Virus record (IMG/VR): IMGVR_UViG_3300042291_001013
From: a virus
Taxonomy: Duplodnaviria; Caudoviricetes
Reading direction: 5' to 3' (one strand)
DNA: 64,000 bases
The notes beneath the pieces are model-generated. The model did not search any database. It saw only the letters and a list, made by a program, of their open reading frames with translations, and was not told the origin of the DNA. How positions within the stretch are numbered: position 1 is the stretch's first letter; the number at the start of each line of letters is the position of its first letter. This document shows, piece after piece, positions 1 to 64,000 of the stretch. A program made the translations under genes and the position numbers.

Positions 1-3000
1 CCTAACAAACCCGCCGCACAACAAATTGACACCAGCGGCAGAGTAGTTACACCACCTGATACAACTGCCCCAACCAATGCTGAAAAACCCACAACCACAG
101 ACGCTGGTGGTGGTGACACTGGCACCCAAGAGCGCACTCGTACTCTGTCAGAAACACAGGCCACAGGTCCAACAACTCCAGGTCCTATTTCAGAACCACC
201 ACCCGCTGTCACAGCCAACAGCCCCGCAGGTGCGGCTGGAGAACAAGCAAGAATTTCTGCAGACTCGCCAACCCTGGCCACTGCCCCTGGCGTTGGCGCA
301 GCCAATGATGATGCTGCCAAAAACTCTGCAGAATCTGCACAGGTAGACGTTAATGCTACCAACACCACAACTGTCTATGTCAAGCCCAGAACAAATACAC
401 TAGATAAGTTTTTCAGCTACACTTATTCAGTGTCAGTGTATATGCTTACGGTCAAACAATATCAGTCCTTGATGTACAGCAAAAACAAAAAGATTGACGG
501 ATATTATCTTTTGTTTCAAAGCGGCGGCGCAGCCAACAACGTGGGGGGTGTGCGCAACCTTGACGGCTTTGCGCCCAGTAACACACAATATGGTGCATTT
601 GGTGAAGAGCCCACAGCCAGCCCACCGCCAGCAGATGGTGGCCGCAACCCATTTTTTCCGCTAGACTACTACATTGACAGTGTGACATTGGACACTAGCC
701 CCTTGGGCAGGGCCACTGGTGCCAGTCACATGACTGCTAGTTTAAAATTTACTGTGCAAGAAACAATGGGTATTACCTTGATTGATAATCTCAATCAAGC
801 CGCAAGAAATATCAGTGCCGTTGACGAAGGCACAGGCCAGCCCAACTATACCAATACTGATTATCTCATGATCATACGTTTTTATGGCTATGATCAAAAT
901 GGCAAGCAAGTAGAAATACGTGGCGGCGTTAACAACACCTTGATTGAAAAATACATTCCCTTCAAGGTCAACGCAATCAACTGGAGTGTGGGGTCAAAGT
1001 TGATTAGCTATGACTGGGACTGCACACCACAAGGTCAACAAATTGGCGGGTTCACTGCTCGTGGCGCAGTGCCATATGATGTGCAGTTGGTAGACAGCAC
1101 TGTAGAAGGATTACTAGCAGGAAGTTTAACTTTTGCTGGGGGAGCAACGCAAGCAGCCAATCCTGGAGCATCAACCACAGCCAATGCCAATGGTGCATTC
1201 CGCGGTCAAAGATCTGACGTACCAGCTACAGCCTCAACACAGGCACCACAAAAAGCCATTGCGGCACCAACGTCAAAAACCACAATAACCAGAGGCTTGA
1301 TGGATGCCATGAACAAGTTTCAAGATGACCTAGTATCACAAGGCATCTACAAAATTCCTGACAGGTATTCAATTGAATTTATTGGCACCGACAAAACATC
1401 AAGGGCAGACATTGCTGATGCCAAGTTACAGTTGCCAGCTACCAAGGTAGACAAAGCAAAAACGGCAGGCGGGAAAACAGCAACACAGGATACCAGCAGC
1501 CTCAAGCCAGAAACAAACGCAGTTGACATGATCAGTCGTAGTTTTAGTATCACAGCTGGCCAGATGCTAACACAGGCAATTGAACTTGTGATTCGCAACA
1601 GCAATTACATTACTGATCAAGCCATTGTGGTTTTGCAACCAGACGGAACATATTTGCCAAACCCCCAGGCCAAGGATGAAGTATCTTGGTTTACCATCAT
1701 GATGAGTGCTACTGAGCGCCCTGGCGGTATTGACACACAGCGCAATGACTATGCCTATGACATTAGGTACACTGTGGCTCCATACATTGTGAAAAATGTG
1801 GCCAGTCAGTACTTTCCGGTTAGCACTTTTTCTGGAATACACAAAAGCTACCCCTATTGGTTTACCGGACAAAATACTGCGGTGCTGGAATATCAAGAAC
1901 AGCTCAACGCATTGTACAGCCTTACAGTGAGTGGTGACAATCCCAAATACAGTGCTCTAGCAGAAGAACGCAAAAACTTCTCATCCAGCATGAGAGATAT
2001 TGTAAAATACAACTATGCTCCGCGCAGTACAGAAAGCAGTTCAGGCGCCGACGGCAAGAGTAATGAGATTGGTGCCAACTTGACAGAAGACCTTATGAGT
2101 CCAGGAGATCTTGCCAATTGCAAAATCAAGATTATTGGCGACCCAGACTGGATTCAGCAAGGCAGTTTGTTTCAACCAGTCACACCAGGCTCATACAATG
2201 TTGAGGCCACCACTGGCTGGAATGAAGATGGCAGTATTGGGTTTGATTGTGGTGATGTGTTGTTTGAAATTGTGTGGCAACGCCCTGAGGATTATGATCT
2301 GGCCACTGGCCTTGCAGACCCCTATGCCGTGACACAGAAAAAATACGGCAATCGCGAGCCCATACAAAGCCGTGTGTATATCTGTACCAAGGTCATTAGC
2401 GAATTTAGGCAAGGCAAGTTTGAACAAACAGTTGAAGGCACCCTATATAGATATCCCAAACCTGATGGCACCAATGCCATTGCTCCTGTACAGGACAACA
2501 AAACCAGCGAGCGTGGCCAGGCCAGCACCGCAGGTGCGAGCGGGACACCAGATGAGTCTAGCGCAGAAACTGCAAGACTCAAGGCACAAAGCAAGCGTCT
2601 AAAAAGCGCGGCTGAAACACCAAAGCCAACGTCAACAACTGGAACAACACCTACATCGTCAACGGCCCAAGGTGTTCAACAACTACTGAACCCACCTACT
2701 ACCTTGGCTAATCCAACGCTGACTCAGTTGCAATCTAGCCCAGTATATAATGCGGCAAGACGCAGTGGGCAAACACCACAAGCATCCTTAGATGCGGCCA
2801 GACAGGCATTTGCTGCCACTGCTGGCGGAAGTCCGGTAACTAGTAATGGGCAGGCAGTGTCCACGTCACAGGTAGGCGGGCCACCCAAACTTGGAGGGGG
2901 AGGTGCAGGATTGTCAGCAGATCAGGCTAGACAAGCACAGAATATTCCGCAGAATCCCACAAACAGCACTAACCCAAGCGAACAAACTATGGCAAGAACT

Positions 3001-3006
3001 ACTTAA
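1..3006 (+). CDS. Baseplate hub / tail-associated structural protein (gp27/late-control-D-like), 5'-truncated
   Basis: Frame 1 is open from base 1 (PNKPAAQQ...KPRTNTLDKFFSYTYSVSVYML), so the track start at 430 is internal. It has an IKIIGDP motif in the C-terminal half, S/T/A/P-rich termini, and lies immediately upstream of the spike gene. Function is inferred mainly from position. Confidence 0.5.
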   Translation, partial: PNKPAAQQIDTSGRVVTPPDTTAPTNAEKPTTTDAGGGDTGTQERTRTLSETQATGPTTPGPISEPPPAVTANSPAGAAGEQARISADSPTLATAPGVGAANDDAAKNSAESAQVDVNATNTTTVYVKPRTNTLDKFFSYTYSVSVYMLTVKQYQSLMYSKNKKIDGYYLLFQSGGAANNVGGVRNLDGFAPSNTQYGAFGEEPTASPPPADGGRNPFFPLDYYIDSVTLDTSPLGRATGASHMTASLKFTVQETMGITLIDNLNQAARNISAVDEGTGQPNYTNTDYLMIIRFYGYDQNGKQVEIRGGVNNTLIEKYIPFKVNAINWSVGSKLISYDWDCTPQGQQIGGFTARGAVPYDVQLVDSTVEGLLAGSLTFAGGATQAANPGASTTANANGAFRGQRSDVPATASTQAPQKAIAAPTSKTTITRGLMDAMNKFQDDLVSQGIYKIPDRYSIEFIGTDKTSRADIADAKLQLPATKVDKAKTAGGKTATQDTSSLKPETNAVDMISRSFSITAGQMLTQAIELVIRNSNYITDQAIVVLQPDGTYLPNPQAKDEVSWFTIMMSATERPGGIDTQRNDYAYDIRYTVAPYIVKNVASQYFPVSTFSGIHKSYPYWFTGQNTAVLEYQEQLNALYSLTVSGDNPKYSALAEERKNFSSSMRDIVKYNYAPRSTESSSGADGKSNEIGANLTEDLMSPGDLANCKIKIIGDPDWIQQGSLFQPVTPGSYNVEATTGWNEDGSIGFDCGDVLFEIVWQRPEDYDLATGLADPYAVTQKKYGNREPIQSRVYICTKVISEFRQGKFEQTVEGTLYRYPKPDGTNAIAPVQDNKTSERGQASTAGASGTPDESSAETARLKAQSKRLKSAAETPKPTSTTGTTPTSSTAQGVQQLLNPPTTLANPTLTQLQSSPVYNAARRSGQTPQASLDAARQAFAATAGGSPVTSNGQAVSTSQVGGPPKLGGGGAGLSADQARQAQNIPQNPTNSTNPSEQTMARTT

Positions 3007-3015
3007 GGAAAATAA

Positions 3016-4533
3016 ATGGCAGAAAGTTATCAACGCAGTCGAGGAAGAGCACAGAACTACAAGCTAGATCGTGGTGGTGTTCCCGCAGAGTTTGGGCCAT
3101 TTACTGGTGTTGTAATGAGCACTGTGGATCCCACACGCAGTGGTCGCCTTCGTGTGTTTATTGAAGCCTTTGTTGATGGTGGCCCAGAAGCCATGGAAGA
3201 TGAATCAAAATGGACCACGGTCAGCTACATGCCATCCTTTTATGGCAACACGCCCATGACCGAAACTGAAGGAGCAACCAGCACGTATGGAACCTATCCA
3301 GGCAACTCCAACAGCTATGGCATGTGGTTTACCCCGCCAGATATTGGAATCACAGTAATTTGTATCTTTGTCAACGGGGATAGATCGCAAGGATTTTACA
3401 TTGGTGCAATTCCTGAACAGGGTCTGGGCAACATGATTCCGGCCATTGCTGCCAGCACCAAATATGAAGTTGGCAACGCAAATCAAAAAGAATATTTTGC
3501 CAAGGCCACAAGACTACCAGTAAGCGAAATCAACCTCAACAACATTGAACTCTTTAATGATCCTAGATTTTTTGATGCAATAAAACCAGTGCATGGTTAT
3601 CTAGCTCAGGCATTATTTCAGCAAGGCTTGATTGAAGATCTAGAGCGCGGCACCATAAGATCCAGCAGTCAACGCGAAACCCCATCAGCAGTGTTTGGCG
3701 TTTCAACCCCAGGCATACCAATCTATCAAGGCGGCATGAGCCCCAATGACATTAGAACCAAACTTGACGCCGGCGAAATCAAGCCCAGTCAGGCCAAAGT
3801 GATTGGTCGCGTGGGTGGCCACAGTCTAGTCATGGACGATGGCGACCTAGATGGCGACAATGCTCTGTTTAGATTGCGCACAAGTCTGGGCCATCAAATC
3901 ACCATGAGTGATACTGGTAACTTCTTTTACATTGTGCATGCTAATGGGCAAGCATGGTTGGAGTTTGGGGTAGAAGGCACAGTAGATGTGTACGCCACAA
4001 ACTCAGTAAACATTCGCACCAAGGGCGACATTAATTTTCATGCAGACCGAGATATTAATATGTTTGCTGGGCGCAATGTCAATACCAAGTCTGTGGAAAA
4101 TACACACATTGAAGCCATGAAGGACATGACAATCACCAGTCAAGGTGCTTGGACAGCCTACAGCAAATCAACCATTGGAGTCAAAGCCGACGGCACACTG
4201 ACATTAAACAGTGCTGGCGGTTCATGGGGTGCTGGCCCCAGTTTGGTCTTGCAAGCTGGCGGCATTGATCTTAACGGCCCCAGTGCTGATCAAATTGAAA
4301 CGCCCAATCCTCTAACAAAAACACTGCTGGACGAAACAGAGTTTGATACCAGCAAAGGATGGATTGTGGTTCCTGAAGGGATTGAAAGTATAGTAACTCG
4401 TGCGCCCACACACGAACCATACCCGTATCACAACAAAGGTGTTGATGTCAAAATTCAATTTGAGGAAGGACAACCCAGTCCGCCTCCAGGCGCAGTGCCT
4501 GTTCCCCCAGGCGTGGAAATAGTGGCCAAATAA
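3016..4533 (+). CDS. gp5/VgrG-like baseplate central spike (OB-fold plus beta-helix, no lysozyme domain)
   Basis: N-terminal GVVMSTVDPTRSGRLRVFI matches the gp5/Vgr OB-fold pattern. It is followed by RLRTSLGHQITMSDT and short beta-strand repeats (SVNIRTKGDINFHADRDINMFAGRNVN). AAGGA SD lies upstream. Confidence 0.8.
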   Translation: MAESYQRSRGRAQNYKLDRGGVPAEFGPFTGVVMSTVDPTRSGRLRVFIEAFVDGGPEAMEDESKWTTVSYMPSFYGNTPMTETEGATSTYGTYPGNSNSYGMWFTPPDIGITVICIFVNGDRSQGFYIGAIPEQGLGNMIPAIAASTKYEVGNANQKEYFAKATRLPVSEINLNNIELFNDPRFFDAIKPVHGYLAQALFQQGLIEDLERGTIRSSSQRETPSAVFGVSTPGIPIYQGGMSPNDIRTKLDAGEIKPSQAKVIGRVGGHSLVMDDGDLDGDNALFRLRTSLGHQITMSDTGNFFYIVHANGQAWLEFGVEGTVDVYATNSVNIRTKGDINFHADRDINMFAGRNVNTKSVENTHIEAMKDMTITSQGAWTAYSKSTIGVKADGTLTLNSAGGSWGAGPSLVLQAGGIDLNGPSADQIETPNPLTKTLLDETEFDTSKGWIVVPEGIESIVTRAPTHEPYPYHNKGVDVKIQFEEGQPSPPPGAVPVPPGVEIVAK

Positions 4534-4534
4534 C

Positions 4535-6418
4535 ATGAGCAGTTTTACATTTAATCTTGACAGTTTGAAATCCAGCGTTGGCTCAGGAACTGCCAGTGTT
4601 GAAAGTGGCCTTTATTCCAAAACAAAAGATGAAGACTTGATCTACAAAGGAGCAGATACCATTGTATGGGATCGCTCCAATGCTGAACGACTACGCAGAG
4701 GACTTCCAAGTTTAACTGATATTGGATATCCAAGACCTCCTGAAGACACGCCTGCAGAAACTGCACCAGCCACAGCGGCTGACGGCTCTGCAAAAACATT
4801 TGAAATAAAAGGCCCTCCAGGAATGACTCGAGAGCAGGCCCTGGAAATTTTTAAAAAACAAGCTGGCACAGGTGGCCTAGTAGGATTTAAATCTGGCGAC
4901 GTACTCAGTGCCGCAACACAGTCTGCTGATGGACTAGAGTCAGCTCAGGCATCGTTACAACAATCTTTAGCTGGAGTTGGTGGCAGTTTAGGCGGCGGCC
5001 TAGGCGGCATCAACGTTGGGCAAGTACAAAGCGGTATTGCACAAGCAGGTGGTGCTCTGGGAGGATCACTGGCAGGAATTGCTCCAGGACTGACTGCCTT
5101 GGTAGGTCCCGCAGTGAGTTCAATTGCTGGCGGCGCAGGCGGAATAGTAAACAGCGCAAAAGCACTGGCCGGCGGCAGCATAGTATCTGAACTAGCCGGG
5201 CTCAGTAGTGGCATTGGCAAAGCACTAACTGGTGGCGCTGGAATGGTAGGATCTATTGCAGCCACTTCTATCAGCACAATCAACAAAGTAATAACCTCAG
5301 TACCAGTAACCAACCCCATCAACGTTGCAAATTTTGCCACAGCTACCACAGCACTTGGTCCCATTGGATCAATGAATACCAGCCAAGTCACTGCCACTTT
5401 GGCTCAGGCCAGCAAACTAACTGGACAAGCATTTAGTTCTGTTAGTGCCACAGGTGCAGGCGGGTTTGGTCTAGACGTAAGTCAATTGGAAACATCAGGA
5501 TTTGTCAAGCCAGGAACCAGTAACTTTATATCAGACGCTTCTGCATCAGTCAACAGTGTGTTAAAATCGCCATCTGTGTGGACTGGAAAAGAAGGTGTTG
5601 GTAGTTTGTCAAGTCTGCTGAGTAACCCTGGCGCACAGAGTAAAATTCAACAGGACTTGATGGCCAAAGGTGTTGCTGGCCTAGGCGCAGTGGGTGTTCC
5701 AGTTGGGGCTCTTTCAGCACAGGGTCTGGCTGGAATGAGTCTCAACGCCGCAAAGAGCTTGCCCGGCGCAGAAGCGTTTGCCAAAGGATTACCAATTCCA
5801 GGTGACGTTAGTGGTGCAATCAAAGCTGGGTTTGATACCAATGTACGTGACGCGGCATTTGCAGTAAATTTAGCTGACGTCAAAGTACCTGAACCATTCA
5901 AAGCTATTGATATTCCAATACCCAAAAACAACACAGTGTCAAGAGCCACTGTGGATGCGGCTTCTAGTCGCATTGCAGGCAATGAAAAAATACCCACACC
6001 TAACTATGGACCGCCTGCTCCAGCTGACGAATCTGTAGCAGTACAACAGCTCAAGGAACTACAGGCTTTGTTGATTGAAATTGTCAATGACTTAAACAAA
6101 CGACTGAAAGAAATATATACTACTGAGGATCAAGTCAAGGCCTTGCAAAATCAACAGCAAATTACTTCTAATGAATGGAGTGCAGTAAACTCTGAATATC
6201 AAACCGGCAGAAATTACTACAACGACACTGTGGTACCAAAACTGGCTAACTTTACAGAGGTGTACAATCGTGCCGAAAACAATGTGAGAGTGATACTCAG
6301 CGGAGATTACAAAACCCTGGAAAAATTTCTTACGCTCGGTGTAACCCGCAGTCGAGCAGTGAGGGAACAGCTGATGTCCCTGCAATATAAAATAGCAGGC
6401 TACGGTCCTGAAACGTAA
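4535..6418 (+). CDS. Tail/baseplate-associated protein, G/A/S-rich, with a possible degenerate lysozyme-like domain and C-terminal coiled coil
   Basis: 627-aa ORF between the spike and gp25. It has a low-complexity G/A/S middle, the segment GFGLDVSQLETSGFVKPG...WTGKEGVGSLSSLLSNPGAQ, and a heptad-like C-terminus. Confidence 0.45.
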   Translation: MSSFTFNLDSLKSSVGSGTASVESGLYSKTKDEDLIYKGADTIVWDRSNAERLRRGLPSLTDIGYPRPPEDTPAETAPATAADGSAKTFEIKGPPGMTREQALEIFKKQAGTGGLVGFKSGDVLSAATQSADGLESAQASLQQSLAGVGGSLGGGLGGINVGQVQSGIAQAGGALGGSLAGIAPGLTALVGPAVSSIAGGAGGIVNSAKALAGGSIVSELAGLSSGIGKALTGGAGMVGSIAATSISTINKVITSVPVTNPINVANFATATTALGPIGSMNTSQVTATLAQASKLTGQAFSSVSATGAGGFGLDVSQLETSGFVKPGTSNFISDASASVNSVLKSPSVWTGKEGVGSLSSLLSNPGAQSKIQQDLMAKGVAGLGAVGVPVGALSAQGLAGMSLNAAKSLPGAEAFAKGLPIPGDVSGAIKAGFDTNVRDAAFAVNLADVKVPEPFKAIDIPIPKNNTVSRATVDAASSRIAGNEKIPTPNYGPPAPADESVAVQQLKELQALLIEIVNDLNKRLKEIYTTEDQVKALQNQQQITSNEWSAVNSEYQTGRNYYNDTVVPKLANFTEVYNRAENNVRVILSGDYKTLEKFLTLGVTRSRAVREQLMSLQYKIAGYGPET

Positions 6419-6426
6419 AAATACCC

Positions 6427-6434
6427 CATAAATA
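6427..6434 (+). promoter_or_regulatory. T4-type late promoter (CATAAATA)
   Basis: 7/8 match to TATAAATA in the short intergenic gap, 4 nt before the gp25 ATG. Confidence 0.7.
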
Positions 6435-6438
6435 CTGT

Positions 6439-6816
6439 ATGGCAAAGACATTTATTGGTTTTAATACTCAAGGACAATACAAAAAATTTACCTTGACTGG
6501 GTTTGAGTTAATCAAACGCGATCTTCTCAACGCCTTTAACATACGGCAAGGGCAGTTGCCTGGCCGCCCAGAATACGGCACTATTCTCTGGGATTACTTG
6601 TTTGAAAATCAACTTGAAGAATTACAAAACAGTATCACTCGTGAAGTGCAACGTGTGGCTGGCGGCGATCCTCGAATCTACATCAGTGACGTACAAACTT
6701 TCCCCCAGGAAAATGGCATTTTGATACAGGTTGAACTTGCTGTAATACCGTCTACTGATGCCGAGCGACTAAGTATTTTTTTCAACAACACAACTCGCAC
6801 AGCCTCCTACGTATAA
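6439..6816 (+). CDS. gp25: Baseplate wedge subunit, gp25-like
   Basis: 125 aa; DLLNAFNIRQGQLPGRPEYGTILWDYLFE and C-terminal GDPRI match the gp25/GPW family pattern; upstream of gp6. Confidence 0.9.
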   Translation: MAKTFIGFNTQGQYKKFTLTGFELIKRDLLNAFNIRQGQLPGRPEYGTILWDYLFENQLEELQNSITREVQRVAGGDPRIYISDVQTFPQENGILIQVELAVIPSTDAERLSIFFNNTTRTASYV

Positions 6817-6835
6817 CCTAGCCGTTTTTGATGCC

Positions 6836-6843
6836 GATAAATA
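6836..6843 (+). promoter_or_regulatory. T4-type late promoter (GATAAATA)
   Basis: Intergenic, followed by GAGG SD and the ATG at 6863. Confidence 0.65.
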
Positions 6844-6862
6844 AAACATAGAGGCTCTAACA

Positions 6863-9800
6863 ATGGCAACCACAACAAGACAAACAGCAATATTTGGTGT
6901 AGAAGACTGGAAACAGATCTACCAAACCTATCGCGAAGCAGACTTCCAAAGCTACGACTTTGAAACCCTGCGCAAAAGTTTTGTAGATTATCTGCGTTTG
7001 TACTACCCAGAAACTTTCAATGATTATATTGAAAGTTCAGAATTCATTGCGTTGTTAGACGTCATTGCTTTTATGGGCCAGGCCATGGCCTTCCGCACAG
7101 ATCTAAACACTCGCGAAAACTACCTGGACACTGCTGAACGTAGAGACTCAGTGATCAAATTGGCTAATCTTGTAAGCTACACAGCCAAGCGTAACACAGC
7201 CGCCCAGGGTCTGCTCAAAGTTCTCAATGTTACCACAACAGAAAACGTGGTTGATTATCAAGGCGTAAATTTGGCCAACGTCACTGTGGATTGGGCTGAC
7301 CCCACAAATCCTGACTGGCAAGAACAGTTTACAGCAATTATCAATGCTTCACTGTTGGATACTCAGCGCATTGGTCGTCCAGGCAATCGTCAAACCATGC
7401 TGGGTGTTAGAACTGACGAGTATGGTATTAACTTGGTGCCTGGCTATTTGCCCATTGTTCCGTACACGGCCACAGTTGACGGCATTTCAATGCCGTTTGA
7501 GGCCATGAGCTCAACCAGTGTTGGTCGAGATTATTTGTATGAGCCCAGTCCCACTGTTGGCAACCCATTTAATATTTTGTTTCGCAATGATCAGTTGGGG
7601 TTCCAAAGCGCCAACACTGGTTATTTCTTTATGTTCAAGCAAGGTGTTTTGCAAAATCAAGATTTTAACCTAGCTGAAAAAATTTCTAATCGCACAGTAA
7701 ACGTCAATATTGAAGGCATCAACAACGAAGATCATTGGTTGTTTCAGCTTGACAACGTGGGCAATGTGTCACGTGAGTGGAAATATACTGAAAACATTTA
7801 TAGTGCGGCAGCTGAACAAATTGGCACAGACCTAAGTCCCATTTATACAATTACCAGTAGAACCAACGATCAAATCACCATGGTGTTTGGCGATGGTGTG
7901 TTCTCAGAAATTCCAGTGGGCACATTCCGTGCCTATGTTCGTGCGTCAAACGGTTTGCAGTACATTATCAACCCTGAAGAAATGCAAGCTGTGACCATTC
8001 CCATCAGCTACATCAGTCGTAGCGGTAACTTGCAAACCATCACCTTCACTTGCGGCATTACTCGTCCAGTAAGCAACAGTCAAGCACGTGAAAGCGTTGA
8101 AGCAATCAAGCAACGTGCTCCTGCTCGCTACTACACACAAAACCGCATGGTCAACGGTGAAGACTACAACCTCTTCCCATACACACAGTACAATTCAATT
8201 GTAAAATCAAAAGCATTGAACCGTTCGTCAATTGGTACCAGTCGTTATCTGGACTTGATTGACAACACTGGCAAATATTCAAGTATCAACACCTTTGGCA
8301 GTGATGGCGGATTGTGGGAACAAAATATTCTTCCTACTATCCTGTTCTCTTGGACCAGTCGAAATGAAATTGCCGACGTTGTGACCAATCAGGTGCAACC
8401 GCAACTGGCTGACTCTACCATGCGCCAGTTTTATTATGGTAACTTTCCAAGGGTCACAGAAACAAACTTACCTTATGCCACCACCTGGTTAACAGGAACC
8501 ACCTGGCAACAAAGCACTACTTTGGCCAACGAGACCACCGGCTATTTTGTCAATGGTTCAGGCGTACCAGTACCTGTAGGCAACACCACAACCACAATGT
8601 TGAAATATGCAGCCGTGGGAGCATTGATTAAATTTGTTGCACCCACTGGTTATTACTTTGATGGCAATAACAAACTGCAACAGGGCACTGCAACTCGAGC
8701 TGACGAAACCACAGAAATTTGGGCTAGCCCACTGCAAGTTGTTGGCGATGGCTACAACAACGGAATTGGCAATCTGAGTTCAGGTGCCGGACCAATCACA
8801 ATCAACAACTTTGTGCCTACGGGCGCCATTGTTGACACACTGATTCCGTTGTTTGTAACTGATTTGCCCTTGGACCTTGAACAGGCCATGGCTGAACAAA
8901 TCTTGTTGTATCGCAACTTTGGTATTGGCTATGACAGTAACGGCAGTTTACCAATTACAAATTATACCCCAGGCTCCTGGTACTTGATTACCAGCACTAA
9001 CCTGGCACAAGATGCTACTTGGAGTCAACAGTACGCTGGTAACACTTCGGGCGCTAACCTTGACGCCAGCTGGCTGGTACAGTTTACAACAGAAAATCAA
9101 AACTATACCATTAGTTTTCGCGGCCTGGCCTATTACTTTGGATCAGTGTTACAAACACGATTCTTCTTTTATGGTGACCAACAAGTATATGACAGCCGTA
9201 CTGGCACAGTGATCAAGGACTTTATCAATGTGTTGGCAGTGAACACACAACCTGACAGCACTGCTACCTTGCCTGGAAACATCTATATGACCATCACAGG
9301 ACAACCGGTAGAAAGCGACGGCTATGTGGATGACTTCCAGGTGCTAGTAGGCTACCGAGACAGTGACAATGACGGTGTTCCAGACAATCCAGATTTCTTT
9401 GACGAAATTGTTGCACCCACAGTTGATGCCAATCAAAAGTTGATATTTTTGCAAAAGACCATAGACTTTGATAACCTGCAACGTTTTCTACTGGTTGAGC
9501 CAGGCGTTGTCAACAGCGACTATCCCACCTATGATGATTTAGAATTGGTAAAACTAGAGTGGAGCCCAGGACAGGTATTTTATGCCTACGCTGACGAAGA
9601 TTTTTATCAACTGTCTGTTGGTACCACTGGTGTGCGCACCTTGATTGATGTCAGCAACGAATGGATTGCCAGAACTGGCCGCCAGGCTCTGTACTATCAG
9701 TATCGCCACAACTCACCACTAACCAATAGAATTGATCCAGGCACAACCAACATCATTGACTTGTATGTTGTGACCCTGGCCTATTATACAGCATACCAAA

Positions 9801-10321
9801 ACTGGATTCGTGACACAACTGGCACTGTGACTGAGCCTGCACAGCCCACAATTGATGAGCTTTCAACAGCGTATCAAGGACTGAATGATTATAAAATGTT
9901 GAGCGATAATATTATTTTAAATTCCGTAACATTTAAACCGTTGTTTGGAGAAAAGGCTGCAAGTAGTTTACGAGCCACAATCAAAGTTATTCGTGCTTCA
10001 AATTCCACTGCCAGCACCAGCGAAATAAAAAGCGCAGTTGTGGCAGCCATGAACGATTATTTCTCAATTGACAAATGGAACTTTGGAGACACTTTCTACT
10101 TCAGTGAACTTGCGGCTTACTTGCATCGTACACTGGGATCAATTATTAGCTCAGTGGTACTAGTACCACTGGACACACAAAAATACTTTGGAGACCTTTA
10201 CGAAATTCGTTCAGAACCCAATGAAATTTTTGCCAACGGTGCCACAATCAACAACATTGATGTGATTGAAGCATTGACCAGTACCAACCTGCGTACTGCA
10301 CCAGGTAGCGGAGTAATTTAA
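6863..10321 (+). CDS. gp6: Baseplate wedge subunit, gp6-like (extended, 1152 aa)
   Basis: N-terminal DFQSYDFETLRKSFVDYL...FNDYIESSEFIALLDVIAF...ENYLDTAERRDSVIKLANLVSY, plus MVFGDG and ESVEAIKQRAPARYYTQNRMVNGEDY, all typical of T4 gp6 homologs. Confidence 0.9.
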   Translation: MATTTRQTAIFGVEDWKQIYQTYREADFQSYDFETLRKSFVDYLRLYYPETFNDYIESSEFIALLDVIAFMGQAMAFRTDLNTRENYLDTAERRDSVIKLANLVSYTAKRNTAAQGLLKVLNVTTTENVVDYQGVNLANVTVDWADPTNPDWQEQFTAIINASLLDTQRIGRPGNRQTMLGVRTDEYGINLVPGYLPIVPYTATVDGISMPFEAMSSTSVGRDYLYEPSPTVGNPFNILFRNDQLGFQSANTGYFFMFKQGVLQNQDFNLAEKISNRTVNVNIEGINNEDHWLFQLDNVGNVSREWKYTENIYSAAAEQIGTDLSPIYTITSRTNDQITMVFGDGVFSEIPVGTFRAYVRASNGLQYIINPEEMQAVTIPISYISRSGNLQTITFTCGITRPVSNSQARESVEAIKQRAPARYYTQNRMVNGEDYNLFPYTQYNSIVKSKALNRSSIGTSRYLDLIDNTGKYSSINTFGSDGGLWEQNILPTILFSWTSRNEIADVVTNQVQPQLADSTMRQFYYGNFPRVTETNLPYATTWLTGTTWQQSTTLANETTGYFVNGSGVPVPVGNTTTTMLKYAAVGALIKFVAPTGYYFDGNNKLQQGTATRADETTEIWASPLQVVGDGYNNGIGNLSSGAGPITINNFVPTGAIVDTLIPLFVTDLPLDLEQAMAEQILLYRNFGIGYDSNGSLPITNYTPGSWYLITSTNLAQDATWSQQYAGNTSGANLDASWLVQFTTENQNYTISFRGLAYYFGSVLQTRFFFYGDQQVYDSRTGTVIKDFINVLAVNTQPDSTATLPGNIYMTITGQPVESDGYVDDFQVLVGYRDSDNDGVPDNPDFFDEIVAPTVDANQKLIFLQKTIDFDNLQRFLLVEPGVVNSDYPTYDDLELVKLEWSPGQVFYAYADEDFYQLSVGTTGVRTLIDVSNEWIARTGRQALYYQYRHNSPLTNRIDPGTTNIIDLYVVTLAYYTAYQNWIRDTTGTVTEPAQPTIDELSTAYQGLNDYKMLSDNIILNSVTFKPLFGEKAASSLRATIKVIRASNSTASTSEIKSAVVAAMNDYFSIDKWNFGDTFYFSELAAYLHRTLGSIISSVVLVPLDTQKYFGDLYEIRSEPNEIFANGATINNIDVIEALTSTNLRTAPGSGVI

Positions 10322-13300
10322 TGGCAACAGTTCGTAGTGTTGATTTTCTTCCTGAAATTTTTCAGACTGATGCCAACAAGCAATTTTTAAGAGCCACTCT
10401 TGATCAGTTGATTCAAGAGCCCAAGTTTAAAAAGACTCAAGGCTTTATTGGGCGCACAGTGGGCCCAGGTGTAAATCCCAACGACAAATATGTAGTTGAA
10501 CCCACAGATACTCGAGCCAACTATCAACTTGAGCCTGGCGTTATTAGTTTGGTTCCAGACACTGACACTATTCAAAATGCAATCACATATCCAGGCTTGA
10601 ATGATGCTATTGGATTCCAGGGTGGCAACAACGGCAGACCAGATCGCTTGTACGAAAGTGAATATTACAGCTGGGATCCGTTTGTTGACTTTGACTCATT
10701 TGTAAACTTCAGTCAGTATTTTTGGTTGCCCAACGGACCCGAAGTGGTTGACGTAGCGGCAACAGGCGTAGCAACATCAGACAATTTTATAGTAGATCGC
10801 GAAAATGGTGTGTATACTTTCTCAGGCGTGGCTGGAGAAAATCCTATTATTGAATTGGTGCGTGGCGGCAGTTACACATTCCAAGTTGCGCAAAACAACA
10901 AAGAAACTGTGAACTATCGTGTGCGCAACCAAGGCATTAGTTCATATGTGATTGACTTCCAGAACAACCCAACACTGACTTTGTCTCGTGGTAACACCTA
11001 TGTGTTTAACCTGACACTAAACGGCGACTTCCCATTCTGGATTAAAACTGCGCCAGTCACTGGCCTTGGCAGTCCCTACAACAGCGGTGTTAGCCGCAAT
11101 GGTGCAGTGACTGGACTTGTGACATTTACTGTGCCACAAGACGCACCAGATACTTTGTACTACATCAGTCAAACACAAAGCAACATGCAAGGCGAGTTGA
11201 ATATTGTGGACGGCGTACCGGGTACAGGTCCAGGATTTTGGATTCAAGCCGCCCCTGGTGTGAGTGGTCTCATACCCACAACACCCAATATCAGCAGTCG
11301 CGATGTGTTTGGTGTAACTGGCAACGGTGAAGATTTGGGCACTATTGTTTTCAACGTGCCCAGTAAAACAGCGCAGAGTTTTTACTACGATCTCAACCCC
11401 ATTACTTCAATTGACTTGATAACTGGACTAAAGTTTGATGAAATCAACAACCAACCAGTTGATCAATTTATTTTACAATACGGCGGCATTGACGGCATCA
11501 CAAACTTGAATGGCCGCACACTGATATTCACTAATCCTCTTACAGATGACACTGATGGCGGATGGCTACGCACAACGTTGTTTGATCCTTTAGAGCCTGG
11601 CGCTGCCAACAATGGCCTAGCAGGCAGTTTTGACTCACTACCATATGACCAAACTCTGATAATTGAACCTGAACAACGCTATCAGCGTTGGCAAATTTCT
11701 TATGTCAACGTTGCTGGTACAAATTATCTTTACTGTTCCAAGATTGCTGACATTGCGCCCTTGGACAAGTTCAACATTGGGTACGGCAATACGTACAGTA
11801 ATACTCAATGGTACAAAGACGCTACTGGCACATTCAAACAAGTTCCATTGTTGACAGCAGTACAAGATACCTTGTACTATCAAGACGGAACTGATCCTGA
11901 AATCTTTGGCACTATCAAGTTGCTTGAGCAAACTGGTGCGTCTACTTTGTTTGTGGATCAAATTTTGGGACGTAAAACCTACACCAGTCCCAACGGAGTT
12001 GAATTTAGCAATGGTCTCAAAGTTAGATTTACAAGCGACGTAAGTCCAGCCAGTTATGGATCAGGCACTACTTCAATTACCTATACCGAAACTGAATCAG
12101 GCACAAATTATATCACGTCTAACAGCAGTAATAATTTGTATGTAGGGGAACAAATTGTATTCAATAGCCCAAGCCTTGGAGGCCTGTTGCCTGGTCAAAC
12201 TTATTATGTGCGAAGCATAGCGGCCAGCGGGTTAAAATTTACAGTCAGCACCGTGGACGGCGGCCCAGCAGTTTCTTTATTGACTGGAACTGGCACGGCC
12301 TTTGCAACCTCAATCAGCAATGTAGAATATTATGTTAGCGGTGTTGGCACCAGCATTGAACTGTTGCCAGTAAGAGATTTTACCACACCAGAAACCTATG
12401 TGGTTGACGCATTTGACAGTACCATTGCCACAGAACCTGACCAACTGGACTATCTCACAATTAGCCGAGCCAGCAAAGACCTCAACGCATGGACACGTAG
12501 CAACCGCTGGTTCCACATTGATGTGATCAATGCCACAGCTGACTACAACAACTCTGTGGCTGTGTTGGACAACAACTATCGAGCCAAACGCCCAGTTATT
12601 CAATTCCGTCCAGGTATTAGACTCTGGAACATGGGCACCAGCGGCAAAGCGCCAGTTGATATCATTGACTTTGATGAAACTGATGCCTTTAGTAATATTG
12701 AAGGATCAACCAGTTACAGCACAGATGGTTACACTTTTGTAGAAGGCACACGAGTAATCTTTGCCGCAGACACAGATGCAGACGTGCGAGACAAAATTTA
12801 CATTGTGAGTTTTGTAACCCCTGACACTGTTGCTCCACTAATAGCACAACCTATTATTGTGTTGACCCTGGCTGCTGATGGTTTGATCAGTCTTGATCAA
12901 AGCACTGTCTGCTTGTATGGCAACAGCTTGCAGGGTCTAACCTTTTGGTATGATGGCACTGAGTGGACTCAAGCACAGCAAAAAACTGGTGTACAGCAAG
13001 CCCCATTGTTCAACGTGTATGACCCCCAAAGCGTAAGTTTTGGCGACGGAACCAAGTATCAGTCTACAACTTTTGCAGGCAGCAAACTATTCAGTTATGC
13101 TGTGGGCGACAGTTCTATATTGGATCCAGTACTGCAATTCCCCCTGCAATACTTGAACATCAACAACGTTGGTGACATTGTGTTTGTCAACAACTTGTAC
13201 AATGACACATTCTTGTATGTGGTTGACAACGTTTCTGTAACCAGTGACATCAGCTCAGGCTCAGTGCGAGAATATACCACACGAGAAACTTATCAAAAGT

Positions 13301-16300
13301 TGTTGGGTTGGCAAACTGCCATCTCAGACAGCAAAGTTTACCAACAGTTTAAATTTAGTTACAGTGGCACCACACTAAAACTTGACGTGTCTGTGTTGAA
13401 TCAAGTAACTTCCGCTGTGCCTGTGATCAAAGTCTATTTTGGTAGTGAGTTCCAAGATCCAGGAACATACACTTATATTACCACTAGTAACAGTACCACA
13501 ATCACTTTGAATGGTACCTATGTGCTTGGCGACATCATTGAAGTGTTGGCTCTAAGCAATCAAACCAGTCAAGCGGCGTTTTATCAGGTGCCCAATAATC
13601 TTGAATCAAATCCGCTTAATGCCAACAGCCCCAATTTTACCTTGGGTACTATTCGCCAACACTATCAGAGCATTTGCGAAAACTTGCTGACCTTGAGAGG
13701 TCCGGTAAACGGCGCCAACAACACTAGGGACCTTGGTGATATCATACCTTATGGTCTTACAATTTTACAACAAAGCTCACCACTGACTCTGGCAGGTTAT
13801 TTCATGCGCAGTCAAGACTACAATATATTTGCGGCGTTGCAATACAACAGCCAAGAGTATTTGAAGTTCAAAGCACAGATGTTAGACTCAGTAATCAGTC
13901 AAAACATTGGGTTCAATTCAACCGCACAGATTCTTGACACTGCAATTCAAAATATCACGTTGGGCAAGCTGGATAGTCAGCCATTCTATTGGGGTGACAT
14001 GATCCCACAAGGGGTCACAACCTACAGCAACAGCTACACTGTGAGTTTTATTACTCGTCCCACATTTGACACTGTTCAAGTGTATAACTTTGAATCAGCA
14101 AATTATCTTGGCCTTTGTGTATACATCAACGATGTAATTCTGGTACGTGGAGTAGACTATGATGTTGCCACAGATGGCCCACGTCTTACTATCACCCGCA
14201 CATTGAATTTGGGTGACATTGTGTTGATCAACGAGTATTCAGAAACTTATGGTGCATTTGTTCCCAACACACCTACCAAAATGGGATTGTACCCAGCCTA
14301 CATTCCTGTTATCACTGATCAAGTAACCAGTACTGGAACCGAAACTGTTATTATCGGGCACGATGGCAGTGTTACCAAAGCGTTTGGCGACCTGCGTGAC
14401 GAAGTGCTGTTGGAGTTTGAAAAACGAGTTTACAGCAATCTCAAGTTGGATGGAAATCCTGTACCAATAACAATTGAAGAAGTATTGCCCGGTGAGTTCC
14501 GCGAAACTGGATTTACATTTGAAGAAATCAATACTATTTTTGCTCAAGACCTATTGAGCTACTGTGGCTGGAACAAACTGGATTACAAAACACAAAACTT
14601 CTCGGCCAATAACGAGTTCACGTGGAATTACAGCACTGCTACCAACAAGCTCAATAATGAAAATTTATTGGGTGCCTGGCGCGGTATCTATCGCTATTTC
14701 TATGACACACAACAGCCAAGTCTGAGTCCTTGGGAAATGTTGGGATTGGCAGAGAAACCACTGTGGTGGGAAGGTCGCTATGGCACAGCGCCATACACAT
14801 CAGACAACTTGGTTTTATGGGATGACCTAGAAGCCGGCTATGTTGCTGATCCTGTGGCCCCATTCTATCGTCCTGAGTATGCTCGTCCAGGCTTGACCAA
14901 GGTAATTCCAGTTGATGATCAAGGCAACTTGGTCAGCCCATTTGTCAGTGTGGTCAGCAACTATCAAGAAAATCAATTCCAGAAGTCGTGGGCCATTGGT
15001 GATGGCGGCCCAGTTGAAGCGTCATGGTGGAACAGCAGTGCATATCCTTTCTCAGTAATGCATGTGCTTGCAGTCACACGCCCAGCCAAGTTCTTTGCAC
15101 TGTTTGCTGACCGCGATCGATACAAGTATAACGAAGATTATCAACAATATCTGTACGACAATCGTTACCGCCTGGATGCCAATGGAGTTCAAGTGTATGG
15201 CAATGGTGTCAGCAAAGCCAGTTTCATGGACTGGATTGTGGACTTTAACCGTCAGACTGGTATTAATTCTACTGATGCATTACAAGCAGACCTCAAGAGT
15301 CTTGACGTAAGACTGTGCTATCGCATGGCCAGCTTTAGTGACAAACAGTATATTAAACTTTACACTGAAAAGTCCAGTCCCAACTCTACCAATACTGCGT
15401 TGCAGATTCCTGATGAGAGTTACAATGTATTGCTGTATAAGAATCAGCCGTTTGATCGAGTAATTTACAGCTCAGTTGCAGTGCAAAAAGTTGCAGGCGG
15501 ATATGCAGTATTTGGTTATGGTAACAGCCAGCCTTACTTCAACATCCTGGAAAGCAAGGCAGTGGGCAAAATGCAAACAATTACCACGTCAGGCATTACT
15601 ATCAAAGTGCCAACATTTTACACTGATAACGTTGTACAAGTTCCATACGGATTTATCTTTACCAACGCAACCAGTGTAGCAGACTTTTTGTTAAGCTACG
15701 GACAATTTTTACAGCGTCAAGGACTGGCATTTACCAACATTGCCAATGGTTATGTGCTGGACTGGGGCAGAATGGTCAACGAATTCCTGTACTGGACTGC
15801 ACAAGGCTGGGGCGAAGATGCTATCATTAATTTGAATCCCTTGGCAGCAGGATTGGATATCACACGACCACAAGCTATTGTGGACAGCGTCAACGCTGAA
15901 ACTACTGAGAATTTAATACTGGATCAAAACTCACGCGAAATATCCAGCCGCAATCTCAATGTTGTGCGCCTGGGCAACTACTTTTCTATCCAGCCCCTGA
16001 GCACACAAAGTCTCAGCTACATTGATCTGCGCTACACCAACTATGAACACATGATTGTGTTGGACAACCAAAGTGTGTTTGGTGATTTGATTTATGATCC
16101 AATCACTGGCGCTAGACAAAGTCGTTTGAATTTGATTGCGGCCACTAGCGATGAATGGAACGGCAGTGTTGACGCTCCGGGCTTTATTTTAAATCAAGAC
16201 AACGTTGAAGAGTGGACTGGCCTGCGCACTTACACCAAAGGCGAAATTGTCAAATACAAGAACGTGTACTGGTCAGCATTGACCATTGTACAACCAACAG

Positions 16301-19300
16301 ACAAGTTTGATTTTAATGTTTGGACACAGAGTGACTTTACTCAAACTGAAATAGGTCTGTTGCCAAACTTGGCCAACAAAGCAAATCAATTGGCCAACAG
16401 CTATGATATCAATCAAGCCAACCTTGAAGGCGACAATGACTTGCTCAGTTATGGCTTGACTGGATTTAGACCACGACAGTACATGTCTGCTTTGAATCTT
16501 GATGATGTAAGCCAGCTCAATGTGTATAGACAGTTCATTGGGGACAAAGGTTCTGTATTGTCAGCTGAATTGTTTAAATCAGCTAACCTGGGCAAAGAGT
16601 CTGCTGACTACGACATTTTTGAAAACTGGGCAGTTCAACGTGCTGTGTATGGCGCCAATGCCAACCGCAGTTTCTTTGAATTGCGTTTGAATCGTGCGCT
16701 ACTAAATCCAAACCCCAGTCTGATACAAGTGGTGATTCCACAACAACAAAGTTCAGCTGACCAACAAATTTTACTGAGTGCGGTGTGGAGACAAAGCTAC
16801 AAACTCACAAGCCCTGATATTCTGCCCACCACCATAGAATTGCCAACCGACATTGGTTTGCCCACAGCTGGGTATGTAAATCTTGATGATGCAGATATCA
16901 CAGTGTTTGACATCAACAATCCAGCCAGTCTCAATGCCAACATTGACAATATTGAAGTTGGTACCAGTATCTGGGTGGCCAAAGTCAACAGCTATGACTG
17001 GAACATCTATCGAGCACAGGCAGTGCCAGGAGTAATTCAGCACGTATGTGACAACTTGAATGGCACCAGCCGAGTAATTTTTAGTCAAAATCACGGACTT
17101 GTTGCGGGTAACAAACTGATTATCAAATTCTTTGACACTGAAATCAACGGTGTTTATCAAGTGCTGTCAGTGTCTAATCTAACCACAGTAAACATTAGCT
17201 TTAGATTCACTGGTAGTCGCACAGTGGCCAACGGATCTGGCCTGGGATATACTTTGCAAACCATGAGGGTATCACAAGCCAGTGACGTTATTAACTTGCC
17301 TTACGCAAATAACATTTTGCCAGGTGCTAAAGTCTGGGTTGATGACAACGGTCAAGGTTTGTGGGAAGTTCTTGAAAAGAACGAAGTATTTTCAGATGTC
17401 ACAAGCCTAAGTCCAATACTGCTAGACGCAGGCGAACAGTATGGCTCAAGTGTGGCACAGGCACAGAATAGATTGGCTGCCTTGGTTGGTAGTCCACGTT
17501 ACGGTTTTGGCAATGTGTCAGATCCCGAGCTTGCTCAAGGTGCATTGTACCTATACGTTAAAGCCTACACTGATCAATATCAACCAGTGACTCCGTTGGG
17601 AAATACTGACGCTGTATTCAAACTTGATGCTACTGGCATTCGTGGTTATGGCAATGCTGTGGACTTTGGGAATCAAGCCTGGGCTATTGCTGGAGCCAGC
17701 AACAGTACTGACCAACTCAGCATGTCAATCATTGCCGCAAGTGGCGATGGGTCAACAGTCACAATCACATTCCCTACAATGACCAGTGCACCTTTTAGCA
17801 TTGGCGATTCAGTAGTGATTACTGGGGTTAATCCAGACAGTTACAACGGCACTTGGACACTGACCAACTGCACTTCTAGCCAGTTGCAATTTGCTAGTAC
17901 CAACACCAACATTTACTTGTCGGGCGGCAAAATCACACAAAACAGCAACTACAGCACACAAGTTGGTACTGCCTGTGTTATCTATCGAGATCCTGCACTG
18001 GGTCAGCCTGGCGCAGTGCCTTTCGCACAGTGGCAATTGTTGACACCACCTGCTGTAACCAGTCCATTTGGAGCACCTGGCACTAGAGAATTTGGCTACA
18101 GCGTGGCCATGAGTCTTGATGAACGTTGGGCTTATGTAGGATCACCTGCCACAAACGAAGTTCATGCTTATGGACGAGTTGATTATGAAAATCAATTTGC
18201 TCGAGCACGTGGAGATGGTGTAACTAAAACCTACAACATTGCTGATCGAATTCAAATCAATGCTTCAACACAGCTCAAGATCACAATTGATGGAACTATA
18301 CAAACCCTAGGAACCAACTATACTGTTGCACCATCCCTTGGCTCAGTGACATTTACAATTGCCCCGCCTGCTGACACGCTGATAGATATTCAACGAATTT
18401 TCACGCAACAGCTTGACGCACAAAACTATTATGATGTGATTCAAAGCGCAACCTCAGGTTCAGGCACTGGCGCCAAGTTTACTATTGTGCGTGTGCGTGG
18501 CCAAGTGGGCCAAACTCCTGGCGGCGAAGGCAGCGTGGGTACTACCAGTTTGGGTTCAGGATATGCAGTAAATGACACTATTGATATTGCGGCATCAACA
18601 TTTGGTGGCGGCTCAAGTCCAGCAAACGACATTGTGCTTACAGTGTTGACTGTGGGCACTGGCGGTGCGTTGGGATTATTCTCAATTGCTTACACAGCCC
18701 CCACATTGACCAGCACATTCTCATTAAACGAGTATTTCTTTACAGCAACAACAATCAACAGTTTCAGCGTCACAGTTGATGATGCGTTACAAAGACCAAA
18801 TCTTGACTACACATTCAACACCACAACTGACGATTTACGATTTGAAAATGTTCCGCCTGCTGGTTCTGTGATTATTGTCAACGCTCAGGGCTACTTTGAA
18901 TATGTGTCCACGATTGACACTTCTGACGTACCTGGTGGATTGGTAGCAGGTGATAGATTTGGCGAAAGCATTGCTATAACCACAGACGGGCGACAGATCA
19001 TGGTTGGTGCTCCTGATAGTGGTATCAATGGTGAAACTGAGTCTGGTGCAGTGTACATTTTTGATCGAAACGTACAGAAGTTTATCTACAATTCAGATAA
19101 TTCCACAATTTCTGGTTATGAATTTACCTTGCTTGGTACCCCAGTTGGTCCTATCAGTGTGATAGTAAACAATGTGTTCTTGCAAAATGAATACACAACA
19201 CTTCCAAGTGCTCCTAACACGTTTGAGTGGAACGGTGCAAACACAGTAACAATTAATGCAGAGCTACAAACTGGTGACATAGTTGAAATTGAAACTAATC

Positions 19301-22300
19301 AATTTAGATTTGTGCAACGAGTAGATCAAGAAACTGCGGCTGAGTTTTCCAACTTTGGTCAAGCTGTTGACATTTGCCCGTACAACTGTAGTCTCTATGT
19401 TGGTGAACCCAACAGCAGTGTACAAGTATTCAAGGGTGGTATTGTTGAACGCAATGTAAACCAAAGCCGTATCTATGGTACGACCACTGCTACAACTGCT
19501 AACCCAACATTAGCGGCGGCCAGCACAATTCGTGTCAATGACATGGATGTATTGGTACCCGGCAGCTGGTCTAGTGCCAGCACTTATCCAGTTAACACTG
19601 TGGTAACCAATACTGTTGGCAGTACAACAACTATCTATCTAAGTTTGCAAGCAGTTCCTGCACTGACTTTGATTACCAACACTTCGTACTGGCAAGTAAT
19701 TACATCAACCACGGTACTTGCCAGCGTAAATGTGCGAGCACTTGCCGCGCAGATCAATGTGTCTGTGCCAAACGTTAGTGCCACAGTTGATGTCAACGGA
19801 TACATGACTATTGCAGTCAAGAACAATGATGCGGCAGCTGAATTTAACAAAGTACAAGTTGCTCCTGGGTCAGGTTCAGGAACATCATTCAATAATCTAG
19901 GGTTTGAAACATTTGTTTGGACACAAAATATTTTAAGCCCGTACCCTGTTGATTATGCACAGTTTGGCGGCAGCGTCAGCATTGATGATTCAGCAGTGAA
20001 TCTTGTGGTAGGTGCGCCCAATGGTACCTTGTATCTAGAAACTGTGTTTGACGATGGTACAACATTCTTTGATTCTGGCAGTACCATATTCTTTACAATT
20101 ATTGTACAGAGTGGTGCCGCATACACGTTTGATTATTTGCCAAGTTCTAGTTTGGTAGTGACTAACCCAGGCAAATTTGTATTTGGACAACAGGTCAGCA
20201 ACAGTGAAGTACAATCGTTAGACTCATTTGGTGTGGCAGTAAATTACACTGGTGGTGTGCTCATGGTGGGCGCACCCAAGAACGATGTTGGTGATTCAAC
20301 TTCAGCGTTTGGTGCTGTATTTGTGTTTGAAAACCCCAATCGTTTACCTGCTTGGACAATACAAACAATAGAACAACCAGTAGTGGATGTGCGGTTGTTG
20401 AACTCGGTATTCTTGTATGATAGAATTTCCAGTGCAGTTACTGAACACCTGGATTGGCTCAACCCGTTACAAGGCAAAATACTAGGCGCCGCAAGACAAA
20501 ACATTGACTATATTGGTGCTGTAGATCCTGCCAGTTACAATGTTGGTCCTCTCAACGTTAGAGGCACAACTTGGGTTGGTGGCCACCTGGGAGAAATTTG
20601 GTGGGACACTAGTTCTGTAAGATTTATTGACCCCAATCAAGACGACATTACCTATGCGGCTCGACGTTGGAGCCAAGTGTTCCCTGGCAGCGAAATTGAT
20701 GTCTATCAATGGATTGTAAGTTCAGTACCACCGGCGCAATACATTGGCGAAGGCGTGATTAAAGATACGCTGAGCTACGTTGTAAATTCTCGCTTGACCA
20801 AAGATGGCACCATTGCTACCGATTACTATTTCTGGGTTCGTGGTATTACTGTGACTGCAACAGCACTGGGCAAAACATTGCCAGCATCTACTGTTGCCAA
20901 CTATATTGAAAACCCAAGAGCCAGTGGAATACCTTATGTTGCACCAATCAATGCCAGCACAATTGCTATCTATAATTCGGGTGATTACATTGAAGCTCAA
21001 GATACAATTATTCACATTGAATTTGATCGTGAACTTACCAATGATAATGTACACGTTGAATATGAACTGATCCCACAAGATCGTGCTGATGGCTTCTTGA
21101 GTGGCAATCTTTACCGCAAACTGCAAGACAGTTTCTGCGGTGTTGACAGTTTTGGTAACCTTGTACCTGACCCTAATCTCAGCATAGCTGAACGTTATGG
21201 CGTACAGTTCCGTCCACGTCAATCTATGTTTGTGGATCGATTTGCGGCTCTTAAAAACTACCTGAATCGATGCAATACTGTGTTGGCACAGTATACCATT
21301 GCTGAAAGCCGCAGTTTTAATTTGCTTAACAGTGCAGAGCCAGAACCAGGATCTAGTACTGGCTTGTGGAACTTGCGTGTGGCCAACTTGGAAATCTTGG
21401 GATTCCAGAATATCTATACAGTGCCCTTGGGTTATCGATATCTTGTGGTCACTGACAGTAGCAACCGTGGTTTGTGGACAATCTACACTGTAGAAAACAG
21501 TGACCAAATCCCAGGTGAACGAGCGTTGATTCTAACACGAGTTCAGGGTTACAATACCCCAGACTACTGGAGTTACATTGATTGGTATCGCCCTGGGTAC
21601 AATTCCAGCACCAAGGTCATTACGGAAGTTCCAGTATTCAGCTCATTGACCACACTGGAAGTTGCTGTTGGCAGCAGTGTCAAAGTCACAGCCAATGCTC
21701 AAGGCAAGTGGGAAATTTACCTGCGCACTGATCTTGGTTATGAACGTGTGGGCTTGCAAGATGGGACCATAGAGTTTTCTGCAGAGCTTCATGATTATGC
21801 TCTGGGACGTTTTGGTTTTGACGTTGAAGTTTTTGACGCTCAATACTATGACCAAGAGCCTGTGATTGAAACACGCAAAGTTATCCAGGCCATCAACGAA
21901 GAATTGTTTGTTGACGACCTGGCAATTCAACGCAACAAAGCCCTGGTGCTGATGTTTAACTATGTGTTGAGTGAATTCTCAGCGCCAGAATGGTTGGTCA
22001 AGACCAGTCTGATTGACGTTGATCATAGAATTCGTGATTTGGTTCCGTACCAAAACTACGTGCGTGATAACCAAGAATTTGTGTCAGACTATATTCAAGA
22101 AGTCAAGCCTTATCACGTGAGTGTGCGCGAGTTCAACTTGAAATACACTGGCTTTGATGAATTCTTTGGCGACATGAGTGACTTTGATGTGCCAGCATAC
22201 TATGATGTTTCTTTAGAAGTTCCGCAGTATGTGAGCCCAATTTTGTTACCATACTATCACAGTGACAGCTTTAATGCGGCGTTTAACACCAAGAGCGACG

Positions 22301-25300
22301 TTCCTGCCAACAGTACAGTATGGACATCATGGCCATGGAGTCAATGGTATAACAATTATTTGTTAACACTTGACGACATTAGAATGATTGAATTTGGTGT
22401 TGGGTATACTGAAGCACCTCAAGTGGTTATCACTGGCTCGGCTACTGTGCCTGCCACGGCTGTGGCAGTGATCAACAGCGTAGGACAAGTGGTAGCAATC
22501 AACATTGTTGACGCAGGCTCTGGCTATAATGCAACGCCAACTGTGACATTTAACGGTGGTAACGGTTCAGGCGCCAAGGCCTATCCTATCATGAACTATG
22601 ATGCGGTAACTGACACACCCACTGGTCTAGTGCGTAGCTTTAAAACTGTGATCAAGTATGACCGATTCCAGTATGTCAGCAGTGTGCTTACATGGAGTCC
22701 TGATGGCACCTATCAAGACGGTACCTTGGTTCGTTACGAAGATCGTGTGTGGCAAGCGTCAAGCCCAGATTCAACCGCAGTGGTTGGACCTGATTTTAAT
22801 CTAGAAGACTGGACCCCAGTCAACGCTGGAACCTACAACAACGGCCTGGGACTAACTGGTGTTGATCGTACCATGGGCTTGTATGTTGCAGGGGTGAACA
22901 ACCCCGGGCTTGAATTGCCTTTGTTGATTGATGGCGTTGACTATCCGGGTGTGCAAGTGTATGGTGATTACTTCCTTGGCAATCCCACATTTGTAGACGC
23001 AGAATACACAAGCGAATTTACAGACGCTACCTTGGGTGATCGATTCAGCGACATCAACGCAGACGGTGGCCAGTTTATTGGTCCTTACGAAGGACATGCA
23101 CCAGAAGAACTGGTAAACGGATCAGAATACGACACCTTGGATTTCCGAGTGTACACACGCCCAGGCTCAGATTGGAGCTTTGATGGACATGGATTCCAAC
23201 TGGGAAGTCGTCGATTCATCTTTACTCCTGCGTTGACCAGCACATTTAGTTGGGCTGACGTGGTTGATCGTCCTGTGGAAATTGTTGTTAGCAATCAAAC
23301 ACAAGGCGTTGATTTAAGAAAAAATATTGACTACAGTGTTGACTACAACGAACAAACAATCACCATCAACACTGGTGTAGCCGATGGTGAAATTATCAAT
23401 ATCACAGTTTACGAATTGGGTGGCGGTAGCCAACTGTTTAGAAACAACTACAACGGTGGTGATGTTGGAGACAGCGTTGTAATTCCAGTAAACAGTGTAG
23501 AAATAACTGACATTGCAGTGTTCTCAAATGGCGAGTTAACCACTGGCATTAGTTGGGAACCCTATGTTGACAGTGTGACCTGGGACATTGTTGATCCCTA
23601 CAGCAAATTTGACACAGTGAAATCCACAGCGGCATTTGCCGGATCAGTGACTGGAACAACATTGACCGTTACCGCAGTGACTTCAGGAACAGTGATAGCT
23701 GGACAATTCATCACAGGTGCTTATGTAGAATCCAACACATTTGTTGTTGATCAAATTGAGCCATTGTTGTTTGGTGAAACCCTGGGCGGCATAGGACGAT
23801 ACAATGTAACAGTATCTCAAACTGGATTCCCAGGCAACATTGTGGGTGCTAGTTTCTATCGTGCGCTTCAAAATGTGCCAGCTGGTACCAATATTACTGA
23901 AACTTTGTATTGGTTTAAATTTGTACCAACACTACAAACTCTTGTGAATTTTGGAACAACCTATACTGGCGCTGAAGGCTTGGCCTTGGTGGCATTTAGT
24001 CTTACCACTGTGAGTGCTGGGAACTTTGCTGTTGGCAACACCTACACTATTGCGTCACTTGGCACAACAAATTTCACAGCAATTGGCGCGGCATCAAACA
24101 CCGTGGGCACACAATTTACAGCTACTGGTGTTGGCACAGGCTCTGGCACAGCAACATATGATTACAGTTGGAGTACCCCGCAGGTACAATATTTTGTGGT
24201 TGATAACAACACAGTGTCAACCAAGACTTTTATCTTGACCAACAGTTTGCAAGGGTCAAACAACGCCAACATGATTGTCACAAGAAATGGCTTGCGACTA
24301 CGCCCATACGAAGGAATTGAGTGGTTTGGTGACGGATCCAGTACCGAGTTTGGATTGCCGCAACGTGGTGGTTTTGGCCAAGACATTATTGATGCACCCA
24401 ACGATATATTTGTTTGGGTTGATAATGTATTGCAACCACAGAGTTTTGGTGCACAATCAGGCACCTACAGTGTCAGCAATTATACTGGTTCCAACACTCC
24501 TGGTCGTCAGGTGGTGTTTAACGATCCTCCGCCAGCAGGTGTAAGAATCTTGATTTCGGTTGATACCCAAGCTGACTATACCATAATAAGCAATCAATTA
24601 CAAATCATTACCTCAGTTAACGTAGGCGACAGCATTGCAGTTACCACATGGAACGATACTGCGCAACAGGCTCCGTTGACTTTGGTATTCCAAGGTCCAA
24701 TTGTTACTGGTGTAACTGTTGCTGAAGGTTACGACAGCACAGTATTTGATGCGGCAGCTATTTCAGAAACGCCAGGATCATTTGACTTCTCAACAGGTAC
24801 TGCGGTGGCTAACAATGACTTCTGGCTTGAACGTGCTGGGGTTGAGGCCAGCAGACTTTGGGTAACACTGGATGGTCAACGACTGTTTGAAGGTCAAGAC
24901 TTTGTGGTTGCCGGTGAGTATCTTGAGCTCAGTAGCGGCGCTATTGGCACCTTACAAATTCTAGCAGTTACTGAATTTACCAGCAGCCTAGTTCCAGAAG
25001 CCATGGCATTCCGCATATTCCAAGACATGCGCGGCGTGCAAGCCACCTATAGAATCACTGCGGCCACTAGTACATTTGTGGCGCAACCTATTGGTCAAAC
25101 TGACAGTGTGATCTACGTAGACGACGTAAGAAAACTCAGTGAACCAGCTCTTGACGTTGGTATTTTTGGTGTGGTTACAATCAACGGTGAACGCATCATG
25201 TACCGCACTGTAAATTATGACAACAATTCTATCACTGGACTGTTGCGTGGAACTGCTGGTACTGCGGCTGCTGATCATGACGTGGGCACAGACGTATACG

Positions 25301-25728
25301 ATACTGGACGCGGAAACTTGTTGCCAGAGCAGTATCAAGACTATGTGGTCAAAGACAACAGCATGGGCGATGGTACAACCACTGTGTTCTACGCTCCAAG
25401 TATTGTGTTTGAAGATTTCTTGGACTCCAGCAGTGAGCGTCCTGCAATTGAAGTTTATGTGGGCGGCACCCGTCAATACGCTTATAGTGATACTAGCGCA
25501 ACTTCAAAGTATCGATATTTTGTAACTGACTTTGACCCACTGGCGGTGGACTTTATTGTGGATAACAATGTAATACCTCCACTCACAGCCCCAGCAGCCG
25601 GCGAAGAAGTAACGATCTTGGTACGTCAAGGAATCAGCTGGTATCAGCCAGGACTAACCACTGCTAGCGACGGTATTGCCCTGCAAGATACAGAAACGTT
25701 CCAGGCAAGGTTCTTGCGTGGTCTATAA
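10321..25728 (+). CDS. Giant virion structural protein (5135 aa; baseplate wedge/fibre-like, multi-domain)
   Basis: Single uninterrupted ORF whose start overlaps the gp6 stop (TAATG). It contains FG-GAP-like repeats, three CBM5/12-like W..Y motifs, a GSGYNATPTVTF repeat and GDG-T-x-x-F repeats. The position after gp6 corresponds to the gp7 slot. Confidence 0.75.
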   Translation: MATVRSVDFLPEIFQTDANKQFLRATLDQLIQEPKFKKTQGFIGRTVGPGVNPNDKYVVEPTDTRANYQLEPGVISLVPDTDTIQNAITYPGLNDAIGFQGGNNGRPDRLYESEYYSWDPFVDFDSFVNFSQYFWLPNGPEVVDVAATGVATSDNFIVDRENGVYTFSGVAGENPIIELVRGGSYTFQVAQNNKETVNYRVRNQGISSYVIDFQNNPTLTLSRGNTYVFNLTLNGDFPFWIKTAPVTGLGSPYNSGVSRNGAVTGLVTFTVPQDAPDTLYYISQTQSNMQGELNIVDGVPGTGPGFWIQAAPGVSGLIPTTPNISSRDVFGVTGNGEDLGTIVFNVPSKTAQSFYYDLNPITSIDLITGLKFDEINNQPVDQFILQYGGIDGITNLNGRTLIFTNPLTDDTDGGWLRTTLFDPLEPGAANNGLAGSFDSLPYDQTLIIEPEQRYQRWQISYVNVAGTNYLYCSKIADIAPLDKFNIGYGNTYSNTQWYKDATGTFKQVPLLTAVQDTLYYQDGTDPEIFGTIKLLEQTGASTLFVDQILGRKTYTSPNGVEFSNGLKVRFTSDVSPASYGSGTTSITYTETESGTNYITSNSSNNLYVGEQIVFNSPSLGGLLPGQTYYVRSIAASGLKFTVSTVDGGPAVSLLTGTGTAFATSISNVEYYVSGVGTSIELLPVRDFTTPETYVVDAFDSTIATEPDQLDYLTISRASKDLNAWTRSNRWFHIDVINATADYNNSVAVLDNNYRAKRPVIQFRPGIRLWNMGTSGKAPVDIIDFDETDAFSNIEGSTSYSTDGYTFVEGTRVIFAADTDADVRDKIYIVSFVTPDTVAPLIAQPIIVLTLAADGLISLDQSTVCLYGNSLQGLTFWYDGTEWTQAQQKTGVQQAPLFNVYDPQSVSFGDGTKYQSTTFAGSKLFSYAVGDSSILDPVLQFPLQYLNINNVGDIVFVNNLYNDTFLYVVDNVSVTSDISSGSVREYTTRETYQKLLGWQTAISDSKVYQQFKFSYSGTTLKLDVSVLNQVTSAVPVIKVYFGSEFQDPGTYTYITTSNSTTITLNGTYVLGDIIEVLALSNQTSQAAFYQVPNNLESNPLNANSPNFTLGTIRQHYQSICENLLTLRGPVNGANNTRDLGDIIPYGLTILQQSSPLTLAGYFMRSQDYNIFAALQYNSQEYLKFKAQMLDSVISQNIGFNSTAQILDTAIQNITLGKLDSQPFYWGDMIPQGVTTYSNSYTVSFITRPTFDTVQVYNFESANYLGLCVYINDVILVRGVDYDVATDGPRLTITRTLNLGDIVLINEYSETYGAFVPNTPTKMGLYPAYIPVITDQVTSTGTETVIIGHDGSVTKAFGDLRDEVLLEFEKRVYSNLKLDGNPVPITIEEVLPGEFRETGFTFEEINTIFAQDLLSYCGWNKLDYKTQNFSANNEFTWNYSTATNKLNNENLLGAWRGIYRYFYDTQQPSLSPWEMLGLAEKPLWWEGRYGTAPYTSDNLVLWDDLEAGYVADPVAPFYRPEYARPGLTKVIPVDDQGNLVSPFVSVVSNYQENQFQKSWAIGDGGPVEASWWNSSAYPFSVMHVLAVTRPAKFFALFADRDRYKYNEDYQQYLYDNRYRLDANGVQVYGNGVSKASFMDWIVDFNRQTGINSTDALQADLKSLDVRLCYRMASFSDKQYIKLYTEKSSPNSTNTALQIPDESYNVLLYKNQPFDRVIYSSVAVQKVAGGYAVFGYGNSQPYFNILESKAVGKMQTITTSGITIKVPTFYTDNVVQVPYGFIFTNATSVADFLLSYGQFLQRQGLAFTNIANGYVLDWGRMVNEFLYWTAQGWGEDAIINLNPLAAGLDITRPQAIVDSVNAETTENLILDQNSREISSRNLNVVRLGNYFSIQPLSTQSLSYIDLRYTNYEHMIVLDNQSVFGDLIYDPITGARQSRLNLIAATSDEWNGSVDAPGFILNQDNVEEWTGLRTYTKGEIVKYKNVYWSALTIVQPTDKFDFNVWTQSDFTQTEIGLLPNLANKANQLANSYDINQANLEGDNDLLSYGLTGFRPRQYMSALNLDDVSQLNVYRQFIGDKGSVLSAELFKSANLGKESADYDIFENWAVQRAVYGANANRSFFELRLNRALLNPNPSLIQVVIPQQQSSADQQILLSAVWRQSYKLTSPDILPTTIELPTDIGLPTAGYVNLDDADITVFDINNPASLNANIDNIEVGTSIWVAKVNSYDWNIYRAQAVPGVIQHVCDNLNGTSRVIFSQNHGLVAGNKLIIKFFDTEINGVYQVLSVSNLTTVNISFRFTGSRTVANGSGLGYTLQTMRVSQASDVINLPYANNILPGAKVWVDDNGQGLWEVLEKNEVFSDVTSLSPILLDAGEQYGSSVAQAQNRLAALVGSPRYGFGNVSDPELAQGALYLYVKAYTDQYQPVTPLGNTDAVFKLDATGIRGYGNAVDFGNQAWAIAGASNSTDQLSMSIIAASGDGSTVTITFPTMTSAPFSIGDSVVITGVNPDSYNGTWTLTNCTSSQLQFASTNTNIYLSGGKITQNSNYSTQVGTACVIYRDPALGQPGAVPFAQWQLLTPPAVTSPFGAPGTREFGYSVAMSLDERWAYVGSPATNEVHAYGRVDYENQFARARGDGVTKTYNIADRIQINASTQLKITIDGTIQTLGTNYTVAPSLGSVTFTIAPPADTLIDIQRIFTQQLDAQNYYDVIQSATSGSGTGAKFTIVRVRGQVGQTPGGEGSVGTTSLGSGYAVNDTIDIAASTFGGGSSPANDIVLTVLTVGTGGALGLFSIAYTAPTLTSTFSLNEYFFTATTINSFSVTVDDALQRPNLDYTFNTTTDDLRFENVPPAGSVIIVNAQGYFEYVSTIDTSDVPGGLVAGDRFGESIAITTDGRQIMVGAPDSGINGETESGAVYIFDRNVQKFIYNSDNSTISGYEFTLLGTPVGPISVIVNNVFLQNEYTTLPSAPNTFEWNGANTVTINAELQTGDIVEIETNQFRFVQRVDQETAAEFSNFGQAVDICPYNCSLYVGEPNSSVQVFKGGIVERNVNQSRIYGTTTATTANPTLAAASTIRVNDMDVLVPGSWSSASTYPVNTVVTNTVGSTTTIYLSLQAVPALTLITNTSYWQVITSTTVLASVNVRALAAQINVSVPNVSATVDVNGYMTIAVKNNDAAAEFNKVQVAPGSGSGTSFNNLGFETFVWTQNILSPYPVDYAQFGGSVSIDDSAVNLVVGAPNGTLYLETVFDDGTTFFDSGSTIFFTIIVQSGAAYTFDYLPSSSLVVTNPGKFVFGQQVSNSEVQSLDSFGVAVNYTGGVLMVGAPKNDVGDSTSAFGAVFVFENPNRLPAWTIQTIEQPVVDVRLLNSVFLYDRISSAVTEHLDWLNPLQGKILGAARQNIDYIGAVDPASYNVGPLNVRGTTWVGGHLGEIWWDTSSVRFIDPNQDDITYAARRWSQVFPGSEIDVYQWIVSSVPPAQYIGEGVIKDTLSYVVNSRLTKDGTIATDYYFWVRGITVTATALGKTLPASTVANYIENPRASGIPYVAPINASTIAIYNSGDYIEAQDTIIHIEFDRELTNDNVHVEYELIPQDRADGFLSGNLYRKLQDSFCGVDSFGNLVPDPNLSIAERYGVQFRPRQSMFVDRFAALKNYLNRCNTVLAQYTIAESRSFNLLNSAEPEPGSSTGLWNLRVANLEILGFQNIYTVPLGYRYLVVTDSSNRGLWTIYTVENSDQIPGERALILTRVQGYNTPDYWSYIDWYRPGYNSSTKVITEVPVFSSLTTLEVAVGSSVKVTANAQGKWEIYLRTDLGYERVGLQDGTIEFSAELHDYALGRFGFDVEVFDAQYYDQEPVIETRKVIQAINEELFVDDLAIQRNKALVLMFNYVLSEFSAPEWLVKTSLIDVDHRIRDLVPYQNYVRDNQEFVSDYIQEVKPYHVSVREFNLKYTGFDEFFGDMSDFDVPAYYDVSLEVPQYVSPILLPYYHSDSFNAAFNTKSDVPANSTVWTSWPWSQWYNNYLLTLDDIRMIEFGVGYTEAPQVVITGSATVPATAVAVINSVGQVVAINIVDAGSGYNATPTVTFNGGNGSGAKAYPIMNYDAVTDTPTGLVRSFKTVIKYDRFQYVSSVLTWSPDGTYQDGTLVRYEDRVWQASSPDSTAVVGPDFNLEDWTPVNAGTYNNGLGLTGVDRTMGLYVAGVNNPGLELPLLIDGVDYPGVQVYGDYFLGNPTFVDAEYTSEFTDATLGDRFSDINADGGQFIGPYEGHAPEELVNGSEYDTLDFRVYTRPGSDWSFDGHGFQLGSRRFIFTPALTSTFSWADVVDRPVEIVVSNQTQGVDLRKNIDYSVDYNEQTITINTGVADGEIINITVYELGGGSQLFRNNYNGGDVGDSVVIPVNSVEITDIAVFSNGELTTGISWEPYVDSVTWDIVDPYSKFDTVKSTAAFAGSVTGTTLTVTAVTSGTVIAGQFITGAYVESNTFVVDQIEPLLFGETLGGIGRYNVTVSQTGFPGNIVGASFYRALQNVPAGTNITETLYWFKFVPTLQTLVNFGTTYTGAEGLALVAFSLTTVSAGNFAVGNTYTIASLGTTNFTAIGAASNTVGTQFTATGVGTGSGTATYDYSWSTPQVQYFVVDNNTVSTKTFILTNSLQGSNNANMIVTRNGLRLRPYEGIEWFGDGSSTEFGLPQRGGFGQDIIDAPNDIFVWVDNVLQPQSFGAQSGTYSVSNYTGSNTPGRQVVFNDPPPAGVRILISVDTQADYTIISNQLQIITSVNVGDSIAVTTWNDTAQQAPLTLVFQGPIVTGVTVAEGYDSTVFDAAAISETPGSFDFSTGTAVANNDFWLERAGVEASRLWVTLDGQRLFEGQDFVVAGEYLELSSGAIGTLQILAVTEFTSSLVPEAMAFRIFQDMRGVQATYRITAATSTFVAQPIGQTDSVIYVDDVRKLSEPALDVGIFGVVTINGERIMYRTVNYDNNSITGLLRGTAGTAAADHDVGTDVYDTGRGNLLPEQYQDYVVKDNSMGDGTTTVFYAPSIVFEDFLDSSSERPAIEVYVGGTRQYAYSDTSATSKYRYFVTDFDPLAVDFIVDNNVIPPLTAPAAGEEVTILVRQGISWYQPGLTTASDGIALQDTETFQARFLRGL

Positions 25729-25732
25729 CCTA

Positions 25733-25740
25733 GGTAAATA
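25733..25740 (+). promoter_or_regulatory. Late promoter-like element (GGTAAATA)
   Basis: TAAATA core in the gap after the giant ORF, 7 nt before the ATG at 25748. Confidence 0.55.
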
Positions 25741-25747
25741 AAATATC

Positions 25748-25897
25748 ATGTCAACTACCCCGCAAAAACAGACCGCACAACCCGCCCCACAGGCCAAACC
25801 GCGCCGACCCAACGAAACTGGGTCGATCAGCGTACAAGCTCACATGCGTATTTTTGATCCAAAAACACAGAAAACATACGTGGAGGGACGAGCATGA
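25748..25897 (+). CDS. Small 49-aa protein not in the ORF track, similar to the N-terminus of the next gene
   Basis: Hand translation: MSTTPQKQTAQPAPQAKPRRPNETGSISVQAHMRIFDPKTQKTYVEGRA*. It fills the gap exactly, follows TAAATA, and has an ATGA overlap with 25894. Confidence 0.75.
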   Translation: MSTTPQKQTAQPAPQAKPRRPNETGSISVQAHMRIFDPKTQKTYVEGRA

Positions 25898-26499
25898 TAG
25901 TACCCGGATTGTGCAAGATTGAGGGATTTGTAAAGATACACAACCCCAAAACTGGTGAAGTTCTAGTGGACAAAAAGAACGCAATTCACTATGAAAACAT
26001 TTCAGTGGCCATGGCACAAACTCTTAGTGATCGTGGCCTGGGATACATATACGAAATGGCATTTGGCAACGGCGGTAGCTCAGTAGACCCCACTGGCGTT
26101 ATCACATACTTGCCCCCAAACACCACAGGCCAAAACGCTGACCTGTACAACCAAACTTATTCTAAAGTTGTAAACGATAACTCTGCGGCAGACACTGACC
26201 CGGCCAACAACAAAATGACAGTTTTGCACACAGCCGGCAATGTTTATACAGATATCTTAGTAACTTGTTTGTTGGACTATGGCGAGCCCCCAGAACAGCA
26301 GGCATTTGACAACTCAACCAACTTCAACGGTGAGTTTGTTTTTGATGAACTTGGGCTAAAATCATGGAACGGGGCCGCAGATAATTTGCGCTTGATCACT
26401 CATGTGATTTTCCACCCCGTACAAAAGAGTTTGAACCGTCAAATTCAAATTGACTACACATTGAGAATTCAGACGTTGAGCAATATCAACGCTGTATAA
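25894..26499 (+). CDS. Structural protein, probably baseplate/tail-fibre attachment (tail-collar-like)
   Basis: 201 aa; MAFGNGG...FVFDELGL...HVIFHPVQKSLNRQIQIDYTLRI resembles fibre-attachment domains; sits between the giant protein and the fibre. Confidence 0.45.
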   Translation: MIVPGLCKIEGFVKIHNPKTGEVLVDKKNAIHYENISVAMAQTLSDRGLGYIYEMAFGNGGSSVDPTGVITYLPPNTTGQNADLYNQTYSKVVNDNSAADTDPANNKMTVLHTAGNVYTDILVTCLLDYGEPPEQQAFDNSTNFNGEFVFDELGLKSWNGAADNLRLITHVIFHPVQKSLNRQIQIDYTLRIQTLSNINAV

Positions 26500-26502
26500 A
26501 TA
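26495..26502 (+). promoter_or_regulatory. T4-type late promoter (perfect TATAAATA)
   Basis: Exact consensus overlapping the TAA stop of 25894-26499, upstream of the tail fibre gene. Confidence 0.8.
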
Positions 26503-26526
26503 TAGAAATAGGAACAGGTAACTGAC

Positions 26527-28317
26527 ATGGCTTATGTAATTAACTTAACTGACGGCAGCACGTTTGCAACAATCGCAGACGGTACCGTCAACACTGCCAG
26601 TAGCATGATATTGGTGGGTAAAAACTACGCCGGTTACGGCGAGTTTTTAGACGAAAACTTTATTCACTTGCTAGAATGTGGATCAAACACCACAGCACCG
26701 GCAGCACCGCTGACTGGGCAACTGTGGTGGGACAAGACCAACAACTTGCTCAAAGTCTATAACGGCACAACATTTAAAACAATTTCAGCGGCAACTGCAA
26801 GTGCAACAGCACCTACTTCCAACGTTGCTGGTGACCTGTGGTACGATTCAGTTAACCAACAGTTGAAAGTCTACACTGGAGCGGCATTTATTGTAGTTGG
26901 TCCAGCATTCACAAGCTCACAAGGTACTACTGGTGCTATTCCTGAAACCATTAATGACTCTGGTTCCACCCCGCACTTTATTACCAGCTTGTATGTTAAC
27001 TCAACACGAGTAGCTATTGTTAGTAAAGACGCCAGCTTTACCCCAGCGGCACCTATTAACACAACCTTTCCCACAATCTTTTGCGGTATCACACTGGCCA
27101 GTTCTGGTCTGGGTGCCACTGCTGTGTTTGCTGGTAGTGCAACCAACGCCCAGTTGCTTGACAACTTGGACAGCACTGACTTCATGCGAGCCACAGCCAA
27201 CACTGCAACCACTGGTACTGTCAAGGTATTGAATGACACTGGTTTCTTTGTTGGTACAGCCAACGTATTCAACGTCAACACCACAGCCACTGATGCCAAT
27301 ATCAAGAGTGATATTTCAGGCGGTAACTTGCGTATTCAAGCCAACGTGGGCGGAACTACATTTACTGTGGCTCAGGCCCTGGGTGCCACTGGTGTATTTG
27401 CCGTGAGCAATGCAATGACCGTGGGCACCACAGCCAGCGTGACTGGTAACATCACTGGCGGTAACATTGTCACTGCTGGTTTGGTAACATCAACTGGTAA
27501 CGTTCGTGGTGGTAACATTGTTAGTGTTGCAACAGTTTCGGGCGTTAGTATTGTGGCCAGCGGTAACGTTGACGGCGGTAACATTCAAACTTCTGGTTTG
27601 GTCAGCGCCACAGGTAACGTTACATCAGCCGCTAATATTGCTGGTACATATTTCATTGGTAACGGTTCGCAACTGACAGGCTTGAGCTTGGGTGTTAGCG
27701 TTACCAAATTCGTTAACGGTACCACTGAAGGTAACGTTGGTGCCACAAACGGTAACATCAACTTCAACGTGGGCGGTGTAGCCAACGTTGTGGTAATTGA
27801 CACAAACACTGTGTATGCCAACATTGTTAGTGTGCGATCAATTGCCAAGACTGGTACCAACGCAGTTGGTAACATTGGTTCTAGTTCCAACTACTTTAAC
27901 CAAGTGTTTGCCACAGCCACAACAGCCTTGTACGCTGACGTTGCAGAACGCTTTGAAGCTGATGAATTGCTTGAGCCTGGCACAGTTGTTGAACTGGGCG
28001 GTGTCAAAGAAATCACACGTTCCACAACTGATTTGAGTGAAAATGTGTTTGGCGTGATAAGTACTAGACCAGCATACACCATGAACGGTGGCGCAGGCGA
28101 AGATGACACTCACCCCAAGGTAGCTATGACTGGTCGAGTACCAGTAAAAGTCATTGGCTACATCAAGAAAGGCGACAGATTGGTGTCTGCAGGTGAAGGC
28201 CTAGCAAGATCTGCCGCACCTGGTGAAGCAACAGCTTTCAACACAATTGGCCGAGCCTTGGTTGACAAACACACCCCAGAATCAGGTACAATTGAAGCTA
28301 TTGTAACAATAAAATAA
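26527..28317 (+). CDS. Tail fibre/spike with C-terminal intramolecular chaperone (peptidase G2-like autocleavage domain)
   Basis: GQLWWD/GDLWYD motifs, GN(I/V)xGGNI beta repeats, and C-terminal YADVAERF...PGTVV...GVIST.PAY.MN...VAMTGRVPVKV.G.IKKGDRLVS. Confidence 0.8.
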   Translation: MAYVINLTDGSTFATIADGTVNTASSMILVGKNYAGYGEFLDENFIHLLECGSNTTAPAAPLTGQLWWDKTNNLLKVYNGTTFKTISAATASATAPTSNVAGDLWYDSVNQQLKVYTGAAFIVVGPAFTSSQGTTGAIPETINDSGSTPHFITSLYVNSTRVAIVSKDASFTPAAPINTTFPTIFCGITLASSGLGATAVFAGSATNAQLLDNLDSTDFMRATANTATTGTVKVLNDTGFFVGTANVFNVNTTATDANIKSDISGGNLRIQANVGGTTFTVAQALGATGVFAVSNAMTVGTTASVTGNITGGNIVTAGLVTSTGNVRGGNIVSVATVSGVSIVASGNVDGGNIQTSGLVSATGNVTSAANIAGTYFIGNGSQLTGLSLGVSVTKFVNGTTEGNVGATNGNINFNVGGVANVVVIDTNTVYANIVSVRSIAKTGTNAVGNIGSSSNYFNQVFATATTALYADVAERFEADELLEPGTVVELGGVKEITRSTTDLSENVFGVISTRPAYTMNGGAGEDDTHPKVAMTGRVPVKVIGYIKKGDRLVSAGEGLARSAAPGEATAFNTIGRALVDKHTPESGTIEAIVTIK

Positions 28318-28330
28318 GTAGGAAACAGGA

Positions 28331-29287
28331 ATGACATACGTATCCGCAGGATTAATACAGGCCACAGACTACAATGGTTTTGTAAGTACCAATGGCGCCA
28401 ACGTCAATGCTATTTGGAGTACCGGCACTAGTGATCGTGGATATGGTCAATCTGCTATTACCACGGTAAGCGCCGCAGGAACAGTGTCAGCTACACAATG
28501 GGCCAGTTTGGTAAACACATTGGCTTCAATTGGCAGTCAGCAAAACACATCAATTGTTCCTAGAACAGCACCAACTACCGGTACGCTGGTTAGTATTTTG
28601 CCCACTATCAGCACTGACATCACCAACCTAACAACGTTAAGAAACAATGCTGTGGCAGTGGGTGCTCAATTTACCGGCTGGTCAGGAACAAACTCAAAAA
28701 CAGCCGCAACATCGGGCGCTACCTGGACCATTACTTTTACCAATACAATTACCTGGGCCAGTGCAGATGCCGCACGTTACTTCTTCAACGCTGGCGGATT
28801 GGTCAAACTAGATGTAAGCAAAACTGCTACTGGTGCGCTGGGCGATCCTGAATGGAACGACTTGGCCAACACGCTTTGCGGTGATATCTATATTTCTGGC
28901 GCGGCAGCCAGCCATACCATTGCTGGCACAGCATACACCGGCGTGACCAAGGTTGGTGGTGCTGGTTTACCAAACACCCTGGCAACTACTCTGGGTTGGT
29001 ACAACCTTACGACAACAAACCAAATTATCTACAAGCAGTTTGCTGACACAGCCCCATACACCAACAACTTTATCCAACATTCAGCACGTACAGCTGGAAC
29101 AGGTACACAGTTGATCATAACCACATTATGGTCAGCTAGTGACGGTGATGCAATTTCGGGTGGTACTGCAAGTTCGGGTGCAACACCTGGCACAGCACCA
29201 ACAACCATTGCCACCTATTTCCCGCCCAGCACAACTTATCTAAGCAACAGCTGGGGCACACCCACTGTAGCGGCAACAACAACTTAA
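28331..29287 (+). CDS. Virion structural protein (T/A/G-rich beta protein, fibre-associated)
   Basis: 318 aa, Thr/Ala/Gly-rich, with ARYFFNAGG; AGGA SD; last gene before the terminator. Confidence 0.55.
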   Translation: MTYVSAGLIQATDYNGFVSTNGANVNAIWSTGTSDRGYGQSAITTVSAAGTVSATQWASLVNTLASIGSQQNTSIVPRTAPTTGTLVSILPTISTDITNLTTLRNNAVAVGAQFTGWSGTNSKTAATSGATWTITFTNTITWASADAARYFFNAGGLVKLDVSKTATGALGDPEWNDLANTLCGDIYISGAAASHTIAGTAYTGVTKVGGAGLPNTLATTLGWYNLTTTNQIIYKQFADTAPYTNNFIQHSARTAGTGTQLIITTLWSASDGDAISGGTASSGATPGTAPTTIATYFPPSTTYLSNSWGTPTVAATTT

Positions 29288-29292
29288 TCCAA

Positions 29293-29318
29293 AAAGGGGC
29301 AATTGCCCCTTTACTTTT
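29293..29318 (+). terminator. Intrinsic terminator ending the structural module
   Basis: Perfect 20-bp palindrome AAAGGGGC-AATT-GCCCCTTT (29293-29312) followed by ACTTTT, 5 nt after the stop codon. Confidence 0.75.
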
Positions 29319-29338
29319 CCCTGAAATTTTGTTATAAT
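29310..29338 (+). promoter_or_regulatory. sigma70-type promoter with extended -10 driving the enzyme operon
   Basis: TTTACT (29310-15), 17-nt spacer, TATAAT (29333-38) preceded by TGn; ATG at 29344. Confidence 0.7.
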
Positions 29339-29343
29339 ACAGC

Positions 29344-29652
29344 ATGGATACCAATGCCTTGATTGCTCACGCACGAGCAAGATTTAATCATGCGGCTTCA
29401 AAACGGCTGCTCAAAGAAAAGTACGAAGCTCGGATGCTGTTTGCCTATGCTGGCGGCATGTGGCGTGCTGGCCCAGAATTACTGGCCCTGCTACAAAGTG
29501 TGCCTGTTGAAGATGATATTGTGTTACTGGACTTGTATGAAAATCCTGTAAAAGTATCACCACTAGAACTACAACACCTAGCAATGCAACGTTGGCAAGA
29601 GCAAATGAATGCTTGGTTAGTAGAACATGAAGAAAATGCTAGCAAACGATGA
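29344..29652 (+). CDS. Hypothetical protein (102 aa), first gene of the enzyme operon
   Basis: Clean ORF with ATGA overlap into 29649; no recognisable motif. Confidence 0.75.
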   Translation: MDTNALIAHARARFNHAASKRLLKEKYEARMLFAYAGGMWRAGPELLALLQSVPVEDDIVLLDLYENPVKVSPLELQHLAMQRWQEQMNAWLVEHEENASKR

Positions 29653-30479
29653 CTACTGGCGCACTGATATTTGCATTCGACAATGAACAAACCGATTATG
29701 TTGCTATGGCTGGATGGAGTGCTGAAAACATTCACCGGCACCTTGACATTCCAGTGGCCGTTGTTACCAATGCCCCAGACCAAGCACGAGCGTACTCAGG
29801 AATTGATAGAGTCATTGAAGCGGTACCTGAATCTGGGGGAACCCGTTATTTTGAGGATTATCAAAGTACTGTTACATGGCACAACGCTGGTCGTGTGGAC
29901 GCCTATGCGCTTTCGCCGTGGGAACGGACCTTGGTACTAGATGCTGACTATGTTGTGGCCAGTTCACAGCTACGTCCAGTTCTAAACAGCAATCAAGAAT
30001 TTTTGTGCTACAAAAATGCCATGAGTGTAAACGGTGATCTAGACGGGCTCAATGTATTTGGGCAACATCGTTTTCCCATGTGGTGGGCTACAGTAATGTA
30101 TTTTCAAAAATGCAACCATGCCAAGTTTGTATTTGACAGCATGAATATGATAAGACAAAACTGGCAACACTACCGTGATATATATGGCATTGATCGCAAA
30201 ACATATCGCAATGACTTTGCGCTGAGTATTGCACTGGGAATAGTAAGTGGGCACACTCTGGACGTAGATGAGATTCCTGGGTCTTTGGTCAGTGTCATGC
30301 CTGAACATAGATTAACAAAACTAGACAAGGATTTTTATCAAGTACAGTATGCTGACACCCAAGGAAAGCCACAACGTGTGGGCCTGGCAGGCATGGATTT
30401 TCATGCCATGGGCAAACGAGATTTAGGAGAGATAGTTGAGACCGATAGCAGAACAAGGCTTCTTGATAGTTGCCATTAA
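29649..30479 (+). CDS. Glycosyltransferase, GT-A fold (GT8/Mnn-type mannosyltransferase-like)
   Basis: RVDAYALSPWERTLVLDADY (DxD), MWWATVMYF, RNDFALSIA, HAMGK. Confidence 0.7.
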   Translation: MTTGALIFAFDNEQTDYVAMAGWSAENIHRHLDIPVAVVTNAPDQARAYSGIDRVIEAVPESGGTRYFEDYQSTVTWHNAGRVDAYALSPWERTLVLDADYVVASSQLRPVLNSNQEFLCYKNAMSVNGDLDGLNVFGQHRFPMWWATVMYFQKCNHAKFVFDSMNMIRQNWQHYRDIYGIDRKTYRNDFALSIALGIVSGHTLDVDEIPGSLVSVMPEHRLTKLDKDFYQVQYADTQGKPQRVGLAGMDFHAMGKRDLGEIVETDSRTRLLDSCH

Positions 30480-31221
30480 CACACCCGAATGTAACTATGT
30501 GAATTGCGCCGATTCCTTGGCCAAGAGCATCAAGTACTATCATCCTGACGCTCAGATTTGCCTGCTTACAAATGAAGATGTGCAACCAAGCAAGATGATT
30601 GATTATGTTCGCCCGTTTCCCTATCCCTTGGTAGAGGATGCTTGGGCCAATGACTGGCAAGTGTTCCGTGCCAGTCCTTTTAGAGAAACAATCAAACTAG
30701 AAGCAGATATGCTGATCACCAGACCCGTGGATTACTGGTGGACTATCTTGCGCAACCGTGATGTTGTAGTAAGCACAGGCTGTAGAGATTGGCAAAACCG
30801 CCGTGCCAGTTCGCGTCACTATCGTCAGGTGTTTGATGCCAACAACTTGCCTGACGTTTACAACGCTATTACATACTGGAGACTGAGCAAAACTGCACAG
30901 GAATTCTTTGACACAGTGCGCATGATCTTTGAAAATTGGGCGGACTATCGTGCGCTGTTGAAGTTTCCTGAAGAAAAAGCCAGCACAGATGTTGTCTACG
31001 CTATGGCGGCCAATATTATTGGTCCTGAACGTTGCACCATGCCCTTTGCCAGCTACCCACAAATTGTACACATGAAGCGCCATGTCATTGCCGGCCAGCG
31101 AGAAAAATGGCAAGATGAATTGCTGTGGGAATACAATGATTACATCATGCGTATCAATACCATAATGCAGTGGAATCCATTTCACTATCATCACAAAGAA
31201 TGGATCAATGACACAAGATGA
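30436..31221 (+). CDS. Glycosyltransferase-like, paralog of 29649-30479
   Basis: FRASPFRETIKLEADM (ExD at the DxD position), STDVVYAMA, IVHMK. TTG start uncertain. Confidence 0.65.
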   Translation: MRPIAEQGFLIVAINTPECNYVNCADSLAKSIKYYHPDAQICLLTNEDVQPSKMIDYVRPFPYPLVEDAWANDWQVFRASPFRETIKLEADMLITRPVDYWWTILRNRDVVVSTGCRDWQNRRASSRHYRQVFDANNLPDVYNAITYWRLSKTAQEFFDTVRMIFENWADYRALLKFPEEKASTDVVYAMAANIIGPERCTMPFASYPQIVHMKRHVIAGQREKWQDELLWEYNDYIMRINTIMQWNPFHYHHKEWINDTR

Positions 31222-31543
31222 ATTTTTAAACATCTGGCTGGACGTTCCCAAGCCCCAGCCAGTGTTTTATCGACTGTATCACGACAGCACTGGTGTGCCG
31301 TTATTCTACAGCATGGAAGATAGCCCCGGTACATACATTGAAATAGATCAAGCGACCTTTGCTCGCAATCAATTCAACGTGCGAGTACGGGACAGCAAGC
31401 TGGTAGAAATCACCTGGAAGACTTCTGCTAAGTTAGTGCCCAGTGATACAGGAACACCGTGTCATCCACAGGATGTCACAATAGTTGTTGGTGAAGACAA
31501 CCCACATCAAAAATGGAGCAAGAGAATATATGAAGGAAATTGA
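31208..31543 (+). CDS. Hypothetical protein (111 aa)
   Basis: ORF overlapping both neighbours in the operon; no recognised motif. Confidence 0.7.
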   Translation: MTQDEFLNIWLDVPKPQPVFYRLYHDSTGVPLFYSMEDSPGTYIEIDQATFARNQFNVRVRDSKLVEITWKTSAKLVPSDTGTPCHPQDVTIVVGEDNPHQKWSKRIYEGN

Positions 31544-32453
31544 CGTTGCAGACCTAGACTGCATCTATCTAAGCTATGATGAACCTAACCGAGAAGAATT
31601 TTGGGTCAAGATTAAAAACATGGTTCCCTGGGCCAAGCGTGTGGATGGCATCAAAGGATCAGACGCCGCACACAAAGCAGCCGCCAGGGCCAGTGACACT
31701 GATCGTTTTGTTCTTGTTGATGGCGATAACATCCCTAACGGAACTTTTTTTAATCAAACGCTGGTACTTTCTACGCCGGAACATGAGAATGCTGTGTTCC
31801 GCTGGCGTGCTCGTAATCATATCAACGGATTGATGTATGGCAATGGTGGCCTCAGTAGTTGGACACGAGAATTTGTGTTGAACATGAAAACACACGAAGC
31901 CAGTGACGGAAGTGTTGACACCCAAGTTGAGTTTTGCTTTGATCCCTTGTACTGGGCCATGCATGATTGCTACTCAACAACATATCCCAATGGATCCCCA
32001 TTCCATGCTTGGCGTGCGGGGTTTCGTGAAGGTGTTAAGATGTGTTTGCAACGTGGACGCCGCCCCAGTATTGACGAGTTCAAAGGACAAGTACTTAGAA
32101 ATTTGGACAACATGACCATATGGCACAACGTGGGCGCAGATGTTGAATACGGTGAGTGGGCCATTACCGGGGCTAGACAAGGTACCTACATGACCATGCT
32201 CACAAACTGGGATCATATACAGGTGCAGGACTTTGACGCTCTTGCTGATCTGTGGTTAACAGTAAAGGACAGTCAGCCTCGTATACTTGCCAACCAGTTG
32301 GGTCCAGAACTGGGCACACAACTAGACCTGCCCATGGCCATATTAGAAGCTGAACAATCAGCGTTTTTCAAACATCACTACAATTCACAGTGGCAAAACC
32401 GTGGGGTAATGACTCGTGAAATAGATGTAATTAGACAACAAGAAGGATGGTAA
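31530..32453 (+). CDS. GT-A-like (GT2-related) protein
   Basis: Probable start is the ATG at 31530 (track start 31485). DCIYLSYDEPN...RVDGIKGSDAAHKAAARASDTDRFVLVDGDN gives a nucleotide-sugar-binding pattern with DxD. Confidence 0.65.
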   Translation: MKEIDVADLDCIYLSYDEPNREEFWVKIKNMVPWAKRVDGIKGSDAAHKAAARASDTDRFVLVDGDNIPNGTFFNQTLVLSTPEHENAVFRWRARNHINGLMYGNGGLSSWTREFVLNMKTHEASDGSVDTQVEFCFDPLYWAMHDCYSTTYPNGSPFHAWRAGFREGVKMCLQRGRRPSIDEFKGQVLRNLDNMTIWHNVGADVEYGEWAITGARQGTYMTMLTNWDHIQVQDFDALADLWLTVKDSQPRILANQLGPELGTQLDLPMAILEAEQSAFFKHHYNSQWQNRGVMTREIDVIRQQEGW

Positions 32454-32456
32454 TCA

Positions 32457-33377
32457 ATGAAAAAATTAATAGCAACACTTTTGACTGTATTGGCATTGCA
32501 GGCCCATGCACAAGTAATCACACTCAAATCTCCATACAATGCACAGCATGCTGGACATTCGGCCATATACAAGATATTTGAGCATGCTAACTCTAGCCAA
32601 AAGAAATACACGTTCATGCTAGAACTCAAACCTGGAGGACAAGGTACTATTGCGTTGAAAGACATGGACAGGACTCCAGCCACAGCACTAGGGCTGATTG
32701 CCGCGCCCTATGTACAAAATACCATCGACGGTGTATTAAACGAAGCAGACTACGTGCCTGTTACCAGTTTGGGAGATGCTTGTTGGTTCATTATTAGCAA
32801 CGTGGGAGATGAAAAAGAAGGGGTCAAGAGTTTGCTATCTGCTTCTCCTGACTTGGTGGGTAGTGTTGTGGGCATTGGTTCAGCAACACACTTGGCAATG
32901 ATAGAAATCAGCGACAAATTAAACAGACCTTACAGATACGTTAATTTTAAAAGTGCGGCTGAGGGCAATGTGTTGTTAGCTGGAAACAATGGTGTCAACT
33001 TTGGTATTGCACCCAATGCAGAGTTTTTGAACTTAAAAAATATTAATCCAAGCATGCAACGTCTTGCCATGCATTGCGAACGTAGACATCCACAAGCACC
33101 GCATGTGGCCACCACACGTCAACAAGGTATTGATGCACCGTATGTGTTTAATACTGTGTTGGCCAGTGTAAACATGCCTGTAGAACGCCGACAAGAAATT
33201 AAAACTATACTAGATAACGCTATACTAGCAATTGGGCAAGATCAAATCTTGGCAATTAGTGACTTTAATCCGCCAGTGTTTAGGCAACTCAATGTGGAAG
33301 AATACCACAAACAGAAAATGGTTGCAATGAAACGTGCATTGACCAAACATCGTTCAAAAATTGAGGCTGCAAAATGA
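32457..33377 (+). CDS. TctC/Bug-family tripartite tricarboxylate transporter substrate-binding protein
   Basis: Signal peptide (MKKLIATLLTVLALQAHA), ELKPGGQGTIA, YVPVTSLG, VGIGSATHL, RHPQAPHVATTRQQG, all consistent with the Bug fold. Confidence 0.7.
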   Translation: MKKLIATLLTVLALQAHAQVITLKSPYNAQHAGHSAIYKIFEHANSSQKKYTFMLELKPGGQGTIALKDMDRTPATALGLIAAPYVQNTIDGVLNEADYVPVTSLGDACWFIISNVGDEKEGVKSLLSASPDLVGSVVGIGSATHLAMIEISDKLNRPYRYVNFKSAAEGNVLLAGNNGVNFGIAPNAEFLNLKNINPSMQRLAMHCERRHPQAPHVATTRQQGIDAPYVFNTVLASVNMPVERRQEIKTILDNAILAIGQDQILAISDFNPPVFRQLNVEEYHKQKMVAMKRALTKHRSKIEAAK

Positions 33378-34459
33378 AAAGAGTAGTACTGGCTGTTCCT
33401 GACCCTTGGAATTATTTTAATCAATTCCCTGACTACAGCCTAGCCATTATTAATCCAGACAGTGATCCTAGCCGCAAACAATATCTATTAGATAATTTAG
33501 ACTGGAGTTTGTTGGTCACGTGTGATAGCGCACAACATCGCGACGGTGGCGATTACGGCAACGAACAAATGGTAATGTACACTTCGGGCACCACTGGAGA
33601 TTCAAAGTTTTTTAGTTATTCTACTACTCAAGTACAGCATGTTGTTGATAACATAATTGCCAGCTACGAATTAACAGCCAATGATCGATTTTTAAGTGTC
33701 ATGCCCTTGTGGCACGGTCACGGACATATCTTAAACTATGTTGTTGCAAAAGTTGGAATGCAGGTACATCATGCTCGGCTGTCCGACTTGAAAAAACCAA
33801 TAGAATTTAGCCCAACTTGGGTGTCTGCAATTCCTGACATACTTAGAGTAATGTCACGCACCCAAAAATTCCCCAACTTGCGTTTTGCTAGATCAGCTAG
33901 TGTTGCATTGCCTGATCAAGTTTTTAATGATTTAAAAACATCTTTTAACACCCCGGTGATTGAATCTTTTGGCATGACTGAAGCATGTAGTCATTGCTTT
34001 ACCAATCCCTTATATGGTGAACAACGTATAGGAACCATTGGACTTCCTGACGGGATCAACGCAGACATACGCAACGGCAGCCTATGGCTGCGCGGCCCAC
34101 AATGTCACACAGCAGATTGGTTTGACACTGAAGACCTGGCCGAGCAAGATTCTGCAGGATATTACAAAATACTAGGGCGTAGGTTAGACCGATTAACGTT
34201 ACATGGGATCAAACTGGATCCATTAAGCATAGAAAATCAATTGTATAATCTCATACCGCAGTTGACCGAAGTTGCGGTGTTTGGAGAAAACAAAACAATG
34301 TGTGTGTATGTTGGCGATGTGGCCCCCAGTCGGGTGCGACAATCATTAAATGATATTTCTGCATATTGCAATCCTAAATTTCTCAAACAAGTTGAAAGCA
34401 TACCTAAAAACACCGCAGGAAAAATATCACGTTCACTGCTAAAGGAAATTTACAATTGA
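33374..34459 (+). CDS. Adenylate-forming enzyme (ANL/acyl-CoA synthetase family), compact
   Basis: VMYTSGTTGDSK (A3 P-loop), MPLWHGHG, ESFGMTEA, WFDTEDL, ILGRRLD, PKNTAGKISR (A10 Lys). Confidence 0.85.
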   Translation: MKRVVLAVPDPWNYFNQFPDYSLAIINPDSDPSRKQYLLDNLDWSLLVTCDSAQHRDGGDYGNEQMVMYTSGTTGDSKFFSYSTTQVQHVVDNIIASYELTANDRFLSVMPLWHGHGHILNYVVAKVGMQVHHARLSDLKKPIEFSPTWVSAIPDILRVMSRTQKFPNLRFARSASVALPDQVFNDLKTSFNTPVIESFGMTEACSHCFTNPLYGEQRIGTIGLPDGINADIRNGSLWLRGPQCHTADWFDTEDLAEQDSAGYYKILGRRLDRLTLHGIKLDPLSIENQLYNLIPQLTEVAVFGENKTMCVYVGDVAPSRVRQSLNDISAYCNPKFLKQVESIPKNTAGKISRSLLKEIYN

Positions 34460-35166
34460 AAATTCTAGTAAACGGACCCAGTGTGTCACGAGGCCCAGGG
34501 TCGTGGCCTTACTTGTTGCAAGAGCACTACACTGCTGACCTTGTTAATTTGAGTCAAGCAGGTGCTGGAAATACCTACATTCACGAAACTACTGTAGCTG
34601 AACTTGCACAACGATCTTATGACCTAGTGGCAATCATGTGGGCAGATCAACAGCGCCTGGACATCAAAGTAAAAAACATTGATTATTTTCAAGATACCAT
34701 CTACACCAGTAAATTCCAAAAAACCATGAACGACTGGCCAGAGAAGATTGTGGAGCCTGTTAACGACCAAGACTATGTACAAGACAACTGGGTGTTTGGT
34801 TGCGGGTATATCAATACCAAGGATCCTTGTTTGGTAGAACTTTTTGACTCTTATTACCAGCACACTGATGTTGACTCTCGCTACTTTAGCAGTATCATCA
34901 AAATGATCAGTCTGCAGGGTGTGCTTAAAAATCTTGGAATAAAGTATGTGTTCTGTGGTGTACGTACTTTGCCATTGTTGGATCGCTACAAACATCTATA
35001 TCAGTTACTGGATTGGAATTGCATAATCAACGACTTTACTCCCCATCACGTGGCCTACCGGGACAACTGCTGGGAACCTGATCAAATCCACCCTGGTCCA
35101 GCCGCACACCGAGAATTTGCCGACCACATGATTGCTCAATTTCAACAAAGACATACAGTTACATAA
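34456..35166 (+). CDS. SGNH/GDSL-fold hydrolase or acyltransferase-like protein
   Basis: ILVNGPSVS (block I Ser), VNLSQAGAGN (block II), DQIHPGPAAH (DxxH); TTG start. Confidence 0.6.
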   Translation: MKILVNGPSVSRGPGSWPYLLQEHYTADLVNLSQAGAGNTYIHETTVAELAQRSYDLVAIMWADQQRLDIKVKNIDYFQDTIYTSKFQKTMNDWPEKIVEPVNDQDYVQDNWVFGCGYINTKDPCLVELFDSYYQHTDVDSRYFSSIIKMISLQGVLKNLGIKYVFCGVRTLPLLDRYKHLYQLLDWNCIINDFTPHHVAYRDNCWEPDQIHPGPAAHREFADHMIAQFQQRHTVT

Positions 35167-36152
35167 TGATTAATATTCCGCACATTGATCTTAAGATTTG
35201 GAATCCTGAATTCAAAACAATTGAAATTGTTTCAGAGTTACAACAGCACAGCAGTGTGTCTATCAGCATTGACGGCGAAGGATCTGATTGTGAAACGCTG
35301 GGCTTGTATAAACTATTGGATGCAGTATGCAGTAACTTAGGTTACACCCCCGACGCCATAAGCATACACACTTGCAATCAATTAGAACATCATCCTTGCT
35401 ATAAAATTATCAAGCATCCACCGTTGTATATTCCCAGCGGGCAACAGTTTGCAACTCAGCACACGCTACCAGGGAAGCGTTGGGACACATTGAAACATTT
35501 TGGTATGTTTATTGGGCGTAGCAGTTGGCAACGACTGTGGATGGCCAGTCACACATGGAGTAACTACAGCGATAAAACTGTTATGACGTATCACTATGAC
35601 AGTAGTGTTGACTATCATCGCACACATTTAAGTTTTGATGAACTAGCACATCAAATAGGATTGCCCAAGGCAGTTGATACAGCTGGTAAGTTTATGCAAC
35701 AATTACCTATCAAAAACGAAGCTGTTGACAGCTATCCTATTCTAACTCCGGCACACTTTGCCATATCCAAACTGTACCCTGATTTTTTTGTGGAAATAGT
35801 ATGTGAAACTTTTTTAAGCGGTAACAGCTTCTACCCCACAGAAAAAACCTGGAGACCTTTTATATGTCGTACACCGTTTTTGACTCTGGGCCCACGTGGC
35901 TTTTTGGCAAACTTACATACGCTGGGGTTTAAAACATTCTCTCAGTGGTGGGACGAAAGCTACGATCAAGACGCAGACCTAGACAACGGACGGGTAGCTA
36001 TCAACTGCATACAGCAAACACAACAACGCTTGAGCAAATTGAGCACAGTAGAACTAGAAGGTATGTATATTGACATGAAAGATACTTTAGATTATAACTA
36101 TCAACACTTCATGCAGTTAAAAGAAAAGGACTTTGCAAAAATATGGCCATGA
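35166..36152 (+). CDS. TEK-family putative glycosyltransferase (GT10-like), paralog 1
   Basis: EIVCETFLSGNSFYPTEKTWRPFICRTPFLTLG...GFKTFSQWWDESYD. Confidence 0.55.
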   Translation: MINIPHIDLKIWNPEFKTIEIVSELQQHSSVSISIDGEGSDCETLGLYKLLDAVCSNLGYTPDAISIHTCNQLEHHPCYKIIKHPPLYIPSGQQFATQHTLPGKRWDTLKHFGMFIGRSSWQRLWMASHTWSNYSDKTVMTYHYDSSVDYHRTHLSFDELAHQIGLPKAVDTAGKFMQQLPIKNEAVDSYPILTPAHFAISKLYPDFFVEIVCETFLSGNSFYPTEKTWRPFICRTPFLTLGPRGFLANLHTLGFKTFSQWWDESYDQDADLDNGRVAINCIQQTQQRLSKLSTVELEGMYIDMKDTLDYNYQHFMQLKEKDFAKIWP

Positions 36153-37552
36153 ACAAAGGCGACGAAACAGTAGACAACAAGAGCCAGTTCCTAAACTCTG
36201 CTGAACAAATGGCAGAGAATCTAGGACCTGCACTGTGCTTGGCCAAGTGGAAGCAAGTAAGTCTGCACTTGCCCACAGGACTCAACAACTCATGCTACCA
36301 TCCTCCCTTGCACTCAATACCCATTGATGCTATTCAACGCAATCCCAGTGCCCTACACAATACTGAACACAAGAAAGCTCAACGACAGCAAATGCTGGCA
36401 GGCAACCGCCCTGCAGAATGCTCCTACTGTTGGAACATGGAAGATCAAGGCAAACTCAGCGACAGACACTATAGATCTGGGGAGCCCTGGGCCGCAGTGG
36501 ACTTTGAAAAGATTAAAAACTCCACTGGAGACGAAGATGATGTTATACCCAGTTATGTTGAGGTTAATTTCAACAACGCTTGTAACCTCAAGTGCAGTTA
36601 TTGCAGTCCCCAGTTTAGCTCTAGCTGGTCAGACGAAGCTAACCGTCTTGGTGCTTTCCCTACTTCTGCACCACATAATGCTCCTGAACACTTTACAGGG
36701 GCTAGACGTGTTATTCCCGCCAGGGAACACAATCCCTATGTTGAAGCATTTTGGCAGTGGTGGCCCACACTATACCCTGAGCTTAAACACTTTAGAATGA
36801 CTGGCGGGGAACCCTTGCTAGATCGAAACACCTACAGAGTATTTGACTATGTACTGGAACATCCCAAGCCTGATCTGCATCTAAACGTTACATCAAATTT
36901 TTCAGTGGACGAAAAGTCATGGCAACGGTACTTGGGCTATGTAAAACGCCTGTGCCAAGAGGGCAACCTAGAGCATTTTATGCAGTACGTGAGCCTGGAT
37001 GCCTGGGGCACACAAGCCGAGTACATACGCAATGGTTTGAATTTTGATCTGCTGTGGGACAGAGTAAATCAATTCTTGACCGAGGTACCCAGCTACAATT
37101 CATTAACGTTTATTGTTACCATGAACAATCTTTCAGTGTGCAGTCTTGAAAATCTTTTTGCCGGCATTTTGGGCCTGCGACAGACCTACTCAAAGACCTA
37201 TCAACGTGTGTGGTTTGATACGCCTGTGCTACGTGAGCCTGTGTGGCAAAGTTTACAAATCTTACCCGAAAGCTATGCTGAAAGACTGGAACACTTGTGG
37301 GCCTGGATGATACGCCAAAGCGAACAACCCAGCGACCCATTTCACGGGTTTAAAGATTATGAACTGGCTAGGTTGGACAGAGACATTGCTTGGATGCGAG
37401 CAGGGCAGGAAAAAGATCATGCCGTTGCCAAAGCAGACTTTTATAGATTCTTTAGTGAACACGATCGTCGACGCGGAACTGATTTTCTAGCAACTTTTCC
37501 TGAAATGCGAGCCTGGTGGGAGGAGTGTGCATATCATGCTAGGCAAACGTAA
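36143..37552 (+). CDS. Radical SAM enzyme with N-terminal twitch-like Fe-S domain, paralog 1
   Basis: CLAKW...SCYHP...ECSYCW, then NNACNLKCSYC (CxxxCxxC) and MTGGEPLL. Confidence 0.85.
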   Translation: MAMNKGDETVDNKSQFLNSAEQMAENLGPALCLAKWKQVSLHLPTGLNNSCYHPPLHSIPIDAIQRNPSALHNTEHKKAQRQQMLAGNRPAECSYCWNMEDQGKLSDRHYRSGEPWAAVDFEKIKNSTGDEDDVIPSYVEVNFNNACNLKCSYCSPQFSSSWSDEANRLGAFPTSAPHNAPEHFTGARRVIPAREHNPYVEAFWQWWPTLYPELKHFRMTGGEPLLDRNTYRVFDYVLEHPKPDLHLNVTSNFSVDEKSWQRYLGYVKRLCQEGNLEHFMQYVSLDAWGTQAEYIRNGLNFDLLWDRVNQFLTEVPSYNSLTFIVTMNNLSVCSLENLFAGILGLRQTYSKTYQRVWFDTPVLREPVWQSLQILPESYAERLEHLWAWMIRQSEQPSDPFHGFKDYELARLDRDIAWMRAGQEKDHAVAKADFYRFFSEHDRRRGTDFLATFPEMRAWWEECAYHARQT

Positions 37553-38639
37553 GATCATTGTGGATGAATGGGCCGAAGTATGGGACTTGCTAAAGCCCCA
37601 TGCTGATGCTAGTTTTTGGCAGTGGCCCGACACACCTGATTTAGATGCAGTGTACGTTGTGGGCCGTGTGGTGCTACGTGATCGCTGGGCTGACATCACA
37701 GCCTGGGCAGACCAGCATCCAGGACAGGTTGTTTTTTCAAACCCTGCTGAAGGTTCTGAAACCATACTGCTACAGCTTCGACGACTGCGTATTACCGAGC
37801 ACATAATGGATCGGCGCATGGGATTGTTAACGTCGGGCAACTTAGGCATAGATTTGCCTTACTGCCAAACTGACTGTTACTTTTCAAACATTGTTGAATA
37901 CTTAGAGAATTTACGAGCACATGAAAGTGTGCCGCAGATGCGTCACAAAACACACAAGCCCTATAGCTTTCTCATGCTGAATGGTCGATTAAGACCGCAC
38001 CGCAAGGCCATGATTGATGCCTTGCGTGAGCGTGATTTACTGGATCAAGCACTATGGACCAATCTAAATGCCCAGGTTGAAATGGCCTTTACCAGCCAGC
38101 TGGTGACAGCGCAGACCGAGCCCATTAGACTGTTACCGCCCGAATACGAAATTGAACGTGCTCGACCCAACATGAGCACAGCACCTGAACATGTGTTTGC
38201 CAAGCATCATTTGTTTGGCGACACCTGGGGCGATGCCATTGTGAATCCTGATGCGTACATTGACACTTACTTTAGTGTGGTAACCGAAACCATTTATGAC
38301 TATCCGCACACGTTTAGAACTGAAAAGATCTGGAAGCCCATGATAATGGAGCACCCATTTGTTGTGGCAGCCAATGCTGGCTATTATCGTGACCTGCATC
38401 AGGCCGGATTTCAAACGTTCCACAAGTTAATTGACGAGAGTTTTGACAGTATAGCGGACCCACAGCAACGATTGGATCGCATAGTTGACACTGTGGCGGA
38501 TATCTGCTATAATGGTGCTAGTAGTTTCATGGCAGCAGCCGCAGATGTTTGTAAATACAATTATCTACATCTTCGCGAACACAACCGCCGCGAACGACAA
38601 CAGCTTCCTGAGCAATTGGCAAAATACATCAATGAATGA
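37536..38639 (+). CDS. TEK-family putative glycosyltransferase, paralog 2
   Basis: SVVTETIYDYPHTFRTEKIWKPMIMEHPFVV...GFQTFHKLIDESFD; FLMLNGRLRPHR. Start ATG 37536 (track GTG 37527). Confidence 0.55.
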   Translation: MLGKRKIIVDEWAEVWDLLKPHADASFWQWPDTPDLDAVYVVGRVVLRDRWADITAWADQHPGQVVFSNPAEGSETILLQLRRLRITEHIMDRRMGLLTSGNLGIDLPYCQTDCYFSNIVEYLENLRAHESVPQMRHKTHKPYSFLMLNGRLRPHRKAMIDALRERDLLDQALWTNLNAQVEMAFTSQLVTAQTEPIRLLPPEYEIERARPNMSTAPEHVFAKHHLFGDTWGDAIVNPDAYIDTYFSVVTETIYDYPHTFRTEKIWKPMIMEHPFVVAANAGYYRDLHQAGFQTFHKLIDESFDSIADPQQRLDRIVDTVADICYNGASSFMAAAADVCKYNYLHLREHNRRERQQLPEQLAKYINE

Positions 38640-39978
38640 TTTGGAATTTAGACAGCAGGTGCTAGACCCTATTAGTTCTAGTTTTTGTGCGGCCAAGTGG
38701 TACAATGCGACCATTTGGTTGGGGTCAGGCATGACAACAAGTTGTCACCATCCCCCGGCCCATTTGGTGGACAAAGATAAAGTCCGTGCCAACCCTAGGC
38801 TCCTGCACAATACTGATCAAAAGAAAGCAGATCGTGCGCAAATGCTTGCTGGAGAGCGCCCAGCAGGTTGCGAGTACTGCTGGAAAATTGAAGACATGGG
38901 ACGCGATGCTGTGAGCGACCGTGTGTACAAAAGCAAAATATACTCCATCAAGGCACTAGATGACGCTAGAAATACACCCGCCAATAACGACGTTAACCTA
39001 CGCACCCTGGAGATTGCTTTTGATCGTACTTGCCAGTTTGCTTGTAGCTATTGCAACCCTGCATTTAGCACAACATGGGTTAATGATATTCGACGTAACG
39101 GAGCCTATACCAACCTTGTTAGTGATGGGCGCAACCATTTCACTCACACTCATGACAGTAGTCAGAAGTACAAAATTACAGAAGCTAATCCATACATTGA
39201 TTCTTTTTTTGCATGGTGGGACTCGGATCTGCATCACACACTGCAAGAGCTCAGAATCACAGGCGGAGAGCCCCTTATGTCAGCCCACACCTGGAGACTC
39301 ATTGACTGGTTTAAAGAGCATAAGGGCAAGAGTACTACACGCTTGGCTATCAATAGTAACCTGGGAACTGATGTCGATATTGACCGTTTACTCTCGAGTA
39401 CTCAGGGCATGCAAATAGACCTGTACACTTCAAACGAAGCACTAGGATCGCAGGCCGAATACATACGCGATGGCTTGGTTTGGGCGGACTGGGTCAACAA
39501 TGTCAATCGCTTGTTAGACAGCAAACAGTTCCGTGGTATACATGTGATGTGTACCATTAATGCCTTGTGCTTGGACAGTTTAGATAGTCTATTAGATTGC
39601 ATACTAAATTGGAAAACCAAATACGGACGTGAAGCCATTAGTTTCACATTGAACATCTTGCGTTTCCCCAGCTTTCAAAGCCCGCTGATACTGCCCACAG
39701 CATCGAAAACACACTATAAAACAGTGTTGGAAACTTGGTTGTTACAAAACAGTCACAGTGAATTCTTGCACGAACACGAGATCAATCATTTACAAAGATT
39801 AATTGATTACTTGGATGTGGTAAAAACTCCGCACTCAGACACATTTGAAATGCCCAAGCTACTGAATGACTTTAAACAGTTCTTCTCACAGTATGATCAA
39901 CGTCGCGGCAAAGACTTTGGCACTGCGTTTCCCAATTTAAAAGACTGGTATGACTCAATACAAATACAACAGCACTGA
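38632..39978 (+). CDS. Radical SAM enzyme with N-terminal twitch-like domain, paralog 2
   Basis: Probable start is the ATG at 38632, overlapping the upstream stop (track start 38485). CAAKW...TSCHHP...GCEYCW; DRTCQFACSYC; ITGGEPLM. Confidence 0.85.
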   Translation: MNDLEFRQQVLDPISSSFCAAKWYNATIWLGSGMTTSCHHPPAHLVDKDKVRANPRLLHNTDQKKADRAQMLAGERPAGCEYCWKIEDMGRDAVSDRVYKSKIYSIKALDDARNTPANNDVNLRTLEIAFDRTCQFACSYCNPAFSTTWVNDIRRNGAYTNLVSDGRNHFTHTHDSSQKYKITEANPYIDSFFAWWDSDLHHTLQELRITGGEPLMSAHTWRLIDWFKEHKGKSTTRLAINSNLGTDVDIDRLLSSTQGMQIDLYTSNEALGSQAEYIRDGLVWADWVNNVNRLLDSKQFRGIHVMCTINALCLDSLDSLLDCILNWKTKYGREAISFTLNILRFPSFQSPLILPTASKTHYKTVLETWLLQNSHSEFLHEHEINHLQRLIDYLDVVKTPHSDTFEMPKLLNDFKQFFSQYDQRRGKDFGTAFPNLKDWYDSIQIQQH

Positions 39979-41212
39979 TCTAGTTCGTGCCACAGAGCTA
40001 ACTGACCGTGAAGAATTCTTGTTAAAAGAATCCAAAACCTTCTGCATGTATCCTTGGATTCATTTGCATGCCTATCCCACCGGCGAAGCATATCCTTGTT
40101 GTCATGCTGAAATGAAGCCAGGCATTGTGGGCAACTGTAGAACCAACACACTAGCGGAAATATGGCAGGACCAGCCCATGCAAAAGCTACGTGCAGACAT
40201 GTTGAGCGAAACTCCCCATGCCGCCTGCACACGCTGTTATGAACAAGAAGAGTCGGGCTTTTTTAGTGGCCGTAAGAGTGCAAACAAGCATCATGGACAT
40301 CACATAAAGAAGCTGGCGGAAAATCCTTTTGAAATGACCTATTGGGATATTCGTTTCAGTAACCTATGCAACCTAAAGTGTCGTAGCTGTGGACATATCT
40401 TTAGCTCACAATGGTATCAGGATCAAGCCAAGCTGGCAGGGCCAGAATGGAAAGCTCGCAACACAGTTCTTAACTATGCTGGCCGTACAGAAACAGACAT
40501 ATGGTCGCAACTGGAGCCCCATTTAGACTATGTGGAACAGATATACTTTGCAGGTGGTGAGCCATTATTAATGGAAGAACACTACAGAATCTTGGAAGAA
40601 CTTGTTAGACGCGGCCGCTTTGATGTGCGTTTAATATACAACACCAACTTCACACACACTGATTTAAAGGGCCGTAGTGTATTTGATTACTGGAAGCAGT
40701 TTCGATCAGTAGCAGTGGGTGCTAGCCTAGACGATTCAGGCACCAGAGGCGAATACATACGCAAAGGCACTGACTGGGCTCAAGTAGAACAGAACCGCAG
40801 AGACATGTTGCGTGTGTGTCCCGAAGTGGACTTCTATATCAGCCCTACCCTGAGCATCTTGAATGCTCTGCACTTGCCGGACTTTCATCGTGACTGGGTG
40901 GAAAAGGGCTTGATTCGCGCTCAGGACTTGAATGTAAATATCCTACAAGACCCTGCATACTATAGAATAGACATAGCGCCTGCCGAATACAAAGGCGTGT
41001 TGCTGGCCCGATACCGCGAACATATTGAATGGCTTCGCAATCAAGACCCCTTGCAACGAGCCACAGTGGGTTTTGAAAGCGCCATTACTTTTATGACAGC
41101 CACAGACAATACTCATTTAATAGACTCTTTCTGGCGTAAAACACATGAGCTTGATGCCATAAGAAATGAATCAATATTGGATACAATTCCAGAATTACGA
41201 GCACTAAAATGA
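39950..41212 (+). CDS. Radical SAM enzyme with N-terminal twitch-like domain, paralog 3
   Basis: CMYPW...GEAYPCC...ACTRCY; SNLCNLKCRSC; FAGGEPLL. Confidence 0.88.
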   Translation: MTQYKYNSTDLVRATELTDREEFLLKESKTFCMYPWIHLHAYPTGEAYPCCHAEMKPGIVGNCRTNTLAEIWQDQPMQKLRADMLSETPHAACTRCYEQEESGFFSGRKSANKHHGHHIKKLAENPFEMTYWDIRFSNLCNLKCRSCGHIFSSQWYQDQAKLAGPEWKARNTVLNYAGRTETDIWSQLEPHLDYVEQIYFAGGEPLLMEEHYRILEELVRRGRFDVRLIYNTNFTHTDLKGRSVFDYWKQFRSVAVGASLDDSGTRGEYIRKGTDWAQVEQNRRDMLRVCPEVDFYISPTLSILNALHLPDFHRDWVEKGLIRAQDLNVNILQDPAYYRIDIAPAEYKGVLLARYREHIEWLRNQDPLQRATVGFESAITFMTATDNTHLIDSFWRKTHELDAIRNESILDTIPELRALK

Positions 41213-42423
41213 ATATACCACATGACAAATTCTGTGTACTGCCCTGGGTGAGCCTAGAAGCCTCACCCATAGGTACTGTGCGCCCTTGCTGTTTGGCCGA
41301 TGATGAAATTGTGGACAATGCAGGCCGCAAGTTTGAATTGAGCACTGCTGACTTTGCAGACATACAAAACAGTGATCACATGCGTGGGTTGCGAGAAGAA
41401 TTTTTGGCAGGCAACAAGCCACAAACATGTAGAAAATGCTGGAATGAAGAACGTGGTGGTCGTACTTCAAAACGCATGCACACCTTGGACAGACTCAAGC
41501 ACAGTATTGCACACACTGAATGGACAGCAGATGCCAAGCCGCTAATGTTCTTGGATCTCAAGCTGGGCAACATCTGCAATTTAAAATGCCGTATCTGCGG
41601 TTCATGGTCGAGTAGCCAGTTTGCCGCAGAAGAAATTGCACAGTTGCCCCCTGAAGAAAAGAAAAAGTCACACGCTTATACTATGCTACGAGCCGGGGCT
41701 TGGCCCAGAGAGAACACTCAGTTCTGGCAGCAGATTGATTCAGTTGTAAATGACATACGCTATATAGAGTTTACTGGTGGTGAGCCGTTCATGATTGAAG
41801 AACACTTTGCAATGTTGCAGGGCATAGTGGATCGTGGTATTGCGCATCAAGTGGAAATACACTACAACACAAATGGCACACAGTATCCTGAGGCAGCAGA
41901 GGCAATATGGCGGCATTTTAAAACAGTAGAAATAGCATTCAGCTTGGACGACGTGGGTGAGCGCTTTGAATATCAACGCACAAACGCTGTGTGGGCAGAT
42001 GTGTGTGCCAACCTAGATCGTTTCCGTGACTTAAAAGAAATCCACCCCAATATTGAACTGCAAGTATGCACCACAGTGAATGTGTTTAACGTGCGTTACC
42101 TTGGGGACATTGCAGCCTGGTTAGAACGCAATCGCAAAAGTTTTACGTTTGTGTACTGGAATATGATGCACGATGCTTGGTACTTCAGTATCGCTTGCTT
42201 GCCTGACAGGGTCAAACGGGCCATTACTGAATATCTCAATGGTGTTGACACCATTTACAGATCAGAATTTGATCGCATAAGAGACTTTATGAATTCAGGT
42301 GCGTCAACTGATGGGTTCATGACTAGAATGAAAATAGCAGATCTAGACCGCAAACGCAATCAGGATCTACAGGCTGTAGCGCCAGAGTTAGCTGAGCTGA
42401 TTGAGTACAATAAAAATGCCTAA
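41209..42423 (+). CDS. Radical SAM enzyme with N-terminal twitch-like domain, paralog 4
   Basis: CVLPW...GTVRPCC...TCRKCW; GNICNLKCRIC; FTGGEPFM. Confidence 0.88.
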   Translation: MNIPHDKFCVLPWVSLEASPIGTVRPCCLADDEIVDNAGRKFELSTADFADIQNSDHMRGLREEFLAGNKPQTCRKCWNEERGGRTSKRMHTLDRLKHSIAHTEWTADAKPLMFLDLKLGNICNLKCRICGSWSSSQFAAEEIAQLPPEEKKKSHAYTMLRAGAWPRENTQFWQQIDSVVNDIRYIEFTGGEPFMIEEHFAMLQGIVDRGIAHQVEIHYNTNGTQYPEAAEAIWRHFKTVEIAFSLDDVGERFEYQRTNAVWADVCANLDRFRDLKEIHPNIELQVCTTVNVFNVRYLGDIAAWLERNRKSFTFVYWNMMHDAWYFSIACLPDRVKRAITEYLNGVDTIYRSEFDRIRDFMNSGASTDGFMTRMKIADLDRKRNQDLQAVAPELAELIEYNKNA

Positions 42424-43294
42424 GTTAGTTTATGAATCTCCAGGATCGTTAAATTCACAATGGATTCAGCCCATTGTGGAACAATACTTTACGGTAGAGC
42501 CATACCGGGCTGATCAATATTATGATCGTCACACATTGCTAGTGCAAAATCAACCTGCCATAACACCTGCTGGACAACGCATTCAAGATCAGGGCGGCAC
42601 AATAGTATTTGATAATTTATGGGAACAGCCTTGTTCATGGACCGGTGGGTATAGACTGGAACACGCCAATTGGTTCTGGTACAACGAAAGTCTGCACTAT
42701 CAACATCTAGGTTACGATCAGTATGAACCTGTTCGCAGTTATGACTATTTGGCACTGATTCCCATGCGTAAAATACACCCACACAGAGACTGGTTGTTGC
42801 GGGCCCTTGAGCCCTGGCTAGATCAATGCGTTTGGAGTTACTTGGAACGCGGACGCAGTCTGCCCAATGATACAGACACTTCTGATCTAAAAGGACAACG
42901 TTACATGAATCCCGAGTGGTACAACCGCACTTGTTTTAGCATAGTGGCAGAAAGCACTGTGAGTGCCAGGGAAATTTTTATCACTGAAAAGACATTCAAA
43001 CCCATGGCATTTCAACATCCGTTTGTGGTGTGGGCGCAGGCAGGTGTGCTGAAAAGACTACAAGATCTAGGATTTGAAACGTTTAAAAACTTATTTGATC
43101 AAGCATATGATTCTGAGCCAAATGATCGCCGGCGCTTGGCTCTGCTGGTTGATGCAGTAAATGATTTCAAGCCAATAGAGTACAGCAAAGAAACTGTGCA
43201 AAAATTACAGCACAATCACAATCATTTCTTCAGCAACACCGTTGCCCAGCGTGTGCAAAAAGAAATAGTAGAACCATTAACAGCACTGATATGA
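42416..43294 (+). CDS. TEK-family putative glycosyltransferase, paralog 3
   Basis: SIVAESTVSAREIFITEKTFKPMAFQHPFVV...GFETFKNLFDQAYD. Start ATG 42416 (track 42401). Confidence 0.55.
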   Translation: MPKLVYESPGSLNSQWIQPIVEQYFTVEPYRADQYYDRHTLLVQNQPAITPAGQRIQDQGGTIVFDNLWEQPCSWTGGYRLEHANWFWYNESLHYQHLGYDQYEPVRSYDYLALIPMRKIHPHRDWLLRALEPWLDQCVWSYLERGRSLPNDTDTSDLKGQRYMNPEWYNRTCFSIVAESTVSAREIFITEKTFKPMAFQHPFVVWAQAGVLKRLQDLGFETFKNLFDQAYDSEPNDRRRLALLVDAVNDFKPIEYSKETVQKLQHNHNHFFSNTVAQRVQKEIVEPLTALI

Positions 43295-44583
43295 ACAAGC
43301 CAGAAAATCTTTGTCTTGCTCCTTGGGTACACACATATCTAAGCCCGCAAACCGAACGGCGTATGTGCTGTGCCAGTCGTGAACCTGCACAGAACTTTGA
43401 ACAGTATATAGACACAGCCGCGGGAACCGGTCGATATATACCCGTGACTCTTGAGGCGCACTGGAACTCGGAGCACATGCGAAGTGTGCGCCGTAGAATG
43501 ATGAACGGGGAGACTCTCCCAGAATGCGAAGTATGCAATGATAAACTGCTTAACACATCCGTATATCGCGATTATTTTTCACAATTATTCGGAGCAAGAA
43601 CTGCTGAAGTATGGGATAACACTCTCCCAGATGGATCGACTAGTATGCGCCCTGTGTCATGGGATTATAGGTTCAGCAACTTGTGTAATTTTAAGTGCAG
43701 AACCTGTGGAGACATGTTATCAAGTGCATGGGAGTCAGAACAAAAGACCTGGAATATGGTTGATGTTTCAAACAGTAAAAACAATTGGATGGTGCCCGAG
43801 ATTCGCAAAGAAATATCTTTATTTCAAGACACGCAAATTGAAGCCGAATTTAATGATGCTGTGGAGCGTCATTCAGTAGAAGAGATCTACTGGGTAGGCG
43901 GGGAACCGCTGATGTATGAACAGCATTGGCGTTACATGAAAAGAATTATAGAATTAGGGGACGGGGACAAATTATATGCAAGGTACAATACTAATCTTAG
44001 TCGTGTGGATTATCGTGGTGTTAATCTTTTTCGGGATATTCTTGTTCATTGCCGTGACTGGCAAATCTGCGCCAGCCTTGACGGAACAGGAGAAATTGGA
44101 GAATACATACGCACAGGCCTGGACTATGGGATATTTTTAGAAAATTTCAAGCAAGGAGTACAATACGCAACAAACCGCAGACAAATGCGTCTTGATTTTA
44201 CTCTTACCCTGCCAGGCATGTTTGAAATACACAACATGGAACAATTGGCCGAAAGCATGGGTGTAGAGTTGTTGGCCAAGGTTATATTCTCATTTACCTC
44301 GGACATTGCAATGAGTCCATTGTGTTTGCCCCGTGAGTTGTTAATGCCCTGGATTGATGAACTGTACTCCGGTGCTTGCACACAGGTCATTCGAGACCTG
44401 CTACAACAGTTGGCCACAAGACCCACATTTGCAGAACAGTGGCCTGATCAATGGCAACAAGGCCTGCGCCAAGGCAAAGCTCGTGTGTTAAAACTGGAAC
44501 AAATAAGAACACAATCAGTCACAATGACTGACATTCTGGGCTCCCGTCCAGAAGTACTTAAATGGTGGATGCAAATTGCTTGA
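43291..44583 (+). CDS. Radical SAM enzyme with N-terminal twitch-like domain, paralog 5
   Basis: CLAPW...RRMCC...ECEVC; SNLCNFKCRTC; WVGGEPLM. Confidence 0.85.
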   Translation: MNKPENLCLAPWVHTYLSPQTERRMCCASREPAQNFEQYIDTAAGTGRYIPVTLEAHWNSEHMRSVRRRMMNGETLPECEVCNDKLLNTSVYRDYFSQLFGARTAEVWDNTLPDGSTSMRPVSWDYRFSNLCNFKCRTCGDMLSSAWESEQKTWNMVDVSNSKNNWMVPEIRKEISLFQDTQIEAEFNDAVERHSVEEIYWVGGEPLMYEQHWRYMKRIIELGDGDKLYARYNTNLSRVDYRGVNLFRDILVHCRDWQICASLDGTGEIGEYIRTGLDYGIFLENFKQGVQYATNRRQMRLDFTLTLPGMFEIHNMEQLAESMGVELLAKVIFSFTSDIAMSPLCLPRELLMPWIDELYSGACTQVIRDLLQQLATRPTFAEQWPDQWQQGLRQGKARVLKLEQIRTQSVTMTDILGSRPEVLKWWMQIA

Positions 44584-45619
44584 TCAAATCAAAATGACCC
44601 TACGTGGGAACCACAGTGAACTGGACGTTTACATAGACGTTGCTGACAACAGTCTCAGCCGCAAATGGCTGGTTGCGCTTAACAATCTGATAGCTCAAGA
44701 CTGTCATCTTGAAAAGAACTACTGCTGGATGGGCTGGACTGAAAGTGCAAGAAACGCTGAGTATCTATGCACACAGATCAATCGCAGTATACACGCAATC
44801 AATGCCAGCGACCTGGGCTACAGGATTGTAAACTGGTTCTCACCCGCCAATGTAATACAACCGGACCTTGATGTTGATCACGAGCGTATGAATCAGTTGC
44901 ACAGGTATTTTGAAGACCTACAGGGCTGGAGTGGCGGTATCAGCACGTACTATCAGCAGGCCACACCCGAAACACGCTGGCACATACGGCAGTTAAACTT
45001 GCTGTGCCATGAACTAGAAAATCTTGTGCTGAGCATGCGTAAAGTTGTACAAGCACCTGAATGGCGCCGCCCCAGCCAGCTGATGTGCTGGCTCAATGCA
45101 CCGCGTTTTGCGCTTGAAGAGTCTGATTACGAGTTGTTTGGTATTGATACAATCAACAGAAAGCTGGGCGGAGTCTACGTGGGTGTAAATAAAGCAGTGG
45201 GCAAGCACCACTGGGAGGTATTCAATGATGAAGGAAGAGACAGCAGGATTGCCGAATTGGTTACAACCGGACTTCGAGTCCAGACTGAAGCCGCTGGTGA
45301 CTTTGATATTGAATGGGCCCGTGATCCCGGCGCTTACCATTGGCAACAGCAAAAGCTCACGGAGTTCCGAGATTGGCTCCGAGCAAATGATTTTGATCCT
45401 GAGGAAAAAGCTCTCACTATTGGCCATCCGCAGGTTGCGCAAGTGGATCTTGAGCGAAGTTTTGGCACCCAGGATTATCAAGCAATCTGGCGCCAGCTAG
45501 CTGATCACATGGATGTGTATAAAATTCAAACTGCTGATGCCAAAGCTACATATGAGTATCGCTGGAGTGATCCAGACTATGCAGATCAACAAATAAGGAA
45601 ACTATCATGCACTGGTTAA
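44576..45619 (+). CDS. Hypothetical protein (347 aa), Trp-rich, possible His/Glu metal site
   Basis: ORF coupled to both neighbours; MNQLHRYFE and LNLLCHELE motifs. Confidence 0.7.
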   Translation: MLDQIKMTLRGNHSELDVYIDVADNSLSRKWLVALNNLIAQDCHLEKNYCWMGWTESARNAEYLCTQINRSIHAINASDLGYRIVNWFSPANVIQPDLDVDHERMNQLHRYFEDLQGWSGGISTYYQQATPETRWHIRQLNLLCHELENLVLSMRKVVQAPEWRRPSQLMCWLNAPRFALEESDYELFGIDTINRKLGGVYVGVNKAVGKHHWEVFNDEGRDSRIAELVTTGLRVQTEAAGDFDIEWARDPGAYHWQQQKLTEFRDWLRANDFDPEEKALTIGHPQVAQVDLERSFGTQDYQAIWRQLADHMDVYKIQTADAKATYEYRWSDPDYADQQIRKLSCTG

Positions 45620-45708
45620 GAAAAATTTGGGACAGAATCACACTAGAGATTCGCTATCGTAAAAAACTAAAAGAACTGCGCAAAAGAGATCCGTTTATCT
45701 ACAAATGA
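45607..45708 (+). CDS. Small basic 33-aa protein not in the ORF track
   Basis: Hand translation: MHWLRKIWDRITLEIRYRKKLKELRKRDPFIYK*. It fills the gap and has an ATGA overlap with the carbamoyltransferase start. Confidence 0.7.
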   Translation: MHWLRKIWDRITLEIRYRKKLKELRKRDPFIYK

Positions 45709-47195
45709 AACACATACTTGGAGTCAGTGCTGGCTTTCATGATGCGGCCCTGACCTTAATCAACGATCATGGTGACATTGAGTTTGCTGGACACAGCGAA
45801 CGCTACAGCAAACTCAAAAACGATGAAAATTTATCATTGGGGTTACTGCACGAAGTAACCAAATACAATATACAGCACATAGCCTACTACGAAAGACCCT
45901 GGGCCAAACAGCTACGACAACTGTACGCAGGTCAAGGGATTGAGTGGAACAAACTGACTGCAAAGCAGATACTAACCCAGCAGATTGGTCAAGAGTTTGG
46001 TGCATTTCCCAGTGACAGAATCAGCACACACAATCATCATTTATCGCATGCGGCGGCTGGATTTCAGACCAGCACATTTGATCGTGCCACTGTGGTGGTA
46101 ATTGACGCTATAGGTGAATGGGACACAATATCAATCTGGGGAGCAGAATATGATTCAAAAGGTCAAGCAGTTTATAAGCGATTGTGGAAACAAACTTACC
46201 CACATTCCATCGGACTCTTTTATAGTGCAATCACTAGCCGCGTTGGCCTACGCCCACTAGACGAAGAATACATTACCATGGGCATGGCAGCCTGGGGCAA
46301 ACCCGCCTGGTACGAAAGCATGAGCATGGCCGTGGTCAAAGACTTAAAGTCAGTGACCATGCACAACAACCATCACACTGGTTTCCCAGACACGTTCCTT
46401 GAAGCCGCCACCAATGAAGACATTGCTTGTGCCGCGCAAATAGTTGCTGAAGATCTAATTGGGCAGGTAATGCAACGTGCTCGTGACTTCAAGTGGAGCA
46501 GTAACCTTGTGTACATGGGCGGTGTGGCGCTGAACTGTTTGGCCAATAGAAACCTGGGCAAATGGTTTGATAGTATTTGGATTATGCCTTGTCCCGGCGA
46601 TGCTGGATCAAGTCTTGGTGCCGCGGCTCTGGTGCATGGCGGACAGATCAACTGGGTCAATGCTTATCTTGGACACAATATACCTGGTAAGTATCCGGTA
46701 CAAGCATTGTTAGACGAATTGGTAACCAATCGCATTGCTGGAGTGGCATCAGGTAGAGCTGAGTTTGGGCCACGTGCTCTGGGCAATAGAAGCTTGCTGG
46801 CCGACCCCAGAGGCAGTAGAATCAAGGATCAAGTAAATGGAATTAAACGCAGACAACAATTCAGACCCTTTGCGCCTGTTATTCTGGAGGAGCTGGTTGA
46901 CATGTACTTTGATATGCCTAGTGGTTTCAGTAACAGTAGGTACATGCAGTCAATCGCTCGTTGCAGGCATCCTGACTTATTTCCTGCTATCATTCACGTT
47001 GACGGCACTAGTCGTGTACAAACAGTACCGCGTGATGGGTCAGGCATACGAAAACTGCTAGAAGCATGGTATGACTTGACTGGGTGCCCAATGCTGTTGA
47101 ACACTAGTTTGAACATACGTGGTGAGCCCATGGTTAATGATCGTGCAGATGCTGACCGCTTTGAACAATTATACGGGGTGCGAGTGTTTTCATGA
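45705..47195 (+). CDS. Carbamoyltransferase, NodU/CmcH/TobZ family
   Basis: HDAA, ERYSK, HHLSHAA, DAIGE, GGVALNC, GDAG, EFGPRALGNRSLLADP, FRPFAP, HVDGTSRVQTV, LNTSLN. Confidence 0.93.
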   Translation: MKHILGVSAGFHDAALTLINDHGDIEFAGHSERYSKLKNDENLSLGLLHEVTKYNIQHIAYYERPWAKQLRQLYAGQGIEWNKLTAKQILTQQIGQEFGAFPSDRISTHNHHLSHAAAGFQTSTFDRATVVVIDAIGEWDTISIWGAEYDSKGQAVYKRLWKQTYPHSIGLFYSAITSRVGLRPLDEEYITMGMAAWGKPAWYESMSMAVVKDLKSVTMHNNHHTGFPDTFLEAATNEDIACAAQIVAEDLIGQVMQRARDFKWSSNLVYMGGVALNCLANRNLGKWFDSIWIMPCPGDAGSSLGAAALVHGGQINWVNAYLGHNIPGKYPVQALLDELVTNRIAGVASGRAEFGPRALGNRSLLADPRGSRIKDQVNGIKRRQQFRPFAPVILEELVDMYFDMPSGFSNSRYMQSIARCRHPDLFPAIIHVDGTSRVQTVPRDGSGIRKLLEAWYDLTGCPMLLNTSLNIRGEPMVNDRADADRFEQLYGVRVFS

Positions 47196-47761
47196 ACGTA
47201 ACCAGAGTATCACTGCCAACCAAGAGCCAGGTGTTGATTCTTGAAGACTTTTTCCCACAACATACTTTGCAACACTTGCACGACTTGTGCAGGGAATGGC
47301 ATCCAACACTGAATACTGATTGGGTGCAACCTTATGAGTTTGCCGGGCGTCCTAGATGGAACTATCAAGGCAATCATCATGGGTGGCAAGAAGCCAAATT
47401 ATTCATGAGCAGTGAACATGTGCTGAGCAGACTGCAAGGCGAAATACAAAGCGACCGCTTGGCTTTTGACAGTGCAGTGATGTGGATGGATCAAGCGGGC
47501 TTTGGTACCTTAGGCCCGCATCAAGAAAACAGCGGCACGTATCTTGCACAGATTTACCTAGCTGAAACAGAGCATCCTTACACAGGCACAACCATACACA
47601 ACAGCAACAAACAGATCTTGTTTCAGTTGCCCTATCGTGACAACATGGGCTGGTTCTTTGACACTGGACGTACAGTAATGCATGGTAGAGAACACGATGT
47701 TCCCGAAGGTATCAACAGATTTACCTTGATGGCTTGGTTCAAGCCGTTAGTTGAGGGTTAA
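47192..47761 (+). CDS. 2OG-Fe(II) oxygenase-like protein
   Basis: LGPHQEN (HxE), distal VMHG, and NRFTL Arg placed as in double-stranded beta-helix oxygenases. Confidence 0.6.
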   Translation: MNVTRVSLPTKSQVLILEDFFPQHTLQHLHDLCREWHPTLNTDWVQPYEFAGRPRWNYQGNHHGWQEAKLFMSSEHVLSRLQGEIQSDRLAFDSAVMWMDQAGFGTLGPHQENSGTYLAQIYLAETEHPYTGTTIHNSNKQILFQLPYRDNMGWFFDTGRTVMHGREHDVPEGINRFTLMAWFKPLVEG

Positions 47762-48798
47762 AGATAAGACTCTAGTCCGCCACGACGTCGGATATCTTGT
47801 GTACAGCAACTAATACCACCATCCCAGAAATAGCTGTGACGCAGTTCTGAAATAATGGGATTGATACGATGTTTTTTACAGTAGTCAAACACTTCTTTGT
47901 TGTAGGCTGAGAAGATAACATTTTCTTCGTCTAGAACCAAGCAGTTCACATCAAACACAGTTTCAGCAACAAAGCCAGTCCACTTGGTTAGATAAGTGTC
48001 CACAAACTGTGTGAACTCAGGAGTGGGTGTTTGTCCTTGCACATACCAAGCACCGGGTGATTGTTCATACTTGAACTTGCCCACTTCCATTGCGGCCCAG
48101 ATTGAGCTATCCCAAATCTTGCACACATCCCAGCCCGGGAAGTCACGGGCTAGATCCAAGTTAACATCGTGCTTTGAACTCAGCAACACTCCGGGCTTGA
48201 GAATAGCAAACACAGCGTCGCCATGGCCATCAGTGATAGCTTCATGGATCCGATATTCAGGACCTAGCACATTGTCCACAATCCAACGAGTCTGTTCAGG
48301 CTTTAGGAAGTCTGAGTTATCAAAGAATACATCACGGCCAACACGAACAATACAGCTGGCACTTGCACCGTTGAGTATGCAATTTTCATCCCAGCCTGTG
48401 GGGCCGTGTGGGTTGATGACTGATCCCGGTTGCGCAGTTTCGTATTCATTGCATATACCATCCAGTTCTTGCATGGCCAACACACGCAACAGTTTGTCAC
48501 CAAGCGTGATTTGCCAGTCTCTGGGAGTAAGTGGTGGAAGTGCTACCCCACTTCCACTAACTTGATTTTCTTGAAACCAGTCTTTATTGGGTAGGTCTGG
48601 TCGTCGAACTCGAGCACCCGACTTTTCTATTGTTTTCTGCAAGTTGGTAAGGTCTTCCGCAGTCTCAGCAAGGATTTGCTGAAGTTGGTTGCGCACTTGT
48701 GCGTTTTCTATGAAGTCAAAGTAATCAGGTGTGTACGCACGGCCTACAATGACTTCTTCAAGTGGCTGCCAACTGGTGTAAGAGTTAATAGGATTCAT
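47758..48798 (-). CDS. Amidinotransferase (GATM/StrB1-like pentein family)
   Basis: NSYTSWQPLEEVIVGR, LTPRD, GHGD (catalytic His), WDGGISCCTQDIRR (catalytic Cys). Confidence 0.88.
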   Translation of the reverse strand: MNPINSYTSWQPLEEVIVGRAYTPDYFDFIENAQVRNQLQQILAETAEDLTNLQKTIEKSGARVRRPDLPNKDWFQENQVSGSGVALPPLTPRDWQITLGDKLLRVLAMQELDGICNEYETAQPGSVINPHGPTGWDENCILNGASASCIVRVGRDVFFDNSDFLKPEQTRWIVDNVLGPEYRIHEAITDGHGDAVFAILKPGVLLSSKHDVNLDLARDFPGWDVCKIWDSSIWAAMEVGKFKYEQSPGAWYVQGQTPTPEFTQFVDTYLTKWTGFVAETVFDVNCLVLDEENVIFSAYNKEVFDYCKKHRINPIISELRHSYFWDGGISCCTQDIRRRGGLESYL

Positions 48799-49966
48799 TT
48801 AGTTGCTCGAGTAGAATATTTAAGCGTTGTGTCTTGTGTTGTAAAAATAACTGCTGGTTGTGTTCTATGTCTGCTCTAGAAACTTCAAAGCGATCCTTTA
48901 ACCGGTATTGTGATTGTTCAATGGCACCGCACAATTTTTTCCAGCGTTCGGTGTGATCGGGAATACGATCATATGAGTTATCAAGTATAGTATCAAACAC
49001 CCGATAGCCCATATCCCGTAGCAGTTGCAAGCTACCCGCAGGACCAGCAATAAAGAATAACTGCCCATGCTTGATGGGCTTGAACGTTTTTTCTGTTAGG
49101 AATATACCTGCACAACCATCTGCATCAAAGTGTGTTTCCATCACAATGTTACAGTATGCATTGGCAAAGTACTTGGGCTCTTGTATGCTGTGGTTGTTGC
49201 GTTGCTCCATACTGAGCTCATCGCTGATATACGGTGCCCCTGCAAGAAACTGATCAGTATCCGCACGTAAGTTTTTGAATGCATCTATTTGTATGGGATT
49301 GTCTGCATCTACTATACTGCCAGTTTCGCAATAACTCCAGTAGGAGTTTGATAGTAGTCCTTGACGATGCATGTCTGCCATTGCAGTAGCACGCCAGCTC
49401 TTGTGCAATCGGTTCAGCACCGTGAAGTCACGCTCACGTGGCTCAGCATGTATCTTCATTGCAGGCACGTGCTCGTTGCGTTGCCAGTACCATAACTCAA
49501 AGTCATTGAAATAAACAAAATCAGGAATATCACGTGCGGCTGTATTGGCACCGACAAACACATAACATCTCTTGGGCAATTGATGTTGTTCAGCTAGAGC
49601 ATCCAGTCTTTGTTTTATACGTTTAGGATTGTCTCCTTCGTGGTAATAAAACAATATGCGAATATGACTATGCCATAACTCAGTAAACACACGCTCAGGC
49701 AACAGATCAAAATAGTCTATGCCAAAATCAAAGAATCCCAGACCTATTGGATAAAACGCATCAGCTGGCCAAGCACTTGACAAGTCCACAATGTTTAGTT
49801 TAACGTTGTGGTGATCGCAATATTCTTGCAATCGCAAAGGAATGGTGTAAGGCCAGTGTGAGCCAAACTCACGCCAGCTGTGTGTATATGGTCTGCCTTC
49901 GTGTTGAGCAAACGCAGGGTATATTTTACCCTTGACTATTCGGTCCGCTATCAGTGTCAATGCCAT
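48785..49966 (-). CDS. TEK-family putative glycosyltransferase, paralog 4
   Basis: NIVMETHF...IFLTEKTFKPIKHGQLFFIAG...GYRVFDTILDNSYD; FTVLNR. Confidence 0.55.
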   Translation of the reverse strand: MALTLIADRIVKGKIYPAFAQHEGRPYTHSWREFGSHWPYTIPLRLQEYCDHHNVKLNIVDLSSAWPADAFYPIGLGFFDFGIDYFDLLPERVFTELWHSHIRILFYYHEGDNPKRIKQRLDALAEQHQLPKRCYVFVGANTAARDIPDFVYFNDFELWYWQRNEHVPAMKIHAEPRERDFTVLNRLHKSWRATAMADMHRQGLLSNSYWSYCETGSIVDADNPIQIDAFKNLRADTDQFLAGAPYISDELSMEQRNNHSIQEPKYFANAYCNIVMETHFDADGCAGIFLTEKTFKPIKHGQLFFIAGPAGSLQLLRDMGYRVFDTILDNSYDRIPDHTERWKKLCGAIEQSQYRLKDRFEVSRADIEHNQQLFLQHKTQRLNILLEQLNESY

Positions 49967-51068
49967 TCAACATCTCCTTTAGTTCGTCCCACAAAACAGC
50001 TTCAAACCCGCCACCATAAAAGTGATTCCAGTTGTGCTCTATAACTTCTTGTGCGGCTTCAAACAAGTCTTGTTTGCCTTCTGGGGGCAACTCGTCCAAG
50101 CTACGCAACAAACTGGCAATGCGCTCAATCCGAACATCATCTTTAGCGTTATCATAGCTTTCGTCCCAGATGCCTTCAAACGTGCGGAATCCATAACTGC
50201 GCAAGTACGCAAGACTGCCTTGAGTGCCCACAATCACAAACGGCATGCCCAGGGCAATTGGCTTGAAAGTCTTTTCAGTGATGTGATGTCTACGTCCTGT
50301 GGCCACAGTTTCTGTCACAAGATACAATAGACTTTCAGCCGACTGATCAAACAAACTTAACCAGCATGAATGCATGGGATGATCTGTTTCGTCCTTGAAG
50401 TTCATGGGCAATGGTGCATTGGCAAACACAGTTTCAATATCAGGATATTTTGCAACCAAGGGCCGGACTGCATCCAGAATGCTGATGTTTTCTGCCGGAC
50501 AAGTTTCTGGACAACTAATATGATTGTCTAGCATGCCGTTACGGAATATGTGATACAACACTTCTAGTCTGTGCTGGCGTTCACCTGCAATGATACGATT
50601 GGGTGCAATGAACGTTTTGGTTATGATTCTTTTGTGCCATGGCTGGATCAAAAACGTTTTGTCGTAGCCACGATACCAATCCAATGCGGCCCAGCCATGA
50701 AAGAAATAGTACATTGGTTTCCACCGATATTGGGCACAAAGCGTGTCTACATTGTCACTGTCACGTTCGCTGGTCAGTAAGTATCCGCCCGGATCAGTTT
50801 GTGGGTTAGTTGGGCCATTTTTGTGAGTGATATCTTTGTTCCTACGTTGCACTTCATCAAAAGTGGGCATGTGTATGTTCAAATGAATAGGCTCTTGGTC
50901 AAAAAAGAATATATAATTGTGTTCGTGTACATCATCTCTACCATAATTAACAACACTGTCAGGGTCACTACGACCAAAAGGGTCACACACAAACGCTCTA
51001 ACTCCAGGACGATTATCTCGGATCCAAGGCCAAAAAGTGTTGTTGTAAATTTCATCTATTCTAAGCAT
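49926..51068 (-). CDS. TEK-family putative glycosyltransferase, paralog 5
   Basis: YLVTETVATGRRHHITEKTFKPIALGMPFVIVG...GFRTFEGIWDESYD; FIAPNR. Confidence 0.55.
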   Translation of the reverse strand: MLRIDEIYNNTFWPWIRDNRPGVRAFVCDPFGRSDPDSVVNYGRDDVHEHNYIFFFDQEPIHLNIHMPTFDEVQRRNKDITHKNGPTNPQTDPGGYLLTSERDSDNVDTLCAQYRWKPMYYFFHGWAALDWYRGYDKTFLIQPWHKRIITKTFIAPNRIIAGERQHRLEVLYHIFRNGMLDNHISCPETCPAENISILDAVRPLVAKYPDIETVFANAPLPMNFKDETDHPMHSCWLSLFDQSAESLLYLVTETVATGRRHHITEKTFKPIALGMPFVIVGTQGSLAYLRSYGFRTFEGIWDESYDNAKDDVRIERIASLLRSLDELPPEGKQDLFEAAQEVIEHNWNHFYGGGFEAVLWDELKEMLNGIDTDSGPNSQG

Positions 51069-53286
51069 GTTTGACGTTTTCTATTCAGGGAAGAAGCCTA
51101 ATTGTTTTGCGCATGAGCGTGAAGCAAAAAGCCTTGAGCATGCACAACAGTTGAGTCGCACTAGATACTTCTGGTGGATCTCATACTTATGTGATTATAG
51201 CACATTCAACTGGGATTTTCAACCACCACCTTGGCAAGCAGAGTACACACACGCATGGCCCAGTAACTTCTATGATTTTTCTGGCACGTATCTTGTGCCT
51301 CGGTCAGGTGCCATTGACTATCACTTCCATACCAAAACAATACCCAATCAAGACAGACCCATGGAGTTTACGGACCTGGTACAGTCCTGTGTGTTTGACA
51401 CAGCATGGTCGCCACACCCCATGGATCCGCCTTATATCTATGTGTTTGGTAATCAGTGGTATCCTGCAGAAAAAATGCCCACTGTGGAATATCATGTGCC
51501 GGGTGCAACACAACGCAAGTACATGAGTCAGCCCAAGGCTAAACTACTGGAACGGCATGACAATCACTGGCATACTCGAATAGACTGTGAGTGGGATTAC
51601 TCCTGGCGCCCTGATCCTGGTGACCCGCCCTTGATCTATGTGTTTGGCAATCAGTGGTGGCCAGCTGAAAAGATGCCTACTGTGGAGTACACCGTACCGG
51701 GTGCAACTGATCGCAAGTACATGAGCTGGCCACGTGCGCAGTTGTTGCCCGATCACACAAACTGGACCATCCCTGATAACATTGCCTGGACTGATGTAGA
51801 TACTTCATGGGCACCAGATCCTGGTGATCCACCTTACCGCTATCAATTTGCCACTCAGCATCAAAAAACAGGCGGGCCAGTGTACACAGTACCGGGTGCA
51901 ACAGAAACAAAATATCTAGCTGAACTAAAGATACGCACAGTGGGCAAAACCACAGCAGTTGTTGAAATAGATCACTTGGATGGTGCCGCAGGTGCTATTC
52001 CCAACACCGCCAAGCGAGTGCGGTACTTTGACAACTATCGCGACACCCTGGTACGTATTGCAAAGAGCTTGGCCAATGAACATGAATATATCTGGGTGTG
52101 CAGTAGCATTTGTGACTACACAGACTTTGACTTCTCCTGGCACCCTGAACAATGGCAAGCCACAATGCTTCATGTGTTTGCTAGCGACGGCGAGAAGTTT
52201 GGGGACACATTCTTCATGCACGTTCCCACCTTTGCTGAGTACGGAGACCGCAAAGCCTTGCTGGAATGGTATGATGTGAACTTTGTCACAACCAGCGTAC
52301 CACGTAGACCCATGCCAGTAATTGTGCATGATTACGATAGCCAAGCCGAAGCAGTTCAAACATTACCATTTGATGGTCCGCTAGCATTGTATACCACAAC
52401 AGATTTTGTGTCGGGCAACTTGGCCACAGTCCCGTTATGGCGAACAGAAACCAAAACTATTGTGCCACTCAGTGCAGGTGCAACATCAGTAATTGTGCCC
52501 AAAACAGCAGTAGGTGATATCCGTACACAGTTGTATGATTACCCTTTCATAGACCGAACACATCGTATATTAAAGGAACAGCCCTTGGACATTGTGTTTA
52601 TATCCAATGGTGAACCCAATGCCAAGTCTAATTATTTGCAGATGACAATGTATCTGGCCAACGAGTCAAGGTACACAAACCGCGTTCATGTGGTAGAAGG
52701 AGTAAATGGACGGGTGGCAGCATATCATGCTGCCGCTAGAGCCAGCACTACGCCTTGGTTCTTTGCTGTGTTTGCCAAGCTAGAAGTGACTCAAATGTTT
52801 GATTGGACCTGGCAACCTGATCGTATGCAACAAGCCAAGCACTATATCTTTCATGCTGGTAATCCTGTGAATGGATTAGTGTACGGTCACCAGGCCATGA
52901 TTGCGTACAATAAAAAACTGGCATTAGAGAACACAGGTGTTGGGTTAGATTTTACACTGGATCAAGCACACGAAGTTGTGCCTATTCTTAGTGGCACGGC
53001 CAACTATGCTGAAACACCTTGGATGGCTTGGCGTACAGCTTTCCGTGAAGCACTCAAACTACGTGCAAGTTTGCCCGACGTGGAAAATGAATATAGACTA
53101 AAGGTCTGGTTAAAAGAAGATTCTGGCACCATTGCCCATGGACACTGGAGTCATAAAGGTGCACAGGATGCGGTGGAGTTTTATGAAGAAGTCAACGGTG
53201 ATCCCACTGAACTCCGCAAGAGCTACGAGTGGGCGTGGCTAGCAAGCTATGCGTTCTTCAAACGCAGTCTAGCACCTGATCAATGA
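51067..53286 (+). CDS. Repeat-containing multi-module GT-A-like protein (739 aa)
   Basis: C-terminal DIVFISNGEPNA...VEGVNGRVAAYHAAARASTTPWFFAV...WRTAFRE is paralogous to 31530-32453; three internal W/P-rich repeats. Confidence 0.6.
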   Translation: MFDVFYSGKKPNCFAHEREAKSLEHAQQLSRTRYFWWISYLCDYSTFNWDFQPPPWQAEYTHAWPSNFYDFSGTYLVPRSGAIDYHFHTKTIPNQDRPMEFTDLVQSCVFDTAWSPHPMDPPYIYVFGNQWYPAEKMPTVEYHVPGATQRKYMSQPKAKLLERHDNHWHTRIDCEWDYSWRPDPGDPPLIYVFGNQWWPAEKMPTVEYTVPGATDRKYMSWPRAQLLPDHTNWTIPDNIAWTDVDTSWAPDPGDPPYRYQFATQHQKTGGPVYTVPGATETKYLAELKIRTVGKTTAVVEIDHLDGAAGAIPNTAKRVRYFDNYRDTLVRIAKSLANEHEYIWVCSSICDYTDFDFSWHPEQWQATMLHVFASDGEKFGDTFFMHVPTFAEYGDRKALLEWYDVNFVTTSVPRRPMPVIVHDYDSQAEAVQTLPFDGPLALYTTTDFVSGNLATVPLWRTETKTIVPLSAGATSVIVPKTAVGDIRTQLYDYPFIDRTHRILKEQPLDIVFISNGEPNAKSNYLQMTMYLANESRYTNRVHVVEGVNGRVAAYHAAARASTTPWFFAVFAKLEVTQMFDWTWQPDRMQQAKHYIFHAGNPVNGLVYGHQAMIAYNKKLALENTGVGLDFTLDQAHEVVPILSGTANYAETPWMAWRTAFREALKLRASLPDVENEYRLKVWLKEDSGTIAHGHWSHKGAQDAVEFYEEVNGDPTELRKSYEWAWLASYAFFKRSLAPDQ
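51406..51915 (+). repeat. Three tandem ~66-68-codon repeats inside the 739-aa gene
   Basis: WSPHPMDPPYIYVFGNQWYPAEKMPTVEYHVPGATQRKYM / WRPDPGDPPLIYVFGNQWWPAEKMPTVEYTVPGATDRKYM / WAPDPGDPPYRYQFATQHQKTGGPVYTVPGATETKYL; periods about 198 and 204 nt. Confidence 0.85.
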
Positions 53287-54334
53287 TGTATTCTACTTCT
53301 AGGTCAGTAAGCTCAGGATATATGGGCAAGCTCAAACAGCGACGGCTTAGAGCATAACTGGCCGCCAACATGTCTGGACCTTGATAATGCTGGAATGCCG
53401 GTAGTTCTTGCACGGGCTCTGCATAGTGTATTTTGGTTTCAATCTTGCGCAAGTTAAGATTTTGTTGCAGAATATCCCGGTTGTTGACTTCAATCACAAA
53501 CTTGTGATAGCAATGCTTATCAACATTGTTGTCATCAATTAACGTTCTAATTGCAGTGTTTTTCAAACGTTCAATCCAGTGACGAGCAACGGTTCCACGA
53601 CGATGTTGCCAAGCATCTAGGTGTCGTGTTTTGACTATCATTTGCGCACAGTCAACTTCGCTCATGCGACTATTTGTACCAATATCAGAATGCCGTGTAT
53701 GTTTGCCGTTGGCCACAAAGTCACGTGCAAATTCGTTGAGTTCAAATCGATCAGTCACCACTGCACCGCCATTGCCGTAGTTGGCAAAATTCTTTGTGGG
53801 ATCAAAACTGATTGCGGCAGCCACACTGTGTCGACGACATCGATCTGCTAGCCAGTGTTGTGCGGCATCTTCGATTACTATATCACCATGATTTTTCCAC
53901 TGTCGATCCACACTGTGTCCATACAAACCTACCAAACATACTGCTTGGTAACTTACGTCTTTTGACAGTTTTTTGTAGTCCATCTGACCATTATGGTCAG
54001 TGTCCAAGATGTGAATATTCCAGCCAGCTCGAATCCAAGCATTGGCAGTGGCCGGATAGGTCAGCGCAGGTATGATCACAGTGGGTGGTGTGATGCCAAT
54101 TTTACTTCTAAAATATTCGGCAATGATTTCCAAGGCCTGTGTGCCAGAGTGACACAGTGTAGCATGCTTTACACCGTTCTTACGAGACAACCAATGAGCA
54201 AACTCTGCGGTGTAGTTGCCATCCATAAGCCGGCCGCTACGCAAAACCTCATCAGTTACTTCTAAGATTTCACTTCTTAGATTGTTGTACTGTTTTTTTA
54301 GACCAGTAAATGGAATTGTAAGACCGGTAGTCAT
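53258..54334 (-). CDS. DegT/DnrJ/EryC1/StrS-family PLP-dependent sugar aminotransferase
   Basis: HSGTQAL, IEDAAQ, ISFDPTKNFANYGNGGAVVT (PLP Lys), NSRMSE, LSLPIYPEL. Confidence 0.93.
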   Translation of the reverse strand: MTTGLTIPFTGLKKQYNNLRSEILEVTDEVLRSGRLMDGNYTAEFAHWLSRKNGVKHATLCHSGTQALEIIAEYFRSKIGITPPTVIIPALTYPATANAWIRAGWNIHILDTDHNGQMDYKKLSKDVSYQAVCLVGLYGHSVDRQWKNHGDIVIEDAAQHWLADRCRRHSVAAAISFDPTKNFANYGNGGAVVTDRFELNEFARDFVANGKHTRHSDIGTNSRMSEVDCAQMIVKTRHLDAWQHRRGTVARHWIERLKNTAIRTLIDDNNVDKHCYHKFVIEVNNRDILQQNLNLRKIETKIHYAEPVQELPAFQHYQGPDMLAASYALSRRCLSLPIYPELTDLEVEYIIDQVLDCV

Positions 54335-54510
54335 CCATTCTTTGCCCAGGCAACATACCCACCATTGGTATCACTCCATGGACAGTATTGTTCCCACAGT
54401 GCTTTACATGTGTCGGGATTGTCTTTCATGAGTTTATCCAGTGTGGGTCTAGTTAGATATCCAGCATGACTCCAGTCATGATTTTTTATTGCAGTTTCTA
54501 AATCAGTCAT
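54331..54510 (-). CDS. Small 59-aa protein not in the ORF track
   Basis: Hand translation: MTDLETAIKNHDWSHAGYLTRPTLDKLMKDNPDTCKALWEQYCPWSDTNGGYVAWAKNG*; ATGA overlap with the DegT start. Confidence 0.65.
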   Translation of the reverse strand: MTDLETAIKNHDWSHAGYLTRPTLDKLMKDNPDTCKALWEQYCPWSDTNGGYVAWAKNG

Positions 54511-54522
54511 TTTGTTTATCTT

Positions 54523-55491
54523 TTAAAGAGTTTTTTTCCAATAAGATGACTCACTTAACCACTTGAAGTAATTCTGAAATCCCTCTTCTACATCTACTTT
54601 AGGGTCATACCCTAAGATAGTTCTTGCACGATCAATATTTAATGCACCACGGCTGGGAAAGTCTGCATCTTTGTCTCGAACTTCAATGGTGCCGTTGCCC
54701 ACAATTTTAACAATCATTTCGGCAGCTTCTAATAGGCTTACTGAATGACTCTTGGTAATGTTGTAAGTGCTGTTCCTAGACATGATACGAGTTGCGGCAG
54801 CTACAATCCCATCCGCGGCATCGTCCACATAGGTAAAGTCTAAGGTTTCGCCTGCGCCGTTTACCTTGAGAGTTTCTCCGCGCATAGCGGCGAGCATAAA
54901 TTTTGCAACAACTCGGTCCTCAACGTCAAGCGGTCCATAAACAGCACTGGGACGTAAAATAGCATAATCAAAAGCGCCACGACGATGATAATCTTTAACA
55001 ATATCTTCTCCACATAATTTCATAATACCGTACTGCCCAATGGGATGACAGTCATCATCTTCTAGTACTTGATCTTCAAAGTCACCGTACACCATTGAGC
55101 TTGAAATGTAAACCACACGCTCTACTCGGTGTTTTTTGGCACTCTCGCAAACATTGATCAAGCCTTCCATCATGACTCTAGCACCGTTAGCAGGGTTTGC
55201 ATTAACAACCTTTTGTCTAGGAAAGCTAGCCATGTGAATGATAACTTCGGGCAGTGTTTTCTCCACAGCCTTGTCCATGGCTTCTGCGTCTGCAATGTTT
55301 TCCATGAACACCAAGGTGTCTGGAGCCAGCTTCTTTTGACGCTCAGTCATCAAGTAGTGCAATTCCTCTTCGGGAATGATACCGTAGTTGGTGCAGTTGT
55401 CAACAATGCTGACATCGTGTCTCATGCCTTGCAATTTATTTACTACATTGTGTCCAATGAGGCCCATGCCTCCAGTTACTAAAATTTTCAT
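54523..55491 (-). CDS. NAD-dependent NDP-sugar epimerase/dehydratase (extended SDR)
   Basis: KILVTGGMGLIG (GxxGxxG), YISSSMVYG, YGIMK (YxxxK), LRPSAVYGP, DFTYVDD. Confidence 0.93.
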   Translation of the reverse strand: MKILVTGGMGLIGHNVVNKLQGMRHDVSIVDNCTNYGIIPEEELHYLMTERQKKLAPDTLVFMENIADAEAMDKAVEKTLPEVIIHMASFPRQKVVNANPANGARVMMEGLINVCESAKKHRVERVVYISSSMVYGDFEDQVLEDDDCHPIGQYGIMKLCGEDIVKDYHRRGAFDYAILRPSAVYGPLDVEDRVVAKFMLAAMRGETLKVNGAGETLDFTYVDDAADGIVAAATRIMSRNSTYNITKSHSVSLLEAAEMIVKIVGNGTIEVRDKDADFPSRGALNIDRARTILGYDPKVDVEEGFQNYFKWLSESSYWKKTL

Positions 55492-56201
55492 ATGTATTGC
55501 TTTTCTTTCAAAAATGGTAGAATAACTTGATCTGTAAATAATTTGTGTTGCTCAGAACTGGGATGACGATCTCCGTTGATAGGAAACTCTAGTCCCGAAC
55601 TATCACGGCACCATTCGTACTCTCCATCCACTGGCAGAAATTGATCAAAATCAATCTGCTCATACAAATATTTTATGTCAGGGTATATACGCTGTTGGAA
55701 CACGTTGTTAGTATACGTAGTCATGAAGTATTTGATATTATGGAGTTTTAAAAACCATTGAGTTCTAAGTATATGCTCGTTGCTGTATATATATTGTCCT
55801 ATCATGTCATGATAATGCTGGTAATAATTTTGTGACAACTCAGTTTGCCAATTGTGACTCATTATAGTCCAACTACCATTGCTTTCGGGAACAAATTTAG
55901 TAGGATTTTCCATGTAGCCGTCTTCTTTAACCAACGGCGGAGTTTTTTGAAAGTATACGTCGTGCCTATCTGGCCCTGACCACATAATACCAACTAAAAG
56001 GTCGTTAGAATTGTATTCTTTAAGTGACTGAATAACCTGATAAATTACACGTCTACTGATCAAACCGTTGCCTTGACTGCCCATTCCGGTACTCTCATGA
56101 GTATATTCAGTCAATGATCTTGCAAGATGTTTTGGCCACGTGTCAATCCAGGGAGATAAACATTCGCTAAAACTACACCCACCGGTGATCAGTTGCTTCA
56201 T
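55488..56201 (-). CDS. SGNH-fold protein, paralog of 34456-35166
   Basis: LITGGCSFS, TGMGSQGN, GDRHPSSEQH. Confidence 0.6.
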   Translation of the reverse strand: MKQLITGGCSFSECLSPWIDTWPKHLARSLTEYTHESTGMGSQGNGLISRRVIYQVIQSLKEYNSNDLLVGIMWSGPDRHDVYFQKTPPLVKEDGYMENPTKFVPESNGSWTIMSHNWQTELSQNYYQHYHDMIGQYIYSNEHILRTQWFLKLHNIKYFMTTYTNNVFQQRIYPDIKYLYEQIDFDQFLPVDGEYEWCRDSSGLEFPINGDRHPSSEQHKLFTDQVILPFLKEKQYI

Positions 56202-56530
56202 TTAATGTTTCCCCATTTAAGTGTCCAAAAAGTTTCGTTTTGTTCGCTGAGTCTTGCTATGATACGATACAGATGTCCGTATGTGGTGGGGTCTGCATGT
56301 CTAGTCCAATAAGGCGGGTCTTCAGCATGTTCCATTACAAACTTGCCAGAGTCACTATTTTGCCAGTCCCAAATTGGACTTGCCACACACAAGTCTGGGT
56401 CCTCCACATCGCCCATGCGAATTTCATGCACACATACATCACGAAACCGCACTGGCTTCTCGTCAATGATCTTTGTCATTTCAGGTTGCCAGTGCCGGTA
56501 TTCAGCTAGTTCGTTGTGCGTTATTGCCAT
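56198..56530 (-). CDS. Hypothetical protein (110 aa)
   Basis: Preceded by an extended -10; ATGA overlap downstream. Confidence 0.7.
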   Translation of the reverse strand: MAITHNELAEYRHWQPEMTKIIDEKPVRFRDVCVHEIRMGDVEDPDLCVASPIWDWQNSDSGKFVMEHAEDPPYWTRHADPTTYGHLYRIIARLSEQNETFWTLKWGNIK

Positions 56531-56535
56531 AACAC

Positions 56536-56544
56536 ATTATAGCA
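56536..56544 (-). promoter_or_regulatory. Extended -10 promoter TGCTATAAT for the minus-strand sugar operon
   Basis: TGCTATAAT on the minus strand ends 5 nt before the ATG at 56530; weak -35 TCGACT at 17-nt spacing inside thyX. Confidence 0.65.
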
Positions 56545-56546
56545 GA

Positions 56547-57233
56547 TTAAGCTACTAGAGTCGAGGTCATTGGAAAAATTGCTGTAATGGCCTGAGCACA
56601 AGCACGAGCAATATCCATGTGTTCCTTTTGGGTGCCATTGCTGGCACGAAGTTCAATGTAGTGAATCCAGCTACGCAGGGTACCGTTCATGTACATGCGG
56701 CTTACAGTAAGTCCTTCAGGTAACACAGCACGAGCTTGTTCTTTGGCAATACCATTGTCAATAGCCCACTTGTACTCTTTCTTCACAGCATACAACACAC
56801 GCTTCTGAGCACGTTCCCATTCATAAGCAAGAAGCTTTTGTGCCTCATCTGTCATGTCCAAGTCTACGCTATTCTGTCTATTCTGGGTGTCTTGGAATCG
56901 TGCCTCACGTAGCACAAACGCCTCATCGAGTTCAGCTGTAGGATCAGCATATCGCTGGGAGAACTCTTGAAAGCTGAAACTTCTGTGACGTAGAATCTGT
57001 CGGGCAATATCACGGGTGGTTGTGATTTCGAGACAGGCTGAGACCATTTCGAGTGGGCTCCAGTGCTGGTGCTTGATAAGGTATCTGATAAGTTTTTCGC
57101 TTGTGTCTGTGTTGAATTGATTGGCAGGGTTGGACACACGGGCGCAATAGGCAATGAGTTCCTGAGCGTCATCAACACCCTGGGATCTAAATGACTCAGT
57201 TGGTTGACTGTGGGATAAAAGGGTAACATTCAT
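56547..57233 (-). CDS. thyX: Flavin-dependent thymidylate synthase
   Basis: HQHWSPLEM, ARQILRHRSFSFQEFSQRY (RHRx7SxR signature), EQARAVLP, NGTLRSWIHY. Confidence 0.97.
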   Translation of the reverse strand: MNVTLLSHSQPTESFRSQGVDDAQELIAYCARVSNPANQFNTDTSEKLIRYLIKHQHWSPLEMVSACLEITTTRDIARQILRHRSFSFQEFSQRYADPTAELDEAFVLREARFQDTQNRQNSVDLDMTDEAQKLLAYEWERAQKRVLYAVKKEYKWAIDNGIAKEQARAVLPEGLTVSRMYMNGTLRSWIHYIELRASNGTQKEHMDIARACAQAITAIFPMTSTLVA

Positions 57234-57535
57234 TTAAGATTGCTTAAAAGTTTATCAGTTTCGGGTTGAACAATCTCAGCAACAGCCGCCGCATCAACAA
57301 TAAAGTCAATGTCACGAACCTCGTCGCCAAACTCGGTCAGAGTACGGGTCAAGACAATTTCTAATTCCACAATGTCAAGTCCCTGTCGTTTTAATGTGTT
57401 CAGATTGATGGTTTTTTGACGTTTACCATGCAATCTAATCACCACTTTTTTAATGCATTCAAGCGGGACTTCGGTCTTGTTTACTTCATCAATGATGTGT
57501 TCCCACTTGGCAAGGAACTCATCACTGAACTGCAT
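57230..57535 (-). CDS. Hypothetical protein (101 aa)
   Basis: ORF coupled to both neighbours. Confidence 0.7.
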   Translation of the reverse strand: MQFSDEFLAKWEHIIDEVNKTEVPLECIKKVVIRLHGKRQKTINLNTLKRQGLDIVELEIVLTRTLTEFGDEVRDIDFIVDAAAVAEIVQPETDKLLSNLK

Positions 57536-58262
57536 TGGCAGGCACCGCCACTTTCTTGGGACGACCGCGCTTGGGAGCCTCGGTAGTGGGTTGTGCCTGT
57601 TTTGGAGTCACAAAGCCATCTAGTTTTACACTGGGATGAAGACCTTGTGCTTGCTTTTTCATTCTGGCTGCTTCGGCAATCATGCCTTTGGCTTCAATTT
57701 CCATGCGTTTGGCCTGAGCCAACATGTTAACAGCCAAGGACTTGTCATCCAAGGCGCCGTCAACTGATTGCAATGGTGGAACATAAGGGGTTCTTGTGTC
57801 TTGTGCCTTGCGCTCTTGTTCGCGTTTGTATTCTGCTTCGGCCTTGCGTTTTTGTGCAGGATCAACAAACCCAGTTGAGTTATCAATTTCTTGCAATCGC
57901 TTGACAGCATCAGCACCTTGCTCCATCTCTTTAACAATCCTGTTGAGCTCATCCAGTTTGACCGAGCTAGAAGGAGTGGGAGTAACAATCACTTGGTTGG
58001 TAGGAATTTTCTTGATCATGCCTTCTCGGTGCAGAGCTTCCAACTGAGGACGACCATCGGGCAACAGTCTACGATGCAACGCATCGGCCAATTGTGTAGC
58101 AGCCTGACCTTCAGTGCTTTCTACTGACTGCATGATTGAATCATGAATGTGTGTGGGCATGACTTCTGGGTACACCACAAGGCACATATGGTCCTCGTTA
58201 GGAACTTCTCTCCATAAAATAGCAACCTTGCGGTCACCGTGTCGTCCAATATGTTTAAGCAT
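57522..58262 (-). CDS. Hypothetical protein (246 aa) with coiled-coil and basic C-terminal tail
   Basis: AAGGAG SD; helical C-terminal half ending PKRGRPKK. Confidence 0.75.
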   Translation of the reverse strand: MLKHIGRHGDRKVAILWREVPNEDHMCLVVYPEVMPTHIHDSIMQSVESTEGQAATQLADALHRRLLPDGRPQLEALHREGMIKKIPTNQVIVTPTPSSSVKLDELNRIVKEMEQGADAVKRLQEIDNSTGFVDPAQKRKAEAEYKREQERKAQDTRTPYVPPLQSVDGALDDKSLAVNMLAQAKRMEIEAKGMIAEAARMKKQAQGLHPSVKLDGFVTPKQAQPTTEAPKRGRPKKVAVPANAVQ

Positions 58263-58473
58263 TTTCTTCTCCTTGTGGTAGTTGTGCTTCTGACTGCTGA
58301 GCTTGTTCCTGCTGTTCAGCCTGCTGTTTTACAGCCTCGAGAAACCGGGTAAGTTTGTCGTATGTTTCGCCAACAGCTCGCATTTCTGACGCTTTGAAAG
58401 CACCGCGTGTGCAAGCCGCGTCAATGAGTTGATGTATTGATGCCAAGTCGGCAATTGTAAGTTGTGTGTCCAT
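58255..58473 (-). CDS. Hypothetical protein (72 aa)
   Basis: Preceded by TTAAATA; its 3' end contains the SD of the next gene. Confidence 0.75.
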   Translation of the reverse strand: MDTQLTIADLASIHQLIDAACTRGAFKASEMRAVGETYDKLTRFLEAVKQQAEQQEQAQQSEAQLPQGEENA

Positions 58474-58478
58474 ATAGA

Positions 58479-58485
58479 TATTTAA
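58479..58485 (-). promoter_or_regulatory. Late promoter-like element (TTAAATA)
   Basis: TAAATA core 5 nt before the ATG at 58473; would transcribe the thyX block. Confidence 0.55.
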
Positions 58486-58535
58486 TGTCTAAATACCTAC
58501 AGAAATAATTTTAAATGCGATTTTGGGCAAATTGA

Positions 58536-58847
58536 TCACAGCCAAGCATGGGCTGTGCGTGTGTTAAGATAGCGCATACTGGCCTGGCCCGCACTAGCAA
58601 AATATCGCTTTTCAAACAGTTGATAGGCACTCCTCCAACGAAGCCGTACAGGTTCGGGTGCATGGCAAGCCCGATAGTGCAAGCACTGAAACGTGCGAAT
58701 AATAAATTGGCGGTTGATCCCGTCCTTGGCTCGGTTCCAACGCACTCTGCTCTGCCAATTGTAGTTGATCGTGCGCCCGTGTTTTAGACGGTGTTTCAGT
58801 TGGTATAATTTGCCTATGTCTCGTGGCCTAAATTTGCTCAGTTCCAT
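58536..58847 (-). CDS. Hypothetical basic protein (103 aa)
   Basis: ATG overlaps the upstream stop and the ORF fills the gap; very Arg-rich, no motif. Confidence 0.45.
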   Translation of the reverse strand: MELSKFRPRDIGKLYQLKHRLKHGRTINYNWQSRVRWNRAKDGINRQFIIRTFQCLHYRACHAPEPVRLRWRSAYQLFEKRYFASAGQASMRYLNTRTAHAWL

Positions 58848-59077
58848 GCTTTTAAATCCTTGGGACCAACAAAAATTATCTGCGTTACAATACCATTGTG
58901 CTTGATCGGCAAATCCAAGTGTACACTAACCCTGGGACCTTGCCGTTCATTGATCAAGGTATCGTTGCCCACAGTGCCCACAAAAGGAATTTTGTTCCAC
59001 TTGCCATGCACACGATCTCCAATGTCCCAAGTGGCCTTGTATCGGTTCTGTGCAAAGTATTCGGCAAGATTACCCAC
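58838..59077 (-). CDS. Hypothetical small beta-barrel (SH3-like) protein
   Basis: Probable GTG start at 59077 (MGNLAEYF...IGDRVHGKWNKIPFVGTVG), overlapping the stop of the upstream ORF. Confidence 0.6.
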   Translation of the reverse strand: MGNLAEYFAQNRYKATWDIGDRVHGKWNKIPFVGTVGNDTLINERQGPRVSVHLDLPIKHNGIVTQIIFVGPKDLKAWN

Positions 59078-59219
59078 GTGGTTGTCTCCACTGCTCACGT
59101 GCCAATTTGGTTTCTTCTGCAATTCTTTTGCTCAAAGACCAAAGTGGTTGCCAGAAATAACCAATTACAAATCCACCGACCAAGCAAGTCAGAGCAATCT
59201 TTATTTCTTCCCAGTTCAT
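59070..59219 (-). CDS. Small 49-aa single-pass membrane protein not in the ORF track
   Basis: Hand translation: MNWEEIKIALTCLVGGFVIGYFWQPLWSLSKRIAEETKLAREQWRQPRG*; ATGA overlap upstream. Confidence 0.65.
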   Translation of the reverse strand: MNWEEIKIALTCLVGGFVIGYFWQPLWSLSKRIAEETKLAREQWRQPRG

Positions 59220-59431
59220 ACAATTTTTCCTATGCCCAAATAGATTAGTTCATCTAGCTCACGCTGGTAGTCTTGACTCAATCGACGTTTTAGATAGATT
59301 GCTGTAAGCAGTTCAGTTCCAGACTGGCTAGCCATGCCCTTGCCACGACTTTCTAATTCTTCAACAAGATCTTCAGTGTCAAAATCGTGCAACCCTACGT
59401 CAACTTCAACTTCTGTGTATACTGTTGGCAT
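59216..59431 (-). CDS. Hypothetical acidic protein (71 aa)
   Basis: Probable start ATG 59431 in a TAATG overlap (MPTVYTEVEVDVGLHDFDTEDLVEELESRG). Confidence 0.65.
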   Translation of the reverse strand: MPTVYTEVEVDVGLHDFDTEDLVEELESRGKGMASQSGTELLTAIYLKRRLSQDYQRELDELIYLGIGKIV

Positions 59432-59778
59432 TATGCCACCTCCGTTAGTTTTTTCCAAACAGCCTTCTTTTCTAGCTCGGTGCGATATGTAGTACGACAG
59501 CCGCCTAAATCATCACGCCACATTTCGATTGCCTTGTAACTGCCACGTGATTGAGTAGGCATACTCTCGTTGATCCACATGGCAATGGCCCAGAACATTT
59601 GACGGTTGGCAGTATCAGCTGAGTATAAGGCACGTTCGTAATCCTTGGCAATCATTGACTCAACAAAGCCACCTGGGGCCCAGCCCCGTAGCAGGTAGTT
59701 ACTGATTGTGTCACGAGTATGACCAGGCACTTCCATGCCCATGTGCTTGGGATCGAGATTATCAAAGTCAATCATCAC
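59431..59778 (-). CDS. Hypothetical protein (115 aa)
   Basis: ATGA overlap with the vWA gene; YLLRGWAPGGF motif. Confidence 0.7.
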   Translation of the reverse strand: MMIDFDNLDPKHMGMEVPGHTRDTISNYLLRGWAPGGFVESMIAKDYERALYSADTANRQMFWAIAMWINESMPTQSRGSYKAIEMWRDDLGGCRTTYRTELEKKAVWKKLTEVA

Positions 59779-61073
59779 TCAGCCTCGTCGTAGTAGGCGT
59801 GTTGACCCCAAGGTGGCTCAATAGTTGTGGTACCATGCAGTATCCAAACAGTATCTGCATAATTCTCATCGCCCCAAGAACCAAACGGATATCCGTCTGT
59901 AAACACAACCAGGCGCTTGGGTTCAATCTCGTTTTCTTTGAGATAGGTAAAGATACAATCAAAGTCTGTGCCACCACCACCTTTGACTTCGTAGTCGCAA
60001 ATGTCATCCAGGTTGTCTGAGTCATATTGTGCAGGATTATATGCTTCAGTATCAAACGTAATAACATGAATCTTGTAAGCAGGGAACGAGTCCATGATGC
60101 CTTGTATCTCGCCCAAGAAGTCCTTGAGCATGCTTTCGCTAATTGACCCAGAAGCGTCCAGGGCCACAGCAATATCGATCATGGGATCTTGTTTCATGCC
60201 CGGCATTACTGCATCCATGTGCCAGCCACGTCGGCTTGCTCGCATCCAAGTGTAGTCACTCTTGATAGTGCTTTCTAACTGCATGCGGAGCAGTTCGCGC
60301 CAGTTCATCTTGGGCTCAGTAAGCTCTTGAATCAGACGCTTGACACCTGCAGGCAAGTTACCTGCACCGTCCACAGTAGCGGCAGCCGCCAGCATGGCTT
60401 CCTTGATCTCATCGCGGATCTGTTGCTTTTCAGCATCGCTAAGTTTGGGACGACCCTTGCCTTCGCCTTCTTCTCCGTCACCGTCACCTTCGCCATCCAA
60501 GTGCTCGTCCAACATCTTGTCAATAAGATCACCCAAATTGATTTTCTGCACGTTCTTCATCAAGTCGTCGTAGACTTCTTCAGAGCTAAACCCATCATAC
60601 TTGCGGTCGTACAAACAAGGCACTGTGGTAATCTTTTCACCTACATTGTGTTTGACAAGGTCGCCGTTGACACAGAAGTCGTTAGCAATGTTCCAGATCT
60701 GCGGATCTCGATCACCACGACGTCCAAAGTGATCATAAACACAATGCAACACCTCGTGCCCAAACAAGAACTCAATTTCTTTGGGCTTGAGCATTTTAAT
60801 AAAGCGACTATTGTAATAGAAGTGGCGTCCGTCCGTTGCGGCAGTACCACACCATTCGTCAGCGTTTACTAACTTGAGTCGAGTAGCAAGGTTGCCAAAG
60901 AAACTGGCCTTGAGCAACAAGCCCACACGGGCAGTAATCAACATTTCGCGTACTTCGCGATCCAGTTTGGGTTCCATGGGACCAATTAGATTGGCAAATT
61001 TTTGTTTGTCTTCTTTAGTAGCAGTGGTACCGCTAGCTTTTGCATATAGCACGTCGGGAGTAAAATAGTGCAT
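59775..61073 (-). CDS. HExxH metallopeptidase-like plus vWA domain protein (DUF2201-type architecture)
   Basis: TAATDG, FLFGHEVLHCVYDH (HExxH), WNIANDFCVN; C-terminal VALDASGSIS (MIDAS DxSxS), GGGTDF, VFTDG. Confidence 0.88.
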   Translation of the reverse strand: MHYFTPDVLYAKASGTTATKEDKQKFANLIGPMEPKLDREVREMLITARVGLLLKASFFGNLATRLKLVNADEWCGTAATDGRHFYYNSRFIKMLKPKEIEFLFGHEVLHCVYDHFGRRGDRDPQIWNIANDFCVNGDLVKHNVGEKITTVPCLYDRKYDGFSSEEVYDDLMKNVQKINLGDLIDKMLDEHLDGEGDGDGEEGEGKGRPKLSDAEKQQIRDEIKEAMLAAAATVDGAGNLPAGVKRLIQELTEPKMNWRELLRMQLESTIKSDYTWMRASRRGWHMDAVMPGMKQDPMIDIAVALDASGSISESMLKDFLGEIQGIMDSFPAYKIHVITFDTEAYNPAQYDSDNLDDICDYEVKGGGGTDFDCIFTYLKENEIEPKRLVVFTDGYPFGSWGDENYADTVWILHGTTTIEPPWGQHAYYDEAE

Positions 61074-61100
61074 GTGGGTCCTTTGTTGCGTTATGTGTAT

Positions 61101-61129
61101 ATTATAGCAGAATGCAATTTATTGGTCAA
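61101..61129 (-). promoter_or_regulatory. sigma70 early promoter TTGACC-N17-TATAAT
   Basis: TTGACC (61129-24), 17-nt spacer, TGCTATAAT followed by ATACACATA; upstream of the vWA gene. Confidence 0.85.
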
Positions 61130-61137
61130 GTTGTAAG

Positions 61138-61157
61138 TGTAGCACTTGAGTACTACA
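61138..61157. promoter_or_regulatory. Imperfect 20-bp palindrome, putative operator copy 1
   Basis: TGTAGCACT-TG-AGTACTACA (8/9 arm match), 8 nt upstream of the -35; similar sequence at 63731. Confidence 0.5.
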
Positions 61158-61437
61158 AATTCAAGTACTTTAGTTGAAACCATGACTGTGCCTGCTCACT
61201 GTAAAAGTCCAAACAAACTTGGTCTTGGTAGTGCATTTTTGGTCCATTTGGGGTTGGGTGGTCAATTGGCACAAGTCCTTGGTGGTAGCGATACATAAAC
61301 CCTAGCTCACGCTTTAGTTTTGGTCTAATGGCCATGCTCATGCCGTACTGTTGCAAAATTTTAGCATAGATATCTGCCCACTCACCAGGGTTGTGAAAGA
61401 TGATCAGGTTCTTTTTTATTGTGATGCGGGATGACAT
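61153..61437 (-). CDS. Hypothetical protein (~94 aa)
   Basis: Probable ATG 61437; ends CLDFYSEQAQSWFQLKYL. Confidence 0.65.
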   Translation of the reverse strand: MSSRITIKKNLIIFHNPGEWADIYAKILQQYGMSMAIRPKLKRELGFMYRYHQGLVPIDHPTPNGPKMHYQDQVCLDFYSEQAQSWFQLKYLNL

Positions 61438-61745
61438 AACACAAACCAACTCAGTGTTTTATCTTCGTCTACATAGATGCGATAGTCGCCGTACTTGACA
61501 GCATAGGCCCAGACAGGATTGATGTCGTTGTCTTGATATACTTCACGGTGGTTGCGTTTATTTTGCATCATTTGACTGCGAGTCTCAACATCCTGACTCC
61601 AACCAAAATGTTCGTTGAACCAGCGTCGGCATCGATCAAAATCTAGCACGCCAGTGCCACGGCCAACATCTTTTTTGAACTCAATAAGGTATCGGTATCC
61701 ATGTCTGGAATACCTGCCATCCATCTTGATAATTTTGTAATGCAT
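61416..61745 (-). CDS. Hypothetical protein (109 aa)
   Basis: Probable ATG 61745 (MHYKIIKMDGRY); the track's upstream extension overlaps the AAA gene. Confidence 0.65.
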   Translation of the reverse strand: MHYKIIKMDGRYSRHGYRYLIEFKKDVGRGTGVLDFDRCRRWFNEHFGWSQDVETRSQMMQNKRNHREVYQDNDINPVWAYAVKYGDYRIYVDEDKTLSWFVLCHPASQ

Positions 61746-61751
61746 AGTTAT

Positions 61752-61783
61752 AAAAAGAAAAGGAGCCGTGTGCCACACAGCCC
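61752..61783 (-). terminator. Intrinsic terminator downstream of the AAA ATPase gene
   Basis: Minus-strand stem GGGCTGTG/CACGGCTC with G-U pairs, then CTTTTCTTTTT. Confidence 0.6.
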
Positions 61784-61812
61784 GTGTATTTAATACACAC
61801 GGCCCCTTTAAC

Positions 61813-62898
61813 TTAGGCTGAAGCCTGCAAGATGTACTTGCCAAATCGCGAGTGGAACTCGTCAAAGTGCTTGAGCTTGGTGGGCAGGAAGGGCAAGTCG
61901 TATGTGGTAAGAGCAATACGAGCACCCATCACAGTGAGCTCAGTCTCAAAGTTCTTCATCATGTATGCCAGGAAGTTGTCTGCCATGTTATGGAACTCCT
62001 TGCTGTCAACTTTCTTCTCAACAGCATCCTTGAGCTCGTAGCACATGGAGATCACCAGACTGTACATGGCACTCACTTCTTTTACGTTCAAGTCCTTGAC
62101 CTTGCCATCCAAGATGTCCTTGGGGTTGGGCATACGTCCAGCAACCTTGCGGTGGCTCATGAACTTAACTGCAAGGCCTTCGCCCACAGTACCTGCAATC
62201 AGATTAGTTAGAGTCTCGTCGTCAGTGGACTCGTCGTTTAACAGCTGGCTCACAAAAGTCCATGAACGCGGAGTAGCAAATGCACGTGAGCTAGACTTGG
62301 CGTCAAAGTCGTACAAGTCCTGCTTGGCAAAACTCAAGTAACCCACAACGTCTTTGTGGATCTTGTTCATCACAGCCCACTCTTGGTAGCTGGCAAAGTC
62401 CACCTTCATCTCTTGGTGAATAAAGCGGTTTGCCAGCGGTGTTGGCATGCGATATGTAACACCCTTGTCCGACTCACGGTTACCTGCGGCAACCATCACA
62501 ACATTGTCGGGTAACTTATACTTGCCAATACGTCGATTCAAGATCAGCTGATACGCCGCGGCCTGTACACTAGCCGGAGCCGAGTTCAGTTCGTCCAAGA
62601 ACAGCACCACAATGGGATACTGGCTGGCAAGTTCGTCGTCGGGCAGTTCCACAGGAGGTGCCCAATCCATCTTGCCAAGGTCCTTGTTGTAATACGGAAT
62701 ACCGCGAATGTCTGTGGGTTCCATCTGACCCAGGCGCAAGTCAATCATAAGACCATTAAGGTCATTAGTGATGCCTTCAACAAGTTCACTCTTGCCAATG
62801 CCGGGAGGACCCCACAAGAACAAAGGACGTTTGACTTGGAATGCCTTGAGCAGACTTTTGCGAGCTTGCAGGGCGGTAACGGTGCGTGATTCTGACAT
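61813..62898 (-). CDS. MoxR-like AAA+ ATPase
   Basis: Walker A LWGPPGIGKS, DLRLGQMEPTDIRGIP, Walker B LFLDELN, VAAGN, Arg finger LANRF. Confidence 0.9.
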   Translation of the reverse strand: MSESRTVTALQARKSLLKAFQVKRPLFLWGPPGIGKSELVEGITNDLNGLMIDLRLGQMEPTDIRGIPYYNKDLGKMDWAPPVELPDDELASQYPIVVLFLDELNSAPASVQAAAYQLILNRRIGKYKLPDNVVMVAAGNRESDKGVTYRMPTPLANRFIHQEMKVDFASYQEWAVMNKIHKDVVGYLSFAKQDLYDFDAKSSSRAFATPRSWTFVSQLLNDESTDDETLTNLIAGTVGEGLAVKFMSHRKVAGRMPNPKDILDGKVKDLNVKEVSAMYSLVISMCYELKDAVEKKVDSKEFHNMADNFLAYMMKNFETELTVMGARIALTTYDLPFLPTKLKHFDEFHSRFGKYILQASA

Positions 62899-62934
62899 GG
62901 GCTGTGCCTTTTAAAAAATTGTTGCTAAGTCGTT

Positions 62935-62963
62935 ATTGTAGTTGATCTTGATTTAATGGTCAA
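62935..62963 (-). promoter_or_regulatory. sigma70 early promoter TTGACC-N17-TACAAT
   Basis: Exact 17-nt spacing; the -35 contains the TGA stop of the upstream ORF; upstream of the AAA gene. Confidence 0.75.
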
Positions 62964-63142
62964 CTGTTCATTGTTGCAAAAGGGCTAAGAACTTCTTCAG
63001 TTTCTCCATCCATCTCCTGCGCCTCGTAGACCCAGTTCACTGGAATCTCCAGCTCACGGGCCACGTCCATGGGAGTATTGCCTGCTTTCAGCAAGTACTC
63101 GATGTCTAGTACTAGTTCGCTCATCTTACTCATGTTATTCAC
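62960..63142 (-). CDS. Hypothetical protein (~57-60 aa)
   Basis: AAGG SD before MSKMSELVLDIEYLL; short helical/HTH-like TPMDVARELEIPVNWVYE. Confidence 0.6.
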   Translation of the reverse strand: MNNMSKMSELVLDIEYLLKAGNTPMDVARELEIPVNWVYEAQEMDGETEEVLSPFATMNS

Positions 63143-63148
63143 CTTAAA

Positions 63149-63376
63149 TTAAGCCGGAACTCGAGCATCCATCATTTCTGACAGGATAAATTTGGCAATG
63201 TTGATTTGCTTGCGAGCAGTTTCAGTCTGGCCCATGGCCATTAGTTCTTGTGCATCACTCAGCACACCCATAGCAACCATTTCAAGTCCAGTGAACTTTG
63301 CTGTGATGCTTTCCATGTACTGCTCACGGATATCAGCTTCAGACATACCGTAGCACTTGTTTTCAAATTCTGTCAT
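63149..63376 (-). CDS. Hypothetical protein (75 aa)
   Basis: AAGGA SD and a strong promoter upstream. Confidence 0.75.
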   Translation of the reverse strand: MTEFENKCYGMSEADIREQYMESITAKFTGLEMVAMGVLSDAQELMAMGQTETARKQINIAKFILSEMMDARVPA

Positions 63377-63407
63377 TTCAAGTTCCTTTGTGTTTCAATA
63401 TGTGTAT

Positions 63408-63436
63408 ATTATAGCAAATTGGGCGTTTTTGGTCAA
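63408..63436 (-). promoter_or_regulatory. sigma70 early promoter TTGACC-N17-TATAAT
   Basis: Shares the 18-mer TGCTATAATATACACATA with the 61101 promoter; the -35 contains the upstream TGA stop. Confidence 0.85.
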
Positions 63437-63663
63437 ATCAGAGCTTTGAATAACCCTACAATGCCAATGGTCAAAGAAATCAGGTTGACCATTAATTGGG
63501 GACGATTTTTAACCCGTGCCGCCCAGATCAAAAACAATACAGTGCCCAGGGCAAATGTCACAATGTTGTAAGGGTAAACTGAGGGTCCGATTGCGTTGAG
63601 AGTATGGCCAGCCACAATTGCTATGGCCCCTGCCCACTGTATTGCTTCATTTGTTTTGTTCAT
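63433..63663 (-). CDS. Small multi-pass membrane protein (76 aa)
   Basis: Probable ATG 63663, 6 nt after TATAAT; three hydrophobic segments (QWAGAIAIVAG, YNIVTFALGTVLFLIWA, QLMVNLISLTIGIVGL). Confidence 0.7.
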   Translation of the reverse strand: MNKTNEAIQWAGAIAIVAGHTLNAIGPSVYPYNIVTFALGTVLFLIWAARVKNRPQLMVNLISLTIGIVGLFKALI

Positions 63664-63669
63664 GCCACA

Positions 63670-63698
63670 ATTATAGCATTTTGGGAATAATTGGTCAA
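63670..63698 (-). promoter_or_regulatory. sigma70 early promoter TTGACC-N17-TATAAT
   Basis: TTGACC (63698-93), 17-nt spacer, TGCTATAAT. Confidence 0.85.
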
Positions 63699-63700
63699 CC

Positions 63701-63730
63701 AAAGAAAAGGCCTGCATAGGGCAGGGTTTT
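63701..63730 (-). terminator. Possible weak terminator after the second TctC gene
   Basis: CCTGC-CCTAT-GCAGG stem followed by CCTTTTCTTT on the minus strand; the stem is short. Confidence 0.35.
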
Positions 63731-63750
63731 TGTAGTACTTGAGTATTAGT
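63731..63750. promoter_or_regulatory. Imperfect palindrome, putative operator copy 2
   Basis: TGTAGTACTTGAGTATTAGT; 16/20 identical to the copy at 61138; intergenic, upstream of the 63698 promoter. Confidence 0.5.
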
Positions 63751-63753
63751 TTT

Positions 63754-63999
63754 TTATTTGACTTTTTCGGTAAGTTTGACCCACGTTTTTCCATCGCTAA
63801 TAGCTTGCTGAGCAAAGTTCTTAGGGGTAGGGGCGTTTGGGTCAACTAACCCACGTTGCACTAGCTCATCCACAGACTGTTCGTATGCAAGTGCAACATC
63901 TTCTCTAAGAGTTTTAAGAATTGCAGGCGGGGTTTTTGCTGGTGCAAAAATAGCATAGTTGGTGTGAATATTTGGGAACTGTCTCAGACCCAGTCCAAC
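63754..63999 (-). CDS. C-terminus of a second TctC/Bug-family protein (5'-truncated by the window edge; not in the ORF track)
   Basis: Hand translation: ...NYAIFAPAKTPPAILKTLREDVALAYEQSVDELVQRGLVDPNAPTPKNFAQQAISDGKTWVKLTEKVK*, matching the Bug C-terminal pattern (FAPAGTP...L...G..P...TP..F...W). Confidence 0.7.
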   Translation of the reverse strand, partial: VGLGLRQFPNIHTNYAIFAPAKTPPAILKTLREDVALAYEQSVDELVQRGLVDPNAPTPKNFAQQAISDGKTWVKLTEKVK

Positions 64000-64000
64000 C

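Follow-up and report, generated by a model that had tools for sequence, protein, structure and literature searches.

Five N-terminal-twitch radical SAM enzymes form the fixed core of a putative glycan-building island in a jumbo phage

What would a phage do with five radical SAM enzymes encoded side by side and interspersed with transferase-like genes? The question is raised by a 9.4-kb stretch in an uncultured lake-water jumbo myophage of ~360 kb, from which we analysed a window of 64,000 nucleotides. A sequence-only reading had described the gene order TEK-rSAM-TEK-rSAM-rSAM-rSAM-TEK-rSAM at positions 35166-44583, and this order was confirmed, with all array genes on the plus strand and their ends overlapping or abutting (Table 1). 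A ~27-kb island of soluble enzymes (~29.6-56.2 kb) surrounds this stretch, which is its invariant core. A hairpin (8-bp stem, 5 of its pairs being GC, followed by a T tail) and a promoter agreeing with the consensus at 10/12 positions plus the TG probably separate the enzyme operon from the tail genes. The aminotransferase/epimerase pair makes up the right end of the island and is followed by ThyX at 56547-57233.

Table 1. Features of the enzyme island and its left border
Feature	Position	Strand	Basis
Terminator-like hairpin overlapping sigma-70-like promoter TTTACT-17-TGnTATAAT	29293..29338	+	Consensus matches only
Two paralogs, 276 and 261 aa, possibly GT-A-like	29649..31221	+	Paralogy by blastp
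322-aa GT2-like protein	31485..32453	+	36% identity, E 2e-55, to L110:11379-12929
Optional insert: signal-peptide protein, short AMP-binding ligase, 236-aa protein	32457..35166	+	AMP-binding E 3e-22
TEK1, GT-B-like	35166..36152	+	Blastp paralogy, invariant TEK residues
rSAM1, Tyr after Cys2	36143..37552	+	NF033640, 323 bits
TEK2, GT-B-like, modelled	37527..38639	+	AF2 model and structural matches
rSAM2, His after Cys2	38632..39978	+	NF033640, 289 bits
rSAM3, CC motif, modelled	39950..41212	+	NF033640, 392 bits
rSAM4, CC motif	41209..42423	+	NF033640, 339 bits
TEK3, GT-B-like	42401..43294	+	Blastp paralogy, invariant TEK residues
rSAM5, CC motif	43291..44583	+	NF033640, 276 bits
Orphan 347-aa protein	44576..45619	+	Conserved position after rSAM5
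33-aa basic microprotein, invariant C-terminus ELRKRDPFIYK	45607..45708	+	Conservation in 56 loci
NodU/CmcH-type carbamoyltransferase	45705..47195	+	Pfam Carbam_trans_N E 1e-31, Carbam_trans_C E 4e-46
TEK4 and TEK5, GT-B-like (48785-49966, 49926-51068)	48785..51068	-	Blastp paralogy
739-aa protein, GT2-like modules	51067..53286	+	Blastp to 31485-32453 and to GT2-like proteins of L110, L096, L106
DegT-type sugar aminotransferase and NDP-sugar epimerase/dehydratase	53258..55491	-	Pfam E 1e-55, 4e-41

The five paralogs had been taken for radical SAM enzymes with an N-terminal twitch domain, belonging to a family of no assigned function. Such a family is indeed catalogued, as NCBIfam NF033640 (N_Twi_rSAM), and 5/5 proteins match its HMM over their full length above the NCBI curated cutoff of 170 bits, with E-values from 5e-82 to 4e-117; a literature search found no published work on the family. 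At their N-termini, rSAM3 and rSAM4 also match Pfam SPASM, and rSAM5 does so weakly. The start of rSAM2 is uncertain (~38632), its ORF being open from 38485. Membership in the radical SAM superfamily is evident from the CxxxCxxC and the GGEP SAM-binding motif, both in invariant alignment columns, and from a partial TIM barrel in the model and fold matches. In the five-way alignment, C32, W36, C51, C93, C96, C147/C151/C154 and GGEP are invariant, and the seven cysteines are 100% conserved among 63-82 orthologs per paralog (83 sequences for rSAM1). The auxiliary-cluster domain, C...C...CxxC, precedes CxxxCxxC in all five, as it does in NF033640. The canonical SPASM/twitch arrangement of BtrN, anSME and SkfB, with this domain C-terminal to the barrel, was considered and rejected, the domain being N-terminal in every one of the five; the five would function in the manner of twitch enzymes, with an architecture permuted relative to the canonical ones. 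The motifs put forward by the sequence-only reading hold overall, except that rSAM5 breaks CxxC(W/Y) with CEVCN. Its division of the paralogs into two subtypes with different auxiliary-cluster ligands did not survive the alignment: the same four cysteines are found in all five, and only the residue after Cys2 varies, being fixed as Y in rSAM1, H in rSAM2 and C in rSAM3-rSAM5. In the phylogeny, rSAM1 and rSAM2 form a clade (100/100), rSAM3-rSAM5 are not recovered as one clade, and rSAM5 is the most divergent. The paralog nearest to the family consensus is rSAM3. A recent expansion is rejected (AU test p = 0.008), and the five enzymes are ancient subfamilies.

A profile built from 56 family members matches, at its positions 9-81, the twitch domain of BtrN (residues 164-237; E 8e-6). 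BtrN (2-deoxy-scyllo-inosamine dehydrogenase, PDB 4M7S/4M7T) shares with the phage enzymes this homologous twitch with one four-Cys auxiliary cluster, C...C...CxxC, but carries it after the barrel, whereas theirs lies before it; unlike BtrN, they are 400-470 aa long with an extra C-terminal helical domain. The AF2 model of rSAM3 (pLDDT 92.7) yielded structural matches to BlsE, anSME, CteB, SkfB, viperin and MoaA at Z 11.8-13.2. The best core matches were to BlsE, the cytosylglucuronate decarboxylase (Z 13.2), and anSME, the anaerobic sulfatase-maturating enzyme (Z 13.0; Foldseek E 4e-6). Both are only 16-19% identical to the phage proteins and have their own auxiliary domains at the C-terminus; BlsE acts on a nucleoside sugar and anSME on a protein. 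The closest solved structures thus include enzymes acting on sugars or nucleotides (BlsE, viperin, MoaA, BtrN) as well as maturases of peptides or proteins (anSME, CteB, SkfB, SuiB), so that the fold does not decide the substrate. With these four maturases and ChlB among the closest solved structures, the five enzymes could be protein or peptide maturases, forming thioether or C-C links or epimerised residues or carrying out formylglycine-type oxidation, while the transferases act separately. The maturases would act on a small peptide or on phage proteins, for example the giant tail or fibre proteins encoded next to the array. We consider this rather unlikely: no RRE/leader-binding domain or peptide family was detected, nor any small ORF rich in Cys, Ser or Thr. 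A His-Xaa-Ser (HXS) multi-rSAM system was considered separately and rejected, as no run of at least three HxS, SHx or xSH repeats occurs in any frame of the window or the fetched loci.

The TEK proteins had been called transferases on the basis of their sequence, and modelling supports a transferase-like fold. Blastp within the window revealed five TEK paralogs, two beyond the three in the array, with the invariant pattern ...V.E(T)...TEK..(K)P...F...G...D...R...N. They have no match in Pfam, NCBIfam or PHROG; the Pfam search, at E 0.01, covered TEK1-3 and ten further members of the family. A sequence search of PDB chains at E 10 was also negative. The AF2 model of TEK2 (pLDDT 96.1) has a GT-B fold of two facing Rossmann-like domains, and its top 50 VIA structural matches in the PDB are all GT-B glycosyltransferases (Z 9.6-13.0); Foldseek matches include SenB, WaaG and FucT. 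The same two-Rossmann fold is found in the GT10 alpha-1,3-fucosyltransferases (H. pylori FucT, FUT9), T4 BGT/AGT, SenB and WaaG (Z 10-13). An invariant Arg and the (T)EK motif begin a helix of the C-terminal domain in TEK2, at a place which we take to correspond to that where FucT binds its nucleotide diphosphate. Membership in GT10 is not supported: Pfam Glyco_transf_10 gave no match, and FucT, FUT9 and FUT11 (Z 10.4-11.4) lie within ~2 Z of the top hit, tied with many other GT-B families. The TEK family is very large, with 13,345 representatives at 50% identity and 3113 close TEK2 homologs in metagenomes. A likely fusion is seen in BFVD, where an uncultured-phage protein named for the UDP-glucose/GDP-mannose dehydrogenase N-terminal domain has a TEK-like fold (E 3e-12); other BFVD matches include Mimivirus L138 and giant-virus glycosyltransferases. 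In locus L096, moreover, a UDP-glucose dehydrogenase gene abuts a TEK gene. Both observations would fit TEK proteins that bind an NDP-sugar and transfer its sugar.

Glycosyltransferases of this fold also act on phage DNA, and the T4 beta- and alpha-glucosyltransferases and the glycosyltransferase of phage HY126 rank high among the GT-B matches (Z 11.2-12.8). Viperin, MoaA and QueE appear among the matches of the radical SAM enzymes. The island could accordingly hypermodify phage DNA or its nucleotide precursors. In this reading, the radical SAM substrate would be a base or nucleotide, and DNA glycosylation by the GT-B proteins would protect against host restriction. ThyX flanks the island, and the host-type promoter at the start of the operon fits early expression, which would be more in keeping with a DNA- or host-directed role than with decoration of the virion. 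Many unrelated GT-B families, however, score within 1 Z of the DNA glucosyltransferases, and no hydroxymethylase, ParB-like or DNA-binding protein was seen in the island. Known DNA glycans fall far below what at least eight transferase-like proteins and five radical SAM enzymes would make, and we regard this reading as quite improbable.

In ~80 related jumbo-phage contigs, the five radical SAM genes and the 347-aa orphan are found in one order, all intact, at 45-90% identity. The orphan directly follows rSAM5 in every clade locus reaching that far; it has no match in family, atlas or profile searches, and none of its 4807 homolog clusters contains a Pfam domain. In contrast, each of TEK1, TEK2 and TEK3 is facultative: TEK2 is missing from ~14 diverged loci, TEK3 is present in about a third, and in ~13 loci there is no TEK inside the array at all. 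One complete 329-kb genome has its TEK genes >120 kb away from the array. This runs against the proposal that interleaved transferase/radical SAM pairs act step by step, since the rSAM order is fixed while the TEKs come and go. The failure of the clade to keep TEK adjacency also weighs against a sugar-directed, virion-decorating role.

Upstream of the array in nearly all clade loci is the 276/261-aa pair, homologs of which precede rSAM genes in the same order in locus L110; a language-model comparison links them to viral clusters, in one of which 11% of the members carry Mannosyl_trans3, and weakly suggests that these proteins are possibly GT-A-like. Every clade locus encodes the 322-aa protein, whose gene immediately precedes the array or, where present, the optional inserts. 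Its L110 counterpart matches Pfam Glycos_transf_2, and it resembles the C-terminal module of the 739-aa protein by blastp. The insert is complete in 7 of the ~80 loci and partial in a few more; its 236-aa protein was named SGNH in the sequence-only reading. Across 56 loci, the downstream microprotein is conserved as a protein while its codons vary synonymously; it is nearly always located directly upstream of the carbamoyltransferase, its ORF overlapping the preceding stop and the next start, which suggests translational coupling. Such a strongly conserved product of the same operon could be viewed as a maturase substrate, but this microprotein, the only conserved small ORF, tracks the carbamoyltransferase and not the radical SAM genes. 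The array always lies behind a structural block of tail genes encoding proteins of 5135, 201, 596 and 318 aa (Ser and Thr make up 29% of the 318-aa protein), and this position directly behind the 5135-aa protein would also suit protein modification.

No TM-like segment was found in any island protein, and export and lipid-carrier machinery is absent from the island. Together with the DegT, SDR and carbamoyltransferase genes, this might point to a pseudo-oligosaccharide of the aminoglycoside- or nucleoside-antibiotic type, made as a free small molecule and not bound to a macromolecule as a glycan; the matched sugar-directed relatives BtrN and BlsE act in aminoglycoside or nucleoside-antibiotic pathways, as do the sugar-directed NeoN and AprD4. 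We nonetheless judge this very unlikely. The island has no inositol or 2-deoxy-scyllo-inosose synthase, resistance gene or exporter, and its supposed amidinotransferase (47758-48798) matches neither Pfam nor NCBIfam. In addition, the number of transferase-like proteins (up to ten) points to a long glycan, and a diffusible antibiotic would be of no evident use to a lytic jumbo phage.

The sequence-only reading had staked its proposal on co-localisation of these enzymes with glycosyltransferase-like genes in other genomes, and such co-localisation was found, with TEK in many viral lineages and with GT2 flanks in bacteria and MAGs. Outside the clade, an N-twitch gene lies within 10 kb in 44/73 viral TEK loci, a raw fraction over sampled loci that are not phylogenetically independent; counted as lineage groups, this amounts to 11/23 at 50% identity and 20/37 at 70%. 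GT2 genes are found within 2.5 kb of N-twitch genes in ~10/34 bacterial or MAG loci, with further radical SAM genes adjoining. The family's presence beside GT2 genes on megabase chromosomal bacterial contigs also speaks against a role in phage DNA hypermodification. In the cultured Vibrio phage K566, four N-twitch paralogs are interleaved with non-TEK proteins. Like the GT2 neighbours, this points to independent recruitment of other transferases. Across lineages, the neighbours are mostly glycosyltransferases, other radical SAM genes and sugar-nucleotide enzymes, not peptidases or transporters, which weighs against the maturase reading. A marine T4-like environmental viral genome carries 12 radical SAM genes (Nishimura et al. 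2017, PMC5332604), which that paper treats only as Fe-S-related auxiliary genes, with no family, transferase link or functional proposal; the 46.9-kb marine contig L096/L122, with 7 N-twitch and 5 other radical SAM genes, looks like a locus of this type.

On balance, we lean slightly towards an island that builds an unusual glycan by oxygen-independent radical chemistry, probably on virion or fibre proteins. Its content of DegT, NDP-sugar epimerase/dehydratase, carbamoyltransferase and GT2-like proteins supports the sugar reading. The analysis establishes which families the proteins belong to, their folds, conservation and synteny and the co-occurrence of their genes; that the substrate is a sugar, what kind of chemistry is done and on which target are inferred. 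Each radical SAM enzyme is predicted to bind a SAM-cleaving [4Fe-4S] cluster (CxxxCxxC, GGEP) and one auxiliary [4Fe-4S] cluster, held by four cysteines in the BtrN-like twitch before the barrel. We infer that each would catalyze a distinct oxygen-independent radical step at unactivated sugar carbons of nucleotide-sugars or of an oligosaccharide under construction. Candidate reactions, of the kinds carried out by BtrN, NeoN, AprD4 and BlsE, are oxidation, epimerisation, dehydration and decarboxylation. Supply and decoration of the sugars would fall to the DegT/SDR pair and the carbamoyltransferase, and their transfer to the GT-B TEK and GT-A-like proteins. Because no membrane protein, flippase or lipid-carrier enzyme is encoded in the island, a cytoplasmic origin of the glycan is most likely, with a phage macromolecule, probably the virion or fibre proteins, as its acceptor. 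The five radical SAM enzymes and the 347-aa orphan would then be the fixed engine, and the TEKs interchangeable accessories varying the product between phages.

Mycobacteriophages, chloroviruses and mimiviruses decorate virion proteins in the cytoplasm with clusters of virus-encoded soluble glycosyltransferases and sugar-nucleotide enzymes. We know of none among these that uses radical SAM enzymes. A reference on virion glycosylation is Freeman et al. 2023, as cited in PMC12619734. What is new here is the presence of five ancient subfamilies in one fixed array, their phage setting and their partnership with transferases; if the proposed function is correct, sugar decoration by radical chemistry would be previously undescribed for phages.

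Each of the five radical SAM enzymes in the array (R1-R5) matches the NCBIfam family NF033640, "N_Twi_rSAM", from end to end, with scores of 276-392 bits (cutoff 170) and E-values from 5e-82 to 4e-117. In a profile built from 56 members of the family, the match to BtrN's C-terminal twitch domain (residues 164-237) falls at the N-terminus, at positions 9-81 (E 8e-6), and the Pfam SPASM model is placed at the N-terminus in R3 and R4. In an alignment of R1-R5, residues C32, W36, C51, C93 and C96 are invariant and are followed by C147/C151/C154 and GGEP, so that the N-terminal position of both the BtrN-like segment and the invariant cysteines establishes the inverted twitch domain, proposed in the sequence-only reading, as real. 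That reading had also mentioned an N-terminal-twitch family defined without a known function, which corresponds to NF033640: it exists as a named family, and we found no literature on it or on the term "N-terminal twitch". The order of the eight genes (TEK-rSAM-TEK-rSAM-rSAM-rSAM-TEK-rSAM, TEK denoting the GT-B-like proteins interleaved with the enzymes) was reproduced, with all genes co-directional and their ends overlapping, and the motifs hold except in R5, which has CEVCN in place of CxxC(W/Y). The proposed division into two subtypes with different auxiliary-cluster ligands is not borne out, as the ligands are identical in all five enzymes and the difference comes down to one neighbouring residue. 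The four N-terminal and three SAM-cluster cysteines are 100% conserved in the ortholog sets, each of 63-82 sequences at 45-90% identity, and the position after the second cysteine is fixed within each paralog, R1 having Tyr there, R2 His and R3-R5 Cys.

The predicted model of R3 (pLDDT 92.7) finds its nearest structures in BlsE (Z 13.2), anSME (13.0), CteB (12.7), SkfB (12.4), viperin (12.2) and MoaA (11.8), which places its core in the SPASM/twitch branch; the modelled fold appears compatible with sugar, nucleotide or peptide substrates alike. Maturation of a protein or peptide by the five enzymes, which such a fold would allow, is in our estimate rather unlikely. An HXS-type system is rejected, since no HxS repeats were found in the window or the fetched loci.

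The five paralogs did not arise by recent duplication within the phage. In a tree of 56 members of the N-twitch family, R1 and R2 are sisters (support 100/100), R3 falls inside a well-supported (98/96) group whose 11 sequences carry Bacteroidota, Bdellovibrio and Elusimicrobia labels, and R4 and R5 form long unplaced branches; a topology keeping R1-R5 together fails the AU test (delta lnL 63.2, p 0.0077). Members of other multi-gene arrays (L096, L105, L099 and L110, all fetched loci) likewise pair across genomes and not within them. The arrays are sets of old subfamilies travelling together.

The interleaved TEK proteins match nothing in Pfam, NCBIfam or PHROGs, their profile yields no match to PDB chains at E 10, and none of ten other family members searched has a Pfam domain. 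The AlphaFold2 model of TEK2, built from 81 sequences (pLDDT 96.1, pTM 0.93), has a GT-B fold: all 50 of its 50 best VIA-align matches are GT-B glycosyltransferases (Z 9.6-13.0), among them T4 beta- and alpha-glucosyltransferase, SenB and WaaG, and Foldseek agrees. From the modelled fold and the lack of matches in the three family collections, the TEK proteins would thus constitute a new GT-B family. Membership in GT10 was rejected for want of a match in the same collections: GT10 fucosyltransferases score Z 10.4-11.4 against TEK2, and the likeness is confined to the fold and the (T)EK motif. In TEK2 numbering, Arg159, Glu266 and Lys267 are invariant. Hypermodification of DNA or nucleotides, for which the R3 model leaves room and which would fit a nucleotide substrate, we regard as decidedly improbable. 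The nearest entries to TEK2 in the AlphaFold DB are uncharacterised clusters, followed by GT1, GT10, GT47 and CgeB-like entries. Clustered at 50% identity, the family numbers 13,345 representatives, of which 10,118 reach E 1e-10 or better, and BFVD shows it to be common among uncultured tailed phages; one TEK-like match there (E 3e-12) is to a 788-aa protein whose name refers to the UDP-glucose/GDP-mannose dehydrogenase N-terminal domain. No match to TEK2 was obtained by tblastn in 50,697 phage records. Many TEK-family proteins of 680-1020 aa (representatives P0125, P0127, P0131-P0137 and others) consist of two tandem TEK modules. Divergent representatives are encoded on short contigs, at least one of which (L120) shows the gene order of the window's clade. 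Three TEK genes do lie in the stretch pointed out from the sequence, and blastp brings the total in the window to five, with two more on the minus strand at 48785-51068.

Within the clade, we compared 80 IMG/VR loci carrying R1 orthologs at 58-83% identity and one 476-kb contig, with ORFs called by a simple longest-ORF rule and assigned to window genes by best blastp match. As in the other samples, the fetched loci are the best-ranked matches and not a random sample, and the HMMs were purpose-built. Upstream, the conserved order is that of the 5135-, 201-, 596- and 318-aa proteins, then a pair of 276- and 261-aa proteins and a 322-aa GT2-like protein; in the array it is R1, [TEK2], R2, R3, R4, [TEK3], R5, a 347-aa orphan and a carbamoyltransferase. 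The order R1-R5 is invariant, with the orphan next after R5 wherever a locus reaches that far. TEK1 is found in about one quarter and TEK3 in about one third of the loci, and TEK2 is absent from about 14 of the more diverged ones; in the complete 329-kb genome of L079, the TEK homologs lie more than 120 kb away from the array. With TEK genes facultative and, in that genome, so distant, the strict pairing of transferase and radical enzyme inferred from the interleaving is unsupported. Some loci carry extra radical SAM copies, and the array takes insertions with the R1-R5 order unchanged. Examples with insertions are L003, L010, L016, L028, L030, L040, L043 and L053, where one or two N-twitch genes with a best match to R1 or R3 have been added, and some clade members have an additional epimerase/dehydratase gene between R4 and R5. 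The block 47758-51068, comprising TEK4, TEK5 and the gene at 47758-48798, is missing from several members, in which a 739-aa GT2-like protein directly follows the carbamoyltransferase or the orphan.

Among 37 loci from species-representative genomes chosen by their N-twitch genes, two of which belong to the window's clade, the only non-clade locus with a TEK gene was L096, which has seven N-twitch genes, five other radical SAM genes, one TEK and a UDP-glucose dehydrogenase. A census of 155 genes within 2.5 kb of N-twitch genes yielded 27 further radical SAM proteins, 12-15 GT2 glycosyltransferases in about 10 loci, and a few NDP-sugar enzymes, GDSL proteins and B12-radical SAM enzymes. One radical SAM family of about 380 aa accounts for 26 neighbours in 14 loci, and its scanned member matches NF033640 in the core only (47 bits), without the N-terminal twitch domain. 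It stands beside N-twitch genes in L096 (e.g., L096:4799-5932), L105, L097-L100, L103 and others, and radical SAM genes reach a density of 12 or more in 21 kb at some loci. With the distant L096 copy of TEK as lead, 80 viral loci were recovered, 73 of them outside the clade. An N-twitch gene, called at a score of at least 100 bits together with the N-terminal Cys pattern, lies within 10 kb of TEK in 44 of these 73 (41/60 for loci of at least 12 kb), bearing out the co-localisation expected in viral metagenomes; by lineage group, the pair occurs in 11 of 23 at 50% identity and in 20 of 37 at 70%. Since the radical SAM pattern is rare (290 matching stretches in 2.9 million viral contigs), the enrichment, as judged from this rarity, would be very large. 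The TEK-led loci often also have relatives of the 322- and 739-aa GT2-like proteins, epimerase/dehydratase, the 276/261-aa pair and the carbamoyltransferase.

In L110, homologs of the window's 318-, 276-, 261- and 322-aa proteins are kept in order and are followed by two N-twitch genes, a gene order that makes 28331-32453 part of the cassette. L096 was binned in a Rickettsiales MAG and L110 in a Bdellovibrionales MAG, and both have phage-like DNA, L110 with a fibre-like protein followed by the cassette; several such "bacterial" MAG contigs are probably phage. The TEK protein of L096 is identical to that of L122, an IMG/VR viral contig equal in length to the L096 contig. In the cultured Vibrio phage K566, four N-twitch paralogs are interspersed with other proteins; two of the latter (311 and 361 aa) were compared with TEK and show no detectable relation to it. 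Vibrio phages K567, VS1, VS2 and QD01 have related arrays.

The island also encodes the carbamoyltransferase and up to ten transferase-like proteins. A simple hydropathy scan of all its proteins found no membrane-spanning segments, and the island showed no sign of a flippase, polymerase or lipid-carrier transferase, so the product is probably built up on a soluble acceptor within the cytoplasm. A candidate for the glycan acceptor is the 318-aa protein, a homolog of which heads the cassette in L110. That the product is instead a free aminoglycoside-like metabolite seems to us very unlikely. The 347-aa orphan has no match in Pfam, PHROGs, NCBIfam or the atlas and shows no relation to the TEK and radical SAM profiles. 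A 33-aa microprotein, with no family match in NCBIfam, ends in 11 residues (ELRKRDPFIYK) that are invariant in 56 loci despite synonymous codon variation, with, for example, five Leu and four Pro codons. Outside the clade it recurs in five phage loci, where its N-terminal half differs; it stands directly before the carbamoyltransferase in four of them and three genes upstream in the fifth. As it travels with the carbamoyltransferase, we judge it unlikely to be a radical SAM substrate. An amidinotransferase label for the gene at 47758-48798 is unsupported by its family searches. A perfect match to the sigma-70 promoter consensus lies within the array, in a region where promoter-like sequences are about as frequent as chance predicts (34 found vs 33 expected).

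Features of the enzyme island and its borders (window coordinates)
Feature	Position	Strand	Remarks
318-aa protein	28331-29287	+	29% Ser+Thr, fibre-like composition; final gene before terminator/promoter
Putative terminator/promoter pair	29293-29338		left end of island
Sigma-70 consensus	38485-38513	+	perfect 12/12, TTGACA-17-TATAAT, extended -10 TG; inside TEK2 3' end, ~120 nt before rSAM2 (R2) start
33-aa microprotein	45607-45708	+	strongly basic; overlaps 347-aa orphan and carbamoyltransferase genes
Gene without family match	47758-48798	-	no Pfam/NCBIfam match at E 0.001
DegT aminotransferase and NDP-sugar epimerase/dehydratase	53258-55491		right end of island; ThyX next

We put at about an even chance the reading in which R1-R5 each carry out a distinct radical tailoring of glycan sugars, with the TEK and GT2-like proteins assembling the glycan and a phage macromolecule as its probable acceptor. 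The window comes from an uncultured jumbo myophage: its baseplate hub (3016-4533) shares 34% identity with the hub of PA5oct-like phages, a 5135-aa ORF lies upstream of the island, and the window's 347-aa orphan is recorded on a contig of 361 kb. No near-identical DNA was found in cultured phages, and none of the RNA runs searched contains the stretch. Such phages are common: DNA nearly identical to the window's is present in 24 metagenome runs from lake water (four of them possible sources, and at least 20 others), and its genes have thousands of variants. Two different members of the clade, L083 and L084 (81-84% identity), were binned in a Haliscomenobacter MAG, which hints at a host in the Saprospiraceae (Bacteroidota). 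A 2025 study (PMC12619734) presented jumbo "moraphages" from freshwater that have hosts in the Bacteroidota and four glycosyltransferase groups in their core. Nishimura et al. 2017 (PMC5332604) reported, without further analysis, 12 radical SAM genes in one marine T4-like genome. We found no literature joining "jumbo phage", "radical SAM" and "glycosyltransferase".

For NF033640, a named family without a known reaction, there is now a genomic setting that can be reproduced, together with defined subfamilies and with cultured phages that carry its members, and TEK is a large GT-B family (more than 13,000 representatives) missing from Pfam, NCBIfam and PHROGs. More tentatively, and with appreciable doubt, N-twitch arrays with soluble glycosyltransferases may amount to a modular system that is widespread, chiefly among phages, and that would decorate virion proteins, through oxygen-independent radical chemistry, with sugars of unusual kinds (epimerised, keto, deoxy or C-C-linked). 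The five fixed subfamilies would then represent a series of reactions that is conserved, and interchangeable TEK or GT2 transferases would diversify the coat between lineages. If this is true, it would provide the first function for the orphan family NF033640 and a new class of chemistry in the decoration of phage particles. A radical-tailored glycan on particles or DNA, if that is the product, would be new phage biochemistry, and a fixed set of radical enzymes with swappable transferases offers a testable model for the diversification of viral glycan pathways.
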